Under the pieces are notes generated by a model that saw only the letters and a list, made by a program, of their open reading frames with translations, made no database searches and was not told where the DNA came from. This document shows positions 1-64,000 of a stretch of DNA of 64,000 nt, piece after piece (within the stretch, counting starts at the first letter, position 1; the number at the start of each line of letters is the position of its first letter). The DNA lies in the NCBI GenBank assembly GCA_050246315.1, contig JBFWWG010000002.1, positions 396,811 through 460,810 on the forward strand, written 5' to 3'. The DNA comes from Nitrospiraceae bacterium (GTDB lineage: Bacteria > Nitrospirota > Nitrospiria > Nitrospirales > Nitrospiraceae). The position numbers were made by a program, and so were the translations under genes.

Positions 1-1
1 G

Positions 2-352
2 TCTCCGCGTTCTCTGAGCGAGGAAGACTCCGAGGCCATCTCCGAGTGGCTCCTCACGTTATCAGATGAGGACCTCTCCATCCTTGCCGGCGATCCGGAC
101 GCACACCATCCGATGCTGCAGCACCCGAGCCCTGGTGCCTTTCAATCTACGGATCCCCTGCTGCTCCCGCTCGTCAAGTATTTCAAAGAGCAGCTCCGGC
201 GTTTCCGCTCGAAGGAAGCCGGCTGCCGCCTTCTTTCGAAGGACCATGGATTGAGCGAAGAAGCGCTGCGTTCCGTCGCCATGCAATGTGGCATGCTGCC
301 TGGGACCACTTCTGCCCCCATTCGTTGCTCTCCTCAGGCCCACGCTGCCTGA
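2..352 (+). CDS. Hypothetical protein, 5'-partial (runs in from window edge)
   Basis: Frame is open from base 2 (SPRSLSEEDSEAISEWLL...) and continues into the 113..352 ORF; same strand as the downstream ssb. Confidence 0.5.
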   Translation, partial: SPRSLSEEDSEAISEWLLTLSDEDLSILAGDPDAHHPMLQHPSPGAFQSTDPLLLPLVKYFKEQLRRFRSKEAGCRLLSKDHGLSEEALRSVAMQCGMLPGTTSAPIRCSPQAHAA

Positions 353-527
353 ACTCACCAAGCGGCACAGAGGTTCCCTGCGACGTTGGTTTCCAGGACC
401 CTGTGCGGCATGCGCATCGATAGTTCGGTGCCATAAGGGTAATCAGGTCAGCCAGGTAACCGGCGTGGCGCATTGAGCGTCATGTCTTGTTGTTCACTCA
501 CCACTCACATGTTGGAGGTATGTTCAC

Positions 528-875
528 ATGCGTACGTTCGCCAAAGGCACCATCAACGGCCGTCTCACCACCGACCCCGTCATCCGCACGGTCGGCGACA
601 AGTCGGTCTGCAACCTGCGCCTCGCGGTCGACGGGCTCCCGTCCAGGAAGACCGGCGAGAAGCGGCCCTCGAGTTATTTCTCAGTCGTCGTCTGGGGAAA
701 GCTCGCCGAGAGCTGCCGCAACCTGGTCAAGGGCCAGGAAGTCTACGTGGAAGGCAACCTTCAAACCCGGACGCGAGAGACCGACGGTCAGGCGTCGGTG
801 ACGTATGTCGAGCTCAACGCCAGGACCGTCAACTTCGGCAACCTGCCGAGGTCGGCGATGCAACGGGCCGCGTAA
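528..875 (+). CDS. ssb: Single-stranded DNA-binding protein (OB fold, no acidic tail)
   Basis: GRLTTDP...LAVD...VVVWGKLAE...KGQEVYVEGNLQTR is the SSB pattern; GGAGG RBS upstream. Confidence 0.9.
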   Translation: MRTFAKGTINGRLTTDPVIRTVGDKSVCNLRLAVDGLPSRKTGEKRPSSYFSVVVWGKLAESCRNLVKGQEVYVEGNLQTRTRETDGQASVTYVELNARTVNFGNLPRSAMQRAA

Positions 876-881
876 GCGGAC

Positions 882-935
882 AAAAAAAGGGAGTGCGATC
901 CCCCGATCGTCACGATCGAGCTGGACGCACTCCCT
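882..935 (-). terminator. Intrinsic terminator for the minus-strand operon ending at 1005 (possibly bidirectional)
   Basis: Stem AGGGAGTGCG/CGCACTCCCT with inner CGATCGT/ACGATCG hairpin; A7 run on + gives a U tract on -. Confidence 0.65.
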
Positions 936-1004
936 CACCTGTAGGGAGACCGGAAGGAACTCCGCACCGCCCTGAGTGCAGAATTCCTTCCGTCTCGTTG
1001 CCTG

Positions 1005-2423
1005 TCACCTGCCGCAAGCTCTCTGGAACACGGCCTGGGACACTCCAAACTTCGGACCCAGAATCCGGATTCCAGCCTGCGGATAGATGAAGCGCGCGAG
1101 TTTGACCCGGCACGAATACTTCCACCGCTCGATCTTCACCGAAATCGGCGGCAGGACCCGCTGCATGCCATCGGTCGTGATCTCGGTCAAGAGGTCGGCT
1201 TCCGGCAAGAGCTTCCAGAGGACATCCTCCGGCGCCGCGACCAGCCAATGCGCGACCTCACGCTGCTCCCTCTCTTTCATCCTGACACAGGATTCAGCCG
1301 TGGCCGATGCGGCTGCCCACACCAGATCCATTCGGCTCCCCGACAAGTGGCCGAGTATCGTGGCTTCAAGAAGCCCACAACGCAAGGCCTTGACCGAGAG
1401 GCTTTGCCAGAACCGGTTCTGGAGCGCGATGAGCATGTCATCGGCATCCTCCTGCTCAGATACGTCCTGATCTGCTGATGCTGCTTCGTCGGAGGATTCC
1501 TCGGTTGGTTCCTCACCGCACCTCTCATCGGTTGAGAGGGATGTGGCATCCGTCCTCTCGGGGTCTCGATCCTGTTCCCGATCCGTCTCCGGCACCTCGC
1601 CGAAGAGCAAATCCTCCGCTTCCACTGATCCCAACGCCGCCACCTCCGCAAATTCCTGGGCGACGTCGCTCAACATTGGATCAGGTTCCTGGTCGTCATC
1701 TCGCACCGCCGCCCGTGATAACGCCAGCTCGTTCTGAGCCTGGTCTTCCGCTGGCAGCAGTGTCGTTGTTTCCCTCCACCCGCACAGGCAACTCCGCTCC
1801 AGGATTCCGGATTCGGAGGTCCCAGAGACCACCCGTTCCAGCACCACTGAAGCCTTGCACCGGGGGCATGTCGGTTGTGTGGATACCGATGCGCGAGGTA
1901 AGGGCACCTGATTCTCCGCTTGTAGCCTCGACAGGTGATATCCGAAGCACATCGGACACTGCCGAGGGCCAGTGATCCACGTTCCGCCACGTCGTTCCTC
2001 CTCCGACAACACCACCGGCACTTGAAGACCGCACAGCGGCATTGCCCGGGACAAGTCCAATCGACGACCTCGCCGTCCGTCACGTAGCGTGACATACACG
2101 CTGCGGTATCGACGGCGGAGGACCGGAACCCTGGGTGTGGTCGGTTGATGTTCTTCGTCATAGCGATTCTCCAATGGAGTGCGAGCCGTCTGCATCAGCC
2201 GGTTCGACCAGTCCACTTCCTCCATCTCCGCCAACCGCTGTTCCAGGTTGTAGAGATTGACGGGGTGGATTCTGTGGTTCCCAGTCCGGCACTCCTCGAG
2301 CAACGCCTGCACATCCTCTTTCTCCAGACGTGCGACACGGGTCGCATGGGCTCGTGGAGCCAGAAGGGCCTTGCGAAGTATGGTCCGAATCGCTGTGAGC
2401 TTCGATGTGGTTGTTGTGGTCAT
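1005..2423 (-). CDS. Hypothetical protein with Cys motifs (CPMC, CPRC, CLC) and an acidic linker
   Basis: Long ORF; start moved to ATG 2423 after a GAAGGAGA RBS. Confidence 0.7.
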   Translation of the reverse strand: MTTTTTSKLTAIRTILRKALLAPRAHATRVARLEKEDVQALLEECRTGNHRIHPVNLYNLEQRLAEMEEVDWSNRLMQTARTPLENRYDEEHQPTTPRVPVLRRRYRSVYVTLRDGRRGRRLDLSRAMPLCGLQVPVVLSEEERRGGTWITGPRQCPMCFGYHLSRLQAENQVPLPRASVSTQPTCPRCKASVVLERVVSGTSESGILERSCLCGWRETTTLLPAEDQAQNELALSRAAVRDDDQEPDPMLSDVAQEFAEVAALGSVEAEDLLFGEVPETDREQDRDPERTDATSLSTDERCGEEPTEESSDEAASADQDVSEQEDADDMLIALQNRFWQSLSVKALRCGLLEATILGHLSGSRMDLVWAAASATAESCVRMKEREQREVAHWLVAAPEDVLWKLLPEADLLTEITTDGMQRVLPPISVKIERWKYSCRVKLARFIYPQAGIRILGPKFGVSQAVFQRACGR

Positions 2424-2463
2424 GATGGTGTCTCCTTCGATTGTGGGTGCGACGGTGAATCGG

Positions 2464-2847
2464 TCAACGTTGGCAAACCGGTTCCGCATTGAGGGCCTGC
2501 GAGGCAGTCACGACCGCTTCATGAGCTTCCTGCGACAACCTTGGCAGATCCCTTGGGCTGTAACGGGCAAACGTCATCAAGGCCTCGCGCTCGAAGCGCC
2601 CAAGCCTTGCCGCCCGCGCGACAACTCTCCGTGCGAAGTCGAACTCCCAAGTTTCCGGAATGGTCGCCTGCCCCCTTGTTTGCCTTTGAATCTGGTCCGC
2701 TATGGCACTGACCTTTACAAACTCCCCATCGACTTCGCAGAGTACGTCCCCCGCTGCCGTGTGAACCCGATCCGGTTCGAACAGGGTCGCGAGGATGAAT
2801 TCGCGATGGGACCTGAAGTAGTCGTTCCATTTGTGATGGCTCTCCAT
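2464..2847 (-). CDS. Hypothetical protein
   Basis: AGGAGG RBS before ATG 2847; operon-like spacing with neighbours. Confidence 0.6.
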   Translation of the reverse strand: MESHHKWNDYFRSHREFILATLFEPDRVHTAAGDVLCEVDGEFVKVSAIADQIQRQTRGQATIPETWEFDFARRVVARAARLGRFEREALMTFARYSPRDLPRLSQEAHEAVVTASQALNAEPVCQR

Positions 2848-2910
2848 GATGGCCTCCTGATGAGTGACAAGGATTGACAATCCGCCTGCGCTGCAGTACA
2901 TCGTGAATGG

Positions 2911-3246
2911 ATGCGAGCCTACCGAGTCGAAATCCCGCTCAGCGGGCCTCTCCACGATGAAGCTGAGGTTCTGCTGCTGGAGTCACAGAGCGGTGACACC
3001 GGACGCGACGACCTCAAGCGACGCATGCGCGACTGGTTCGATCGAGTCCTGCGCTATTGGAATTTCCAGCCGACGCCGGTCCTGTGTCCCAGATGCCAGA
3101 CTCGACTGGACACGCTGTATCCGAAAGGTTCGCGAGAAGATTGTGATTTGTGGGTACTTGAGATGAACGGGAAGGGACCGGCGATCATCTACACCTGTCT
3201 CTCATGTCGAGAGCGGGTGCCGATGCCGATTGGCGTCCTGACCTGA
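2911..3246 (+). CDS. Small putative zinc-ribbon protein
   Basis: CPRC...CLSC pair; lies opposite its neighbours and has a weak RBS. Confidence 0.4.
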   Translation: MRAYRVEIPLSGPLHDEAEVLLLESQSGDTGRDDLKRRMRDWFDRVLRYWNFQPTPVLCPRCQTRLDTLYPKGSREDCDLWVLEMNGKGPAIIYTCLSCRERVPMPIGVLT

Positions 3247-3441
3247 GACGACCTGCCGCAACTTTCCCAACAGGCCATCTCCCAGAATTACCTCGTCATC
3301 GAGCGTACTAAGGTACAACCGCACTTTTTCCGGTTCGCTCTGCGCACGTTCCACCAAGTGTCGATAGGTTCGTCGCGCATGCCGGATGTCCCCTAGAAGC
3401 ATTTCCCACGCCTGTTTTTCGTTCTTGCTCATGCCTGCCAT
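3202..3441 (-). CDS. Small hypothetical protein
   Basis: GGAGG RBS before ATG 3441; helical-looking sequence. Confidence 0.5.
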   Translation of the reverse strand: MAGMSKNEKQAWEMLLGDIRHARRTYRHLVERAQSEPEKVRLYLSTLDDEVILGDGLLGKLRQVVSGQDANRHRHPLST

Positions 3442-3964
3442 AGGCGTACCTCCACAACAAGGATGTGCTGAACTCAGCACGGGGCCGGAGCCCAGGTTGA
3501 GTCATGCGATGTCTGTGATCGCTATGAGGTGACTTGATCTGATGCAGGAGAGAACAGATGGAAGGATGGTTTTGAGGAGTTGGACGGTTGTGAGCGGTGC
3601 TGTCCTGCCGATAATCTGATTATGGTACTGTCATGATGTCCTCCTTTCCTGTGGGCTGAAGCCGCTGCCGGTGCGATGCGAATAAGCAAGCCGCATCCAT
3701 GTGGAGACACACGAGGGGCGTCTCACTCACATGAGCCAGCGGTCAGATGAATGTTGGGAATGATGTTGAACTGTGTGAAGTGTGAAACTGTTCCTGCGCA
3801 GGGCGCGCAATCGCTGCTGAAGGGATCGTGCGCTGTCCACGATGATCAGTCGTGAAACGACAGCATCACGATGATGAGAAGAATTGAGAAAGGTTCTGCC
3901 GCGTGAAGTACTCCGGCAGACAGATGATTCGGCGAGTGCCTACTAAAAGAAGTAAAGTGGCTTT

Positions 3965-3993
3965 ATCCTACGGTTCTGCGCGACGAGTTGCAA
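3965..3993 (-). promoter_or_regulatory. Sigma70-like promoter TTGCAA-N17-TAGGAT
   Basis: Near-consensus hexamers with 17-nt spacer in the intergenic region, pointing at the 3441-1005 genes. Confidence 0.5.
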
Positions 3994-4302
3994 GAGTTTG
4001 GCGCGTGCATCGAGCAATTTTTTTGCGCGGGCAACATGCATAACTGAGACCAACCCCACGTGACCGGAACTGAACGTTCTTAACTCCAATCACACCTCAC
4101 CCAGCCGGTGCGAACACTCCGCGCACTGGTCCCGGCTGGTTTCAGATCGTTCGCGGACCAACATAGAGACTTCACGCGACAACGCCACGCGGCTTCACGT
4201 TGTTCTCTGTCTTTGCCCGTCCGCCCTCCGGCGCTCGTCCCGAGCGCAGGTTCAATCACCCGATGCTCTGTGCGCTTATCTTCGGCACTCAAGGGAGATG
4301 TC

Positions 4303-6768
4303 ATGCAGACTCCGGCAGGATGGACCACTCCAGAAGTGCACCACGTGGACCACCGCACCCTTGTCCGCATGATTGAATCCTTTCGCCAGGCCATCGCAGA
4401 CGAGCTGCGCGCTCGACAACCCCAAAGCAGTACGGACAGCTTCACCTTCCCGATCCGCAACGGCCGCCTCCAACACCGTGCCGGGCGGACCTCCTACTTT
4501 CTCTTCGACTGCCAGCCGATCCCTGACCACATTCTGGAGGATACCCATCCTTCTCTCCTACTGAACGACCAGCGTCTTCCTTGCCGAGTCGTTGGACTCT
4601 CGATCGACGGCCTGGCACTGGCGCTGGATACTGAACTGCAGTCGGAAATACCCCAAGCGCATCTCACCTTTGACTCCATCAAGCTCTTGCAGGCCCTGGA
4701 CAAACGTCTGGTCCAGATCCTGCGCCAGCCGGCCGACTTCAACACAGCACTCAGCCTCAAGGCCTTCCAGCCCGATGCCGTCCCCAGACTCGTGAATTCC
4801 GTGGGCATTGCCGCACCCTCGTCCTTAAACAAAGAACAGGCAGCGGCCTTCGCATGCGCGCTACGGGACGATCTCCTGTTCGTCCTCGGTCCTCCGGGAA
4901 CCGGGAAAAGTGAATTGATCAGTGCCCTTGCTCACGCGTTCCTTCAGCTCGGCCAGCGGGTGTTGATCTGCTCTCCGACGAACACCGCCATCGATCACAT
5001 CCTCGACCTTGTGCTCGATAAGTTGCCGGATTGTCCCACCGGGACGATCGTTCGCGTAGGAGCTCCAAGCCCCGACATCTCCAAGCGAAGCCAAACAACC
5101 AGTCTTGAGGCCCTGGTACTGGACTACACGACCGCTATCGAAGCAACCGTTGAGCCTCTACGGAAGCAACTCAGCGCCCTGGAAGCCGACCTGCCCGGGC
5201 TTGAAAGCCTGCTCCAGGATGCTCGGCAGGTCAGCATCTGCCAGCGCACCGTCGCCGAGCTGCAGCAACGGCATGATCTGCTCGTCGCCCACGAGGAGCA
5301 GCTCCTCAGCGCGATCGCAAGGGTTCGAAGCGAGTTGGAAGAGGCCCACCACCGCCTGGCGTCCCTGCGGGCCCTGCCCTTTGTGTTCAGGCTACTGCAG
5401 CAACGGCAGATCGCGCAGACGGAACAATTCATTCTGGAAGAAACTCCTGAGCAAGCCAGGCGGTATGCGGCCCTCCGGATGCTCGAACAAGATCTGCGCC
5501 AATCACGGCGACTCATCCAGGACGCTCAGGAAGGGGAGCGAGCAGCCAGAGAGCATCTCCCCTTTTCCGTGGACCACTTCACCCTTGATGAACTCGAACT
5601 GCTGGTCTGCGTCACGCAGCACAAGACCCGCGAGCTCCGGCAGACCGTCACAGATGGAGGGCGGCGCATTGCGGAGATCGAACGTACGATCATCAACCGA
5701 AGCCGGATCATTGCGACAACCTTGACCCGGACCTATGCCTCCAAATTGCTCAGTCCCGAACGGTTCGACGTCGTGATCCTGGATGAGGCGAGTATGGGCT
5801 TGCCGCCCGCCGTCTTTGCCGCCTCGTGTCTCGCGACCAAGAAGCTGATCATCGTCGGCGACTATCTCCAATTGCCCCCAATCACAGTAGCCAAGACCGA
5901 GCACACCAAAGCGTGGCTCGCAAGGGATATTTATCAGATCGCGCAGATCACGTCCGGACAGGATCAGCGGGTCGTGTCGCTCGCCACCCAGTACCGGATG
6001 CATCCGGATATCGCACGGGTTGCCGCGCGCCTGTATGCCCGCGCCGGCCTCGCCTATCAGTCGGCCGCCCACATGGGGGCAGCCCGTCGGCCCTTAACGG
6101 CCTATGCGCCCGCTCCCGGTCAGCCCTTGATCGTCTTGGACACGGCCGGCGCCGATCCCCTGACCAAACGGGACCGCAGAGGGTCGCCCTATAACCTCTA
6201 CCACGCCATGCTCGCTGTGCGGCTTGCCATGCAAACCGTATCGACCCCGGGCGAGGCGCCCTCCGTCAGCATCATCGCGCCCTATCGCGCCCAGGTCGAT
6301 CTGATCGAGCGATTGCTTCGCCTTCAAGGGCTGGCAGACTTGGTCCAGGCCGGAACGGTCCACCGCTTCCAAGGGCGCCAGAGCGATGTCGTCATCTTCG
6401 ACACGGTCACGACGGCCAACATCGCACGGACCATGCTCGGGTGGGGACACGAAGATGCAGCGCCGCACAAGCTCATCAACGTCGCGATCACGCGCGCGAA
6501 AGGAAAGCTCATCCTCATCGGCCACGCCGGGGCGCTCGAAGAACTCCAACGGAGTCCCGAACCGCTGCTCTGGGACTTTCTTCAACTGGCCCGGGAATAC
6601 GGCATCATCGTGGCGGCGACGTCGCTGCTCGCGGCGGTCCCGGATATCCACCTGGATTCCACTCAGCAAACCGACCAGTTGCTGACTGAAGCGTTCGGGC
6701 GGTCGCAAACGGGCAGCCAGAATCTCCGCCTGGTCGAGGCCGCGTCTCGGGCCCTTCAAGTCTCCTAG
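4303..6768 (+). CDS. SF1B (Upf1/DNA2-NAM7-like) helicase with coiled-coil insertion
   Basis: GPPGTGKS, SPTNTAID, ILDEASM, GDYLQLPP, QYRMHP, PYRAQ, TVHRFQGRQ, NVAITRAK; AAGGGAG RBS before ATG 4303. Confidence 0.92.
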   Translation: MQTPAGWTTPEVHHVDHRTLVRMIESFRQAIADELRARQPQSSTDSFTFPIRNGRLQHRAGRTSYFLFDCQPIPDHILEDTHPSLLLNDQRLPCRVVGLSIDGLALALDTELQSEIPQAHLTFDSIKLLQALDKRLVQILRQPADFNTALSLKAFQPDAVPRLVNSVGIAAPSSLNKEQAAAFACALRDDLLFVLGPPGTGKSELISALAHAFLQLGQRVLICSPTNTAIDHILDLVLDKLPDCPTGTIVRVGAPSPDISKRSQTTSLEALVLDYTTAIEATVEPLRKQLSALEADLPGLESLLQDARQVSICQRTVAELQQRHDLLVAHEEQLLSAIARVRSELEEAHHRLASLRALPFVFRLLQQRQIAQTEQFILEETPEQARRYAALRMLEQDLRQSRRLIQDAQEGERAAREHLPFSVDHFTLDELELLVCVTQHKTRELRQTVTDGGRRIAEIERTIINRSRIIATTLTRTYASKLLSPERFDVVILDEASMGLPPAVFAASCLATKKLIIVGDYLQLPPITVAKTEHTKAWLARDIYQIAQITSGQDQRVVSLATQYRMHPDIARVAARLYARAGLAYQSAAHMGAARRPLTAYAPAPGQPLIVLDTAGADPLTKRDRRGSPYNLYHAMLAVRLAMQTVSTPGEAPSVSIIAPYRAQVDLIERLLRLQGLADLVQAGTVHRFQGRQSDVVIFDTVTTANIARTMLGWGHEDAAPHKLINVAITRAKGKLILIGHAGALEELQRSPEPLLWDFLQLAREYGIIVAATSLLAAVPDIHLDSTQQTDQLLTEAFGRSQTGSQNLRLVEAASRALQVS

Positions 6769-6882
6769 CTTCCACCAGACGGTCGCGAAGCCGAGTGCCG
6801 CTCAGGGCCGCAGGGCGGCCAGGCCGGTCTGCTGATCACCTGTACAGGCAGAAGCAAGTATCCAGAGAAGGAGGCGATCAGC

Positions 6883-7452
6883 ATGGTCCTCTCCATCATG
6901 GTCTCCGGCCACAGACCCGGCAAGTTAGGCGGCTACACCGTCAATCCCATCGGCAGCCGCATCCGTCGAGAGCTCCATGACATCATGGCCAAGACGCGGC
7001 GTCGATTTGGCTGCTGCGTAGGCATCACGGGTATGGCCCAAGGTGTCGACCAGTGGTTCGCGGAAGTCTGCCGCGACCTCTCTATCCCCTACATCGCGTA
7101 CATACCTTTCCCCGGACAGGAACGGTTGTGGCCTCCGGATGCTCAACATCACTACCGCCAGTTGGTAGCCGATGCTTTCGAAGTCCGCGTCGGTCCGTCC
7201 GCGAGCACAAAGCCCGACATTATCGCCGCGCTTCAGCGGAGGAATTCCGAGATGGTGAGCGGATGTCATGCGGCAATCGCGGTATGGGATGGATCTTCCG
7301 GTGGAACCGCCGATGCTGTGAGAAAACTCACGGACCTAGGCCGGCCACTCCTTCGGCTGGACCCGCGCCAGCCTTTCGATCCTGCAACCGTTGATCACTG
7401 GCTCGATACATTGTCGGAATTCGCTTCATCTGCCAGGAGGCATCTTCCATGA
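6883..7452 (+). CDS. SLOG-superfamily protein, YspA/DUF1273-like
   Basis: SGHRP, TGMAQGVDQWFAE, PFPGQERLW, RN..MV, AVWDGSSGGTAD; AGGAGG RBS. Confidence 0.85.
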   Translation: MVLSIMVSGHRPGKLGGYTVNPIGSRIRRELHDIMAKTRRRFGCCVGITGMAQGVDQWFAEVCRDLSIPYIAYIPFPGQERLWPPDAQHHYRQLVADAFEVRVGPSASTKPDIIAALQRRNSEMVSGCHAAIAVWDGSSGGTADAVRKLTDLGRPLLRLDPRQPFDPATVDHWLDTLSEFASSARRHLP

Positions 7453-7925
7453 CTCTTGATCATCCGCCTCTTACCCACGACGAACGGAAAGCCGCCGAAG
7501 CTGCCTTCCAAGACCGCCCATTCAATCCCATGTGGTCGCAGAAGGCCCAACGCATCTATGACGGCATCCGTGCGGCGCAAGCCAATCGCCCTACCAAGAG
7601 CCAGGCTGCGGATGTTGTGCCTCCAGTTCGAACCACCATCGCCAGTCCGTCGTCTGATTTGCATTACTCCGATTCGGCTCCCTTCATTCCTCGGATTGCA
7701 CAAGTTTGGATGCTCGAATATCAGGACACGAAGGAGCGCCGCCTGGAAGTGTGTCCAGGTGCCACGTCGATCGAGCAGCTCTTGAAGGTCTTTCGGCGGA
7801 GAGCTCACGGCCGCTCGTTCACGATCCAGATGGTTGATGTTGCCAGCATGTCACTCCCCCAGGCCAGCATTTCCTCCTGCAGTCACGATGCGCGCCGCAT
7901 CGACCAGGACGGATTCCTGGCATGA
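7449..7925 (+). CDS. Hypothetical protein
   Basis: ATGA overlap with the SLOG gene stop suggests translational coupling. Confidence 0.6.
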   Translation: MTLDHPPLTHDERKAAEAAFQDRPFNPMWSQKAQRIYDGIRAAQANRPTKSQAADVVPPVRTTIASPSSDLHYSDSAPFIPRIAQVWMLEYQDTKERRLEVCPGATSIEQLLKVFRRRAHGRSFTIQMVDVASMSLPQASISSCSHDARRIDQDGFLA

Positions 7926-8043
7926 GCACGACCGATGCACACCATGTTCATGCTTCTGTAGCAGGTGGACCTTGATGTGGCCCGCTGCGCGGGCATTGTC
8001 TCAGGCTCGGCGTATCTGGTAGACGAACAGCCAGGAGGACACC

Positions 8044-8808
8044 ATGACGCTCCAGGAATTGGCAGATGCCATGACCAGCGGACTCCAAGAGCAAGGGATC
8101 ATCGCTATGTCGGGCCCGTCGATGAACAACCAGTACGCTGCCAAACTGCTTGTCCAGATGCAGAACGGACCCAGTCTCGGTGCTCTTAAGCTTTATGTCG
8201 GCAAACGCGGCCCCACCCTGGTCCCTGATGAATTGCACTCCTGTCCACCGGACGTACGATCACGCATCTTGGAAGTCTGGGAGCGCATCTCAGGCCGGCT
8301 CTCTACTTCTCCGGGTGGTCGCGACTCCTTCGCAATCGATCCCTCGGTCGTTCAGGTCTGGGTGGATGGAGCCTGTCTGCAGGCGCCGCTCGGATTCCGG
8401 TTCGGCTGGGCGTTTGTCATCCAGCAAGGTGATCGGGAATTGCACCGGGACTCCGGCAGCCTTCTGCGGAGCGGCGCATTCGAACATCGCAATGTCGGAG
8501 CGGAACTCGAGGCCGCGACCCGCGCGCTCACCTGGTGTCTTCTCAACGGATACAAGCAGGTCACCGTGTACCACGATTACAAGGGCATCGCCGCCTGGCC
8601 AACCGGCGCTTGGCGGGCCAATACCCCGTCGACCTGCGAGTACGCCCGGTTCGTCAAAGCCCTACGGCTTGAGGTCACCTGGCAGAAGGTTCCCGCGCAC
8701 CAGGGGATTGCGATGAATGAACTGGTTGATCAACTCGCCAACCGCGCAGCAGCCGAGAGTCCTGCTCTTCCTATTCCCGCAAGCTCGACTCCTGATCCCG
8801 TCATGTGA
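8044..8808 (+). CDS. rnhA: Ribonuclease HI with an extra N-terminal domain
   Basis: WVDGAC, RNVGAELEA, YHDYKGI..W..G.W.A, WQKVPAHQG...NELVDQLA (DEDD catalytic set); AGGAGG RBS. Confidence 0.88.
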   Translation: MTLQELADAMTSGLQEQGIIAMSGPSMNNQYAAKLLVQMQNGPSLGALKLYVGKRGPTLVPDELHSCPPDVRSRILEVWERISGRLSTSPGGRDSFAIDPSVVQVWVDGACLQAPLGFRFGWAFVIQQGDRELHRDSGSLLRSGAFEHRNVGAELEAATRALTWCLLNGYKQVTVYHDYKGIAAWPTGAWRANTPSTCEYARFVKALRLEVTWQKVPAHQGIAMNELVDQLANRAAAESPALPIPASSTPDPVM

Positions 8809-9039
8809 AACTCACCCTTCCGCGCACCTCTTTTTTTCCACCGTCCAACCTTCTGAGCGGTCATCAGGCCCGCTGCGCGGGCAGCATGTCCGAAGTTGTG
8901 ACAGGGGCCTGAGACCATCTCACGAATCAGACCACGTTGCATGTCGACTTCGGTGAACGGCCGAGGCTCGGGCCTGTCGTTCCCTATTGCTCTGCCATCC
9001 CCGCAGGGTCTTTGTTCACCCATGAAAAGGAGTGTTGCG

Positions 9040-9429
9040 ATGAGCACTGCGACCGCTGATTCCGGAACGGACCGGAAACTATTCAAAGATACGAACAAGC
9101 TTGAGATGACCGGGCGGCTTGCGAGGAACCCGGAGATCCGCTACCGAGCCAATAGCCAGGCTGTGACCACATTCGACCTCTGCAGCACTGAGGAGTATCC
9201 GGTGCAAGGGGAAGTGCGAAAGCGGGAATGCTGGGTCACGGTCGTCATGTACGGCCCCGACGGCGAGAAGTTCGCCGGTGAAGGCCAAAAAGGCGATTGG
9301 ATCGGCATCATCGGCAAGCTCCAACAGCGTCGCTGGGAAACCGAGGATGGCCAGAAGCGCGCGAAGCATGAGATCGTCGCGTTCTCCGCCGAGGTCAAGC
9401 GCAAGGCTCGCACGAGCACCCCGAGCTGA
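9040..9429 (+). CDS. ssb: Second single-stranded DNA-binding protein (no acidic tail)
   Basis: NKLEMTGRLARNPEIRY...KGDWIGIIGKLQQRRWETEDGQKR; AAGGAG RBS before ATG 9040. Confidence 0.9.
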   Translation: MSTATADSGTDRKLFKDTNKLEMTGRLARNPEIRYRANSQAVTTFDLCSTEEYPVQGEVRKRECWVTVVMYGPDGEKFAGEGQKGDWIGIIGKLQQRRWETEDGQKRAKHEIVAFSAEVKRKARTSTPS

Positions 9430-9806
9430 TCCACTACAACCGGGCGGCTTCCTACCGTGGATCTGACCACCGCTTTTTCGAGAGCCATTATGACGCTCTC
9501 CACCCTGGGCCATGGGGACTAACATGGCCACCCCCTTGGCACCCAATCCTTCAGAGGCGCGCAATGGACATCTTCGATTCTGCATTTGTCGGAATCCTGC
9601 AATTCATGGTTGCCTCCGTCACCCTGGGTACCGTCCTTGGCTCGATCGCGATCTACGTCTTCCAGACCCAGGAGAGACGGGTGGCTCGTCGTACGCTCTT
9701 CATCCACATTCCGCCGCACTATCCACTCGGCCGCTTCCGGTAACAACCAGCTCAGACTCGCTGCGCTCGTAGGTCACACCTCCCGGGTAATACATGGAGG
9801 TGCACC

Positions 9807-10136
9807 ATGACTGTACTGACCCGCGGACAAATCAAGCCGGGCGTGATCGGCATCGATACGACCGTGAAGTCTGCCATCGGACTGTGGCGATCCTTCGCCC
9901 CGACGTGGTCTATGGTAATGGGCTGGAAGCGCGGAGAACTCACCTGGGAGCAGTACGTCTCGCAGTACGGTGCGATCCTCGCTCGTGTTCCGGATGTTGT
10001 CTGGAACACCCTGGCCGCGCAACCTGAAGCCCGGTTGCTCTGTTATTGTCGTGACGGCGTACCCTGTCACACGCACCTCATTATCGCGTATGCGGTCGGC
10101 ATCTGGCCGGACCGCTTTCGCGACGGACGCACGTGA
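9807..10136 (+). CDS. DUF488-like protein
   Basis: FAPTW...TWEQY...Y and LLCYC...CH motif; GGAGG RBS. Confidence 0.6.
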   Translation: MTVLTRGQIKPGVIGIDTTVKSAIGLWRSFAPTWSMVMGWKRGELTWEQYVSQYGAILARVPDVVWNTLAAQPEARLLCYCRDGVPCHTHLIIAYAVGIWPDRFRDGRT

Positions 10137-10255
10137 ATCGTTTCTCGTGTTCCGCCTCCCCTTGAGGTAGATGTTCCCGCCTCCGAGTTGGAGGCCGCCG
10201 CAGACGGCGGCAGGAACTCACCGTGATGACTCTCGTCCAACCCAGGAGGAAAAGA

Positions 10256-10431
10256 TGCGGTTCCAGATGCAGATCTCAAACCACATTCTGAGCAAGCTGA
10301 ATGGGAAGGCTCATCAAGAGGTCGACTCGTTCGCTCGACGGCATTTCCGGATCAAAGAAGTGCGCGCGAGAAAGGAAGCACAAGACCGAGTCCACACCTT
10401 CAACGCCATCCGTGCGGCACTGAGTCGCTAA
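10256..10431 (+). CDS. Small basic hypothetical protein
   Basis: AGGAGG RBS before ATG (MRFQMQ...). Confidence 0.4.
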
Positions 10432-10443
10432 CGTTTCCCAGTG

Positions 10444-10664
10444 GAGTGGACAGGCCTACTGCACCACGCCTCTAAGACAACCGGCTTCCCCCCGGGGCTG
10501 CTGCAGATCGAGCGGAGCAGGCCGCTCTGTCCCAGTGTCGCGGCTTCGCGCCCACGACGCGGGCGCTCGCCGCTCCGTACCAGGGCTGCATTGCGCACCT
10601 GGCACCTGAGGGACAGGCCGGCGCTTCGCGCCGGCAGGCTACAGAACTCTGTGGTGCTCCATTC
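10444..10664. other. GC-rich multibranched secondary-structure element (candidate ssDNA origin/promoter or ncRNA)
   Basis: Nested inverted repeats: GCACCAC/GTGGTGC, CTGTCCC/GGGACAG, GAGCGG/CCGCTC, CCAGG/CCTGG, GCCGGCGC/GCGCCGGC. Confidence 0.45.
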
Positions 10665-10704
10665 GAATTGCCGGATCTGGCTCCCCGAACCCTTGTGTCC
10701 TCCC

Positions 10705-11229
10705 TTATAGAGCCCACTCCTCCCGCTCAATCTCCGCCTCGTGGCCAAGATTTACGACTTGTTCTTTCCCGCCAACGACACGGACTTCGATTCTCCCCCG
10801 ATGCTTTCTCATCCGATACCTGGCCTTGACCTTTCGTGCAAGGTTGATGAGGAACGGTTTCATTCGTGGATCAATCTTATGGTACGCGATGAGATAGTCT
10901 GCAATCCGGGTGGGCATCGTTCGGTAATTCTTGCGCAGCCACATTTCTATTTGCTTTTCAGTTTTTATCCAGCGCTGGCTTGTCATCCCGTACCTACAGG
11001 CACGCTGATACATGAACGGCACTGCCTCTGGACACTCCGCCTCTGCCCGGACAAATAAGGTATCCACCTCCTCGCAGTACATCCGCATCCTGATTCGTCT
11101 GCCTGTATCGCTTGAGCATTCAGAGGCAGGTTGGAGCGCGATCGACTCCTGACGCCCATCAATAGGCCCTACCGGCAACGCGCCGTCAGAAACAGGAGAT
11201 GACTTCACTTCACCGGACCCGTTCCCCAT
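10705..11229 (-). CDS. Basic hypothetical protein (true start probably near 11082)
   Basis: ORF with a K/R-rich helical C-terminal half. Confidence 0.5.
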   Translation of the reverse strand: MGNGSGEVKSSPVSDGALPVGPIDGRQESIALQPASECSSDTGRRIRMRMYCEEVDTLFVRAEAECPEAVPFMYQRACRYGMTSQRWIKTEKQIEMWLRKNYRTMPTRIADYLIAYHKIDPRMKPFLINLARKVKARYRMRKHRGRIEVRVVGGKEQVVNLGHEAEIEREEWAL

Positions 11230-11809
11230 CTCGATTTACTTTCCCTCCGTCGCTTCGTGAGTTCGGACAATATATTCATATATGTTATGTACGAACGTCC
11301 TGAGCACAATCCCGTCAGCAACCTCGTCCAGGAAACGCGAACATCTCGGTACCCCGTACAGCCTCATGATGAGGAGGTTCACTCTGAAGGGAACCATCGC
11401 AGTATCCCTCACTTTCGTGGCAATTCGGATGTAGAGGTATTACTGCTTCGAGACCGGCCCTCCAAAACCCCTTGATCTCGTGGAGCCCAGAACTTCTTCA
11501 GCCAGTCGGACTCAACAGGCTGATCCGGGTATTGAGGCAACCTCGATAGGGAAGGCCCACATATATATATGGATAGAGCGACCTTCCTCAGACATTCAGT
11601 GTTACATTGTCTTTATTATCTAACCTATTGACGATATTTATATTTCATACTTTCTACGTTGTTCGCGCTTTGCTTTTCCCCCTTTCGCTCGGTGACTTTG
11701 ATGGTCTCCTGGAATCTTGGGGAGACTCTCTGGCGTCTGGTCAGTAATACGACAGGCGAGAGGCCAGATTATCCGTTACTCCGAACCAGTCGAACGAAAG
11801 GAGCGCTAT

Positions 11810-12922
11810 ATGGCGACTCGAGCAAGGGCGGGCGCGAAGGCAGGAATGACGTTAGGCGTTAGACATTCACCGAACCGATCGAACGGAGAGGTGCCGTTCA
11901 TCGGTCTTGACGTGGGCTACGGGTACACGAAGATTGTCTTCGAAGATGGGCAGCGCATCATCTATCCCTCACTGGTGGCACCGGTTGCCGTCACCTCGAT
12001 CGATCTGGGTCTCTCGCTCTCAAAGAGCGCCGTTCAGGTCGAGGGAGCCGATTATGTCGTTGGCGAGGAAGCAGTCCAGGCCGGCTGGAGGTTCCGCGAA
12101 CAATATGACGGGTGGTGGACCTCTCCCACGTTTAAGGCGCTCGTGGCATTTGCCGCACGCCATGTACCCGAAGGCGCCCACGTGTTCACGGGTCTCCCAC
12201 TCCATGTATATGCGTCAGCAGTGGCCCAGAATCAGGTGGCAGAGGTAGTCCGGAAGGGACTTCGCACGAACCAGGTCACGGTCTTCCCTCAGGGAGTGGG
12301 GGCGTTTTTCGCTGCGATCGCTGCACATCCCGGTTCTGAAGAAGGCCGGAACGCCTTCGTCGATATCGGCATGCGCACCACCGAGTTCGTCGGCATGTCC
12401 AATCGCCAATTTCTGAGCGACCTCTCATGCGGTAGGGTCCTTGGCGTCACAGAGCTCTTCACGCGCGTTGCTGAGAGCTTGACTCACCAATATGAACGAA
12501 CAATCGATCCCTACGAAGTCGATCTCGCGATTCAAGGCCTTCGCCCGATAAAGGTCAAAGGGGACAATCTCGCCCAAAAGGTCATCGATGAGACTATCGA
12601 ACCTCTTCTCAAGCCCTTTGCCGAACGCATCCTTGGCGAAATGGCTAGACTCTGGGGACCAGGCGCCCCGTCTTTTGACCGCGTCATCTTCTGCGGCGGA
12701 GGCGCATTGATCCTCAAGCCGTATCTCTCAGGATTTCGAGAGAACGTGGAATTTCTCAGAGACTCGCAATACGCGAACGCCTCCGGCTATCTGCACTTCG
12801 GCCGCTGGGTCTATCAGCGAACTGTTACACACAATGAAATGCGCCCGTCACAGTCCGGGCTGGATCGCCAGGGGGAAGCATATCAAGATGAAGATATGCT
12901 TCGCGTGGGAGGGACCCTATGA
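11810..12922 (+). CDS. parM: ParM/StbA-family actin-like partition ATPase
   Basis: IGLDVGYGYTK, TGLP, FPQGVGA, VDIGMRTTE, IFCGGGA, YANASGY; AAGGAG RBS. Confidence 0.92.
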   Translation: MATRARAGAKAGMTLGVRHSPNRSNGEVPFIGLDVGYGYTKIVFEDGQRIIYPSLVAPVAVTSIDLGLSLSKSAVQVEGADYVVGEEAVQAGWRFREQYDGWWTSPTFKALVAFAARHVPEGAHVFTGLPLHVYASAVAQNQVAEVVRKGLRTNQVTVFPQGVGAFFAAIAAHPGSEEGRNAFVDIGMRTTEFVGMSNRQFLSDLSCGRVLGVTELFTRVAESLTHQYERTIDPYEVDLAIQGLRPIKVKGDNLAQKVIDETIEPLLKPFAERILGEMARLWGPGAPSFDRVIFCGGGALILKPYLSGFRENVEFLRDSQYANASGYLHFGRWVYQRTVTHNEMRPSQSGLDRQGEAYQDEDMLRVGGTL

Positions 12923-13245
12923 GGGATGAGCCGGTGAAGGGGCATCGCATCTACCGGCTCTATTTCAACGAACAAGATCCGTCCGACGTTGCTCTCCGGC
13001 GGTGGATCTGGTCTCTACCAAGTCGCAAACGAGGTCACATCATCAAAACCATCTTAAGAAAACAGCTCACAGACTGGGGCAGAATGAAGGGTCGCATTGG
13101 CAAAGCTCGCGCGCCCCTCCTGACTCGGCGTCCGGTATCGCAGCGCGCCCTCCGAGCACCCGAAACGCAGGAACCAGTCGGCGCCCCCAATGAGATTCAA
13201 TCCCTGATCAACCGAGCCTTCGCCTCGAAGGGTTCAACCACCTGA
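12919..13245 (+). CDS. Probable ParR-like adaptor
   Basis: Small basic protein with ATGA overlap onto parM and a disordered C-terminus. Confidence 0.65.
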   Translation: MRDEPVKGHRIYRLYFNEQDPSDVALRRWIWSLPSRKRGHIIKTILRKQLTDWGRMKGRIGKARAPLLTRRPVSQRALRAPETQEPVGAPNEIQSLINRAFASKGSTT

Positions 13246-13494
13246 GGAGGGCGCTTCCTATCGACCAATTCGTTCTTGTGGGTACGAAGGAACGACGAAT
13301 TCCAAAGCACTTGGGGAAGTCATTCTTGAGGACGTAACTTTCTAGACTCAACAAGCCATCAGATCAAGTGTTCAGAAAACCTTACGCATCGAGGTCGCGC
13401 GGTCCTCGCTGAGATTCCTCGCTACCGGAAGAACCTAGGTCCATAAGTCCGATGTTTGGATCACATAAGGAGTTGTTGAGTTAACTGGCTTGGG

Positions 13495-15540
13495 CTAGGC
13501 CTCCGCCGCTTGTAGAACTCCGTGACGCAGCGGATAGATATCGGTTTCTTGCATTATCGTAGCCGAGCCGTTCTTGGTAGTACCGAGTTCGAAGCGCTTA
13601 CCGCCCTCAACGCCTGTGCTCCGAAGCCTCCTGCAAAGAACATCCGCGAGCGCAGGGTCTTCTACGGATACGATCACTTGGCGACCGGTACGACGCACTG
13701 CGGACAGGACTTCAACCAGATTCAGCGCACGGTAGTCGTCGATGTGTTGAACGGGATCATCGAGCAAGAGTGTGCGCAGACGACACCACGGTCGCGAGAG
13801 ATGAATAGCAAGCAGAAATGCGATCCCAGCTGCGCGTCGTTGCCCGCTACTGAATACGAATTGTGGATTGCGCCCGTCACCCACGGTGAGATTCAACGAG
13901 GCACGCACACGACCGCCGAAGTCGGTCTCAATCTCGCGCCAATCCGTGTGGGGCCGAAGGCGTCGATAGAGTTCCTTGAGCAGGGGCATGACCGTGTCGA
14001 ACTGTTCGTTCAGCACTTGATTGGCAACCTCTTTCACGGCATTATCGACTTGGCGAGCCACCTCGGCCGCGCGCTCGGCAGCGTTCAACTTCGCTATTTC
14101 CAAATCGAGTTGGCCTCGCAGCTCCTGAACACGAGCTTCTAGTGTTGTAACACGGTCATGAGCGCCTGAGGCCTCTAGGATAAAGAGAGCGTGTTCAAGG
14201 CTCGCTGTGTCCTCCTGCCTCCGCAGGATGAGCTGTCTAGCAGTTTCTGGCTCTGAAGGCGACGCAGCCAGACTCCACTGGCTGAAAGTCGACACCAGCC
14301 TCTCGATTTCGTGCGAGAATCTAGTCCGTCGAGCTTCCAGTTCTGACAGGCGCTGCTCGGCCTCCCTCAGCGTCGTCCCGGCCCGTTCAGATGCCAGACG
14401 TGCCTGCACGAGAGCTTCCCTTACACGAGCTGCGCGCTCCCCTAACGCACTCAGATTTGAACGTGCTGCTGCGATTGCGGCGACGAACTCTTCGGGATTG
14501 CGAGCAGCTTGGCATAGTGGGCAGTGTCCAGCCTGCAAACCTATAGCCTCGCCGTGATCAAGCAAGGCTACCACGTGGCTAGCGAAAGCGTCCCTTTCGC
14601 GCTCCGCAGCTTGCAGTGCCTGGGCTGAAGCCAGGCTTGCGTCAGCTCGCTCCTTCGCCTGTCGTGCAGTAGCCACCTCGGCGTGTGCAGCTGTGATGTC
14701 GGCTTGGCCGACTTCTGACTCGAAGTAGAGCCTTTCAGCCTTCAAGTCCTCTGCCCGAGCGACCGCTTCAGTGAGCACGGAGATCGATTGCTTTAGATGG
14801 GCGACACGCCGACGAACTATCTCAGCGCGTTCTCCTGGCGCGTCGGCAAGATCCGGCGTAAGGGCTCTTACGACCTGTTCTGCTTCGGCGACGTCGGCCT
14901 GTTGCTGCGCCACGCTGCGTGCTTCAGTCAGAGTGCTGAGAGTACGACCAAGCTCTCTCTGGGCGTCCTCGACCGGCCGCTCCTGCGCCGTCTTCGCGGC
15001 GTTGGCGGCGTCCATGATAGCGCGCGTCCGTTTGTTGTGATCAGGCCCCGTCAAGCCGCCAATCGCCGCACGAACGGCGGCAGCCCGTGCTTGCTCGGGC
15101 AGATCCAGACTGAGGGCTGCAATTGTTTCGTCTCTGATCAGGGTCGTCTGCATCAGAGTTTCAGGCAACGCTTGAGCAGTGGACTCCTCGATGCAGAGCC
15201 TGCGCATAAAGGCGTCCACGGGCGTGTCGAGGCTCCGCTCTCGGCTACGCGTGACCACAAACTCCTCGCCGTTGTCGCCGATAAACCCGATTGCGACATA
15301 CTGATTCTCGGAAGGGCCTTCACCTACCCACCAGATATGCTCTTCGAGACCTCCCCCCTTCGCGCTCTTCACGTGATACTTATTTATTGTGCCAGTGAGG
15401 ACGAAATCGATCGCGTCCATCACAGTGCTCTTCCCGACCCCATTTCGGCCCGTCAGCACAACGAAGCCACCAGGCAAGTTGAATCGCGTCTTGTCCTTGA
15501 AGCCGCGAAAACCTGCAAGCTCGATGAACGCTAGTTTCAT
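13495..15540 (-). CDS. Rad50/SbcC-like ABC ATPase (Lamassu LmuB / ABC three-component ATPase)
   Basis: GRNGVGKS, coiled coils with CPLC zinc hook, FSSGQ signature, LLLDDPVQHIDD; start 15540 overlaps upstream stop. Confidence 0.88.
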   Translation of the reverse strand: MKLAFIELAGFRGFKDKTRFNLPGGFVVLTGRNGVGKSTVMDAIDFVLTGTINKYHVKSAKGGGLEEHIWWVGEGPSENQYVAIGFIGDNGEEFVVTRSRERSLDTPVDAFMRRLCIEESTAQALPETLMQTTLIRDETIAALSLDLPEQARAAAVRAAIGGLTGPDHNKRTRAIMDAANAAKTAQERPVEDAQRELGRTLSTLTEARSVAQQQADVAEAEQVVRALTPDLADAPGERAEIVRRRVAHLKQSISVLTEAVARAEDLKAERLYFESEVGQADITAAHAEVATARQAKERADASLASAQALQAAERERDAFASHVVALLDHGEAIGLQAGHCPLCQAARNPEEFVAAIAAARSNLSALGERAARVREALVQARLASERAGTTLREAEQRLSELEARRTRFSHEIERLVSTFSQWSLAASPSEPETARQLILRRQEDTASLEHALFILEASGAHDRVTTLEARVQELRGQLDLEIAKLNAAERAAEVARQVDNAVKEVANQVLNEQFDTVMPLLKELYRRLRPHTDWREIETDFGGRVRASLNLTVGDGRNPQFVFSSGQRRAAGIAFLLAIHLSRPWCRLRTLLLDDPVQHIDDYRALNLVEVLSAVRRTGRQVIVSVEDPALADVLCRRLRSTGVEGGKRFELGTTKNGSATIMQETDIYPLRHGVLQAAEA

Positions 15541-16076
15541 TCCAGGCCTCCGAGGAGCCGGACCACCTCTGAAGGTGAGACAGCAGGATTGAGCATGACG
15601 TGTGCAGCTCTTGGCGCAATGGTCCGGATGCGAGTTAGCAGGCGCTCGGTGACATCTTCCGGTCTGAGGACTGGCTGGTATTGCAGAGGCAAGACGGGCA
15701 GCAGAGCTCGCAAAAGATCTTCGCGAGTTGCGAGACCACAGGCCGCAATCTTCCGAGTGTGTTCGAGATCCTCCTCGATCCAACGCACCTGGCGATTATG
15801 AACTGGGTCGGCCGCAGAACCACATAGAAAAATACAGTAAACGTTCCAAGCTTTCTCCCCAGCAGTACGAATGCCCGCCGCATAGCGCATCAAGAGGGAC
15901 TTCTCCGTGGTCTTCCAACGAGCTAGCAGTGCATCAGGACTCTCAAAGACGCAGCCGAATCCAATTAGGGTGTCATCCTCGAAGGAAACAATCGGAGAAC
16001 GGTCCAAGGATGATAGGCGTGTGGCGAAACCTGCTTCCCGCAACACGACCTGCATTGCAGAAAGAACGTCGATCAT
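15537..16076 (-). CDS. Middle component of ABC three-component/Lamassu system (LmuC-like)
   Basis: 179 aa, ATGA-coupled between effector and ATPase; AWNVY..FL and IEED...TRKI pattern. Confidence 0.7.
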   Translation of the reverse strand: MIDVLSAMQVVLREAGFATRLSSLDRSPIVSFEDDTLIGFGCVFESPDALLARWKTTEKSLLMRYAAGIRTAGEKAWNVYCIFLCGSAADPVHNRQVRWIEEDLEHTRKIAACGLATREDLLRALLPVLPLQYQPVLRPEDVTERLLTRIRTIAPRAAHVMLNPAVSPSEVVRLLGGLE

Positions 16077-17389
16077 ATCCCTAGCGCCTCCCTTGCTTGG
16101 TCAAACGTCAACCACATGGCGCCTCCACCAGGAGTAGGGCGAATCATGCTGGCACCACGTCCAGTAGAGATCACCCTCGCAGGTACGCCAAGTTCAAAAG
16201 CGCCTGCGCACACAACAATATCAGACTTCATTGCGGTCGTTGGCTCTCTGTACTGGGCCTGTACATCCTTCAGCCCACGCCCAGCTCCGTTGACCACGCG
16301 GATCGATTGGCCACGGTACTGCAGCCAGGCGCCCAACTTTGTCGCTCCTCCGTTCAACAACATAACGTGAGTCGACGCCGCCTGAGTAGCATTCGGGAGT
16401 GGCGCTTTCAGTGTCGCCGCGCGAGTGTATGGTACCCCCTCGGCATCGCGGCGGAGATTGTAGAGATCCTCCACGTCCAATGCATCAAACGGGGCCGAAA
16501 CCTGAACGACTCCCCCATCCGCCTCCACCGAGTCTTTCCCTAGTTTGTAGAACCTTCGGGCCCAGGCCTTGGAATACGCTGTACGCAACTCTTCGAGTGC
16601 GTCGACGCCTGACGCCTGAACGTGCTCGAATACTCGGCTCAAATTGTACATTTTCTCCCAGAGCTTCGGCGCCTTGCTCTGCAGGCCGGCCATAGGGCTC
16701 GGGTCGATCACGGTGACGGAACTCGCGTTGTCAATCGTAAACGCTTCGGCTAAGACGTCGTTCAAGTATCCCCAATCTGTCCAAAAGCCCACGACGACTA
16801 GGTGTTTCCCAGGCAAGTTGAGTTTCATCCATTGCGAACAACTCGACAATCGGTCCTGAATGGCCGGCTCAGCGAGTTGGCTCTGCGTCCACAACGTGTT
16901 TTCACGGTCGCGCTGGAGACACCCATGGAATTTGACTAAAGGATTAGCGCAGGCAGTGAATTTACCGGCTTCAAGTCCCGAAAGGGCCCCCTGCATTGCG
17001 ACCCTCTGTTCCTCCGCCCAGCGCTCGATCATTGCATCGAAGTTCGCGGACAGAGCGGAATGCGCACCACGACTGATCAAGAAATCGGCGATCGCGGCAT
17101 GACCCTTATTGGGGGGCCCAACCAGATCGTTCCAGGGTACGAGTCCGATGAAGACCTTGAAGTCCCCTCTCGCGTGGAAATGCCCCGCAAGTTGATTAAC
17201 GTCGTCCCGAAATACTGGATCGAGGGTTTCATTCGGGGACCACGCGTCATAACAGGTTTGTGATATGCGGATGGAAGACGGAAGGTCGCTCGGCGCTGGC
17301 ATGGACAAGCCGGCCCCACAAAGGAACATTAGCGAGTTGGTTTCGATCGCGCCCAGCAATCTTGTTGTCAATTCGGCACTCAGATGCAT
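16073..17389 (-). CDS. SIR2-like effector (LmuA-like)
   Basis: FLCGAGLS, SANFD..IE, KFHGC, VVGFW.DW.YL sirtuin-type motifs. Confidence 0.8.
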   Translation of the reverse strand: MHLSAELTTRLLGAIETNSLMFLCGAGLSMPAPSDLPSSIRISQTCYDAWSPNETLDPVFRDDVNQLAGHFHARGDFKVFIGLVPWNDLVGPPNKGHAAIADFLISRGAHSALSANFDAMIERWAEEQRVAMQGALSGLEAGKFTACANPLVKFHGCLQRDRENTLWTQSQLAEPAIQDRLSSCSQWMKLNLPGKHLVVVGFWTDWGYLNDVLAEAFTIDNASSVTVIDPSPMAGLQSKAPKLWEKMYNLSRVFEHVQASGVDALEELRTAYSKAWARRFYKLGKDSVEADGGVVQVSAPFDALDVEDLYNLRRDAEGVPYTRAATLKAPLPNATQAASTHVMLLNGGATKLGAWLQYRGQSIRVVNGAGRGLKDVQAQYREPTTAMKSDIVVCAGAFELGVPARVISTGRGASMIRPTPGGGAMWLTFDQAREALGI

Positions 17390-17775
17390 TTTCCCTCAAT
17401 CCCCGTGCTTCTGCCGCAAAGAAAACATACCGTCGACTTTGGATACAGCCAACCATTTGTTCTTGGACCGGCCCGTAGCATAAGTCAAAATTCCAAAGAA
17501 TTCGACAGCTCTATTGGTAGGGAGATGTATGGATTGCGGTCAATAAGGGCGGGAGACTGTTAAGGGTTGTTCTTAGGGAGGTCGAGGAATTCCCCGGTCG
17601 TATATCGGTCGCATAGCCGAGCGATTTTCGGGTTATTCTATCTCACTTGATCTCACTCCTGCTCTGCACACAACTCGTTGAGTTTCTGCAAGACAACGTG
17701 TGAAGCCCGCGCAAACATTGAAGGCGCTGAATTGGTCACAATCAAATCCCGGCTTTGGCACCGTATCATAGTTCC

Positions 17776-18510
17776 TCAGTATCCGTCGTAGAGCATGTTG
17801 CGGCGATGTTCGAGCTCGGCCTGCTTTGACCCGCGCACGAAGAAGATACGGGGGATGATGAGGGAGACAGCGGTACTGAAGACGACGAACCAGCTCGACA
17901 GAAGGAGCACTTCGCGGACATTCAGGATCCACGTTTGCACCTCCAGGGCGGTAGCCTGATTCATCAGGACCCGCCACGCCGGCCACAACTGTTCGGACTT
18001 GGCATGCACCCAATCCGGCGTGAGTAAGCCGTGCAAGCCATGGAAGAGCAGAAATATCAGGATCACCTTCAGGATATTGAACATGACCATCGCGCTGTAA
18101 ATGCTGTCGATGGCTTGCCGGCACGCCTTCCCATAGTAGCAGTTGCCCAGATTGACCCCGATCATGACGTTGTAGCCCAATCCGTACGCCATCGCGATGA
18201 GGACGGAGAAGAGTTGATCAAATAGGTTCGGGGTGAGCGTTCCGAAGATCGGCACCATATTCGACAACACCCCCATACTCACCGGCACGAACAAGGCGCT
18301 GATCAAACCATCTGCCAGTGCCCCTTTCACGCCCACTTCAAAATACGCGATCCGCCGGTCCAGCAGAAGATAGTTCTCAGGAATCTCTCGCCCCGTCTTG
18401 ACGACCGTCGCGAGGATCTGAATCTCGGAGATCGCCTCGATGAGGCTCCGGGGCTTGGCCCTGGCCATGCCCTCTGCAAACAATGGCCCCGGACGTCCCC
18501 CTTTCTCCAT
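17776..18510 (-). CDS. Multi-pass membrane protein, last gene of transfer block 2
   Basis: About four hydrophobic segments; tight operon spacing. Confidence 0.7.
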   Translation of the reverse strand: MEKGGRPGPLFAEGMARAKPRSLIEAISEIQILATVVKTGREIPENYLLLDRRIAYFEVGVKGALADGLISALFVPVSMGVLSNMVPIFGTLTPNLFDQLFSVLIAMAYGLGYNVMIGVNLGNCYYGKACRQAIDSIYSAMVMFNILKVILIFLLFHGLHGLLTPDWVHAKSEQLWPAWRVLMNQATALEVQTWILNVREVLLLSSWFVVFSTAVSLIIPRIFFVRGSKQAELEHRRNMLYDGY

Positions 18511-18513
18511 GGC

Positions 18514-18765
18514 TCACCCCCCGCCGAAAAATCGTGTGACCGAAGTCACATAGGCGAGCAGGATCGTCAGCGCATAGAAGAAGATCCCGATTGCCAGCCG
18601 CTGTTTGTAGGCTCCGTACCAGAACGCGAACCCGAGGCACGTCACTGCCAGCACCCGAGCGACCACACCCTGGAACAAGGTCACGAAGATCCAGTCCCAC
18701 CAGGCCAGATATTCTTCCAGCGTCATGTAGGAGAGCGGGTTCAGATAATCGATGAGATTCTCCAT
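18514..18765 (-). CDS. Small membrane protein
   Basis: 83 aa with 2-3 hydrophobic helices; operon spacing. Confidence 0.7.
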   Translation of the reverse strand: MENLIDYLNPLSYMTLEEYLAWWDWIFVTLFQGVVARVLAVTCLGFAFWYGAYKQRLAIGIFFYALTILLAYVTSVTRFFGGG

Positions 18766-18780
18766 GACCTGCGGGTGCTC

Positions 18781-20118
18781 CTAGGAGATCGCTCGCAGCT
18801 CGACAACGATTTGGAGGATCCCGGACTTGCGGGCCTCAAGGTCCGATGCCGGCACATTGAAGACTTCGAGCTTGATCGGGACGAAATAATTTCGAGGTGG
18901 GAGCGTATTTCTCCGTCTCGGATTGTTCATGATGATCTGATAGCTCCGCCCATAGAATCCCTCCCCGATCGGTACTGCAAGGACGTCAGCACGTCGTACA
19001 TCATCGACGATGCGACGCAATGCCTTCTCGCGATCGGAAAGCCGGATCAAAGACAGATCGACCACCTTGCGCTCCGTGGACAAGCGCCGAGCCGCGTCGA
19101 GGAGTAGGTCGGGATGCACGTAGACTGTATCCTTTATGGAGATGGCGGACCACCTCCCGCCCCGCTGGAGTTGGTTGATCTTCGGTTCCATCAGTTCAAG
19201 CAGGCAGGGAACCGAGAACCAGCTTTCCCACGGCTGCACTTTCAATTCCTTGGAGAAGGCTGCCACTTCCAATTCTCGCGCCCGTCCATCGGCTTGCCGC
19301 AGCAGGGCGTCGAACTGGCCTTTGCTCGCACGATGATGACCTCGGATCGCATCCAACGACTCCTTCAGCCACGGAAGGTCAGAGCCTGCAAAGAGTTCCT
19401 GCACCTTCATCGCGCTCACGGCGGGATGGTCACCCATCGTGTAGATCCCACTTGCGCGGAACACCGGAATCTTTCCCAGATCATGGCCCAGAGCGGCCAC
19501 CAGCATCTTCGGGACCAGCGGTTCGTAGTCGCGATACGTTTCCTTGAGACTCTTCATCGCCATTAGTGTGACGCGATGGGTGTGCTCCTTCAGCGTCACT
19601 TTCGCCAATGTGTCGCGGATACTGTACAGATCGCTGTGTTCCTCATCCTTCTCCGGCGCAGTGACAACGACTGACGGACAGTGCCCGTACTGCTCCAGCA
19701 CCTTCACCATTTCCATGAGGGGCACCCACACACGCTGTGCCTCGAGAATGGCCTGATGCGGCGCCAGCAGATCCCGCACCAAGGCGGAGGACTGAAGGGC
19801 TTCCGGTCGGAGAGGCTGGCTCACAGGTCGGGATTGATCCGGAGGCATGTCGGAAGAGGCGTCCTCCTTCGATTCAGGAGTATCACCATCCAGAGCCACG
19901 TCCGATTCGGTCTCCATCGCGTGATCGTTCGCCTGCCCCTCCTCCGGCTGGACCTCAATCCTCATGAAATCGACGTTCAAAGGTAGCCACAGGTCCTTGG
20001 CGAGCTCGGACAAATCGATTTCAATCGGGTCAGGCCCATGAGGATACGGCGGCGCCAAGCTGACTGATTGCTTCCATCCCAATCGGGTTACCACCGCACT
20101 CAGCCATCGCTTGACCAT
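18781..20118 (-). CDS. HD-domain protein, putative MOBH/TraI_2-like relaxase
   Basis: EHTHRV, ALGHDLGK, DHP..SA, IRGHH, RQADG HD motifs; located in the tra operon; canonical HHH motif not seen. Confidence 0.6.
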   Translation of the reverse strand: MVKRWLSAVVTRLGWKQSVSLAPPYPHGPDPIEIDLSELAKDLWLPLNVDFMRIEVQPEEGQANDHAMETESDVALDGDTPESKEDASSDMPPDQSRPVSQPLRPEALQSSALVRDLLAPHQAILEAQRVWVPLMEMVKVLEQYGHCPSVVVTAPEKDEEHSDLYSIRDTLAKVTLKEHTHRVTLMAMKSLKETYRDYEPLVPKMLVAALGHDLGKIPVFRASGIYTMGDHPAVSAMKVQELFAGSDLPWLKESLDAIRGHHRASKGQFDALLRQADGRARELEVAAFSKELKVQPWESWFSVPCLLELMEPKINQLQRGGRWSAISIKDTVYVHPDLLLDAARRLSTERKVVDLSLIRLSDREKALRRIVDDVRRADVLAVPIGEGFYGRSYQIIMNNPRRRNTLPPRNYFVPIKLEVFNVPASDLEARKSGILQIVVELRAIS

Positions 20119-20121
20119 GGG

Positions 20122-20580
20122 CTAGGCCCATTGTTCAGGCAACGGAACAGGTTCAATCGCGCGTCGCGTCACGCGGACGGGAATCGCTCGCCCGAACAGG
20201 GCCACGTCCACCACCCCCTGTTCCCCGTCCCACACTCGCAAGAACCCGATCACCGGCGCACTCACCCAATGAGCAATGCGCACGAGGTCTCCTGGAGCGA
20301 ACGATCCCTCACGAGGACGGGCTGGTGCGGCCAACGCCCCCACATCGCACAGATCCTCGATCGGCAGCACTCTCTTGACACCAGGAAACTTCGATACCGC
20401 CTCAATCTTTGTCCGATCCAACTGGCACACCACATAGCCCTTCACGAGCTCAGTCATCCGTGCGGTATCAAGTCGCTGTAGGTATCGCATCACCCGATTC
20501 TCATGGCCTGGAACGACCTCAATCCCGACGACCTTCACTTCCGCGTCTTCCACCGACCCGCCTCGACAGCCGCCAGTCAC
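20122..20580 (-). CDS. NusG-family transcription elongation factor paralogue (NGN + KOW)
   Basis: VPGHE..V, KGYV, PGV..V (NGN) and FAPGDLVRI...VDVALFGRAIPV (KOW). Confidence 0.8.
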   Translation of the reverse strand: MTGGCRGGSVEDAEVKVVGIEVVPGHENRVMRYLQRLDTARMTELVKGYVVCQLDRTKIEAVSKFPGVKRVLPIEDLCDVGALAAPARPREGSFAPGDLVRIAHWVSAPVIGFLRVWDGEQGVVDVALFGRAIPVRVTRRAIEPVPLPEQWA

Positions 20581-20734
20581 TGTTCAACCATTCAAGCTCA
20601 TGTCCGGCCGTCTATAGACTGTTCTCCTACGACCCGCTTAGATTGGCCGGCCTCCCGGACACAGGTGCGATCATGCGCTGGAGCTGGTCAAACCCGTCCG
20701 GCAAGTGCAGAAGCAAGACCGGCCTGATCGCAGG

Positions 20735-21289
20735 TCATCGGCGTGTCTTCCTCACCTTGTCCAGATGAACAAGCGCGCGATAGATCTTCCACACGTACTG
20801 AGTCAGCTGCTTCGAGCCGTTGTACCGTCCGATCGCCACCCAGGTGTTTCCAAACAGATCGAGCTTCTGCCGGAGCACGAAGGCGGCCCACTGCAAATTG
20901 ACACAGGGATCCAGAAGATAAACGGGATGCACGCGATACTGTTCCAGATTGCGACTGTTGATCTGCCCCAGTCCTACATCAAAATTGGCCCCCTGCTGCC
21001 ATAAGCGACTGACCAGCTCCGCTGCTGTTGTATAAGACAGTCTGCCGCGAGACTCGCCCACGCCTTGGCGATTGACCCCGACCGCAAGGGGATTCCCATC
21101 GCTCTCCACGTGCACGATAGCCTCGAGAAGAACAGGCGAGACGTGGTATCGCTGCGCGGCCTCCTGAATGCAGCGATGGTTCACGTACCAGTAGGTGTCC
21201 CGACCGAGGCGTGATCCGCCGATTGCCTCGGCTCCTATTGGAACCAGCGCGATGACCAGGAGCGCACCAACCAGAACTATGTGCACCAT
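20735..21289 (-). CDS. Conjugal lytic transglycosylase (VirB1-like)
   Basis: AIVHVES, DVGLGQINS, LLDPCVN, AIGRYNG; signal peptide. Confidence 0.92.
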   Translation of the reverse strand: MVHIVLVGALLVIALVPIGAEAIGGSRLGRDTYWYVNHRCIQEAAQRYHVSPVLLEAIVHVESDGNPLAVGVNRQGVGESRGRLSYTTAAELVSRLWQQGANFDVGLGQINSRNLEQYRVHPVYLLDPCVNLQWAAFVLRQKLDLFGNTWVAIGRYNGSKQLTQYVWKIYRALVHLDKVRKTRR

Positions 21290-21307
21290 GCCGTTCGGGC
21301 CTCTGCA

Positions 21308-23263
21308 CTAACACTTTCCGCTGTAGGCGCAGATCTTCGCATTCATGTCGGAGGCCACAGCCGCAGGATCGATATTCGCGTTGACGTGCACGTACCACTC
21401 CGTGAAATCCATGGCGGCAAAATTCAACGAGGAGAATTGCGCGATGCTGAACCCGCTGCAGTCAGGCGCGTCGGCAGAACCCCAGGGCCAACCGATTTGC
21501 GCGCGGCCTTGTTCCTGGACAATGCGGGCCAATTCCGACTTGAAATCACAGTACACCTGCTCCTTCCTGGTACAGACCTTCGCGAATCCAAAACTGACCC
21601 ACTCCACACAGCGAGTCCCCACGTAGTGCGCCTTGTACAGCTGCCGGTCCTTCGCCAACTGGACTTCCTCGTCCGAGCAGCTGCCCAGTAATCTCGTCGG
21701 ATCGCTGGCATCGCAGCAGTCGATGATCGGCCGAATGATCGGGTTGTAATCACAGGCCATCCGTGTTCCGTTGAACACGCGAAGGTTGGTGGTATCCCAA
21801 TCGTTCTCGACATCTTTGACCAACTGCAGATAGGTGGCAGAGAGGGCGAGATACTGGTTGGGAGGGGTTGACGTATCGACACAGAATGGAACGTAGCTTC
21901 CGGGAACACCGCATTGGTTGCACTGGGCCATCGTCACCGTCCGACTGCAGGTAGGAGTGGACGCGCAGGAGAAGGTATTCTCATAGACCTGGCACCGACC
22001 GAAGCTGTCAGGAACACAAGTGGAGCTGATCTGGCTGCAACCCTTCTCCAGGAGAGGTTGACAAGTGTCCGGAGAAGACGAGCTGGTCATCCACTGTTCC
22101 TGCTCCCTCCAGCAGGCAATATCTGTGATCGTAAAGACCGTTCCGTCTGAACTCGTGATCTGACGAGCGGCGGAGTCTAGACAACGGGAAGACTCGAACA
22201 CCCAGGACGACCTCAAGGGGGCACAACTATCAGTGATCACGTCCTTTCGAACCTGCACGTCATAGGCGAGGGTCATCTGTATGCCACCGGATTGCGCTCC
22301 GCCCGCAGGGCAGAGGGCGAGCAGAGCAGACTGTCCGGGACCAAGGGTCGCACTTCCAAACCCCGTGCAGCCACCGTTCTGCCAGCCGCTGATGGAGGCA
22401 GAGAACGATTCTGTGAGGATCGTCTCACCGGAGCCTAAGGACGCGGCGTAATTGAACGTGCCCAGCACATGCCAGCCTCCTCCATGCCCACAGTTCTTAT
22501 GCCAGATTCCTTCCGGGCCCATGTCCAAGTATTCAACCGAGTAGCTGCCGGGACCAATTTGGCGGACTTGGGCATAGAGGTAGTGATCACTGCACCAGCC
22601 GGCAGGACCAAAACTGCCGGTCTGGGTCTTGTGCGTGATCGAGACAAAGGTATTCACCTCACACACGGCCGTTTCCACACCGGGACTTTGGCAGCTCTGA
22701 ACTGATTCAGGTCCAGCCGTGTATTCCACACAGGTCGGGACGTCCACGCAGGTCCCGCTGAGTCCGGGTGACGGGGTGATGCTGGAGGCCACCGCCTCGG
22801 CGGTCTTGACCGGAGCGGTCGTGCTCACATCCCATCCGTCCTTTGATGATTTCTGGTCCTGCAGCGTCGAATAAGTCGGATCCGTCACCGTCGCGTTGGT
22901 TGCATCCGCATTGAGCGGGGCGATATCCCCGCTGTTGCTGAAATACCCCTCCTGCGGCGCTCCCGAACAGCCGGAGCTCGTACAGCCGGTAGCGCCGCCG
23001 TACTGAGGTGTCTTCGTCATATTCGGCGCCAAGTTTCCAGTGCTGACCGAACCAGCGCCTTGCATTTCGCCCAACACACATTGAGCCCGTGTATAGGCAT
23101 CGGCGATGCTGTCGCATGGCCCCACCCCCGTGGCCGGAGTCACCAAGGCCATCACGCAGCTTGCGGACAGCGCCGCCCCAACCATGACCGATCTTGACCG
23201 GCTGAGCGGTACGGCAGGCAATGATGATCTGCCCGAGACGAATTGGAATGGCAGGCGCTGCAT
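21308..23263 (-). CDS. traN: Mating-pair stabilisation protein TraN
   Basis: Cys-rich; C-terminal CC...C..EE..LA...HYVGT.C...YC.FKS.LARIVQEQGR.Q...CSGF...DFTEW. Confidence 0.92.
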   Translation of the reverse strand: MQRLPFQFVSGRSSLPAVPLSRSRSVMVGAALSASCVMALVTPATGVGPCDSIADAYTRAQCVLGEMQGAGSVSTGNLAPNMTKTPQYGGATGCTSSGCSGAPQEGYFSNSGDIAPLNADATNATVTDPTYSTLQDQKSSKDGWDVSTTAPVKTAEAVASSITPSPGLSGTCVDVPTCVEYTAGPESVQSCQSPGVETAVCEVNTFVSITHKTQTGSFGPAGWCSDHYLYAQVRQIGPGSYSVEYLDMGPEGIWHKNCGHGGGWHVLGTFNYAASLGSGETILTESFSASISGWQNGGCTGFGSATLGPGQSALLALCPAGGAQSGGIQMTLAYDVQVRKDVITDSCAPLRSSWVFESSRCLDSAARQITSSDGTVFTITDIACWREQEQWMTSSSSPDTCQPLLEKGCSQISSTCVPDSFGRCQVYENTFSCASTPTCSRTVTMAQCNQCGVPGSYVPFCVDTSTPPNQYLALSATYLQLVKDVENDWDTTNLRVFNGTRMACDYNPIIRPIIDCCDASDPTRLLGSCSDEEVQLAKDRQLYKAHYVGTRCVEWVSFGFAKVCTRKEQVYCDFKSELARIVQEQGRAQIGWPWGSADAPDCSGFSIAQFSSLNFAAMDFTEWYVHVNANIDPAAVASDMNAKICAYSGKC

Positions 23264-23274
23264 CGAGCCCTTCC

Positions 23275-23757
23275 TTAGCTTCTCAGAATCGGTATCGTCG
23301 GCCGCACGGCCGCTCGCGCGGAACTCGCCGTCATCTCGCTCACGACTCGTTTGGACTCCTCCGACAACGGAAGCACACCGTCTCTTGCCTCACACTCACC
23401 CACTTCTCGCCTGATAAATCGTACGGCCGTTCCAAATCCCAAGACCTGGGTCATGGCCATCCCTTTGAACGGGACCGGTGAGACTTCCACCACCACCCCG
23501 ATCACCGCATCGGCACCGAGCTCCCACGCCTGGTCCTGCAGACCATCGAATACCTTCTCCATGGCCTTGCGAGCCGGCTTATCGTACGTGCTCACCCGGC
23601 CACCCAAGATGTCCATAATCCGCGCGATATAGTCGCGAAACGTTCCCAATCCCACCGTGAGGATCTCCACCACCAGCCCTAACGATTCGACCTCGCGGCC
23701 TAGATAACTCTGCGTACTGAGGAACTCGATGTCCTTCTTATCTCGCTTTGCCATCAC
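23275..23757 (-). CDS. YbjQ/UPF0145-family protein
   Basis: LGLV...RD..A...DILGGR...Y, A.ELGADAVIGV, GTAV. Confidence 0.85.
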   Translation of the reverse strand: MMAKRDKKDIEFLSTQSYLGREVESLGLVVEILTVGLGTFRDYIARIMDILGGRVSTYDKPARKAMEKVFDGLQDQAWELGADAVIGVVVEVSPVPFKGMAMTQVLGFGTAVRFIRREVGECEARDGVLPLSEESKRVVSEMTASSARAAVRPTIPILRS

Positions 23758-24781
23758 CGTTCTTCTCCCCTTTTTCCGGGACGGTGCTGTCGGCAGCCGG
23801 CTGAGGCGAGAAGGTCAGTGTCCCAGGTGGCGGTGCGGCAAGAGGCTCCGCTGGAGGACCAATCCGTGAGCCAGACCCATCAGTCGGAATAGACATCCCT
23901 TTCGCCGCAGTGCCGTCTTTCGGACCCACAACCGCCTGGGCGGCCGCTTTCCTCTCTTGTTCGCTTTTCTCGATCCCCTGATCTCGGACGGCACTCGCGG
24001 TTGTTTCCGTAGGAGAGCGCGGCCCCTTGCCATCGACAGTTCCCTGAGCAATCTTGGACGCCGGTGTGATCGGACCGGTCTTGACGGGCGCAGCGGATTT
24101 CCCGGCTCCTCTCCCGACGACCGACGGGTCGGCCTTTACTCCAAGTTGCCGCATCGCCTGTTCCACGGCGGGAGACTCGGTGTTCTTGCCCTTTTTGAGT
24201 TCATCCCCGGTGTCAGACCCAGCCGTGGTGTTAGGGCCCGCCTTCGAGACAGTTTCCTGTGGCGCATTCCCGGCCCTATCCTCTCCGTCCTTCACGCCGG
24301 CCTCCTTGCGCAGCTCCGGGGCTCTGGCTTTGGGATCACGCGAGGCCACCGGTTTCAGCCGGACCATCAGGGCGCCCATCCTGGCGATCAAGGACTCGAC
24401 CCGATTCGTGAGCATCACATTCGTCTCGGCTAGCAGGCTGAGCTGATCCAGCACCTTGCCGAACTTCTGATCCAGCGCAGAGACCCGCGTCTCCTGCGAT
24501 GCCAGCTTGCCTGTGAGCAGTCTGGCGTCATCGCGAGCACGTGCGACTTCTGTCTTGGTCTGGTCCTGTTGCAGCCGCAGCGTGCCCTGCTCCTTGCTCA
24601 CGTTCGAGTAGGCCCGATGAACCGCATCCACGCGCTGCTGCAAATCGTCTTTTTCCGTTTCCCACTCTGTTTTCACTTCCTTGAGATGCTCGTACTGATT
24701 CTGGACGCGCTCATACTCCCCACTGCTCACGCATCCGACCAGCAGCATCGGAATGACACTCCAGATCCATTGACGCATCAT
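23738..24781 (-). CDS. Coiled-coil lipoprotein with disordered tail
   Basis: Lipobox LLVGC, about 140 aa of heptad region, low-complexity C-terminus. Confidence 0.7.
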   Translation of the reverse strand: MMRQWIWSVIPMLLVGCVSSGEYERVQNQYEHLKEVKTEWETEKDDLQQRVDAVHRAYSNVSKEQGTLRLQQDQTKTEVARARDDARLLTGKLASQETRVSALDQKFGKVLDQLSLLAETNVMLTNRVESLIARMGALMVRLKPVASRDPKARAPELRKEAGVKDGEDRAGNAPQETVSKAGPNTTAGSDTGDELKKGKNTESPAVEQAMRQLGVKADPSVVGRGAGKSAAPVKTGPITPASKIAQGTVDGKGPRSPTETTASAVRDQGIEKSEQERKAAAQAVVGPKDGTAAKGMSIPTDGSGSRIGPPAEPLAAPPPGTLTFSPQPAADSTVPEKGEKNGDGKAR

Positions 24782-24836
24782 GCCTTCCTCCCCCTTCTTC
24801 ACCATCACATGGTCTCGATGTTGACTCCTGTCCGGC

Positions 24837-25574
24837 TCACGTCGTCGCCCGAGGAGGAACAGGTCCTCCCGCAGTTGCGGGCGTCTGAGCGTCTGGGTTC
24901 GGACGCTCACGAAACACGTCCTCCGCTTCGCGTGGCGTGCGATAGGGCAGTTCCACCAGTGCGCAGAACTCAGCGATCAATTCGTGGAGGCGCCTGATCA
25001 GTTCGTGAATCTTCGTGAACAGATGCTCCGCCTGCGCCAAATCGTCGCAACTCATGCGTGTATGCAGAATCACCCCATCCAGCTTCTCCGCCACCCGCGA
25101 CACCTTCTTCGTTTCTTCTGATCGCGGGGTGATCACTCGCGCATTCCGTTGTCCGGCAAGGGTGAGCCGATACTGATAGTTCAGGGCCGGCGCCGGTCCG
25201 AAATCCTGCTCACTGACCCCCATCGCCTTTAACAACTCCTGTCCCCTGCTCACCCACTCATGGATACGATCCAGCTGCCCCTGCACTTCACTGACGGAGA
25301 GGGAATGCCCCGCGCTGAGCCGGAGCCGATTGACGGCCTTATCCAAAGGAAACAGCATCCCCACGATGACCCTCCCCTCAGGCGTGCGAGGCAGGAGCAA
25401 CAGGCTCTGGGGATCTTGCAGCCGTTCGCGGTTGTGCTCGGCCCGTTCCTCCGGGCTGGGCCGTCCGCGCATCGGGCGTCTTCCCTGACCAGCGAGACCT
25501 GCCCGCCCATTCGGCTCCCGCTCTTCCTTCCTCGACGAACCTGGTTGTCCATTTTGTTGTATTGCCGTTGCCAT
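24837..25574 (-). CDS. Hypothetical protein with internal duplication, possibly DUF1845/AcaB-like regulator
   Basis: Two PR(T/S).E.....LD.....R.S repeats; GGAGAGGAGG RBS; the family call is tentative. Confidence 0.45.
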   Translation of the reverse strand: MATAIQQNGQPGSSRKEEREPNGRAGLAGQGRRPMRGRPSPEERAEHNRERLQDPQSLLLLPRTPEGRVIVGMLFPLDKAVNRLRLSAGHSLSVSEVQGQLDRIHEWVSRGQELLKAMGVSEQDFGPAPALNYQYRLTLAGQRNARVITPRSEETKKVSRVAEKLDGVILHTRMSCDDLAQAEHLFTKIHELIRRLHELIAEFCALVELPYRTPREAEDVFRERPNPDAQTPATAGGPVPPRATT

Positions 25575-25601
25575 AAGAATCCTCCTCTCCCGGACCGACT
25601 G

Positions 25602-26249
25602 TTACGGTTCTGTCCTCAGCTCGATCGCCATCGACGTCAGCTTGCTCGCGAGCGCGACGTTCATGCCGCCCTTGCCCAGGAAGTATCCTTTGCACTCGGC
25701 CGGCACCAGGACCCGCGCCATCTGCTCCTCCCTGAACACATCGATCCTTCGGATGCGATCCACCGGTGCCGGTGCCAGCGCATTGCGAATGAATCGGCCC
25801 AGGTCCGTCGAGTACCGGACAAACGACACCATCAGTCGGGTATAGCTGGCGTAGCTCTGACGGTAAGGCACACACAACTTCACCGGATCCACTCCCTCTT
25901 CGCTCTCCACGGCGATTTTGACAAACGGCGAGCCGAGGCCCGTGGCGACCCGACGTATCCGGACTTCACCAGCCTCCAACACAGGACGGAGGATGGATTC
26001 CGAAATACGGCGGATGTAATGGGGACAGCGCTGGGACAGGACCGGATACATCTCACCCAGCCGGTACACCGCTGCTGAGATCGTGTCCTTGACCCGATAG
26101 GGCCGGTCAGCATACTGCTTCGGAAGCACGGCGAAAGGCTGCGTGCCGTTGATCAGGATGAGGTAACTGTCCCGATCCGGTAAGGCCTTCACAACCCGAC
26201 CCAGCACGAAGTCCCCGATCTTCTCCATCGAGCCAGTTTCCTTCCCCAA
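25602..26249 (-). CDS. NusA paralogue lacking the N-terminal domain (S1-KH1-KH2)
   Basis: S1 (GDFVLGRV...AVLP...YRVKD...VLSQ..P), KH1 (VKIAV.S...VDPV..CV), FIRNALAPA, KH2 LGKGGMNVALASKLT. Confidence 0.85.
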   Translation of the reverse strand: MGKETGSMEKIGDFVLGRVVKALPDRDSYLILINGTQPFAVLPKQYADRPYRVKDTISAAVYRLGEMYPVLSQRCPHYIRRISESILRPVLEAGEVRIRRVATGLGSPFVKIAVESEEGVDPVKLCVPYRQSYASYTRLMVSFVRYSTDLGRFIRNALAPAPVDRIRRIDVFREEQMARVLVPAECKGYFLGKGGMNVALASKLTSMAIELRTEP

Positions 26250-26403
26250 CCCCTGTATTACTCCCGCCGCTCGCGGGGACTTTCCTCACCACGATGCACC
26301 CCTGCCTGCCCACGGACCCTTCGGCGCTGGCTTGCGTTGCACATCCATTCCTGTATTAGTTCTGGAGGAAGCAACGCATCGTCGGGTTGCGATCGAGGCA
26401 CCA

Positions 26404-27699
26404 ATGGGTCCTCAAAATCAGGTTTCCACTGAGCAACTACGGGTCCTCCAGACATTATTCCCCTGGTTGGCGTTCATTCCGCTGGTGCTGACGCACTGCG
26501 GGCCGATTGAAACACCCGTCAGCCTCGACCACGTTCATCAGGTGCCGGTCATTCACCACACTGAGCCTCTAGGCCCTCCGGAACTCCGGATCTCCGCGCA
26601 TACGGATGGCCTTGGGTGGTCCGTCCAGCCGGTTCAACGGATCCGACGGTATGTCGATGTGACGCAGCAGGAAACGTGGAAAACCAGGGTCTATCCGGCT
26701 GCGAAAACCTGGAGAATTCCAAAATTCGTGGCAGGATGGGTCACATGTCCGACGTGGGGAATTTTAGGGATGACGGGACTCGCCTTCGCTGAACCCGGCG
26801 CCCCGATGTGGCGCCGATCGGCCCTCTATGAACCTTGCTCGCTGGCCAGCGGGGGTGAGGCCTACTCCTCCGAATCAACGATGATGCGAACCGATGTCAC
26901 GCTGGATCGCCGGATTGAAGAGGAGGATCAGCACGTGACGACTGGTTCTCTTGCGCTCGTGTGGCAACTCCCTGGCAAGGATCCTCTCGGCATCGACATT
27001 CCTCTGAGCCCGGAGCAGACCACAATCATGTTCCGGGCTCGCTGGATCGCAGACCTGCTTATTCGGCAGGGCATCGAGATCACCGATCAGCTTTCCGGCC
27101 ACGCAGAGGTTCAGCTACAGCAACCAGGAGCCCCTCTCATCTCTCATCCGATCCCGTTGACCACCGTGATGCTCCGCGCCGCAATCGAGCAGGAAGCGGC
27201 ACGCGCTCCCGCAGGCCGGTGGCCATCGGCGATCAGAATCCGAACCGTCGTGGAAACTGATGGAAAGGGTGCTGCTCCTGAAACGCGCGCGCTCGCAACG
27301 CATCTGCTACGACACCTTGCTCGGTCGGGTCTGGCTGTCGTCGTGCGCGACGAGCTTCTCGCCGAATCCGAAGACCTCCTGACGGCTCAACAACAAGGCC
27401 GCTATAGGGACTCGGCGCGGAACGGAATCGGGCAATGGTCTGGCGCAACCCTTCTCGTTCACGTGTCTGCCCGGAATCTCCACGAGCAGGGCTACCTCGC
27501 TACGACGAGCATCGCTTCCATCGAGACCGGCGAGGTTCTCGCTCATCTCCTCGTGGAAGCCCCGCCCGGACAGTGGGCCGAGTTTCTCGACACCATGAGC
27601 GCCCGGATCCTCGACATCGTGATGCCCGCAGGTCGCCCACAGGGGGATATCGCGCGCCACAATCATGCGAGGCGTGAGGGATGGCTCATCACACAATGA
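26404..27699 (+). CDS. Putative lipoprotein with C-terminal CsgG/HfaB-like domain
   Basis: Hydrophobic stretch ending LTHC; QQQGRYRD...IGQWSGATLLV; paralogous to the next gene. Confidence 0.6.
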   Translation: MGPQNQVSTEQLRVLQTLFPWLAFIPLVLTHCGPIETPVSLDHVHQVPVIHHTEPLGPPELRISAHTDGLGWSVQPVQRIRRYVDVTQQETWKTRVYPAAKTWRIPKFVAGWVTCPTWGILGMTGLAFAEPGAPMWRRSALYEPCSLASGGEAYSSESTMMRTDVTLDRRIEEEDQHVTTGSLALVWQLPGKDPLGIDIPLSPEQTTIMFRARWIADLLIRQGIEITDQLSGHAEVQLQQPGAPLISHPIPLTTVMLRAAIEQEAARAPAGRWPSAIRIRTVVETDGKGAAPETRALATHLLRHLARSGLAVVVRDELLAESEDLLTAQQQGRYRDSARNGIGQWSGATLLVHVSARNLHEQGYLATTSIASIETGEVLAHLLVEAPPGQWAEFLDTMSARILDIVMPAGRPQGDIARHNHARREGWLITQ

Positions 27700-28838
27700 C
27701 CACCAGCCGCCTCCTTCCCCTCCTTATCAGCCTCCTCCTCGCGGGATGTGCAGAACTTGTCCCTGAGGATGCAGGCCCTCCCCATACCCGCACGTTCGAG
27801 CTCGACCGCTATCCCACCGGCCACGTTCGGATCAGCACAGAAGTGCACCCAGATCATCTGGGCTGGACGCTCGCCATCGAACAAGCGACAGCCGTCACCA
27901 TCGCCATCCAGGAAGAAACGCCACAGCAGTACCGCCGCTACGTTTTTTCGCCCCTCTCGATCGTTCCCGGACTTTTCCAATGTCCCTACGGCTTGATCAA
28001 GTACGCGCTCACGCTCGGCTACGCTTCGGACGAGCCGATGCGCTACGGCTGCTGGAGGCTCATCATGAAAGAACCCCTTCAGGGATCCATTTCTCTGCCC
28101 AGCAACATTCACCGCTCCCTCGAGCTTACGGAGCGATGGGAACCGGTTAAGGGAGGATCGATAGACGTGAAATGGGAAGGGCAGACAGATCTACTCGCGA
28201 CCTATGCGATCTCCGTCGAGGTACCAGTCCTTCGACTGGCACATCTCGTGCGGAACGATCAGGGGCGGCCTATATCAGAGGAAGCGCAAGCAGGCAGATT
28301 GGAAGTGAACTATAGGCAGGGACCACATACCGCCACAACGATGCTCGACGTCTCACGGAAACAGTTCACCAAAGCTTCCAAGTCCGCGACCCAATCCATT
28401 GCGGCCGAGCGCTGGCCTCATCCGCTCGTCGTTCAGGTCGGTACGCTGCAAGGCCTGCCTCCTGTCCTCGAAGAAGTCATCAAGGCAGCTCTTGCCAGAA
28501 ACTTCTTGCAGGCACAGATCTGTTTCGTCGCTGATGATCCCACGAAGGCGAGAATCACTGAAGAACAACGTTTCCAACTTAGCGGCCGGGTCCATGACAG
28601 CAAACAAGTCGCGCTCGGCCAATGGATCCCGGCCACCGTTCTGATCACTGGCAGTCTCGACACCACCCAGACCGCACCCGAAGTCGTCCTGCAAGTATCG
28701 ACGGTCCCTTCGGCAGAAGTCCTTGGAACGATCCGCCTGCCAGTCACTCCCACGACCGCATTCCCTATGGCATCAATACTCTCCGAGGACCTGCGGCTCC
28801 TCACCGCCCATGCCCCGAAAACGCCTTGCAGAAACTGA
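27696..28838 (+). CDS. Lipoprotein with C-terminal CsgG/HfaB-like domain
   Basis: Lipobox LLAGC; EEQRFQLSGRVHD...LGQWIPATVLITGS; ATGA overlap with the previous gene. Confidence 0.7.
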   Translation: MTTSRLLPLLISLLLAGCAELVPEDAGPPHTRTFELDRYPTGHVRISTEVHPDHLGWTLAIEQATAVTIAIQEETPQQYRRYVFSPLSIVPGLFQCPYGLIKYALTLGYASDEPMRYGCWRLIMKEPLQGSISLPSNIHRSLELTERWEPVKGGSIDVKWEGQTDLLATYAISVEVPVLRLAHLVRNDQGRPISEEAQAGRLEVNYRQGPHTATTMLDVSRKQFTKASKSATQSIAAERWPHPLVVQVGTLQGLPPVLEEVIKAALARNFLQAQICFVADDPTKARITEEQRFQLSGRVHDSKQVALGQWIPATVLITGSLDTTQTAPEVVLQVSTVPSAEVLGTIRLPVTPTTAFPMASILSEDLRLLTAHAPKTPCRN

Positions 28839-28876
28839 GAATCCTTCCCATGACTTAGCCATGGAAAATCGTGTGT

Positions 28877-28952
28877 ATCTAACGTTGCCGTAAGTGGCTG
28901 GGGTGCAAGCAGGCGAGCCCCCCGGTCCGCTGTAGCAGGAAGTCCGTGGGCA
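28877..28952 (-). repeat. attC: Degenerate terminal attC site
   Basis: R' GTTAGAT on - (ATCTAAC 28877-28883) but R'' is degenerate and the palindrome is imperfect. Confidence 0.45.
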
Positions 28953-29297
28953 TCACGACTGCCACATAGGCAGACCGAGCCTACAAAAGAGTGACTTCAC
29001 GTGCGCCTTGATCGCACACTTGGCAGTGTGCACCAGAAAGAAGCCACGCCCGATGAAGGCGTTTACGGTCGGGCATGGTCTGCCCAACTGCCTAAGGACG
29101 TCAAATAGGCCGCGGCGCAAGTTATCAGACGGATCCGTGTAGAAGTGACGACCGTTCTCTGGTGGCGCGACACCAACGAACAGAACACGAACGGGATCTG
29201 GTGACTCGATGCCCAGTGGGTACAAGGGGCCAGGCGGACATTCGACGTCGACTCCAGGGAGGACTGCGCCGCAGCGGGCACAGCTTATCACGTCCAT
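28953..29297 (-). pseudogene. Truncated uracil-DNA-glycosylase-superfamily cassette gene
   Basis: RVLFVGVAPP...HFY and FFLVHTAKC match the N-terminal half of UDG family 4/5-like folds; only 114 aa. Confidence 0.55.
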
Positions 29298-29353
29298 CTG
29301 AATCTGCGCTCAGCAATCCCTCACTGCTCCCACCTGACCCGGCCCTGTTGTGT

Positions 29354-29411
29354 GCCGAACGCGCAGGATTACCCGCGGCCGTAGGCCGTCGGGTGAATCC
29401 TGTAGTTAGCA
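29354..29411 (-). repeat. attC: attC site (58 bp)
   Basis: GCCGAAC...CAGGATTACCCG.GGCCGTAGGCCGTCGGGTGAATCCTG...GTTAGCA. Confidence 0.9.
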
Positions 29412-29437
29412 AGCCGTCCGGTGTTCGTGCGCATCTG

Positions 29438-30016
29438 TCACGGCAGGTCCTGAACTCGGACCGAGAAATCCATGCTGATGCCGTCGAGGCAATCGCCGAT
29501 TAACGCGACCGTTGCGCCGAGTGCCTTGAGACCAATAACCAGGTGGTCAAAGATGGGGCGCCCGTTGCGATCACGGCCGTAGCGAAAGCTCTCCGAGTTT
29601 GGATCGAGCTGGCAGAGATCGTTGACGCACTCTGCGATTGTGACGAATTGCGCGGGCAACGAAGCTCCGTAGAGCGAGCCGCACAGCTGATGGACCTCCG
29701 TCCAGAGTCGGTCAAGATCGTGTCCGTGTCGCCATTCGGCTCGTTGACCCGATAGCACCAGCCCGTAGACGATGATGTCCTTGAAGCGCAGTTCAAGATA
29801 GTGCCGAAAGAGGAAGAGTATCGGAAGTACGACACTGTCTCGTTCGCCTGCGGTTCCCTCCGGGTCCGCTAGCAATCGCCGGAGCAGTATTTCTGCCGCC
29901 TGCCGATACCCGGCTGCGTGAAAGTCGCCGACCCCTGTCCAGTGGTCGAGCACCGCATTGAACCTGATATCATGATCCGCGGTCAGAACTCGAAGTGGAT
30001 TCGAACTCGCCATCAC
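29438..30016 (-). CDS. Cassette protein, HEPN-like
   Basis: LFRHYLELRFK, HGHDLDRLW, FRYG resemble HEPN helical motifs. Confidence 0.65.
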   Translation of the reverse strand: MMASSNPLRVLTADHDIRFNAVLDHWTGVGDFHAAGYRQAAEILLRRLLADPEGTAGERDSVVLPILFLFRHYLELRFKDIIVYGLVLSGQRAEWRHGHDLDRLWTEVHQLCGSLYGASLPAQFVTIAECVNDLCQLDPNSESFRYGRDRNGRPIFDHLVIGLKALGATVALIGDCLDGISMDFSVRVQDLP

Positions 30017-30060
30017 CTACCACCCAGAAGCGCGGTCATCCTGGCACAGATGTTCTGTCT

Positions 30061-30126
30061 TGCTAACGAACGAGGTAACCGGCTCGGCCGCTTGCTGCCG
30101 AGTCCGAGTTGAGCGATTGGTTAGGC
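30061..30126 (-). repeat. attC: attC site (66 bp)
   Basis: TGCTAAC...CTCGGC/GCCGAG...GTTAGGC. Confidence 0.88.
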
Positions 30127-30142
30127 AACGCGGGCACCTGTG

Positions 30143-30607
30143 TTAAGACATGAACAACGAATCGACTGCCAATAGTAATTGGTGCGCATTGTCGGCTTCA
30201 TCTTGTGCTGTCTTGATCTCACCGGTATCGAAGTGAGCCTTTTCATGCATCAACTCCTTTCGGCATTTCCGAAATTTCTCAGCAGCATCAAGAACCCTCT
30301 GATCTGAGCAACCAAGTAAACGCATTTTGTCTGCATAAGATTTGAAATCGAATTCCTTGAATTTCTCTATCCCGTGATCGCGAACAATCAAAAGATGAAG
30401 CAGTGCTTCAAGCCACATCCCTGTGAATACGATGGCGATCATGGCCTTCTTGAAGCTCCTTCGCTCTGGATCAAAGGTGATAATCCAGCCCGGGCTTCCA
30501 TCATCCTTCGGTCTTCGTCCGGAGTTGATGTGTTCATGCATTTCCTTGTGTGCATCAAGTGCAATGGCTTTGTAAGTGGCAACATTGGTGATGACGAATT
30601 TGTTCAT
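30143..30607 (-). CDS. Cassette protein with HEPN RxxxxH motif
   Basis: AIVFTGMWLEALL and RKELMH; AT-richer than the backbone. Confidence 0.7.
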   Translation of the reverse strand: MNKFVITNVATYKAIALDAHKEMHEHINSGRRPKDDGSPGWIITFDPERRSFKKAMIAIVFTGMWLEALLHLLIVRDHGIEKFKEFDFKSYADKMRLLGCSDQRVLDAAEKFRKCRKELMHEKAHFDTGEIKTAQDEADNAHQLLLAVDSLFMS

Positions 30608-30613
30608 GGCGTT

Positions 30614-30688
30614 GTCTAACGTCGGCGTCGAGCGGCGCCGTGAAGCGCGCGGCGCTGAACCGCGTCCGTCTCGAACGCGGGGTTAGGC
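30614..30688 (-). repeat. attC: attC site (75 bp)
   Basis: GTCTAAC...GCGTCGAG/CTCGAACGC...GTTAGGC. Confidence 0.9.
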
Positions 30689-30692
30689 GGCA

Positions 30693-31292
30693 TCATTTGT
30701 CGACGCGGAGGTTCTTCTCAAGCAGGTTGAGCAACTCCTCCAGTGGCGCACCATATTCTTTTTCCACTAGCATCTGAAGATTAGCGACGGCCTGCTCTTT
30801 CCACGCCGCAACTGCTGTTGGGTCATTCGGTCGTGATGGCGAAGCAATCTTCGGCGATTTGAAGTGGTATATGGCTTGGGTAAGCCGATCCAGTTCTGGC
30901 GAGGGCGAAAAAACTGCCCTCGCGAGGCCGATGGATTCATAGAGCGACTGGCGGGTGCGCGCAACTTCCAGGGCAAGATCCTCGCTCTTGTGCATCCACC
31001 GCGTAGCTTCGGTGAAATCGATGGACTCTTTTGGCCGGCCTGCGATTTTCCACAAGTACTCGTGGTAGTCGGAGTGGATGTACGCCTCAAAGCGAGAAAC
31101 GAGTAGTTGCATAAGCAAGACTCTCTTGCCCATGATCTCAGCGTATGCGCGCTGCCGGTCCTGCTGCTGCGCCAGTTTGACCTGATTACGCAACGCAAAA
31201 TGCGACGTAGTGAATGAGCCCACAATCGCCCCAATGATTGCGAAAACTCCCGCAATCAGAGCGACGTAGAGAGGTAAGAACTTAGTATCCAC
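30693..31292 (-). CDS. Cassette protein, N-terminal TM helix plus helical domain
   Basis: Hydrophobic LYVALIAGVFAIIGAIVG; bounded by attC sites. Confidence 0.8.
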   Translation of the reverse strand: MDTKFLPLYVALIAGVFAIIGAIVGSFTTSHFALRNQVKLAQQQDRQRAYAEIMGKRVLLMQLLVSRFEAYIHSDYHEYLWKIAGRPKESIDFTEATRWMHKSEDLALEVARTRQSLYESIGLARAVFSPSPELDRLTQAIYHFKSPKIASPSRPNDPTAVAAWKEQAVANLQMLVEKEYGAPLEELLNLLEKNLRVDK

Positions 31293-31314
31293 TCATCCGC
31301 CCGAGGTTAATGCC

Positions 31315-31410
31315 GCCTAACGCCGCGCTTCACCGGCGCCGAGCGAGCGTGAGCGAGCGAGGGAACAGCCGCCGGAAGGCTGCTGCGTCCGGTGGAAGCG
31401 CCGGTTAGGC
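31315..31410 (-). repeat. attC: attC site (96 bp)
   Basis: GCCTAAC..GCGCTTCACCGG...CCGGTGGAAGCGC..GTTAGGC. Confidence 0.92.
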
Positions 31411-31414
31411 GCAC

Positions 31415-31837
31415 TCATGTTGACGGCCGCTTGGCAACCGAGGAGAGCATCCTTTTAAGTTCGCGGTGGATGACCTTGGCACATTCATCGTACTCCGCGA
31501 GATCGTCACCGTACGGATCATTGATTCGCCACTTCTTCAATCGCTCGCTCGGCAGAGCCGGGAACAGCTCGTGCAGCGTTCTTGCGACCTGGTTGTCCAT
31601 AGTGACGATCAAGTCGAACTCTGCGATGTTCACGCCTCTGACGTCGCGTGGCTTGTGTGCGCGGGCATCGATCCCGTGCTGTCTCAGGGTGTATATAGCG
31701 TTGCTTGAGTCCTCAACTGAACCCGGCTGGACTCCGGCTGATTCTGCATCAATCTGCCCTCGAAACCTCCCGCGCGAGATGTACTCGGCAAGGACACTTC
31801 GGCACGTGTTCCCGGTGCACACAAAGAGAACGCGCAT
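31415..31837 (-). CDS. Low-molecular-weight phosphatase/ArsC-family cassette protein
   Basis: VLFVCTGNTCRS P-loop, ESAG, FDLIVTMD, W.I.DPYG. Confidence 0.9.
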   Translation of the reverse strand: MRVLFVCTGNTCRSVLAEYISRGRFRGQIDAESAGVQPGSVEDSSNAIYTLRQHGIDARAHKPRDVRGVNIAEFDLIVTMDNQVARTLHELFPALPSERLKKWRINDPYGDDLAEYDECAKVIHRELKRMLSSVAKRPST

Positions 31838-31845
31838 TTCAGTGC

Positions 31846-31909
31846 GCCTAATGTTCCGGTTCAGCGGCGGGCCACGCCGCGCACCGCCCGCTGCAACCGG
31901 TTGTTAGGC
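31846..31909 (-). repeat. attC: attC site (64 bp), R' reads ATTAGGC instead of GTTAGGC
   Basis: GCCTAAT...CCGGTTCAGCGG/CCGCTGCAACCGG...GTTAGGC; upstream ORF stop TAA lies within R''. Confidence 0.85.
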
Positions 31910-32710
31910 GCTTCCCTCAAGAAGCTGGTGCGAGATTCCCTTCGCGACCTCCCAAAAGAGTCGTGCATCGTGGTCGCTAATGTTAACGCCATGGGTCAGT
32001 TCCTTGTGCGGATGAATGTAGTTTCGATAGTCTCGGACGACTTCGCCGAGGTCCTTTGCGGACGATGAGATCCAACGCAGCTCATGCGCGACATCGATGT
32101 AGTTACGCAGCGTCCACTCCTGGAGCATCAGTGGCTTTCCCGTCTTGCTATCGCGGGGCGCCGACGAAGCCCCAAATACGGCAGACTTGTCGCCAAGGCG
32201 ATGGACCCGGGCAAGGAGAAGAGCTTCCAAGAGGCCGCCCATCATCACTGTCGCGGCAAGTGGCGCGCCGGCCGTGACGCATCTCGTGCACTCCTCCCAA
32301 CGACGGGCGAGGACCTTTCGCATTGCCGGATCAGCCACCAAGGAATCGAAGCTTGGTGGACTGTCCGCAGTCGGCTTGGTAGCGGGTGAGGGTGCAACTA
32401 CGGCTGACCGCAGCTCAGAGAGCAGAGTGCGAAGTTCCTTCAGCCAAGCATCGTATGTGCTCCTGGCCGTGGCCCGATCTGCTGCCCCGAGAATCGTCTT
32501 GTACAGTTTGTCAGTGCCCTCCAGAAGGTCATCACCGACGACCTGCCGAACCTCAGACCTATGATTGTTGAACCACGTAAGGCAGGTCGCCCGAATCACG
32601 TCCTTGTCATCCGCTGATTGAACTTGTCTGGACTGTCCCCTCTTCAGAAGACGACGAAGGCGATCGATCTCGCGCATCGCATCGCCGATCGCATCATTTG
32701 CGCTGGGCAT
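31904..32710 (-). CDS. Cassette protein with C-terminal HEPN-like (DUF4145-like) domain
   Basis: AATVMMGGLLEALL, WTL..YI..A.E, RDYRNYIHP; start moved to ATG 32710. Confidence 0.75.
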   Translation of the reverse strand: MPSANDAIGDAMREIDRLRRLLKRGQSRQVQSADDKDVIRATCLTWFNNHRSEVRQVVGDDLLEGTDKLYKTILGAADRATARSTYDAWLKELRTLLSELRSAVVAPSPATKPTADSPPSFDSLVADPAMRKVLARRWEECTRCVTAGAPLAATVMMGGLLEALLLARVHRLGDKSAVFGASSAPRDSKTGKPLMLQEWTLRNYIDVAHELRWISSSAKDLGEVVRDYRNYIHPHKELTHGVNISDHDARLFWEVAKGISHQLLEGSA

Positions 32711-32717
32711 CGGGCGC

Positions 32718-33305
32718 TCATTTCCTGCGCGTACGCTTCGCAGCGCGCGTGTCGCGACTCCCGCCCTTCCTCCGCGGGCGCGCTGTACGTCTGGGCACAT
32801 CTGCGGCCGTGGCGTTTCCCGGCAAGCTCACAGCGACGAGGTTCTCGCCAACCGTGCTGATGACGTACTCCCCGCGATTGGTGCCTTTATCCAGCAACCC
32901 ATTGGTATGTGCGTTTATCAGGGTCTGCGCGGGCCTCGGCAACCGGTTCCGCCCTGTAAGACGACACGCCTCCTGGAGATCCTCGGCGGTGATGAACTCC
33001 TTCCTTGTGGCGGGGGATGCGACGAAGCGATAGTAATGAGCCACCGTTGCAGCGAACTGATTGTCGCTGGTCGGGTTCTTCTCGGCTACGAAGGTTCTGA
33101 TGTCCTTCGCCCCACCCGTGCCCTCTCCTCCGGTGGGGGAGCCCGCTTGCGGCCCTCGTATCCCCGCTGGAGCCGGACCTTGCACCGACAGCCCAAGCTT
33201 CTCGCAAGCCCACCGGATGATTCGTTCCTGCTCTCCCGCATCGAAAGGAGATAGAACTTCAACGAGTTTCCGCACGGCTTCAAGGTCATCCGGCTTTTCC
33301 GTCAC
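32718..33305 (-). CDS. Cassette protein, probable winged-helix domain; first gene of a two-gene cassette
   Basis: GGAGGAGG RBS and GTG start; IT..DL.EA...P.QTL.NA...GLL....GEY.I...GEN pattern. Confidence 0.7.
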   Translation of the reverse strand: MTEKPDDLEAVRKLVEVLSPFDAGEQERIIRWACEKLGLSVQGPAPAGIRGPQAGSPTGGEGTGGAKDIRTFVAEKNPTSDNQFAATVAHYYRFVASPATRKEFITAEDLQEACRLTGRNRLPRPAQTLINAHTNGLLDKGTNRGEYVISTVGENLVAVSLPGNATAADVPRRTARPRRKGGSRDTRAAKRTRRK

Positions 33306-33333
33306 GGCGTCCTCCTCCTGACGTGATGAATGC

Positions 33334-33395
33334 GCCTAACTAATAAGTCTGCTGCGGCCTACCCGTGCAGCATAGCGCGGCAGCCTAAGCACTGC
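33334..33395 (-). other. attI: attI-like primary recombination site
   Basis: ...GACTTATTA-GTTAGGC at the array head with no partner R'' box, so not an attC. Confidence 0.6.
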
Positions 33396-33406
33396 ACTTG
33401 AAGGCA

Positions 33407-33436
33407 AGTCTACTTGTAAATCCAATACTTATTCAA
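33407..33436 (-). promoter_or_regulatory. Pc-like cassette promoter TTGAAT-N18-TAGACT
   Basis: Hexamers about 65 nt upstream of the attI-like crossover, pointing into the array. Confidence 0.45.
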
Positions 33437-33621
33437 TATTTCGTCGTGCTTCGCGTACTGGGATATACTGCGACTTCCGCAGTCTATCCGGCTATCGGCC
33501 CGCAGTATATCCACCTCCGACCAGTCGGAGCCTGACACGGTCAGCGGGGCTCCAGTACCATGGGTGTGAAACGCGTTCAATACTCACAACAACTGGCAAC
33601 AGTCATCACATCGAGGGAACG

Positions 33622-33852
33622 CTAATCATCATCGCAGAAAACGTTTTCTCCTCTGCCATAGGTGTTACCATGCACATCGATGATATCATCGAGCATCGGG
33701 TAACCAGTTCCAGGATTAATCTCATTCCCGCTGGACTCAGGATCGGGATCCAACAGATCCAACTCATCTACTCGTTGAGATGGCCCCCATCCAAGGCCGT
33801 GCCACCAGTTCTCCAGCTGCTGCCACAAGACCGCTAATCGGGTCCCCATCAT
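33622..33852 (-). CDS. Small protein downstream of traG, candidate entry-exclusion factor
   Basis: Position after traG; INPGTGYPM...DVHGNTYG motif; function inferred from context. Confidence 0.45.
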   Translation of the reverse strand: MMGTRLAVLWQQLENWWHGLGWGPSQRVDELDLLDPDPESSGNEINPGTGYPMLDDIIDVHGNTYGRGENVFCDDD

Positions 33853-33992
33853 AATGAGTGCACCTAGACCTTCTCAGGGCAAGAGTTTACTTGACTTGAC
33901 GAGGAGTCGCTATCTCCCGCTGCCGTCGGAGTGACAACCAATAGTGTTCCGATACCGCGACACACATCAAGGCCAATCTTCTGGCGAGGGGG

Positions 33993-36900
33993 TCACGGTT
34001 GCGGATTTCTACCCGAGCCTTTAGGCCCACTAATGTCGATCCCGCTTTTCTTGAGTGCATGAGTAAGATCCTGCTCGAACCTTTGGAGATCCTCCATCCT
34101 CTGCGGCGAAGCACCGGGCCCGGGCGTCCTGGCCAACCGATCACTGGGATTTCCTCCAGGAAGTGGTCCTCCTTTGAGACCCGCGGCACCGGTTCCGCCT
34201 CCGAAGGCTCCGCCCAGTCGCCGACCCGTCATGGCCAAATTACCCGCACCCGTTACAATGTCAACGGCGGTTTTGCCAGCTCCGATCGCTCTTAATGTCT
34301 GCTTCGCCCCACTGTCTTCGTTGGTGAGTTCTTTCGGATCCCAGTGCCCAAACACAGGATACTCGGCACCGATGTTCACCCGTCGGTGGAGTTCCTGCCT
34401 GTACACATCCCATTCGATCACCTGTATGCCGCTATCCCCCTTCTCATAGAGCAGCTTTCCATCAGGCCCAATAACCTGGGTTGAGGCCAAGCCGCTCGTT
34501 TCGACCTCGTTCGTGGAAAGCGAACGGAAATTCGTCACCCCCGGACCACCATATGTGGGCTGAGCGGTCTCGGCCACGCCCCATTGTGCTTTTCCATCGA
34601 CCACCCTGTAGTTCCACGTCTTCCCATACTGGCCGCTCTGGAATTCGGCGTAAACCACGCTGCCTTGCTCATCCATGAAGCCACGCATCTGCACGGGATG
34701 GTGCTGCCCTTGATGGACTGGATCGGGGATCCACTTGGTCCCGCTGAACATGCGCGTGTTATGCAGTTCGGAGAGTGTCCCACCTTGCGTCCGATGGAAT
34801 TGCTCGAACCGCTCAACGAAACGTCCGCCTGTTTCATGGGTGTAGTCATGGAACAGGTCAGTCTTCCTCCCTCCCGTTCCAATGTCTGACAGGATTTCTC
34901 TCGTCCCATCCCCTGATTGCGGCCCGAGCGTCAAGGTCCGAGCAGTCCCATCCGCACCGATCTGTTCTGTGGAGAGCGTCGTGTAGGTCGCGACGGAGGC
35001 ATGCGAATCGGGATCTTGATGCATGTCGATAAAGCCGGTCTCATATTCTTTCGTCAGCGGATTCTGCTTCATCACGAACGCCTGGCTCCGCAGATCGTTG
35101 ACCACGCTTCCCTCAAGGAGACTCCCCTCCTTATCGAATAGCCCGAAGAAATGCCCCTTGTGGGTCTGCCCGGTCGTCCCGTCCTTCCACTCGATCGGCT
35201 TATCCTTGAGGTATTGCTCCTTTTCCTGCCATCCCATGACGCTTGACACATAATCCCAGAGTTCCGTCTTTCTGCCCCCCTCAGCATGGCTGAAGATTGC
35301 TTCTCCCGTCTGGTTGCTCTTCACGCCCCGGACGGCAACCTCCTGCCCGCCATACTGGTCAAGCGTCAGGAATTCCACCCCTTCCCTGCTCTGCCCGGCA
35401 GCGATGTGAAAATCTCCCTGGTGGTCGTAATTGCCGGTCAAGGATTTCGTCACCCCTCCGGGAATCGAGTAGGACAGACTCACCGAGGTGGGCTCGCGCC
35501 GCTCTTGCCCGTCCGGAAGCTGGATCACGTTCCCTTCCTCGTGTGTCGCCACTTGCCTGGTCACCGCCTCATTTTCAGGAAGAAGGCCGATGACCCTCTG
35601 GAGCCTCACGCCATCCCCCGTGTAGCTCTTGCCGCCGTTGTCGCCGGTCTTATAGACATACTCCATCCCCGCATCGACGAAGCGATCCTTGTTGCTCCGC
35701 TCCGTGCCACCCGCCGTCGCCTGGAGAACCCTCGTTCCCTCTGCATCGACATGGATCTCCCCTGAATAGGCAGCCTTGCGGTCGCCCTTCGTGCTTTCGA
35801 TTTCATAGGTGAGGGGATTGTGCTGGAACTTCCCATCCGGTCGCAGGTTGACGCGGCCGAATTCCCTTGCCCTGCCTTGAATCGTCTCCATCTCCCCGTC
35901 CAGCTTCCGAACGCCAATGCTCTCCGCCGCATCACGAGTATAAAAGGTGTCGCCTTCCACGCTGTGGTAGTAGCGGAGATTGGCATCACCTCTCAGCACC
36001 TCCCCGACCACGCCCTCTTTATAGCCGCCCTGCGAGACGGCGAAGACCGAGATCCCGTTGATCTTCTGTCCGGTGAGTCGTCCCTTGTATTCGCGGGTCG
36101 GGCCGTCGCCGGAGGTCACCAGCTGCCCTTCGCCCCAGAAGTCCTCGTGGCCGAGGCGCAGACCTGACCGTGAGAGGGTGCCGGTGACCGGTTCCTGCCG
36201 GCCATCGGGATGGACCGCCCAGGCCATGACCGGACCCGTTTCGCTGACCTGTTGCGGCCCCCATTGCGTGCTCGTCTCGACCCGGCTCACGCCATCCTTG
36301 ATCGAGGCATCCACGCGGCGGACGGTTTTTCCCGTTTCCTGGTTATACTCTTCCCGGACCGAGTGGAAGACGCCATCCTGCTCGTAGCTGAAACTCTTGT
36401 CGATCGTGGCCCCGCGGACTTCGAACTGTTTCTGCACCATCCGGCCGGCCGCATGATCGAACTCTTCGCGACGGAAGGCCCCACTGTCATACCAACCTCC
36501 GGTGGGCGATTTCTCGTTCGCTCGCCGCGAGAACCCTCCCGTCGGCCCTTGGTACGTGACCATGCCGTTCGCCCCGATGCGGGTCGTCCCGCCATCAGCG
36601 TGATGCAGGGTGGACACCCCAGTTTGCGCATCGACGCGAAGGCCGCCGATGCCGACCGGTACCGTATAGCTCTCTTGCGATCCCGGACGAGCTGCGGTCC
36701 CCATCCGAACCGGCTCCATCACATAGGACGACGCTTCCGACATGACCTGCCCCTGACCACGAGCGAACTGCCCTGCTTCCTGGCTGGCGGTAGACAGGGG
36801 AGCGGAGAGACTCCCGGTGAGCGAAGATGCGAGATTCCCTCCCGCCCACACCAGGCCCCAGGACACAGCCGGCACCGCCAGCGTCAGATCTGCCGCCATG

Positions 36901-38165
36901 GAATTGATGCCGACGATGTACTCTCTGATCGGGTCGAACGAATTGAACGTGATGGCGTCGGCGAACCCCGAATTGATGACGAGGTCCTTGACCTTGGCGT
37001 TGGCTTCGAAATACATGACGAAGTTCACCACTGCGTAAAGCGGTCCCCATAGAGCAAGCCACGCGAAGCTCCGGCCGTAGAGTCCGAGGACCCGAGTCAT
37101 GGAGCCCGACAGGGCCATCACGGCGATGAACGGGGTGACCAGATATACCAGGCCTTCCGCGACCGTTCGGAGCACGGGAAGGAACTTCGCGGCGATGTAG
37201 GACTTGGTATAGGCCTGATACTTCAAATCCTGTGTCGTGGCCTCCTGAGCCAGCTTCACTGCCGACGGCACATCGTTCATCGTCTTGGCCCGCTGGGCCC
37301 ATGCCTCCTTCCAGGCCTTCCCGATCACGATATTCCGCAGGACCTGGTCCGAGGTCTGTCCCGGCACGCCGAGCAGGGTCGTCCGGAGCTGATCGATAAG
37401 CGGCAATTCGTCTCCGGGAACAGTGGGGTCCGCACCGAGCGCCGAGCGCAGCTTCTGGGTGGCTTCCAGGTATTCGGGCGCCGGTGTCGTAAAGCCCGGC
37501 GTGATGATGTTCGCATAGAAGTCCGTGCAGAGCTGCGCGGCGGGCTGGATATTGCCATTCTGATACCACGGTGAGCTCAAGGCGGGATTGGTCGCCGCGA
37601 TCGCGCCGAGGGCATCGGTCGACTTCTCCACGGCGGTGCGGTTCAGTTGGTTGTAGTCGATCTCCTTCAACGTGCAGTTCATGAGGTACTGGACGAGGTT
37701 CTTCCACAGATCGCTGTCGGGGAGCGTGAAGTCGAGCATCTTCTGCGTCTCGAACAACGGCCGGTTGATCACCGATCCTGTGGAACGATAGCCGGTCGGC
37801 AACAAGAGCGCCGTCTCGGTGAGGGCAGTGAGGTGATACCCCACCTGACCGGAGACGTAGGCCGGAAACGCGATCAGCACCGGTACGCCGGTCACGATCG
37901 TGTCGGGCACCGCAGGATTGACCTGATCTTCGATCGCGACGTCGGCCGTCACGAATACCGAGGCGTACAAGAGCCCGACCGCGCCGATCAGCATGGGACC
38001 GAGAAAGCGACGGTTGAAGGTCACATGGAGCAGGGCGAAGACCGCCAGCCCGAGCAGACCGAACCTGAAGAGGCTCTCATAGGCCCCCGTGGTCATCATC
38101 AGCTTGAGGCCCGTGATCACCGCCGCGATGACATCCCCGTTCCCGAACGTAAAGATCTGCCACAT
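33993..38165 (-). CDS. traG: TraG mating-pair stabilisation protein with long C-terminal extension
   Basis: WQIFTFGNG start, TraG_N TM pattern, WLALWGPLYAVVN; follows traH. Confidence 0.9.
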   Translation of the reverse strand: MWQIFTFGNGDVIAAVITGLKLMMTTGAYESLFRFGLLGLAVFALLHVTFNRRFLGPMLIGAVGLLYASVFVTADVAIEDQVNPAVPDTIVTGVPVLIAFPAYVSGQVGYHLTALTETALLLPTGYRSTGSVINRPLFETQKMLDFTLPDSDLWKNLVQYLMNCTLKEIDYNQLNRTAVEKSTDALGAIAATNPALSSPWYQNGNIQPAAQLCTDFYANIITPGFTTPAPEYLEATQKLRSALGADPTVPGDELPLIDQLRTTLLGVPGQTSDQVLRNIVIGKAWKEAWAQRAKTMNDVPSAVKLAQEATTQDLKYQAYTKSYIAAKFLPVLRTVAEGLVYLVTPFIAVMALSGSMTRVLGLYGRSFAWLALWGPLYAVVNFVMYFEANAKVKDLVINSGFADAITFNSFDPIREYIVGINSMAADLTLAVPAVSWGLVWAGGNLASSLTGSLSAPLSTASQEAGQFARGQGQVMSEASSYVMEPVRMGTAARPGSQESYTVPVGIGGLRVDAQTGVSTLHHADGGTTRIGANGMVTYQGPTGGFSRRANEKSPTGGWYDSGAFRREEFDHAAGRMVQKQFEVRGATIDKSFSYEQDGVFHSVREEYNQETGKTVRRVDASIKDGVSRVETSTQWGPQQVSETGPVMAWAVHPDGRQEPVTGTLSRSGLRLGHEDFWGEGQLVTSGDGPTREYKGRLTGQKINGISVFAVSQGGYKEGVVGEVLRGDANLRYYHSVEGDTFYTRDAAESIGVRKLDGEMETIQGRAREFGRVNLRPDGKFQHNPLTYEIESTKGDRKAAYSGEIHVDAEGTRVLQATAGGTERSNKDRFVDAGMEYVYKTGDNGGKSYTGDGVRLQRVIGLLPENEAVTRQVATHEEGNVIQLPDGQERREPTSVSLSYSIPGGVTKSLTGNYDHQGDFHIAAGQSREGVEFLTLDQYGGQEVAVRGVKSNQTGEAIFSHAEGGRKTELWDYVSSVMGWQEKEQYLKDKPIEWKDGTTGQTHKGHFFGLFDKEGSLLEGSVVNDLRSQAFVMKQNPLTKEYETGFIDMHQDPDSHASVATYTTLSTEQIGADGTARTLTLGPQSGDGTREILSDIGTGGRKTDLFHDYTHETGGRFVERFEQFHRTQGGTLSELHNTRMFSGTKWIPDPVHQGQHHPVQMRGFMDEQGSVVYAEFQSGQYGKTWNYRVVDGKAQWGVAETAQPTYGGPGVTNFRSLSTNEVETSGLASTQVIGPDGKLLYEKGDSGIQVIEWDVYRQELHRRVNIGAEYPVFGHWDPKELTNEDSGAKQTLRAIGAGKTAVDIVTGAGNLAMTGRRLGGAFGGGTGAAGLKGGPLPGGNPSDRLARTPGPGASPQRMEDLQRFEQDLTHALKKSGIDISGPKGSGRNPQP

Positions 38166-38199
38166 TGGCTGTCCGCTCCGGCCTCAGCTCACCGGCACC

Positions 38200-39537
38200 C
38201 TACCGGGCCGTGCGATACTGTCCCTGCTCGATGGCCATCTTCGTGACGTTGTAGATATTCTGCAGGTGGGCCGAACGCTTGGCTGCCTCGGCGTAGGCTT
38301 CGGCGAGCACCTCGTGCGCCTCTTTCCGAAATTCGGCCGTATCCACGGCGAAGCTGGGCTTGAGTTGTTTGATCTTGGCCCCCTGCTGGATCGCGTTGTT
38401 CACCGCCCACTCCATCCATTGGATCGCCATTTCGATGGCCACCACGTCGCTTGTCATCCGGACCAACTGCGTCGCCACTTCATTCGGATGCCCGTAATCC
38501 GTCAGGATCTTCAGCACCGGGATCGGACTCATGTTCACGAGCGTCACATCCGCCGCGCTCATCGCGGTCTTACTGTAGATATTGGTCACGATGTTCTGGA
38601 GCGCCGTCGCTGTGCGGCTCTTGAATCCTTCCATGGCGGTTTCATTCTGAGCTTGGATCTGGAGACATTGGGTGGGATCATCGGTGCAGGCATAGACCCG
38701 GACGGTCTCCGTCGGGACCACGTCGATCAGGTCCGAGAACTTGATCGTGGGCGGATGATACTCGGACTGGCCCTGGTCATTCACAATGATCGTGCCGGTC
38801 GTCGACATAATGATGCGAGCAGTCTGATCTTCCACCCCCGCCTGTTTCAGGACGTTCCACACGAGATTCCCCGTGATGTCGTATTCCGTGCCCTTCAGCG
38901 CCGCTGCCGCATCGGCCGAGGTATTGTCCTGGGCGCTGTCCCGATCTTCCCACGGATCGCCGGTGATGCCGGTCTGGGTCTTGAACTGCTGCCATTTCCT
39001 GTACGCAAACTGGTTGAGCTTGTCCGGATCCTTCATGCTCTGGGCGAGCGCTTCCCCCACTTCCTGTCCGGCCTGGCACGGTTGAATCCGACCGAGCGCA
39101 TTCAACGTCCTCGACGCGGTCTCGATCATGTTGAGGACGTTCGAGCAGGTCTCGCAGAGCTCCTTCATCGCCAACTGGAAGGCATAGCCAAGCACCACGG
39201 ACCCGCCGAACTGCTGGAGCATATCGACGTACCGGCTCAGCTTGGCGTAGGAGAAGCTGCCCAGGTAGGTGTCGATGCCGGCGCAGCCACGCCGGAACCG
39301 TGGCGGGCTGAAATTCCAGAGCGAGAAGTTGTCGTTGTTCAGCCGGATCGAGTAGGCGCCCGCTGCGAGATACCCGCGGCTCTGGCTCTCATAGGCCCCT
39401 GGCGTCGCCGTGCTGACGACGCCCCAGCTATCGAACATGGTCTGGAGGGAATCGTTGAGGCTCTGCGCCGAGGCCACGGATGGCATCCAGACCATCGCGC
39501 CGGCAATGAACAGGGTCCGCAGTGTCCGCGCAGTCAT
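38200..39537 (-). CDS. traH: Pilus assembly protein TraH
   Basis: PGAYESQSRGY..G, PP....GCAGID...GSFS, YAFQLA...C. Confidence 0.93.
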   Translation of the reverse strand: MTARTLRTLFIAGAMVWMPSVASAQSLNDSLQTMFDSWGVVSTATPGAYESQSRGYLAAGAYSIRLNNDNFSLWNFSPPRFRRGCAGIDTYLGSFSYAKLSRYVDMLQQFGGSVVLGYAFQLAMKELCETCSNVLNMIETASRTLNALGRIQPCQAGQEVGEALAQSMKDPDKLNQFAYRKWQQFKTQTGITGDPWEDRDSAQDNTSADAAAALKGTEYDITGNLVWNVLKQAGVEDQTARIIMSTTGTIIVNDQGQSEYHPPTIKFSDLIDVVPTETVRVYACTDDPTQCLQIQAQNETAMEGFKSRTATALQNIVTNIYSKTAMSAADVTLVNMSPIPVLKILTDYGHPNEVATQLVRMTSDVVAIEMAIQWMEWAVNNAIQQGAKIKQLKPSFAVDTAEFRKEAHEVLAEAYAEAAKRSAHLQNIYNVTKMAIEQGQYRTAR

Positions 39538-39555
39538 AGCGACCTCTTCAGGGTG

Positions 39556-40533
39556 TTACGAATCGCCCGCTTTTGTCATCAAGTGCGGGCGCTGCTTCAG
39601 GATCGTGAGCACGCGCTCGCGAAGCTCGTTGAACGTCATGACGCCGGAGCCGATCGCGACCAGGAAGTTCTCCTGGGGAATCGCGAGATAGATCGTCGGG
39701 ACTTTCTGCAGCGAGACGCGTTCGGCCATGCCGTTGTCCGCCGCAGCCTTCGGGAATTCCTTCAGCCCCTGCCCGTCCAGGGTGACGGGAAAGACCTCGA
39801 TCTCGTAAGTATCGGAGAACAGCTTCAGAATCTTCGACTGTTCCTGGCAAAAGCGACAGGTGGACGTGAAGAAGAAGAACAGGCCGACATGGTTTGCCCT
39901 TGCGGATGAGAGGAGCCGCTCGTCCACCTCCTGCGTCGCCTGGGCTTCCACGTCGTGGCCGAACTGCGAGGTCGGATGCTCGGTCGCAAAATCAAGCTGC
40001 GGGTTCGTAAACATCGCCAACTGCCACATGGTCGTGAAGTCCTCGGAGCGTTTGAACACGGCCCGTTGCGCGATGATGTAGGTCTTCACGGTCTCTGGGG
40101 TGGGGGCATCCAGAGCGGCCTCGCGCTTGGCTGAAGCCAGCTCTCTCAGCATCCCAGCCGGCAGCTTGCCCAAATCTTCCTGTTCGATGGGGACTTGTTT
40201 GAGGAGGTTCCGATACTTCGCTGGGTCCAGCCAGGCTTCGAGCGGAAGAGTGGCGAGCGTCACCGCTGAGCGAACCGCCTCCTCTTCTTCCTCGACCGGA
40301 TCCTGATACCAGAACCAGCCCTCCCTGGCTCGCTCATAAAACTGGTTCGCCAACCGGGACGAGGACGGATGCTGGTCAGGGAGAGAGCCAGCCCACGCAA
40401 CGACCGGCGCGAGTGCCGCGCAGATTAGCACGATGAATCCTCGCAGGATTGGTTTCCTCACACTCCTACTCCACCTGAAACCAGGCTCCATTCTGAGTAA
40501 CCCTCGCACAGTCGCCCATCGCGGGAGAGCCAT
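39556..40533 (-). CDS. traF: Pilus assembly thioredoxin-like TraF
   Basis: EGWFWYQDP, A.DAPT.E.V..Y, GLFFFFTSTCRFC, VTLDG, VPTIYL. Confidence 0.92.
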   Translation of the reverse strand: MALPRWATVRGLLRMEPGFRWSRSVRKPILRGFIVLICAALAPVVAWAGSLPDQHPSSSRLANQFYERAREGWFWYQDPVEEEEEAVRSAVTLATLPLEAWLDPAKYRNLLKQVPIEQEDLGKLPAGMLRELASAKREAALDAPTPETVKTYIIAQRAVFKRSEDFTTMWQLAMFTNPQLDFATEHPTSQFGHDVEAQATQEVDERLLSSARANHVGLFFFFTSTCRFCQEQSKILKLFSDTYEIEVFPVTLDGQGLKEFPKAAADNGMAERVSLQKVPTIYLAIPQENFLVAIGSGVMTFNELRERVLTILKQRPHLMTKAGDS

Positions 40534-40563
40534 GAACTAAAACGACACGTCCAGCAGGGCTCG

Positions 40564-41700
40564 CTACAGCAAACAGCAGCGCTGCAGTTTCCACAGGAGA
40601 AAAACGAAGTCTTCTCCAATCACCGGCACCATCTTGCCCATCCCCCACATCAGCACCGTTCGACCGATCGGCTGGCAACAGGGAGCCGGAACATTGGGTA
40701 TCGGATAGAGCAGCTGGTACTTGTACTGGCTCTTCACGATCAGGCCAGTCGGGAAGTCCGTGCAGATCAACGGCCCGTCACCCGCCGTATAGAACTCGGT
40801 ACCGAAGCGGGCCAGCCGAGCCAGCAGGCGCGACATGGCCAGCGCCGCCGGTTTGAGCTGCCCGCTCGACTCCGACACATTGCCCGTCGTCGGGTACAGC
40901 AATCCGAAACTTCCCGCGCACCAGAACAAGGGATCGATGGGAAAACCAGCTGATGCGGCCAGGGAATCGGCGGCACAGGCCGCAACGGTGAGCGGATTCC
41001 CCAACAAGAGGGCTTCCGGGAACAGAATGAGCGCCAGCAGATCATCATTCCAGGAGGGGTCGATCTCGGACAGGTACGCCAGGTCGATCTCGTCGCCCAC
41101 GGCGGTGGGATTGACACAGGCCCAGTCCACCGCGATCCCCACGATGGCCCACAGGGGAAAGATGTAGAAGTGCGTGTGGTAGAAGGTGAAGTCAAGGTCG
41201 GAGGAATCCATATTGGTGTTGGCCGAGCCCCGTCCCTCGAACACGAACTCGGGCCCCAGCGTAATCCCGTTGAGAGCAGGAAAGCACAGGGGCGTGCGGA
41301 CGATCTCGACCAGCCGGACCGGTTCCCAGAGCCCCAATGGAATTCCCGGGACGCAGAGGTACGGCGTGAGACAGAGGCAGCCGCAGAGCTGAGGCGGATA
41401 GACGGCGGAGATCCCCGGCCCGACGGCGGGACGAGTCGAGTCCTCCCCGACCTCCGTGAGCGTGAACCCGAAAAGACTGATGGGAAACATACATTCCCAA
41501 CAGGTCTTCACCAGGGTATCGGCGAGGATATTCGTGTTCTTCGGACAGACGGCTTCTGCGGTGTCCGGTACCGTTGCTCCCACGAGAACCGCAAACAGAA
41601 GGAGCAGCGCCGCGAGGGTTGCTGGCCTGGAGCGCCGCTGAACCGATGCCCGCTCCTGCCGATCAGCCGGCCAGAAGCGTTCTGGCAGTTCCTGTCTCAT
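40564..41700 (-). CDS. traU: TraU
   Basis: CWECMFPI, GLWEP.RL.E, FYHTHFY.FP, YLSEIDP.W, WCAGS.G..YP.TG, KSQYK. Confidence 0.95.
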   Translation of the reverse strand: MRQELPERFWPADRQERASVQRRSRPATLAALLLLFAVLVGATVPDTAEAVCPKNTNILADTLVKTCWECMFPISLFGFTLTEVGEDSTRPAVGPGISAVYPPQLCGCLCLTPYLCVPGIPLGLWEPVRLVEIVRTPLCFPALNGITLGPEFVFEGRGSANTNMDSSDLDFTFYHTHFYIFPLWAIVGIAVDWACVNPTAVGDEIDLAYLSEIDPSWNDDLLALILFPEALLLGNPLTVAACAADSLAASAGFPIDPLFWCAGSFGLLYPTTGNVSESSGQLKPAALAMSRLLARLARFGTEFYTAGDGPLICTDFPTGLIVKSQYKYQLLYPIPNVPAPCCQPIGRTVLMWGMGKMVPVIGEDFVFLLWKLQRCCLL

Positions 41701-42908
41701 GGCACGATCTCCTGAACCCGGAATCGATTGCCTTCCTGCGTCACGAGACTCGGGACCGCGACCAGGCCGAACCGCTCATACATGAGCTGATTCGCCCAGT
41801 AGACCGGACGGTGCAACAGCCGAGCGAGCGGACCGACATCCCCTTCCGTCACGAGCAGTTTCAGCGGACGGTCCTCGTGAGCCAGGAGGTAGCGCTGAAC
41901 CCATTGCACCTGTTCCTGCGAGTGGCCATTGAAGAAGATGAGCGTATGGAGCAGCTTCACCTTGTCGAGCGGATTCACGGTCGAGCCGGCCCTGATGTAG
42001 AGGGTGCCGGTCTTTGGATCCGTCACGTCATCAGGAAATTGCACGGTCGCATCCACCAGGAAGCTGCGAGATTGCTGCACCTCCGGCAAGGGAAGATGCG
42101 GACCTCGATTGATCTTCCGAGCCGTCGCGTCCTCCGCACGGCGCTTGATCGCGTTCCAATCCGCCCTCGCCACCGCCTCGCTCAACACTTGTTTCATATC
42201 GCGCTCGGCAATCGACCAGGTCGGAGAATCCGTCCGGATCCGCCGATGCCCGCTCGGCATCGGGAGACTTGGCCGCGCTTCAGTGGTCGGGCCTCCTTGC
42301 AAAAACCCTCGCTGGCGCCGGTCAAACCACTCCGCGAGTCCACGATAGGGTCTCTCTTCCCGCACCAGAACCTCCAACAGGTGGCGAACGGACGTCGAGC
42401 CGATCACCACTGCATCATGGTCCGCTTTCACGATCGCGAGAGCCGGGACTTCCGAGACCCCAAGCCGACCGTAGAGCACCGGGTCGATCGAGACCGATGC
42501 CAGTAGCGCTTCATCGTTGCCCATCAATTGCCGGAACCGTTCGCCCGTCGCCTTGAAGGACAATTTGACCGGCCCGTCGGCGGACGAAGGCGCATCGAGC
42601 AGACCCCGGATCACGATGCGCGCGCCGAGCAGCTTCGCCTCGACAAAATATCCCTTGAGCACTTCGTCCGGCATGGACAGGGACAGGAGCAGATAGATCC
42701 CATCCCGATTGACCTCGCGAGGCTCCCGGCCTTGGAACGGTTGCCCCACCGTCCGGGAGAAGCGCGCAATCTCTTCCGCCACCTCGCGGGGTGACCGTTC
42801 TGGTTCCTGAGATTTCCTCGAAGACTCGCCCGCACTCGACCAGGATAGGGTTTCGCCGCAGAGCAGCCCCGCCACGACCAGCACCGACAGTCCCCGCTTT
42901 CCCATCAT
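41697..42908 (-). CDS. traW: TrbC-TraW fusion protein
   Basis: N-half SLSMP...RGL...IDP.L......VPA (TrbC); C-half W.IAERDM, G..VNPL, LIFFNG...QV.W, FG..AVPS.V (TraW). Confidence 0.85.
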   Translation of the reverse strand: MMGKRGLSVLVVAGLLCGETLSWSSAGESSRKSQEPERSPREVAEEIARFSRTVGQPFQGREPREVNRDGIYLLLSLSMPDEVLKGYFVEAKLLGARIVIRGLLDAPSSADGPVKLSFKATGERFRQLMGNDEALLASVSIDPVLYGRLGVSEVPALAIVKADHDAVVIGSTSVRHLLEVLVREERPYRGLAEWFDRRQRGFLQGGPTTEARPSLPMPSGHRRIRTDSPTWSIAERDMKQVLSEAVARADWNAIKRRAEDATARKINRGPHLPLPEVQQSRSFLVDATVQFPDDVTDPKTGTLYIRAGSTVNPLDKVKLLHTLIFFNGHSQEQVQWVQRYLLAHEDRPLKLLVTEGDVGPLARLLHRPVYWANQLMYERFGLVAVPSLVTQEGNRFRVQEIVP

Positions 42909-42943
42909 GATGAAGACGACCTCCTTCTCTGAATCACTGCCAC

Positions 42944-43489
42944 CTACCAGATCGGAGTGACCACCCCTCGGAGATCCTCCGCCCTCACATAGCCGTAGTA
43001 CCGGGAGTCGAAGGATCGCGGATGGGGCAGGGCCACGTAATACTGGCCCGGTGGAATCGGACTCTCGAGCATCGCCAACCGGATCGGTTGCCCGAGTCGA
43101 TCACGCTCCAGACCTTCTCCGACCACTGCACCATTCACCAGCACCTGCCTCCCTCGCACTTCCACCCGATCACCCGGCACCCCGACGAGGCGCTTCGTCC
43201 AGAGCATCCCGACCCTCGTGTAGGGCCTGGCTGGGGCAGCCGGCTCCACCCGATCGGCAGAGGCCTGCGCCATCACGAACGCCACGAGATCGCCCCGCTG
43301 CGGCTCGCGCCCTTTCTCGATCAGGAAGAGCCGGTAGTCCGGCAGGCTGTCGTCCGACCGGAGCGCAAGCTGATACCAGGGACTCGCCAGGGCCAGTACC
43401 GGCCAGATCAGCCCGATCCCGAGGATGGCGAGCGCCAGCTTCGGATGCCGGTCATGCCACTCGTTCACCCGTTGCAACAGCCTTTTCAT
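42944..43489 (-). CDS. S26 conjugative signal peptidase (TrhF/TraF-like pilin processing)
   Basis: SDDSLP, RGDLVAF, KRLVGVPGDRV, HPRSFDSRYYG. Confidence 0.9.
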   Translation of the reverse strand: MKRLLQRVNEWHDRHPKLALAILGIGLIWPVLALASPWYQLALRSDDSLPDYRLFLIEKGREPQRGDLVAFVMAQASADRVEPAAPARPYTRVGMLWTKRLVGVPGDRVEVRGRQVLVNGAVVGEGLERDRLGQPIRLAMLESPIPPGQYYVALPHPRSFDSRYYGYVRAEDLRGVVTPIW

Positions 43490-45983
43490 GTTCCTGCTCC
43501 AGGATGAGGTCGATGGCCCGATCAATCGTCATCTCGGGACCCCCCGCCTTCACGATGCGATCGATCAAGGCCAGTTCCTCCGCCTTGGTGGAGTACAGCA
43601 ACTGTGTGCGCCGATCGACGGTCAGCCTGCCGATCCCGCGGCCGTGATTGGCCGTATAGAAGAAGATCTCCGAATAGCCGGCGCCGCGATGGACGGATCG
43701 CAACAGTTGATACTCGAACTCGCTCAGGATCAGCCGGCCCCGCTGCTTGATGGACTCGATGCTCTCCGGCTTCTGCTTGAGCAGGAAGACGAAGTCGGAA
43801 TTGGCCAGCAAGGCCGCCCCGGTCTGTCCCATCTTGTCGTAGTAGTCGTTGATGCCCTGGGTGATCGTCATGATGGATCCCCCGTACTTCCGGACCCGCC
43901 GGACGCCTTTCTCGAAGAACGCCGACACGTTGCCTCCCTGGGACAGGAGGTCCCAGGCTTCGTCCATCGCGCAGATCTTCCGCCTGGCCCGGTCGCCCTG
44001 GTACATGGCCACCTGGATGTTCATGATCATCTGCAGCAGGATCACCGAGCGCAGGTCCGGGAGCGCATCGAGGCCGTCCAGCTCCAGCACATAAAAGTCC
44101 CGCTCGAACTGCATGTTGTTCGGGCCATTGAAGAGATCGCCATAGTTTCCGGCCGCCGTGTAGGGAAAGAGCTGGGTGCCGAGATCCTTGATCCGCTGAT
44201 CCTCTCGTTCCTGCCCCATTTTCAGCAGCGCCGCCGCCACATCGGTCGGCGTCGACTCGCCTCCTTTGTCAGCGAGCACCTGGATCAAGGCCTGCTCCAG
44301 GCAGGACAGCTCCAGATCGGTCAGCGCCCGCGAGGGGGAGAGCATCTGCGCGAAGATCGCCTTGATCATCGCCAGCTCGTCCTTGCGGTCCGCTTCCTCC
44401 TCCGGCGACTCGGCTTTCCGGTCATAGCGGCCGATCACGCGCGACAGAGGGTTCAGGCACAGTTTCCTCGCCTCGCGCGAGAACTGCATGAACTGCCCCT
44501 TGAGGTGCTCGCACAGCTTCATGTAGCTCTTGCCGGCGTCGATGACCCAGGCCTGGCCGCCGGTGGCCAGATAGGACCGGAAGAAGAAATTCGCGAAGAA
44601 GCTCTTGCCCGCCCCCGAGTCGGCGGCGATACAGATGTTGAAGTTCCCCTCCGTATTGGCGAACACATCCAGACTCATCATCTGGCCGGACCGAGACGTG
44701 AGCAGCATCACGGGCTGCCCCATGCCCTTCCAGTCGCCGACGATGGGAGCCAGGTGCGCGGGGACGTCCGAGTGGACCGTCTTGAGCCGGCGCAGATCAT
44801 CACGCAGCAGTGGGACATTCGAGGGAAGCCCCATCGGCAGGCCGAACAGGAACACGCGGAACCCGATGAAATGGTCGTCCTGCAGCAACCAGTCGTGCGT
44901 GCGATAGATCGCCTTGATGGCCGAGCTGTGCTTCTCCAACTCCTTGGGATCGTCTGCGTACAGCGCGGCCTGGACGTACAGCCCGATGGTCTGCTTGCCT
45001 TCCGCGACGAGCGCCATCATGCGGTTGAAGTGATGGAGTTTCTTCTCGAAGATGGGAATGAGCTTCAGCATGAAGCCCACCGCCTGGTTCGTCACCACGA
45101 CGTGCTTCTTCCGGAGCGCGGCGACCGAGTTGACCTGGTCCAGCTTCACCGCATTGAGCGTGAGGAAGAACGGACAGGTGATCTGGTCCATGCCTCGCAG
45201 GAGACTGCCGATCAGCTCCCGGTTTTTGGATCCGTGCCACTCCTCGGGAAACTGCTGCACCGTCAGGCTCTTGACGAACTTCCCATCGAGTTCGAACATG
45301 CGCGCGTGGAGTTTCGCGTAGGTATCCCGCGCCACGACCTGGTCGCTGATCAACTGCGTCGAGTTGTAGGAAGGCGGGCGTTCCTCCCAGACATGGCCCG
45401 GGCTGAGCAGCGTATGGAGCAGCCAGATGAGTTCCAGCGGAGGGACTCTGACCAGCGGCAACCCCACGTTGCGCAGCGTCTGCTCCACCCCCTCGAGCTG
45501 TTCGACAATGTCCTCGAACTCGATCCCGTTCGGATTGTCCTCTTTCAGGGGCATTGTGACGGACACATAGACGTTGAAGTCCCGGGGCCTGATGCCCGAT
45601 GTTGGGATCAACCGTGTTCCCTGCGACTCCAGGAAAAACTCCCTCGTGCGTGTCGCATCCCGGAGGAACCGGGAGTCCGGATCCCCCCGATCGCTCAATC
45701 CCACGTGCGCATCCAGATAGGGCTGGATCACCGGCGAGGCATGGATCATGAGCTGGTAGGTGGTGCCGGTCGGCGCCTGGCTCGATTCGAACAGGTTCGT
45801 GAGCTTCTGAATCGTGTCCGGTCCCATGCCCAACAAGGGCGGACTTTCCCAGACGCAGCCGATCCGGCCGTCCGCCAGCCGGTACACCTGGTTGTCCGGA
45901 TCATAGGCATGGTGCGGCAGCCAGTCACTAATCGACGTCCGCGCGATCATCTTTCTCGCAAAATACTCAAGCAGGGTCGACAT
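43452..45983 (-). CDS. traC: VirB4-like ATPase TraC
   Basis: NICIAADSGAGKSFF, VIDAGKSY, DEAWDLL, RRVRKYGGS...ITQ. Confidence 0.96.
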   Translation of the reverse strand: MSTLLEYFARKMIARTSISDWLPHHAYDPDNQVYRLADGRIGCVWESPPLLGMGPDTIQKLTNLFESSQAPTGTTYQLMIHASPVIQPYLDAHVGLSDRGDPDSRFLRDATRTREFFLESQGTRLIPTSGIRPRDFNVYVSVTMPLKEDNPNGIEFEDIVEQLEGVEQTLRNVGLPLVRVPPLELIWLLHTLLSPGHVWEERPPSYNSTQLISDQVVARDTYAKLHARMFELDGKFVKSLTVQQFPEEWHGSKNRELIGSLLRGMDQITCPFFLTLNAVKLDQVNSVAALRKKHVVVTNQAVGFMLKLIPIFEKKLHHFNRMMALVAEGKQTIGLYVQAALYADDPKELEKHSSAIKAIYRTHDWLLQDDHFIGFRVFLFGLPMGLPSNVPLLRDDLRRLKTVHSDVPAHLAPIVGDWKGMGQPVMLLTSRSGQMMSLDVFANTEGNFNICIAADSGAGKSFFANFFFRSYLATGGQAWVIDAGKSYMKLCEHLKGQFMQFSREARKLCLNPLSRVIGRYDRKAESPEEEADRKDELAMIKAIFAQMLSPSRALTDLELSCLEQALIQVLADKGGESTPTDVAAALLKMGQEREDQRIKDLGTQLFPYTAAGNYGDLFNGPNNMQFERDFYVLELDGLDALPDLRSVILLQMIMNIQVAMYQGDRARRKICAMDEAWDLLSQGGNVSAFFEKGVRRVRKYGGSIMTITQGINDYYDKMGQTGAALLANSDFVFLLKQKPESIESIKQRGRLILSEFEYQLLRSVHRGAGYSEIFFYTANHGRGIGRLTVDRRTQLLYSTKAEELALIDRIVKAGGPEMTIDRAIDLILEQEHEKAVATGERVA

Positions 45984-46031
45984 GACGCTCTCTCTCCGAA
46001 TGACAGGCCGATCGTTTCCGGAAGCCGGAGC

Positions 46032-46736
46032 TCACGGGAAATTCGGCCCGAAGCCATAGGAATCCACGGGCGAGGCCGGCGTTCCATTCATGGGCGATGG
46101 GCCCGGATGGCTCGGAGCCCCTGGCATACCGTTGACTCGCGGCTGCGCCATGGAATGACGGCTCTCGTCCTGAAGGTTGAGATCCTGATAGGGACTGGGA
46201 CCCGACCCTGTCCCTGAGGCAGCGCCGGTCCCCCCGGTCTTGCCGCGACTCGCTCGTTCAACCATCCGTGACGTCTTCGGCAAGAAATCGGCGCCGGGCC
46301 GAGCGCCGTGCGGGACGCGACGCATGCCTTGCCGGTGGCCGTAGACAAAATGCGCCTCGCTCAGCACGACGTACAGCTGAGCCGAATCGTGCAGCCGGCC
46401 CTTCGCATCCTGATAAGGAGCGATCCAGACTCGCAGGACGTCCGCCGGGACCAGGACCGGCTTGCCCAGATAGGAATCGATCGTCCCCGCCAACGGTGGC
46501 GCTGGCGGAAACCCCTCCTTGGGGCCGGTCGGATTGCGACCGTGACTCTCCTGCGCGAGATCCTGGGATGGAGGAGACGGCTCAAACCTCCGATCGAAGT
46601 TCTCCGAGACCGACCGGCAACTGGCGGATTCAGGATAGCCCTTGCAACTGAATTGCGACTGATACCCGCACCCCCATAATAGGGTGAGCGCCATCGCCAT
46701 CGAGCCAGTCCCAACCTTTCCGCCGATCCGTCGCAT
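46032..46736 (-). CDS. traV: Lipoprotein TraV
   Basis: Lipobox LWGC, FSC...C.SVS, VLRVWIAPYQD..G.LH; AAAGGAG RBS before ATG 46736. Confidence 0.88.
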   Translation of the reverse strand: MRRIGGKVGTGSMAMALTLLWGCGYQSQFSCKGYPESASCRSVSENFDRRFEPSPPSQDLAQESHGRNPTGPKEGFPPAPPLAGTIDSYLGKPVLVPADVLRVWIAPYQDAKGRLHDSAQLYVVLSEAHFVYGHRQGMRRVPHGARPGADFLPKTSRMVERASRGKTGGTGAASGTGSGPSPYQDLNLQDESRHSMAQPRVNGMPGAPSHPGPSPMNGTPASPVDSYGFGPNFP

Positions 46737-46765
46737 ACTCAATCTCCTTTCGCGAACCACGGTTC

Positions 46766-47593
46766 TTATTGTCCAGCCGAGGGGCCAGGATTCGGCCGAA
46801 CCTGGCCCAGGATCTCCTCCGCGGAACGATGCCCGAGCATAAGGGTGCCGTTCGGCAAGAAGATCGACGGGGTGCTCGACACATGCAGGTCGTGACCCAG
46901 TTTGAGATTCTCGTCGATCGGATGGGCACAGGGCTGCTCCGGAGATGGGACCGGCTGACCGGCCAGGGCGTGATCCAGCATGGCCACCTGATCCTCCGCG
47001 CACCAGATCGCGACGGACTTGCGATAGGCATCCGGGTGCGGACGCACCAGCGGGTAGAGCACCACCGCGACGGGCACACCGGCCTGAACAATCTTCTTCA
47101 CTTCAGGATGAAATTTGCGGCAGAAGGGACAATCCGGATCATCGAACAGCACAATCGGGCGCAGCGCAGGCTCCCTCTGTGCCTCGGCTTGTGGTTTCAA
47201 CAGAATGACCTTGGAGAGATCCAAGCCTGAGAGCACCTCCTGCTGCTTGCGCCTCAAGTATTCCCTGGTCAAGTTCCGTCCGGAAGCCAGGTCGAACAGG
47301 CCACCCGAGAAGACGTACCGCCCGCTCTCATGGACATACAGGATGCTCGCCTCCAACGCCGCTCCGTCGGTCTCGACCAGATACCAGCCAGCGATCTCGG
47401 TTGGCGAGAGATGCTTGATTGTCACTCCGGGGAACTTCGCCTCGAATGTTGCTCTGACCGCCCCTTCCGGAAGTTCCTCCGCAACAACGGGCCCTGAGCC
47501 ACAGAGCATCGCGACTACGACCAGAGTGACCCTCATCGAGAGTCCCAGAAGATCTGCTGTTCGCATGAGCACACTCCAACATAGTCCGGTCAT
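46766..47593 (-). CDS. dsbC: DsbC-like disulfide isomerase
   Basis: FDDPDCPFCRK, IWCA, TP.I..PNG; N-terminal dimerisation domain. Confidence 0.9.
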   Translation of the reverse strand: MTGLCWSVLMRTADLLGLSMRVTLVVVAMLCGSGPVVAEELPEGAVRATFEAKFPGVTIKHLSPTEIAGWYLVETDGAALEASILYVHESGRYVFSGGLFDLASGRNLTREYLRRKQQEVLSGLDLSKVILLKPQAEAQREPALRPIVLFDDPDCPFCRKFHPEVKKIVQAGVPVAVVLYPLVRPHPDAYRKSVAIWCAEDQVAMLDHALAGQPVPSPEQPCAHPIDENLKLGHDLHVSSTPSIFLPNGTLMLGHRSAEEILGQVRPNPGPSAGQ

Positions 47594-47613
47594 CGACTTG
47601 CTCCCTTCGGGTA

Positions 47614-48963
47614 TTATTGGATCGGCACCGCCGACGGGTTAAACGAACCCGGTGGGCTGTACACGCTGCTGGATGGAGCAGAGGACAAGAAAAACTCCTC
47701 GAGTTCCTTTCCATCCGACACAATGAAGTCCACCTCCCGATCCGCTGAGATCTCGATGATCGGGAAAATCGAGGAGGCCATCACGGCGTAGTGGCGAGCC
47801 AGCAACGACGCCGCGTTCCCCGCTCCGCCCGCCACCCCCGCCATTGCGAGCTGGCCCGCCGGCGGAAACGTGAAGGCTTGCGACGGACTGCTGGAGATGA
47901 CGAAGCCCTGCTGAAACGGCATGAACGCGCGGCTGATGCCCGACACGAATCCGGCCAGGAGCGAGCGCGCCAACATCGCCCCCTCTTTCATCACCACCGG
48001 CCCGCGCATACCAGCTTTGCCGTCCTCGCCGGCGACGAAGCCTTTGATGGTCATGTCCACCGCTGTGCCGTTCTGCCGGACGCAGGAGATATTCACCCCG
48101 CGGATCTGCACGCGCTCCGACGACAATTCCGCGAGCCCTTCCCCCATTAAGAAGCAGTCGGTGGCATGCACCCGAAAGTCATTGGGGAGTTTCATCAGAT
48201 CCCGGATCTGCATCAGGATGGGAGAGGGACTGTTCCCCATCGCGCCTCCGCCCCCTCCCGTAGCGCCGGCGGTCCGCGCCGGCGCATCCAAGCCGGAGAG
48301 CAATTTGACAGGCACGATCGTGCCGGTGGGCAGCCAGTACTTCTTGGGCTGATTCGTCCGAAGGGACACCGGCTCGACCCGGAAGGTGCGGATGCCATCG
48401 GTCGGTGCCACAATGACATCTTTCTTCTCACTGCCGACCTGGCGAGCCGGGATGGGCGCGGAGGCCGTGCCTGGAACCCGCGGCGGAGTGCCGGAGCGCT
48501 GGTCACTGGCATCCGGCCCTTGGGTCCAGGTCGAAGGAAGCGGGGGCGGCAGGACCCCGTTTCGCACGGCTGTCTTGTCCGCTCGCCCGTCGCCCGTCGG
48601 CCTGAACTCAGGCTTGAGCGGCTCCTTCTCCTTTGCCTCCATGCGCACGCGAAGCGCATCGATCATCCGCCGCAACTCCTCCTTCTCTTGCGACAGCGCC
48701 TCGATCCGTTTCCCCGCCTCCGCACGCCAGATCTCCTGGTCCGTTTTCGCCGCATCCAGCGAGACTGGTTTGGACTGCGCCTGGGCCTTGGCCCCGTGAC
48801 TGCCGGGTGTCCGGAATTGGTTGAGCCCCACCGTGCCGACGGCGAGCACGACGAGACCGATCAGCCCGATCAGCCATTTCGACGGCGGCGTCTTCGGTTT
48901 CCGGTTCGGATCACCGCCCGGATTGAGAATTGGGCTTGTTGGTTTCTGCTGCATCGGATTCAT
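47614..48963 (-). CDS. traB: VirB10-like TraB
   Basis: TM plus coiled coil, LP.G...LLSGLDA, DCF..G....LSSER, GEDGKAGMRG.VV. Confidence 0.93.
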   Translation of the reverse strand: MNPMQQKPTSPILNPGGDPNRKPKTPPSKWLIGLIGLVVLAVGTVGLNQFRTPGSHGAKAQAQSKPVSLDAAKTDQEIWRAEAGKRIEALSQEKEELRRMIDALRVRMEAKEKEPLKPEFRPTGDGRADKTAVRNGVLPPPLPSTWTQGPDASDQRSGTPPRVPGTASAPIPARQVGSEKKDVIVAPTDGIRTFRVEPVSLRTNQPKKYWLPTGTIVPVKLLSGLDAPARTAGATGGGGGAMGNSPSPILMQIRDLMKLPNDFRVHATDCFLMGEGLAELSSERVQIRGVNISCVRQNGTAVDMTIKGFVAGEDGKAGMRGPVVMKEGAMLARSLLAGFVSGISRAFMPFQQGFVISSSPSQAFTFPPAGQLAMAGVAGGAGNAASLLARHYAVMASSIFPIIEISADREVDFIVSDGKELEEFFLSSAPSSSVYSPPGSFNPSAVPIQ

Positions 48964-49029
48964 GTCGTCATCCTCTTTCGCCTCGGCGCGGACAAGCCTT
49001 CCCCCGGAGTACAGCCCGACCGTGCCGCT

Positions 49030-49779
49030 CTATTTCGCCGCCGGAGACGGAACCAGATCGATCCACAAGACTCGCACCTCTTCGCCCGATTCGATGACGT
49101 GGCGATTCAAGGCGATCGCGAGCTCCTTTCCCGTGAAAAACTCCGACTCACGGAGCGTCTGCGTCCCGGACGTCTTGTTCGCCAGCCGGTATGCCATCAC
49201 GCGATAGCGTGGACAGCGGGATTCGATCCCCTTGACGACCTCGAGCTCCATCCACTTGGGGTACTGCTCCGGGTCGATCGGTGCGGAATGGCAGCTTCGC
49301 GGCAAGTCTTCCAACGCCGCACGCCGCATCAACTCGACGAGCCCATCCACGTAGTCCGTCGCCATCTTGACGGGATCGTCTTCCCCCTGCCCTCCTTCCG
49401 CCCGATCGTCCTGGACCGTGATCCGTTGCGTCGATTCCTCGCTGGCCACCAGTTCGAAGACGTAGGCCTGTCTGCCGGCCATCACCACGAGATCCGCCGG
49501 GCTCGTGCGGACGCGAACCATGACATACCGGCCCTGCGCCTTCGCCTCCAGATCCGGTTTGGAGCTAGAGACGGACGTCACCTCTTCGGGCAGCTCGATG
49601 ACATTGATGTCACGAAGCGACACCGCCGCCCGCAGCGTCCGGCTATCCTCGACGGTCAGTCTCTGATCGGCCTGACTGAACGGCGGACTTGCCAGCGCGA
49701 GCGCGATCGCGATGCTGGCTGCTGATCGCCACAATCTCAGGCCTGAAGTCTTTGAATCGCAGTGTGAGATGGTATTCAC
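49030..49779 (-). CDS. traK: TraK secretin-like protein (start uncertain)
   Basis: Signal peptide, S..DINVI, Y.L.N.....L.E.EF; lies between traE and traB. Confidence 0.8.
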   Translation of the reverse strand: MNTISHCDSKTSGLRLWRSAASIAIALALASPPFSQADQRLTVEDSRTLRAAVSLRDINVIELPEEVTSVSSSKPDLEAKAQGRYVMVRVRTSPADLVVMAGRQAYVFELVASEESTQRITVQDDRAEGGQGEDDPVKMATDYVDGLVELMRRAALEDLPRSCHSAPIDPEQYPKWMELEVVKGIESRCPRYRVMAYRLANKTSGTQTLRESEFFTGKELAIALNRHVIESGEEVRVLWIDLVPSPAAK

Positions 49780-50248
49780 GCTCCTCCTCCGCCACCAGAA
49801 TCGACCCCGAAAACCGGCGTTCCAACCCGCTGATGATCACGTCGTCACCGACGATCTCCGTCGCGTCTGGGAAGAACACCCGATTGAGGTTATTCCCGAC
49901 GATGTAGATCCGCTCGGCCCCCAATCCTTCCGACATCATCCCGTACTGCTCCGGCGCCACGTAACGCAGCAGGACCGTGTGGCCGAACTCGACGGATCTC
50001 GGCGTGACATTCGTGACGAACGGCAGCAAGGTCAGGGCGATCTGCCGCCGGTACTCGTCCGAGACATTCCCGTCCGAGGTCACCAGGTATTCCTGGGAGA
50101 CCGACGCGGGAACCACGTGGAGAATCTCCACCCGGCGATACAGGCCGTTCGCCATCAAGGCCAGCACCAATCCGATGTTGGCCAGGAGCAGGAAGAACGC
50201 GATGGCCCGCGTGCTGTAGAGATCCTTCACATAGCGTCCGATATGCAT
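49643..50248 (-). CDS. traE: TraE
   Basis: N-terminal TM, VVP, Y......L...NVTP..V......LLRY; lies after traL. Confidence 0.88.
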   Translation of the reverse strand: MHIGRYVKDLYSTRAIAFFLLLANIGLVLALMANGLYRRVEILHVVPASVSQEYLVTSDGNVSDEYRRQIALTLLPFVTNVTPRSVEFGHTVLLRYVAPEQYGMMSEGLGAERIYIVGNNLNRVFFPDATEIVGDDVIISGLERRFSGSILVAEEEREYHLTLRFKDFRPEIVAISSQHRDRARAGKSAVQSGRSETDRRG

Positions 50249-50255
50249 GCGCTCC

Positions 50256-50534
50256 TCACTCGATCAACTCCCGAACCGTTCCATCCGGCCCCAACGGCAG
50301 GTCGAATCCCGGGATCCCGTACCAATAAGCGAAGTGGAAGATGAATCCGTCGCTCTTCCCGCTCTTCAGCGTGGAAATCATGAACGTGCACAGGAGGCCG
50401 ACGACGAGCAGAGAGGTCAGCTGCCGCGTGAGGATGCCGATGAAGCCGCAGAGAATCAGCACGATCAGTTCATCCAACTCCCACCAGGCGATCTGTGGCG
50501 GACTGTCCATATATCTCGGGATGAAGACCTGCAT
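50256..50534 (-). CDS. traL: TraL
   Basis: IPRYMDSPPQI.WWELDE, K.GK.DG...H..YWYG. Confidence 0.92.
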   Translation of the reverse strand: MQVFIPRYMDSPPQIAWWELDELIVLILCGFIGILTRQLTSLLVVGLLCTFMISTLKSGKSDGFIFHFAYWYGIPGFDLPLGPDGTVRELIE

Positions 50535-50600
50535 CGTGACCCTCCGTACCGACACCCACCCGCTGACCCGTGGACCCGGATCTGTCGCCGTGAACCAGAA

Positions 50601-50632
50601 CGGGATGGAGTCGTCTGTGCAACCCCATCCCG
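50601..50632 (-). terminator. Stem-loop between traA and traL (weak terminator or attenuator)
   Basis: CGGGATGG/CCATCCCG stem followed on - by TTCTGGTT. Confidence 0.45.
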
Positions 50633-50646
50633 ATCGAGCCTGTGCC

Positions 50647-50955
50647 TTACATCAGTCCCGTGGTAATGGTCGGGATCACGGTTGGCAAATAAAAGGACCC
50701 GGCTGCGACGCCGAATCCGGTGAACATGTAGCCCCACCGGCCGGCCATCGCAGAACCCAGCCCGATGGCCCCGGCAATCAGGCCCAGCAAGGTGCCGAGC
50801 GAACCCTGCATCCAGCCCGTCAACAGGGTGTTCAGCGGCCCGAACGTCGCATCCGCTCCCGCAAACGCCGGAACCGCCAGGATCGCCAGGCTGGCGAAGA
50901 GCACCATCGCTATCATGCCCAGAACCGCTGTCATCTTCTTCACGAGGTTACGCAT
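50647..50955 (-). CDS. traA: Conjugative pilin TraA
   Basis: Leader ending AFA-G, F......L..WMQGSLG, two hydrophobic helices; upstream of traL. Confidence 0.88.
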   Translation of the reverse strand: MRNLVKKMTAVLGMIAMVLFASLAILAVPAFAGADATFGPLNTLLTGWMQGSLGTLLGLIAGAIGLGSAMAGRWGYMFTGFGVAAGSFYLPTVIPTITTGLM

Positions 50956-51162
50956 GTGGAACCCTCCCCGTTCTATCCTCGGATCATTCAGAGCTGAAAC
51001 AACTGATCGTGCAGCCATGCCGAACAAAGTAGGTCACCAGACCGTCTTAGTTGCTCACTGAGTCACCTCTCTTTTCTGCATCGCAGTGGCCGGCCCCAGC
51101 CGTTTTATACGGAACGTCGGATCAGCCTCGGAAGTACGGCAGTGCACCGCCCGCGATTCGCC

Positions 51163-51594
51163 TCATTTCCCTTGATCGTTCCGTCGCCCCACGCGTGCTC
51201 CAGAGTCTAACCGCACCGTCCCATGATGGAGATCCGTTCCTGCTCCATGATCTCCTCCGAGTGACTCCGCGTTGCTGATCGCGGTGGGCCGACTGCCAGA
51301 CGGTTGTTTCGGCAACAACACGGGCAGAGACCTGACTGTCTTCAACAGTGATGACAGCGCTTCTGGAGCCGGATCGAGGATCCGAGCGGATGGAAGAGGC
51401 GAGAGCAGATCCGATTCGGGACAGGTCATCGCCGTTCCAAGCACATACTGAGGAGTCTCTTTCACCATCACGATTCCACTGGGAAGCAGGAACTTCCGTT
51501 CACACAGCTTGACGACTGTTGCCGCCTGGACAGCGACCGCGGACCAGACAAGCACGCCCGCCGCTAAGAGACTCATCGTTCCCCATCGCATCAA
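51163..51594 (-). CDS. Secreted hypothetical protein
   Basis: Signal peptide ending AVQA; AAGGAG RBS. Confidence 0.55.
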   Translation of the reverse strand: MMRWGTMSLLAAGVLVWSAVAVQAATVVKLCERKFLLPSGIVMVKETPQYVLGTAMTCPESDLLSPLPSARILDPAPEALSSLLKTVRSLPVLLPKQPSGSRPTAISNAESLGGDHGAGTDLHHGTVRLDSGARVGRRNDQGK

Positions 51595-51723
51595 CCACTC
51601 CTTCTGCGCCAGCAGGGTCTCGCAGCGGCGTCACTCTAGAAGGCACGACGCTCCGCCACCCTGACGATTTCACCGAGAGTATTACCGACTGATGGTGAGC
51701 GCGAAGGAGAGTGCGGCAGCGCT

Positions 51724-53898
51724 CTAACGCAGAGACAGTGGCTGGTGCGAGACGGACGAGCAGAGCGATGAAGTATGATGCTGAAATAACCGGCTATGGC
51801 GAACGGACGCGTGATCCCGTTTCAATGCCGTGTAAAAGGCCTGAGGACTTCCGATGTAGACCAGATGCTTCTGCGCCCGGGTCACCGCGGTATACAACAC
51901 TTCCCGTGTCAGCATCGGGTAGTGGCTCGAGTGCATCACCACAACCGTGCAGGGAAATTCCGATCCCTGAGCCTTATGCACAGTCATGCAATAGGCCAGG
52001 GCTAGCTCATCCCACTCCGTTTCGGCATAACAAATCTGGCGATCCGGATAGGCGACCTGGAGCACGCGCTCCGTTTCTGACACCTCTGTGATAGACCCAA
52101 TCTCACCGTTGAACACCTGCTTCTTGTAGTCGTTGTCCAAATGGATCACTCGATCCCCGACGCGAAAGGGAACGCCATCGACCGAGGTCCCGGGATTCAT
52201 GACGTCCTGCAGGACTCGATTCAGCTCCACCGTCCCCAACGGCCCCCTTTTCATCGGAGCCAGGACCTGAATCTCCTGTGGTCGAAACGGCAGCCTCGGA
52301 AGGACATCCCGCAGCGCCGCAAGCACTTCTTCCGGCTCGTTCCGCAGGTGAAACTCGCATTCGCCCCGCGAGCCTGAGAGCAGAGACGGCACGGCCCCGA
52401 AGTGGATGTCGTGAGCCAGACGAACAATCCGCGACCCGGCCGTCTGGCGCTGGATCTCGACGAGCTCCGTGACCGGACAGATATTGGCCGCGATGACATC
52501 GCGGAGAACCTGTCCCGCTCCCACCGCAGGCAGTTGATGGATGTCGCCGACGAACACCAGCCTGGTCCTCGCCGGATCCAGCGCATTGACCATCGCGTCC
52601 GCCATTTCAAGATCCATCATTGGTGCTTCATCCACCACCAGCAGATCGATCCGCAGCGGCCGTCGCCGATTGAACCGACAGCCGTCCCGGGGGTGCCATT
52701 CCAGCAACCGATGGATGGTCATGCCGTCCAGGCCGGTTCCCTCCCCCGCCCGCTTCGCCGCTTTCCCGGTTGGAGCCGCGAGCGCCACCTTCAATCCCAG
52801 CCGCACCGCCTGGCGCAACAGATATCCCACGGCCATCGTCTTTCCCGTCCCAGGTAATCCTGCAATCACCGACAGACCATGATTCAGTGCCCGCGCGACC
52901 GCCTCTTGTTGCACTGGGGTCAGCGCCAGGCGTTCCACGGCCGCCAACTCAATCCGGGATGGGAGAAAGGTCTGCCTGGCCAGGTTCCGCAACCCCGCCT
53001 CAAGATCTCGCTCCGCGTGATAGAACCGAGGCAGGTACAGGGTGCGCTCCCACTCCTGCAGTGTCCCACGCTCGCTCGCCCTCGCCACCGCGGCCTCCAA
53101 CTCAGTGGCCTCGACATCGAGCACCTGTTGCGCCTCTTTCGTCAGAACCTCGCGCGGCAGACAGCTATGGCCTCTTCCTGCTTCCCGCTTCAGGACATAG
53201 TGCAGGCCGGCGACCAGCCGATGAGGATCGTTCACTGCCATGCCTCGTCCCCTGGCAATGCTGTCCGCCCGCTGAAACCCAATTCCATGAAGCTCCGCCA
53301 GGCAGTACGGATTGGCCCGGACCTGCATCGCAGCCTCCTCTCCGAACTGCCGCAAGGCCTTATGCGCCAGACTCACGCTCAAGCCCAAGCTCAACAACTC
53401 GGTCAGCGCCGCCGCCTGTCCTTTCTGCATCTGCCAGGACTTGACGAGATGCTCGATCGTGGACTCGCCAATTCCCTGAATCTCGATGAGCTGTTCGGGG
53501 TGCAGATCCAACACGGTCAATGCATCTCTGCCGAAGCGGTCGACGATCCGCTGCGCGAGAACCGGCCCGATGCCATACAGCACTCCCGACGCGAGATAGG
53601 CCTTGATCCCTTCCAACGTATGAGGGCGCGCGCAGCTCACCGCTGCCACGCGAAACTGTTCGCCCCGGGTGCCATACTCCCAGCGGCCCACCAGAAGCAG
53701 GCGCTGAGACTCTACCGGCTGCGTCCGCAACAGGCCCACCACTTTGAAGACCCGATGCCCATCGAGCGCGGACGCAGCCTTTGCAGCCTCGCGCACGGAT
53801 AACACGGTAAATCCGGTCTCAGCCTTCCGGTACAGAGCCCGCAAGACTTCCACCTCGATACAGATATCCGAGCCTGCAGCTACTCGCTCCTGATCCAC
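51724..53898 (-). CDS. recD2: RecD2-like SF1B helicase
   Basis: HhH repeats (GIGP..A..IV, NPY.L..L.GIGF..AD), GLPGTGKT, APTGKAA, DEAPM, GD..QLP.VG.G, LAYCMTVHKAQGSEF, YTAVTRA. Confidence 0.92.
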   Translation of the reverse strand: MDQERVAAGSDICIEVEVLRALYRKAETGFTVLSVREAAKAASALDGHRVFKVVGLLRTQPVESQRLLLVGRWEYGTRGEQFRVAAVSCARPHTLEGIKAYLASGVLYGIGPVLAQRIVDRFGRDALTVLDLHPEQLIEIQGIGESTIEHLVKSWQMQKGQAAALTELLSLGLSVSLAHKALRQFGEEAAMQVRANPYCLAELHGIGFQRADSIARGRGMAVNDPHRLVAGLHYVLKREAGRGHSCLPREVLTKEAQQVLDVEATELEAAVARASERGTLQEWERTLYLPRFYHAERDLEAGLRNLARQTFLPSRIELAAVERLALTPVQQEAVARALNHGLSVIAGLPGTGKTMAVGYLLRQAVRLGLKVALAAPTGKAAKRAGEGTGLDGMTIHRLLEWHPRDGCRFNRRRPLRIDLLVVDEAPMMDLEMADAMVNALDPARTRLVFVGDIHQLPAVGAGQVLRDVIAANICPVTELVEIQRQTAGSRIVRLAHDIHFGAVPSLLSGSRGECEFHLRNEPEEVLAALRDVLPRLPFRPQEIQVLAPMKRGPLGTVELNRVLQDVMNPGTSVDGVPFRVGDRVIHLDNDYKKQVFNGEIGSITEVSETERVLQVAYPDRQICYAETEWDELALAYCMTVHKAQGSEFPCTVVVMHSSHYPMLTREVLYTAVTRAQKHLVYIGSPQAFYTALKRDHASVRHSRLFQHHTSSLCSSVSHQPLSLR

Positions 53899-54148
53899 CG
53901 ATGCTCACTCCTCCCCACTCTGCCTACGCACCTGGCTCGTCTCAAACAGAGAAACGACCAGTTGAAAGACCCCACTTCATCACTCATGCACGACCCGCGC
54001 GAGGTGAACCCCACTCACCCATCCCTTGAACCGGCGCACGGAACATCGATCGCGCTCTCCAACCACAGACCGGGTGTGTCTCTGAGTCCTTCCTGACGCA
54101 ATTCGATCGGCCAGATCCAGACGCCGCCATCGCTCCGACCCCATGAGC

Positions 54149-54460
54149 TCACTGGCTTCCATGCTGGAATCGCTCGCGTTGGTTCAATTGCCACTCCAGC
54201 CAACAGGCCAGAGCTCGATCAACCCCCGACCTCATCAAATACGGATGGCGAGACATGCGAGCGAGCACGTACTGGAACCACACAGGTGCCCGATGCTTCG
54301 GCATGATTGCCAACAACACACTCACCCCGGAGAGCCATGTGATTCGCAGCGTCCTCAGCGGGTGCCGATCCATGACCTCCAAATCATCCAGCAAGAGTTC
54401 TTCCAGACACTCCCGACGACCAGCTACGGTCGGTTCCGGTGGAACGCTCACCTCCTCCAA
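54149..54460 (-). CDS. Hypothetical protein
   Basis: 103-aa ORF co-oriented upstream of recD2; GGAGG-type RBS. Confidence 0.4.
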   Translation of the reverse strand: MEEVSVPPEPTVAGRRECLEELLLDDLEVMDRHPLRTLRITWLSGVSVLLAIMPKHRAPVWFQYVLARMSRHPYLMRSGVDRALACWLEWQLNQRERFQHGSQ

Positions 54461-54817
54461 CTTCCTCGCCTCCTGGTGGATCGGGCCATGCTGTTGCCCC
54501 CGTCACGCGTTGTCTTCCGACATACTCTTTCCAGAGGTCCGTCGCAAATGTTCCGCCCTGCCCTTCACAACCCACCGGACGGAACGGTACTGTCCGAACT
54601 AGCGAAAGAGTCCCCCGCCCTCCCCCGGGACTCGCTTCTGTTTTCCATTGTGAATATAGAGACCATTACGCCTCTATTTTCACTCTGGCACATCGACTTC
54701 GTGCTGCTTGCCCTCCTCGACCACGCCCCTCCCCTCATTCTGGCGGCCACGACCGGATAGACCCGCAACGGTTCTTCTTCTCGGTATTTCCGAATATGAG
54801 CCCTCGACAGGTGGTCT

Positions 54818-55921
54818 ATGCTCGCCGAACTGATCCATCCCCTCGCTGCCATGGGAGCACAGGACTGGCCGTATCGGCCCCGTCCCTCCAGCGCCGGTCC
54901 CAACCAATGTGTGCGGAAACTGGTCTACCACGCGCGCGAGTTCCCCCGAAGACAGGCCCACGGCCGGTTCCTGGTCGTGCTGGACGATAGCTCCTGGCAC
55001 GAAGAGCTCACGCTGAATTGGATTGAGCAATCGGCGTTTCAGCTGCGGGATCGCCAGACGGAGGTCATCTGCGGAGAAACTGTCTTCGAAGGGGAGCCAT
55101 ACACCATCCTGGGGCACATCGACGGGATCGTCACGGATTTGCTCGGCATCGACCGACTGCTGGAACACAAGGCCATCGAACACTTCACCTTCCAACGGTA
55201 CGCGGAGGGCGACTATCCCTTCGATTACTTCGCGCAGGTCTGCTTCTATTTACACGGCATCACCAAACTCAACCCGGACATCAACGAAGCCCTGCTCCTC
55301 ATCAAGAACAAGAACCAGAGCGCCTACCTCGAATACCGACTACACTACGACTTACCGAACGACCGACTCAACGTGGTCGAGGTCGTGCATTCCAACGGAG
55401 AGCGTTCTTTCCCGAAACAGGACGTCATCGGTCTGTACCAGCAAGCGTTCGCCCGATTCGCGCAGATCGAACAGCATCGGGCTGACCAGACCTTGCCGGA
55501 CCGACCCTACGAAGACGACTCCAATTACCATTGCCAGTACTGCCCTTACTCACGCCGGTGCTGGGAAGGCCACGTGGCTCCGGTGCTCACGAATACGGTT
55601 CTGCTCTCATCCGACATGGCGGCACTGGCTGCGGAGTACCTTGATCTCGACGCCAGGATCAAGCCCCTCACCAAACGATTCGACCAGGTGAAGAAGCTGC
55701 TGAAAGCCGGCCTCAAGACGCAGCAAGCCAGCGAAGCAGAGGGGCACGGGTTCATCGTCCGCATCAACCAATCCACGCAGACCAGACATGACGTGAAGCT
55801 GTTGCCGTCTTATGTCCAGGAGCTGGCTGAGACCACGCTGTCCATCGAAAAACTGTCGGTGAGCAGGGTCGCCCAGGAAAGCCGGACTCTTCAGGCCGAT
55901 CCCGACCCTCGGGTCGCCTGA
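54818..55921 (+). CDS. Cas4-like PD-(D/E)XK nuclease with Fe-S cysteines (not CRISPR-associated)
   Basis: RPSS....C, HEE, GHIDG, LEHK, Q...Y, CQYCPY...C; C-terminal coiled coil. Confidence 0.8.
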   Translation: MLAELIHPLAAMGAQDWPYRPRPSSAGPNQCVRKLVYHAREFPRRQAHGRFLVVLDDSSWHEELTLNWIEQSAFQLRDRQTEVICGETVFEGEPYTILGHIDGIVTDLLGIDRLLEHKAIEHFTFQRYAEGDYPFDYFAQVCFYLHGITKLNPDINEALLLIKNKNQSAYLEYRLHYDLPNDRLNVVEVVHSNGERSFPKQDVIGLYQQAFARFAQIEQHRADQTLPDRPYEDDSNYHCQYCPYSRRCWEGHVAPVLTNTVLLSSDMAALAAEYLDLDARIKPLTKRFDQVKKLLKAGLKTQQASEAEGHGFIVRINQSTQTRHDVKLLPSYVQELAETTLSIEKLSVSRVAQESRTLQADPDPRVA

Positions 55922-55998
55922 TCCAGGCAGGGCCGCCGAACGTCCGCCAACATCACGTCATCGCTCGTCCCAAGTCCATCACAAGGAGGCACATCGCC

Positions 55999-57273
55999 AT
56001 GACCACGACCTTCATTCCGTTCACGCGCATCAACGGCCTCTCCAACCGCCGTCGCTACCCGATCATCGGCAAGATTCGCCTGGGCATCCGAGCGCTCGGC
56101 AAGAGCGGCAGCTATCCCGTCGAAACCCCCTACTTCGTCGTGCCGAAGGAGGTCCAAGAACTCTATGGGGAGAAACCCACCGAGCTGGACGTCATGTTTC
56201 CTTCCAACAGTCCGGATCTGATTTTTCCCCAATCCCTCCGATGGTACGGAAACTCCCATGGGCTGAAATGCATCGGGAACAGGAAACAGGCCCAGCGCCT
56301 CGACGAACGCACCTTCCGATTCGAGCCGCGCGAATGCCCCTGCGAACTCCTTGAGAAAGGAGAGTGCTCGGAGCGCGCGCAGCTGCTCGTCATGCTTCCC
56401 AGGATCAGCATGGCCGGTCTCTATCAGATCGACATCGGCAGCTCGAACAGCATGATCGACATCAACTCCTACTTTGACTGGATGAATACCCACATCGGGC
56501 GGTTCGCGATGATCCAGCTCAAACTGCGACGGGTCCCGCGCCACATAACCCACAAAGGCCAGCCCCGCACCCATTACCCGCTCGCCCTCCGCTTCGACGG
56601 GTCGGCGGCCGACATCGAGGAGTTGAAAAAGCAGAACGCGGGAATCCTCAGCAAGCTGGGTTCCATCGAAGTCCAGGAACCGGAGGACACCAATCCGGCC
56701 ATGGATCCGAATGCCACGATGATCCTCGAACACGACCTCCCGAAGGCGTTGTCCCTGAACGGACCCGGCTCTGAGCAGGCCGAGAGCGCCACGTCCGAGC
56801 CGTCGGCGACCTCGGGTCCGGCACGAGCCGTGGAACAGGCCGATCAATCCCCCTCTGCCGCTCCCGACACGCCGGCAGCGCCACCGATGACCGAGCCCCA
56901 GAAACGACGCATTCTGCGACGAGCCAAGGAAGCGGGATTGGCCGAGGACCTCATTCTCGCCAAGATCCACCACCTGACGAAGAAAGAGGCGTCGGCACTG
57001 ATTTCCCAACTCGACCGCCAGGACCATTCGTTATTCGACGCCGCTGCTCCGGCCACGGCGCCAGCACTTTCGGGTCCGCGGTCTGAGGTATTGGAACCCC
57101 GCGCGAACGGAACGCCAAAGGCCAACGAGCGCCTGACCCCGATGACCCGCGTCCAATTCAAGACGAGCAGCGACGCGACCGCATTCGATCAAGCAGCAGA
57201 CGGTGAAGCCCCAGTGGCAGATGGCGGAGGGGTCCCCCCTTTCCTTCCCAATACGGAAGGAGTCGAATTCTAA
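55999..57273 (+). CDS. Gp3-like (recombination directionality factor-like) protein
   Basis: P.IGKIRLG, YF, P.EL.V.FP, C.GN, CPC....C, S.NS motifs; AGGAGG RBS. Confidence 0.7.
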   Translation: MTTTFIPFTRINGLSNRRRYPIIGKIRLGIRALGKSGSYPVETPYFVVPKEVQELYGEKPTELDVMFPSNSPDLIFPQSLRWYGNSHGLKCIGNRKQAQRLDERTFRFEPRECPCELLEKGECSERAQLLVMLPRISMAGLYQIDIGSSNSMIDINSYFDWMNTHIGRFAMIQLKLRRVPRHITHKGQPRTHYPLALRFDGSAADIEELKKQNAGILSKLGSIEVQEPEDTNPAMDPNATMILEHDLPKALSLNGPGSEQAESATSEPSATSGPARAVEQADQSPSAAPDTPAAPPMTEPQKRRILRRAKEAGLAEDLILAKIHHLTKKEASALISQLDRQDHSLFDAAAPATAPALSGPRSEVLEPRANGTPKANERLTPMTRVQFKTSSDATAFDQAADGEAPVADGGGVPPFLPNTEGVEF

Positions 57274-57416
57274 GAGGACGGTGTCTCGACCAAACTTGTG
57301 GAAACTGATTACATAATCTTCACGCCATTCTATATATACATTAACCGTTTTGACACCCATATTATTTTGAAGTACGATATAGCCATCAATCGGGACTCAT
57401 AGGGGCATAGGATGAC

Positions 57417-57638
57417 ATGAAGACCACTATCGAAATCGATCAGCATCTCCTGCGACAGGCTCAGAAGGCGCTTGGCACGGACACCATCAAAGGCACCGTC
57501 GAAGCCAGTCTACGAACGGTCATCCGCCAGGGTCAGTTACAGAAACTCGCGGATGCGCTCGGGACGATTCCCCTCGACCTGACGCCCGACCAGCTGCGAC
57601 AGCAACGGCGCAAACGGACCTCGCATGTATCTCGTTGA
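57417..57638 (+). CDS. vapB: VapB antitoxin
   Basis: MKTTIEID..LL..A...LG..T....VE..L; overlaps vapC. Confidence 0.88.
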   Translation: MKTTIEIDQHLLRQAQKALGTDTIKGTVEASLRTVIRQGQLQKLADALGTIPLDLTPDQLRQQRRKRTSHVSR

Positions 57639-58038
57639 CACGTCCGTGTGGATCCATGCCCTGCGTCCAGCCGGTCATCCCGAAATCCGTGCACGACTCA
57701 AGCCGTTGATCCTCAGCGGGGACACCGCGATCACCGAGTGGATTCTCCTCGAACTGATGACGGGCCTCACGAAGTCCGAACATCCGGATACCTTGTTGCA
57801 GTGGTTTGCTCCCGTGACACGCCTTCCGTTCGAGGTGGTCTGGTGGGAAAAGGCCTGGCAGAATGCGGGTCGACTAAGAAAACACGGAGTGTCGCCCACA
57901 GCTGCGGATTGTCTCATCGCCACGGTCGCGGTGGAGCACCGCGTTACCTTGATCCATTGCGACGCCGATTTCGAAGCCATGCATCCGGCGCTTCAGTTGC
58001 AGACCCTCGATTGGACGCAATACCTCACGAGGTCCTAA
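57625..58038 (+). CDS. vapC: VapC PIN-domain toxin
   Basis: YLVDTSVWI, ELMTG, DCLIA..A, H.D.DF. Confidence 0.92.
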   Translation: MYLVDTSVWIHALRPAGHPEIRARLKPLILSGDTAITEWILLELMTGLTKSEHPDTLLQWFAPVTRLPFEVVWWEKAWQNAGRLRKHGVSPTAADCLIATVAVEHRVTLIHCDADFEAMHPALQLQTLDWTQYLTRS

Positions 58039-58246
58039 ACACAGCTTCTGGTGCGTGAGATTCATGATCGCGCATGTCGCAGCCGCCGAAGCGTCACCAG
58101 TCAAGATGGTCGTGTCGGCAAGTTTTCCCTCGAACGAAAGGCGGCCGTCCTCCAGTGGCTGAGACCGCTTCGCATTTCACACCGCCAGTGCCGTTGAAGG
58201 ATCAGCGATACGGCAGGCACTTCCATGCGACAGACCGCAGGGCCTG

Positions 58247-58286
58247 AAAATACGAAGGGCTGACAGGATCTCACTCCCGTCAGCCC
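58247..58286 (-). terminator. Intrinsic terminator after the XRE gene
   Basis: GGGCTGAC/GTCAGCCC stem followed on - by TTCGTATTTT. Confidence 0.65.
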
Positions 58287-58305
58287 GCTTCATTGCACAC
58301 CCGGC

Positions 58306-58983
58306 TTATTTTTTCTCACCGACCTCGACCTTGGCAGCCTGCAAGCCTTGAATCAACTTCATCCAAGCGGGCGGCAGGACACTAGCGAGTTCCCCCAAGG
58401 CCTTCCCTGAAATGTTCCGGAGCGCATCGAAGAGCCCAACCTCCCCCTCCTCTTTTCCCACAAGCGGCAGCATCCAATCCGGGAAATATCCCGCTGCAAC
58501 CAGGTAGTCCTCGACCGGCTGGTCCAATGCCACAGCCAAGGCTCTCACCTCACTCTTCGTCAAGCCCGCCAGCCCTGCCGCCACCAACCCAAGCCGCCCA
58601 TTGAAGCCCAACTGCGCATCCAAGAGTCTGATTTCGGTTTCCGATCGTCCTTTGAGATCAGCCTGAACCCGCCGTTGGAACTCCTCCGGCATGTTCTCTT
58701 CCCCTCGAGGCGAAAGATGGGCCGCGACTTCAGGAGAGACGATCAATCGCGCACGCGCCAGGAGGAGGCTATGCGTCACCGCTGCCCGCTCCTGAAGATC
58801 CGCACAACAAACCCGTGCGATGGCCCGCAGCGTTTCATCGCTCGGCAACGCCCCGCTCTGTTCATCCTCGATCTGGTACAGGTGCGCCGGAGACATCTTG
58901 AGCTGGCGAGCCAACTCTCTCGGGTTCAATCCCGCCCGCGTCCGCACCTCGCGAATCAAATTCCACAGGGCCGTCTCGGCCAT
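58306..58983 (-). CDS. XRE-family HTH regulator (probably two HTH-like units)
   Basis: IREVR..AGL..RELA..L.MS..HL.QIE...PSDETL..IA; AAGGAG RBS. Confidence 0.85.
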   Translation of the reverse strand: MAETALWNLIREVRTRAGLNPRELARQLKMSPAHLYQIEDEQSGALPSDETLRAIARVCCADLQERAAVTHSLLLARARLIVSPEVAAHLSPRGEENMPEEFQRRVQADLKGRSETEIRLLDAQLGFNGRLGLVAAGLAGLTKSEVRALAVALDQPVEDYLVAAGYFPDWMLPLVGKEEGEVGLFDALRNISGKALGELASVLPPAWMKLIQGLQAAKVEVGEKK

Positions 58984-59015
58984 CCTGACTCCTTATCTAT
59001 AAACCAACTGATAGA

Positions 59016-59194
59016 CGTATAACAAAGTTAGTCATGCGTGTAAAGAACAGGCTATCTCAAAATACCATCAATTTTTAATGTTTTGTATTTTCAATTAGTT
59101 ACGATCATTATGCCTGAATCTGTATTACTCAGGAAGCGACAGGTTACTGTAGTTAGTATCCCTCTTGATCTCTGTTAACTAGTTTACATACAAT
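59016..59194. promoter_or_regulatory. Divergent promoter region: TTGATC-N18-TACAAT (+, 59165-59194) and TTTACA-N17-TATACG (-, 59044-59016)
   Basis: AT-rich spacer between divergent genes with near-consensus hexamers. Confidence 0.5.
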
Positions 59195-59563
59195 ACCATT
59201 TCAACTCCAGGCTGGAGTTCGCTTTAAGCGCAGTCAACATGAAACTTCAAGAATCTACACACGCGAACCCTCGCTCAGCCCACCGTGCCCCGATTCATTC
59301 GTCCGGCTTGATCGAGTCATCTGTACGGCTCCATCCAATTTTCTACGACATCAGTTTCCGGAACCCACCTTCCTCCAGCGCGCCTGCCTTCCTGTGCGTC
59401 TGCCAGCCTTTCTCCATGAGACCAGAACCCATCCGTGTTTCTCCGCCGAGAATTGCAACATTCGGTGTAGAGGTACCAGTCTTCCTTTCGATCAAGTCTC
59501 TTCAGTTCACAGCGCTGTTCATGTCTGCCACTTTGTTCATCTCCATAAGGGAAAGGGATCATC

Positions 59564-60166
59564 ATGTTCGTGCCTTCAAACGCTTCGTTGCACCTCGCCA
59601 ATCCTCAGAACGCCATCTTCGAACTCTGGCAGAAGCACGACAGACTCATCGAGGCGGTCATCGACCGCTACCACTGCCTCGATCCGGCCGTCAGCCGAGA
59701 AGATCTCAAGCAACAATCGTTCATCGCCTTCGTTGAGGGCCTGGCGAACTACGACTTCACGAAAGGGGCGCACTGCCAACTGAGCAGCTATATTTACCGA
59801 TTCCTCCAAAAGGAGTTCCACCGGCTCGTTCCGGGCAGGGACAAAATCGTGCTCGTCGAGGATCCCAGCGGCACCTTCCTCAAATTCATCGAATACTCGA
59901 CCTACGAAAAACGGAAGCGAGAATTCCAGCAGCTTGGCTACCGCACCACCATCCTCTCTCGCATCGAGCGATTCCAGGAGACCTCGTTCCAGGATGCGCG
60001 AGACGAGGCCAGTGAGGATTCTCAGGAGGTACCCGGCTCACAGGATGGTCTCGCCGATGACGTCCACAAGATCGATGTCTCATCCCCGGACGTCGGAGAC
60101 TCGATCCCGGCATGGATGGACGCACGGCACTCGGAGCGATTCAGTGAAGACCAGCCTGCTCGTTAA
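59564..60166 (+). CDS. Sigma70-family region-2-like protein with no recognisable region 4
   Basis: REDLKQQSFIAFVEGLANYDFTKG...LSSYIY resembles sigma region 2.2-2.3; acidic disordered C-terminus. Confidence 0.7.
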   Translation: MFVPSNASLHLANPQNAIFELWQKHDRLIEAVIDRYHCLDPAVSREDLKQQSFIAFVEGLANYDFTKGAHCQLSSYIYRFLQKEFHRLVPGRDKIVLVEDPSGTFLKFIEYSTYEKRKREFQQLGYRTTILSRIERFQETSFQDARDEASEDSQEVPGSQDGLADDVHKIDVSSPDVGDSIPAWMDARHSERFSEDQPAR

Positions 60167-60767
60167 CACCTCGAAGCAGGAGTTCCACGCGCTGGCCCGA
60201 GAACTTGGGATCGCCCATGGCCTGACCTGCCCGCGAATCGACGCGCTCGGGGAGGTCCCATACATCTCACTGCCCGCCTTCCGCCAGGTGCTGACTCGGT
60301 TCCACATCACGCATACCACCCAGCAACTCCGCCTCTGGCTCCCCCTGCCTCGCACCCATCTTCCGCCCGCCCTCCAGTTTCTGCTCTGCCACGCACCGGA
60401 GCGATGGTATCTCCTCCGGACGCGCGGCCGGGGCGGGCGCAACGGGCGCCGCTACGCCATCCCTCTCAGCTTTCTCTCGCCGGACGCCCAGGACTTCGTC
60501 CGGACCAACCAACTTGTCCGCAAGGACATCTCCGACGACACGTTGATCCACACCATCCGCACCTTGCTCGGAACCAACCCCCGACTGAGGTCGACAGAAA
60601 TCCATCGGCACTTACTGCAGGAAGGCTTCTCCATTCACTATCAAGCTGTTCGGAAAGCGGTCGGAACCATCAAACTGCGAGGCGTGTATGCAACCCTCTG
60701 TCATGATCCCAGTCAACCAGTTGATCGTGAACCCCGAGTACAGAGACCTGTTTCCCCCGCTCGCTGA
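60144..60767 (+). CDS. DNA-binding protein with Mu-like winged motif and C-terminal HTH
   Basis: W..R.RGRGG..G..Y.I...LS..AQ and LRSTEIHRHL...GFSI.Y..VRK; GTG start with GGAG RBS. Confidence 0.55.
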   Translation: MKTSLLVNTSKQEFHALARELGIAHGLTCPRIDALGEVPYISLPAFRQVLTRFHITHTTQQLRLWLPLPRTHLPPALQFLLCHAPERWYLLRTRGRGGRNGRRYAIPLSFLSPDAQDFVRTNQLVRKDISDDTLIHTIRTLLGTNPRLRSTEIHRHLLQEGFSIHYQAVRKAVGTIKLRGVYATLCHDPSQPVDREPRVQRPVSPAR

Positions 60768-61902
60768 CCCCGACTTCGACGACCTCTGCCGGAGCGTCGC
60801 GGAAGTCGGCATCCTCTGCCACTTGATCGTCGAGCGGACCGGTGACCGGTACACGATCCTCTCCGGTCACCATCGCTACGAAGCAGCCATCCGAGCCAAG
60901 TACGGCGAGGTGCCGTGCAGCATCGCCACCACGCTGGAAGAAAAGATCGCCGCCCTGTTCGACAACGTCCATCGCCGCCACCTGTCACCCCAGGACCAGG
61001 AGCGCCTTCGGCAGTGCGAGGCCGATTGGAAACGCAAGGCCCTTCAAAGCCTCATCCCGGAACTGCAGGCCCTGATTCCGTATCTTCCGGGCGAGATCAA
61101 GTTGACCCTCGCCGCCGCCTCGCCCGAACGGCAACGCGCCTATCTCACGGAGCTTCAGCAACGGCTCACCGCTCACAGCAGCTCCGCTGCACCAGTCGCC
61201 CCGGCTGCCGAGCAGAGCTCGTTGATTCACGATCTCCGGCAGCAAGTCCAGGAGAAACAGCTCCAGATCCAGTCCCTCAACAACCAGATCACCGCACTCC
61301 AACAAACGCTCAAGCAGGCGAAGTCCCTCGCCACGACCCTGACCTCGAAACAGAAGGCAACCAACGCGACCGTCGATCATGCCGTGCAGAGCCGTTTCCA
61401 GACCGAGCTTGAGGACTTCAGACAACGACTGGAGGACCTCTCCAAGCAGCTGCAAGCGGCTCACAAGGACAAGGAGACACTGGAAGAGCAACTCCAGCAG
61501 GAACGCAACCGTATCAAAGCCATGGAGGCAGAGGTCAAAGCCGCTGCGCTCCAACAGCAGCAGGCGGTCGGCCGATTCCAGGACTCGCTCCGCCACATCC
61601 CCGGCCCCGAACTCCTGTCCAACGGACTCGATTGTGCCAGTCAAATCCTTGCCACCTTGGCCGTCTATGCGAAGACGATCACGACCTGGAATCCTGGAAC
61701 CCCGGACCATGCGGCGAAGACCTTGCGCAAAGTAGAGCAACAGCTCGGACTGCTGCAGCAGGCCATTTCGGCGGCCACCCGCAGGGGACAGGACGCTCAT
61801 CCCGTCGGGAACGGGACGCCCAAACTCAGCGTGGTTGGGGCCGGTGCCTCCAAACCGAACACTGGACGGCCAAGGGATAGAGGCAAATCACTGGACGGGT
61901 GA
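60688..61902 (+). CDS. ParB/Srx N-terminal domain protein with long coiled coil
   Basis: IPVNQL..NP, L..SV...GIL..L.V, ILSGHHRYEAA, DN..RRHLS; Q-rich heptads. Confidence 0.82.
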   Translation: MQPSVMIPVNQLIVNPEYRDLFPPLADPDFDDLCRSVAEVGILCHLIVERTGDRYTILSGHHRYEAAIRAKYGEVPCSIATTLEEKIAALFDNVHRRHLSPQDQERLRQCEADWKRKALQSLIPELQALIPYLPGEIKLTLAAASPERQRAYLTELQQRLTAHSSSAAPVAPAAEQSSLIHDLRQQVQEKQLQIQSLNNQITALQQTLKQAKSLATTLTSKQKATNATVDHAVQSRFQTELEDFRQRLEDLSKQLQAAHKDKETLEEQLQQERNRIKAMEAEVKAAALQQQQAVGRFQDSLRHIPGPELLSNGLDCASQILATLAVYAKTITTWNPGTPDHAAKTLRKVEQQLGLLQQAISAATRRGQDAHPVGNGTPKLSVVGAGASKPNTGRPRDRGKSLDG

Positions 61903-61940
61903 CCATCCGTTGGGGCCAATGCTGACAGAGGGCTTCAGGA

Positions 61941-61958
61941 CCTAGCCAAGTGGCTAGG
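61941..61958. promoter_or_regulatory. Perfect 8-bp inverted repeat, candidate MarR operator
   Basis: CCTAGCCA-AG-TGGCTAGG directly upstream of the MarR-like gene. Confidence 0.35.
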
Positions 61959-61971
61959 CTGCCCCCTACGA

Positions 61972-62733
61972 ATGTCTAGGTGTGCAGAGGATCGTTTTGC
62001 TGGTATAAGAGCCATGCACCATCACAACCGTGTAAACCCTGACCCAGAGCCACGTTGCTCGATGGACTGTCTTGACACATCAACGCGCTCTCCCTGCCAC
62101 GGTGTCGCCAACGCCACGCTGGCGAAGACCACGCTCCTGCAGCGCATCCGTGTGGCCCTCAGCAAGATCAGCATCTATAACCAGATCGCCAAAGAACCCG
62201 AATCCTGCCCCTCTTCGCTGATTGAACAACAAATCCTCACGCTGCTGCTCGCCTCGCAGCTCCACAGCATGTTCCGGAGCAGCCTCGTGCGGGCGCTCGA
62301 TGTGTGCTGTTCGAGCCTCGACGACGCCATTCACCAGCTCGTCACCAAGGATCTCATTCACGTGCATCCCACCGACCTTCCCTCAAAAGACGTGCTGCTG
62401 ACTCTGGAACCAGCCGGAGCGCTCGCCGCCCATCGCCTCCTCCAATGGCCCCATGTGCTCGACTCCGTCCTTGAATCACTCAGTCCTGCCACCCAGGAGG
62501 AATTGTACGCCCACCTGCTCAACACCCTCCTGCAGCTTCAGGAGGCCAGGCAGATCCCCACCAGTCTGATGTGTCTCACCTGCCGGCACTTCCGGCCCAG
62601 GCAATACCCGGAGAATCCGGAGAAGCCGCACCATTGCGCCTTTGTCGATGCCCCATTCGGTGACCGGGACCTGCAGATCGACTGCCCTGAACATTCCGAC
62701 TCCGCCCCTCTACCGCACCGTCCCATCATCTAG
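61972..62733 (+). CDS. MarR-family regulator with C-terminal Cys/His cluster (start uncertain)
   Basis: Winged-helix-like DAI..LV.KDLI...L.L...G; MCLTCRHF...HHC..VD......L.IDCPEH. Confidence 0.75.
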   Translation: MSRCAEDRFAGIRAMHHHNRVNPDPEPRCSMDCLDTSTRSPCHGVANATLAKTTLLQRIRVALSKISIYNQIAKEPESCPSSLIEQQILTLLLASQLHSMFRSSLVRALDVCCSSLDDAIHQLVTKDLIHVHPTDLPSKDVLLTLEPAGALAAHRLLQWPHVLDSVLESLSPATQEELYAHLLNTLLQLQEARQIPTSLMCLTCRHFRPRQYPENPEKPHHCAFVDAPFGDRDLQIDCPEHSDSAPLPHRPII

Positions 62734-62818
62734 CCACTCGTTCTGTCGGAGCCCGGCGCCATCCTCTCGTTCAGGGGCGTCCGCGAGTGCCGCTCCACCT
62801 GCCGTCGCGTTGTAATAC

Positions 62819-63487
62819 ATGGGTAGATTGGACTCAGATCGCCATGATCTTCCGCCTACTCTGCTCGGGGACACGACTCGCCTGTTCCTGCGAGCAGGAC
62901 CGATGACCGCCGCAGGCAAGAGCCCGACGCGGTTCGCGTTCACCTTCCACGCGACCGTCTTCAGGAAGGATCCCGCGTTTGTCGCTCGTGTCACATGGGA
63001 CTTCACCCAACAAAAGATCCATCGCGAACACGCGCCGCTCGAACGGAAGCCAAAAGGCCGCTTTCACGCGGAGGTCACCGGAACGTTCACCGCGTCGGTC
63101 GGGGACATCATCGAGGCGCAGCGCGGACGGACGAAAGAGCGCGACAGCCGCGCGTTCTTCCTTGTCGCCCCCTCCGGGACACTGATCCTGGTCGCGTTGG
63201 CGGACGAATTGGATGACGTGATTCGCGTCGGCAACTATCTCGCCGGCCGGCTCGCGGTCGAGGACCTTGGGAAGGGAGGCTGGGTCTTCGATAAAGTGCG
63301 GAGCGATTGGCACGGCGAGCCGGTCAGTGGGGAACCGCGGCAATTTGAGTGGACGCCATCACCCAGTTCATCCCTGTCGAGAGACAACATGGATCACCGC
63401 AAACCGGATCTCCTTGACGAACTCTCACGGCCAGACGCGATTCCCGCGGCGAAGGGCAGAATCCGCCGGGTTCGCCATCCCGGCTGA
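62819..63487 (+). CDS. Hypothetical protein
   Basis: 222-aa ORF co-oriented with neighbours. Confidence 0.5.
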   Translation: MGRLDSDRHDLPPTLLGDTTRLFLRAGPMTAAGKSPTRFAFTFHATVFRKDPAFVARVTWDFTQQKIHREHAPLERKPKGRFHAEVTGTFTASVGDIIEAQRGRTKERDSRAFFLVAPSGTLILVALADELDDVIRVGNYLAGRLAVEDLGKGGWVFDKVRSDWHGEPVSGEPRQFEWTPSPSSSLSRDNMDHRKPDLLDELSRPDAIPAAKGRIRRVRHPG

Positions 63488-63555
63488 GCAGGAACCGCTC
63501 AATCCTCACGCTGTGGTAGTCCCCCAAGGGATCGGGGGAACAGCAGCGCTGGACT

Positions 63556-63888
63556 GTGGGAGGAGTCCTGCCCTCGCTGACAACGGCACCACGGCATGAG
63601 CCGCGATCAGTGGACGACCATCCTCGCTGGCTTGACCCCGACGACACTCCTGTCAGTGACATCATGGTTCCGCTGAGTCCGAACATAACGATCGCCGGCA
63701 ATTCCTCGGTGCAACAGGCCGTGGACTGCATGCTGGTTCGCGGGCGAGATCAGCTGCTTGTGTTTGATGGCTCCACGTTTCCCGGATTGCTCACCCGGTC
63801 CGCCATCACGCGGATGAGAGCGGCGGTGCCTGAGCGGGACCGTGCTTGGTGGCGTCTGGGGAAGCCGCCGGGGACTCGGCCGACATGA
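63556..63888 (+). pseudogene. CBS-domain fragment
   Basis: PVSDIM.P....I....SVQQAV..M......L.V.DG....GLLTR is a single CBS repeat with no convincing start. Confidence 0.5.
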
Positions 63889-64000
63889 GGGGACTGACCA
63901 CGGGGAACTTCACATTTGCATAGAGAGGCGTCGTATCCAAGGTCTGGCCCTTATACGTCTGCCCGTACGTGCGGAAATAAAACCACCGTTTCGGGAGCGA

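Follow-up and report, generated by a model that had tools for sequence, protein, structure and literature searches.

In the genome of a Nitrospiraceae bacterium, a window of 64,000 nucleotides (the whole stretch of DNA analysed here) carries an integron cassette array at 28877-33340 on the minus strand, with five well-formed attC sites and a sixth, terminal unit. The evidence makes it likely that this array is a degraded integron sitting in the cargo hotspot of an F-type ICE, with cassettes that are probably swapped in trans by integrases encoded elsewhere. An earlier sequence-only reading had proposed that the transfer region contains an integron platform lacking an integrase of its own, and this much is borne out.

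The platform lies in a hotspot for cargo, between traG and the backbone gene that comes next in an F-type conjugative element, a class that is read from its Tra genes. Indeed, Pfam matches to TraE, TraK_C, TrbI, TraV, TraC, TrbC_Ftype, TraU, TraF, TraH, TraG_N and TraN make up the F-type (MPF-F) set (TraE/K/B/V/C/W/U/N/F/H/G), in a contig of 625 kb. traG itself (33993-38165, minus strand; 1390 aa; PF07916 TraG_N, E 1.2e-54) is the last gene of the traC...traG block, and the cassettes share the orientation of the tra operon. Between traG and the platform lies a 76-aa backbone ORF (33622-33852, minus strand) with no family, kept as a 76-aa ORF in genome G001. The conserved flank on the left is a 385-aa backbone ORF (27681-28838, plus strand), convergent with the array, that has no match in Pfam, NCBIfam or PADLOC and is 87-89% identical in related elements of G001, G176, G214, G152 and G031. 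Homology with these five elements restarts at window 28807-28885, around the terminal junction G|TTAGAT (28877-28883, minus strand), which forms the R' of the last unit and marks the beginning of the conserved backbone. The same junction reads G|TTAGAC in G001/G176 and G214 and G|TTAGCG in G152, with the homologous flank after each; to judge by its sequence, the window junction represents the original attI core's right half, which has become the last unit's R'. A megablast search of window 26000-36000 against the plasmid collection gave no match.

At the other end, the array head is, by homology, the full attI and promoter module of Nitrospiraceae integrons whose intI is transcribed towards attI. 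The module spans 33340-33536 on the minus strand, with the crossover ...CAGCAGACTTATTAG|TTAGGC at 33340|33339 and putative IntI-binding repeats at 33461-33512, and the head has no R'' partner, as had been observed before. In relatives, the same architecture is found about 190-215 bp past the intI stop and ends in ACTYAATAG|TTAGNC, so that what had been called an attI-like head can be assigned as a true attI with a G|TTRRRY crossover, homologous to the DNA that follows intact intI genes. Its core is CTTATTAG, that of most intact integrons CTCAATAG or CTTAATAG. Within the same genome (G000), window 33341-33512 recurs at C1:379077 and C6:76227 and partly at C7 and C16; the three fuller copies (C1, C6 and C7) have ...TAAC|TAWTAAGTCTGCTGC in common and carry unrelated DNA towards the cassettes. 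Relatives too have this segment, entire or in part: a 1,260-base query containing the module matched 18 of 61 genomes, the matches in G001 and G031 including the traG end. When 185,579 species genomes were scanned for the core pattern, 42 loci were recovered, 35 of them with the module and 31 titled Nitrospira, Nitrospiraceae, Nitrospirae, Nitrospirota or Nitrospirales. Two of these loci (L078 and L084) have a full or near-full IntI immediately upstream of the module, and of the 25 attC matches in 14 loci, 24 lie downstream on the expected strand. A Pc-like promoter motif read from the sequence, TTGAAT-N18-TAGACT (33398-33427, minus strand), points into the array; the promoter-like motif reported earlier thus sits where relatives have their conserved promoter, TTGACA-N17-xAxAAT. 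In 33250-34050, a consensus promoter scan did not call it (8/12 matches, below threshold) and a terminator scan found none.

Next to this attI, the integrase gene has been deleted. Five codons of its 3' end, SPADR, survive at 33538-33552 on the minus strand (compare the IntI C-terminus ...CSPADRLG); beyond these, TIGR02249 and tblastn detected no intI adjoining the attI on contig C2 near the window, the sole IntI match on C2 being a Xer-like gene about 46 kb away. The 76-aa ORF and traG follow the head directly, and a complete intI does not fit, just as the sequence-only reading had argued. G001 and G214 have longer intI remnants at this position. The surviving codons and the full attI module identify an intI-deleted integron, and the remnants here and in G001 and G214 indicate that the platform is a degraded complete integron. 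As it contains two or more attC sites and lacks any integron integrase within some 4 kb, the platform is a CALIN, one with attI kept and intI deleted. Nor was the platform designed as a minimal capture site, the term used earlier: a deleted intI, which the earlier reading had itself set against its proposal, is indeed seen, with the remnant at 33538-33552, and more of the gene is left in G001 and G214.

Five cassettes are bounded by attC sites with R''/R' inverse cores, an imperfect hairpin and one-arm bulges, features that the sixth unit lacks. Crude hand-written motif-plus-folding scans found three of the five sites and two false matches in the window; covariance models were therefore adopted, R1, whose training set included some of the five window sites, and R2, trained solely on 24 attC sites from other loci. 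All five sites lie on the minus strand: attC1 (31846-31909, R' = ATTAGGC; R1 66.6 bits, R2 57.0 bits), attC2 (31315-31410, 96 nt with a long variable loop; 54.0 and 48.1 bits), attC3 (30614-30688; 56.1 and 40.3 bits), attC4 (30061-30126; 53.8 and 42.1 bits) and attC5 (29354-29411, a hairpin; 51.3 and 36.9 bits, the latter with E 1e-6). Scores thus ranged from 51.3 to 66.6 bits with R1 and from 36.9 to 57.0 bits with R2 (E 1e-6 to 1.4e-11), the best R2 match outside the array within the 64 kb reaching 12.2 bits (E 0.94); since the R2 training sites had been chosen by R1, this leave-out test is not fully independent. Folding gave an imperfect hairpin with paired end boxes for each of the five. 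In attC1 and attC3 the bulges fall, by eye, on the plus-strand 3' arm, which makes plus the bottom strand. Among the 24 independent sites, 84.4% of cells in the attC model were paired, against 18-44% when partners were slid, and nine of the 11 inner-helix pairs showed two-sided changes. The strict motif pair RYYYAAC...GTTRRRY (40-150 nt spacing) occurs four times in the window, three times inside the array. The five clear sites reported earlier are therefore recovered by both covariance models; the sixth, described as degenerate (28884-28985), was matched by neither at E<=10 with filters off, gave no fold with paired ends, and is clear only in its junction G|TTAGAT (28883->28877).

The cassettes, all on the minus strand, mostly encode proteins of no family. 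Cassette 1 (31852-33339, 1488 bp) has overlapping ORFs of 195 aa (32718-33305) and 298 aa (31904-32800), with no family at cut-off in Pfam, NCBIfam or PADLOC. Cassette 2 (31321-31851) encodes a 140-aa low-molecular-weight phosphatase / ArsC-like protein (31415-31837; PF01451 LMWPc, E 3.2e-25), for which the NCBIfam arsenate reductase and LMW-PTP matches all fell under their cut-offs. No family was found for cassette 3 (30620-31320; 199-aa ORF, 30693-31292), cassette 4 (30067-30619; 154-aa ORF, 30143-30607) or cassette 5 (29360-30066; 192-aa ORF, 29438-30016). Unit 6 (28884-29359), without a recognisable attC, has a 114-aa ORF (28953-29297) with a weak UDG match (17.7 bits, below the 24.3 cut-off). 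PADLOC assigned no defence family to the cassette proteins, a single 12.6-bit HerA row being disregarded, and none of them showed a function in resistance or virulence. On re-reading the minus strand, the cassette ends quoted earlier proved correct: GTTAGGCGGCAT (31321->31310) opposite ATGCCGCCTAAC (30693->30682) for cassette 3, and GTTAGCA (30067->30061) opposite TGCTAAC (29411->29405) for cassette 5.

Comparison of this locus among related elements, as had been proposed, showed that the cassette content is not fixed. The module of G110:C44 matches the window at 96% identity as far as exactly 33340, after which come different cassettes, with two attC matches. G001 and G176 have the module and one different cassette (243 aa, TIGR02391), and G214 shares the intI remnant of G001 but has other cassette DNA. 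Within each of two element pairs (window/G110:C44 and G001/G214), the intI deletion scar is thus shared and the cassettes differ. The 69% identity between the modules of G000 and G001 was dropped as proof of replacement, since the neighbouring non-coding backbone appeared similarly diverged by eye. Single cassettes also recur elsewhere: G248 and G222 contain copies of cassette 4, 94-95% identical, that cover exactly window 30064-30620, G139 has one of 76% identity within its complete integron's array, and G025 has an 82% identical copy of window 29358-30081 (cassette 5). Cassettes 4 and 5 are present as lone copies with cassette-exact ends in other genera. Copies of attC1, counted as rows covering query 2946-3033, are 80-92% identical in 22 other Nitrospiraceae genomes, with G079 alone below 85%.

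If cassettes are exchanged in trans, an integrase must come from elsewhere in the cell, and a search of the host for intI indeed returned two intact genes, on C1 and C8 (TIGR02249, 462.7 and 462.4 bits, cut-off 265; no stops). Both are predicted full-length integron integrases, and IntI_C1 aligns end to end with VchIntIA (2a3v; E 4.8e-85, residues 99-410). The C1 gene is the host's one clade-matched intact copy, and an IS lies inside its own attI. Four further intI-less modules (C1:379, C5:132, C6:76 and C18:47) and a short core fragment (C7:96) are present in the genome; the neighbourhood of the C6, C18 and C7 modules showed no attC, and the largest array of the genome is the one on the conjugative-element platform. 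Among the five other hosts of related elements, three (G110, G176 and G214, at 99% completeness each) lack any IntI that exceeds the family cut-off, from which it follows that the platform can persist without a resident IntI. The earlier wording, that the element relies on a host IntI in trans, was an inference and is too strong in this form.

The most serious competitor, which we nevertheless regard as unlikely, is that the platform is an inert relic, a dead integron fragment whose differences from its relatives are due to gene conversion or homologous recombination with other elements or arrays, or pre-date the loss of intI, and owe nothing to IntI acting in trans. The module is mosaic with respect to its surroundings (96% identity to G110:C44, against 83% for the adjoining traG end), which shows homologous exchange that could also swap arrays without IntI, and the family-common attC1-type repeats could serve as crossover points. 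The hosts without intact IntI fit a relic as well, and the array was unchanged in runs of two other studies. However, two element pairs each share one intI deletion scar and differ in their cassettes, the limits of these differences coincide exactly with the attI crossover and with G|TTAGAY, which is what site-specific recombination would give, lone cassettes are found elsewhere with cassette-exact ends, and the attI module has been kept at full length.

Two other explanations have little to recommend them. A host IntI might have put the cassettes at a chance GTT site (attG-type) without any true attI; IntI-mediated insertion outside att sites is documented in the portions of the literature consulted (10.1101/2022.09.11.507474; PMC4889954), and the head has no R'' partner. 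The head junction does not, however, lie in DNA unrelated to any attI: the 200 bp beside it are homologous to attI regions after intact intI genes, and an intI 3' remnant at the head is not expected of a chance site, so that we hold this to be highly improbable. Still less credible is an assembly artefact, in which a metagenome assembler joined the array to the conjugative element at a repeat. The genome is apparently metagenome-derived, and both the module and attC1 occur as repeats; but one unbroken independent contig runs through 28700-33700, sequence from runs of two other studies crosses 33199-33700, 28700-28988 and attC junctions with 0 differences, and the layout recurs in the complete genomes G001 and G214.

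We therefore return to a degraded integron with cassette exchange in trans, which is plausible from the sequence comparisons given the same scars with different cassettes, the cassette-exact copies elsewhere and the two intact host IntI genes. The ancestor was a family-common 'same-direction' integron, with intI, attI about 200 bp further on, and then cassettes. intI was deleted to a few 3' codons, the attI module of about 200 bp, with its outward promoter and repeats, was kept whole, and cassettes (five with working-looking attC and the terminal unit) are located at the attI crossover. Their expression may come from the module promoter, possibly with read-through from traG. An IntI encoded elsewhere in the cell would insert and excise cassettes at attI and attC in trans, the candidate enzymes here being the clade-matched IntI on C1 or the second IntI on C8, and conjugation would move the loaded array into new hosts. 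No RNA run was listed among the sequencing runs that contain the stretch, and the contigs compared from these runs showed no excision joints or variant arrays. More tentatively, Nitrospiraceae integrons may be 'distributed', with few intact integrases, many intI-less attI-plus-promoter platforms and the conjugative platform as a cassette shuttle, a possibility to which we give less than even weight. If so, the shuttle would load cassettes in IntI-positive hosts and express them from its own promoter in IntI-negative ones.

CALINs are common and, to our knowledge, the attI of most integrons is unknown. In decayed Xanthomonas integrons, the chromosomal site is fixed and intI is usually still there as a pseudogene, whereas in the window intI is almost wholly gone and the platform is mobile. 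The likeness, in what that report describes, is that integrase function was lost and the array kept (10.1101/2025.06.18.660453). CALINs as a kind of element are already described (PMC4889954), and the sections drawn on here propose them to be degraded integrons with cassettes perhaps still mobilised by integrases elsewhere, and report two in Ca. Nitrospira inopinata (PMC4889954; PMC9024848). The window platform resembles them in its at least two attC sites, about the usual number, and in having no nearby intI; it differs in retaining an attI and promoter module and a visible intI remnant, a pseudogene being nearby in only 15 of 279 CALINs in that study (PMC4889954), and in riding a conjugative element whose relatives provide a natural test of turnover. 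Its parent order, with attI past the 3' end of intI and cassettes on the same strand, is that of 'inverted integrase' integrons such as that of Treponema denticola, as partly described (PMC3607928, PMC4889954), but here the case is in Nitrospiraceae, intI is deleted and the attI of the clade-matched host copy is interrupted by an IS. Integrons or CALINs of SXT/R391-type elements (e.g. ICEPmiW2) are likewise F-type conjugative cargo; as far as that source goes, these are clinical arrays of class 1 that bring resistance genes and have intI1 nearby (PMC13358208), whereas the window array is environmental, with mostly no-family cassettes, no intI and a family-specific attI. The locus bears on whether CALINs are defunct leftovers or still work with integrases encoded elsewhere. 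Because its attI is named, the cognate integrase clade is known and the same scar occurs with different cassettes, in-trans cassette traffic is directly testable, as is its conjugative spread in an environmentally important nitrifier lineage.

The genes and cassettes of the array are read on the minus strand, and five attC sites lie at 31846-31909, 31315-31410, 30614-30688, 30061-30126 and 29354-29411. All five fold into imperfect hairpins in which RYYYAAC and GTTRRRY boxes are paired. By eye, attC1 and attC3 carry bulged bases on the 3' arm of the plus strand, thus the plus strand would be the recombining bottom strand and the minus strand the coding top strand, an assignment consistent with the gene orientation and with the G|TT head junction on the minus strand. 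A covariance model (R1) trained on the five window sites and four others scored the window sites at 51-67 bits on the minus strand, which is circular for these sites, and gave no other match at E<1 in the whole 64 kb. Because of this circularity, a second model (R2) was built from 24 attC sites, none of them from this array (they came from 13 related public loci and the host C1 integron); it recovered all five window sites (36.9-57.0 bits, E 1e-6 to 1.4e-11) against a top match outside the array of 12.2 bits in the 64-kb window, with an independence that is partial, since its training sites were selected with R1. In these 24 sites, 84.4% of cells pair, compared with 18-44% when the partners are slid, and both sides have changed in 9 of 11 inner-helix pairs, figures that are favoured by an alignment fitted to the model. 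The distal unit 6 (28884-29359, minus strand), which contains a 114-aa ORF, terminates in a clean G|TTAGAT junction (28883->28877) and has no recognisable attC by folding or by either model. The integron array recognised in the sequence-only reading is thus confirmed as a whole, and the cassette ends quoted there match the sequence; of the five clear and one degenerate attC sites that it counted, the five stand and the sixth does not.

The assembly is supported by one independent contig spanning 28700-33700 and by pieces from other studies that bridge the head, tail and attC junctions with zero differences; contigs from two further studies carry the same array, without joints. The product of cassette 2 is a low-molecular-weight phosphatase/ArsC-like protein (PF01451, E 3.2e-25) for which all specific NCBIfam models remained below cut-off. 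For the other ORFs (195+298, 199, 154, 192 and 114 aa), Pfam, NCBIfam and PADLOC gave no family match at cut-off.

The window covers positions 396811-460810 of a 625-kb contig (C2), and the array lies there in the transfer region of a conjugative element that is integrated in the chromosome. F-type transfer genes are found on the minus strand (TraE, TraK, TrbI/TraB, DsbC, TraV, TraC, S26 peptidase, TrbC/TraW, TraU, TraF, TraH and TraG), with traG at 33993-38165 (minus strand), while TraN (21308-23263) lies beyond the array along with an SLT transglycosylase. The array therefore sits between traG and traN, which bears out its earlier placement inside the transfer region. According to the titles of related public records, the lineage belongs to Nitrospira/Nitrospiraceae. 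Other genes of the element in the window encode a superfamily-1 helicase (4108-6768), an RNase H-domain protein (8044-8808), an actin-like ParM/ALP protein (11717-12922), a RecD2-like helicase (51724-53898) and a ParB-like protein (60688-61902). The element also carries defence-like cargo at 13495-20118: an SMC/AAA ATPase (762 aa), an HD-domain protein (445 aa) and a SIR2_2-like protein (438 aa) scoring below cut-off.

At the array head, the 172 bp adjoining the junction (33341-33512) form a repeated module. The host genome has further copies of it (C1:379077, C6:76227) and shorter pieces (C7:96443, C16:18289), and the module is also present, whole or in part, in relatives. The three fuller host copies (C1, C6, C7) have ...TAAC|TAWTAAGTCTGCTGC in common and their cassette-side DNA is unrelated, thus giving the appearance expected of an attI. 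A 1,260-base query containing the module matches 18 of 61 related genomes (the matches in G001 and G031 also span the traG end), and IntI-like genes of the clade of the host integrase IntI_C1, many of them truncated, were detected at E<=1e-40 in 28 of 151 genomes of the family; both tallies take in G009, a genome flagged unpublished, which adds rows only. The 3' flanks of C1-clade intI genes have the same layout ~190-215 bp beyond the stop codon: ATAGRCTGCGG-type repeats and a TTGACA-N17-xAxAAT promoter directed away from intI, terminating in a core, ACTYAATAG|TTAGNC, beyond which the sequences diverge. The array head is, on these comparisons, almost certainly a real attI, and the position of this layout in the 3' flanks means that C1-clade integrons have intI transcribed towards attI. 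This is the same atypical orientation as that known from Treponema integrons (PMC3607928, PMC4889954).

A scan for the core pattern in one genome per species returned 42 loci, 31 with Nitrospira-group titles, and the module was present in 35 of the 42 by BLAST. The tally of upstream IntI was limited to the 28 module loci whose upstream DNA extends for at least 1.4 kb: a full or near-full IntI lies directly upstream in two (L078, aa 2-413; L084, aa 110-413), fragments only, of varying length, were found in eight (seven C-terminal and one internal, the latter a weak 21-residue match in L073, E 7e-4), and 18 gave no upstream IntI match at E<=1e-3. R1 detected 25 attC sites across 14 of the 42 loci; 24 lie on the expected strand, downstream of the core.

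The DNA that separates the module from the 76-aa ORF still contains AGC CCC GCT GAC CGT (SPADR, 33552->33538), in agreement with the IntI C-terminus CSPADRLG. In G001 and G214, the related elements contain a longer, decayed intI remnant (...RGGRGINSPADCL-stop in G001) which, by eye, meets the backbone at the same CACACC motif. The platform had been described as an integrase-less, minimal capture site that relies on a host IntI, an interpretation that is supported in part: it is integrase-less, but the SPADR remnant and the longer decayed remnants in relatives, where a deleted intI had been named as the finding that would contradict that interpretation, indicate that its intI has been deleted. 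A single ancestral loss of intI, and then a second, nested deletion in the lineage leading to the window, would fit these remnants.

Seven related copies of the locus have a backbone that is 72-96% identical on both sides, with a left flank that resumes each time within 28807-28885. The intervening DNA differs between elements. G001 and G176 have a module 69% identical and one cassette, with a good attC, encoding a 243-aa TIGR02391 protein; G214 has the module and 1.5 kb of other cassette DNA (attC 21.3 bits); in G110:C44 the module is 96% identical as far as exactly 33340 and is followed by different DNA with two attC matches; and G110:C60 has a degenerate module and 5.4 kb. The locus holds 2.8 kb in G299, 14.4 kb of unrelated cargo without attC in G031 (L103 689-15073, G031:C49; TonB, a TonB-dependent receptor and a BNR-repeat protein), and in G152 (L109 ~430-1010, G152:C7) 745 bp forming a lone cassette-like unit that carries a phosphatase-like gene and has an attC-like end. 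The G152 gene is dual-specificity-phosphatase-like, with the signature HREGGTGRT without cysteine; the attC-like end is at the same G|TTAG junction, and the attI module is absent upstream. A search of five hosts (G001, G110, G176, G214, G152) gave no intI over the family cut-off at any of these loci. Two pairs, the window and G110:C44, and G001 and G214, have a common scar and different cassettes. On this comparison of cassette content between related elements, which had been proposed as a check, the locus is a hotspot whose array is not fixed.

Individual cassettes recur elsewhere: copies of cassette 4 are 94-95% identical over exactly 30064-30620 in G248 and G222, and the array of a complete integron in G139 includes a copy at 76%; a copy of cassette 5 is 82% identical over 29358-30081 in G025; and attC1-like sites (80-92% identity, G079 alone below 85%) occur in 22 further genomes. 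Compared with G110:C44 (L106), the window is a mosaic, 96% identical over the module and 76-aa ORF (33340-33876) and 83% over the traG end (33877-34600), which points to a recent recombination tract ending exactly at the attI crossover. Homologous exchange therefore occurs in the module region and could move arrays.

Could the platform rely on an integrase of its host? A search elsewhere in the host, as had been proposed, found two full IntI genes without stops (C1:515188-516429 and C8:84849-85865; 462.7 and 462.4 bits, cut-off 265). Residues 99-410 of IntI_C1 align with VchIntIA (2a3v, E 4.8e-85), and its clade is the one whose attI matches the window module. The attI of IntI_C1 itself is interrupted 8-12 nt before the crossover by a ~1.15-kb IS (C1:513845-514987, L009 ~7846-8988; GGCTCA[IS]CTCACTTAATAG|TTGGGC), so the clade-matched intact IntI is no longer contiguous with its own attI. 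Of five further genomes that host related elements, G001 and G152 encode an IntI scoring over cut-off and none was found in G110, G176 and G214 (99% complete), which would count against reliance on a host IntI, as would the mosaic module region and the recurrence of the same array, without joints, in contigs from two further studies. The IS encodes a transposase with an integrase-core-like C-terminus. C1-clade IntI proteins (L009:9189-10421 and relatives) have ~95 extra N-terminal residues beyond the VchIntIA-aligned part, which the C8 IntI lacks; conservation of this stretch is suggested by the relatives, whose open frames measure 414-517 aa.

By definition the array is a CALIN, an attC cluster without a nearby integron integrase. 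In PMC4889954 and PMC9024848, intI loss is already proposed as one CALIN origin, mobilisation by integrases elsewhere is raised as a possibility, and two CALINs are reported in Ca. Nitrospira inopinata. PMC13358208 already lists CALINs that are carried by conjugative elements. Within an incomplete coverage of the literature, which does not prove absence, we found no published description in Nitrospira. Our analysis adds an identified attI module with a putative promoter and its cognate integrase clade, an intI scar common to related conjugative elements whose arrays differ, and several further orphan attI modules in the same genome.

Four such intI-less modules were found in the host, at C1:379077-379328, C6:76227-76491, C5:132243-132545 and C18:47130-47383, with IntI C-terminal remnants of 20, 26, 39 and ~11 residues at the C1, C6, C5 and C18 modules, respectively; a short core fragment lies at C7:96443-96480. 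R2 detected three attC sites in the C1 array, two in the C8 array, one each beside the C1:379 and C5:132 modules and none beside the C6, C18 or C7 modules, which makes the array of the conjugative element the largest observed in the genome. The C6 module adjoins housekeeping genes (folK, panC).
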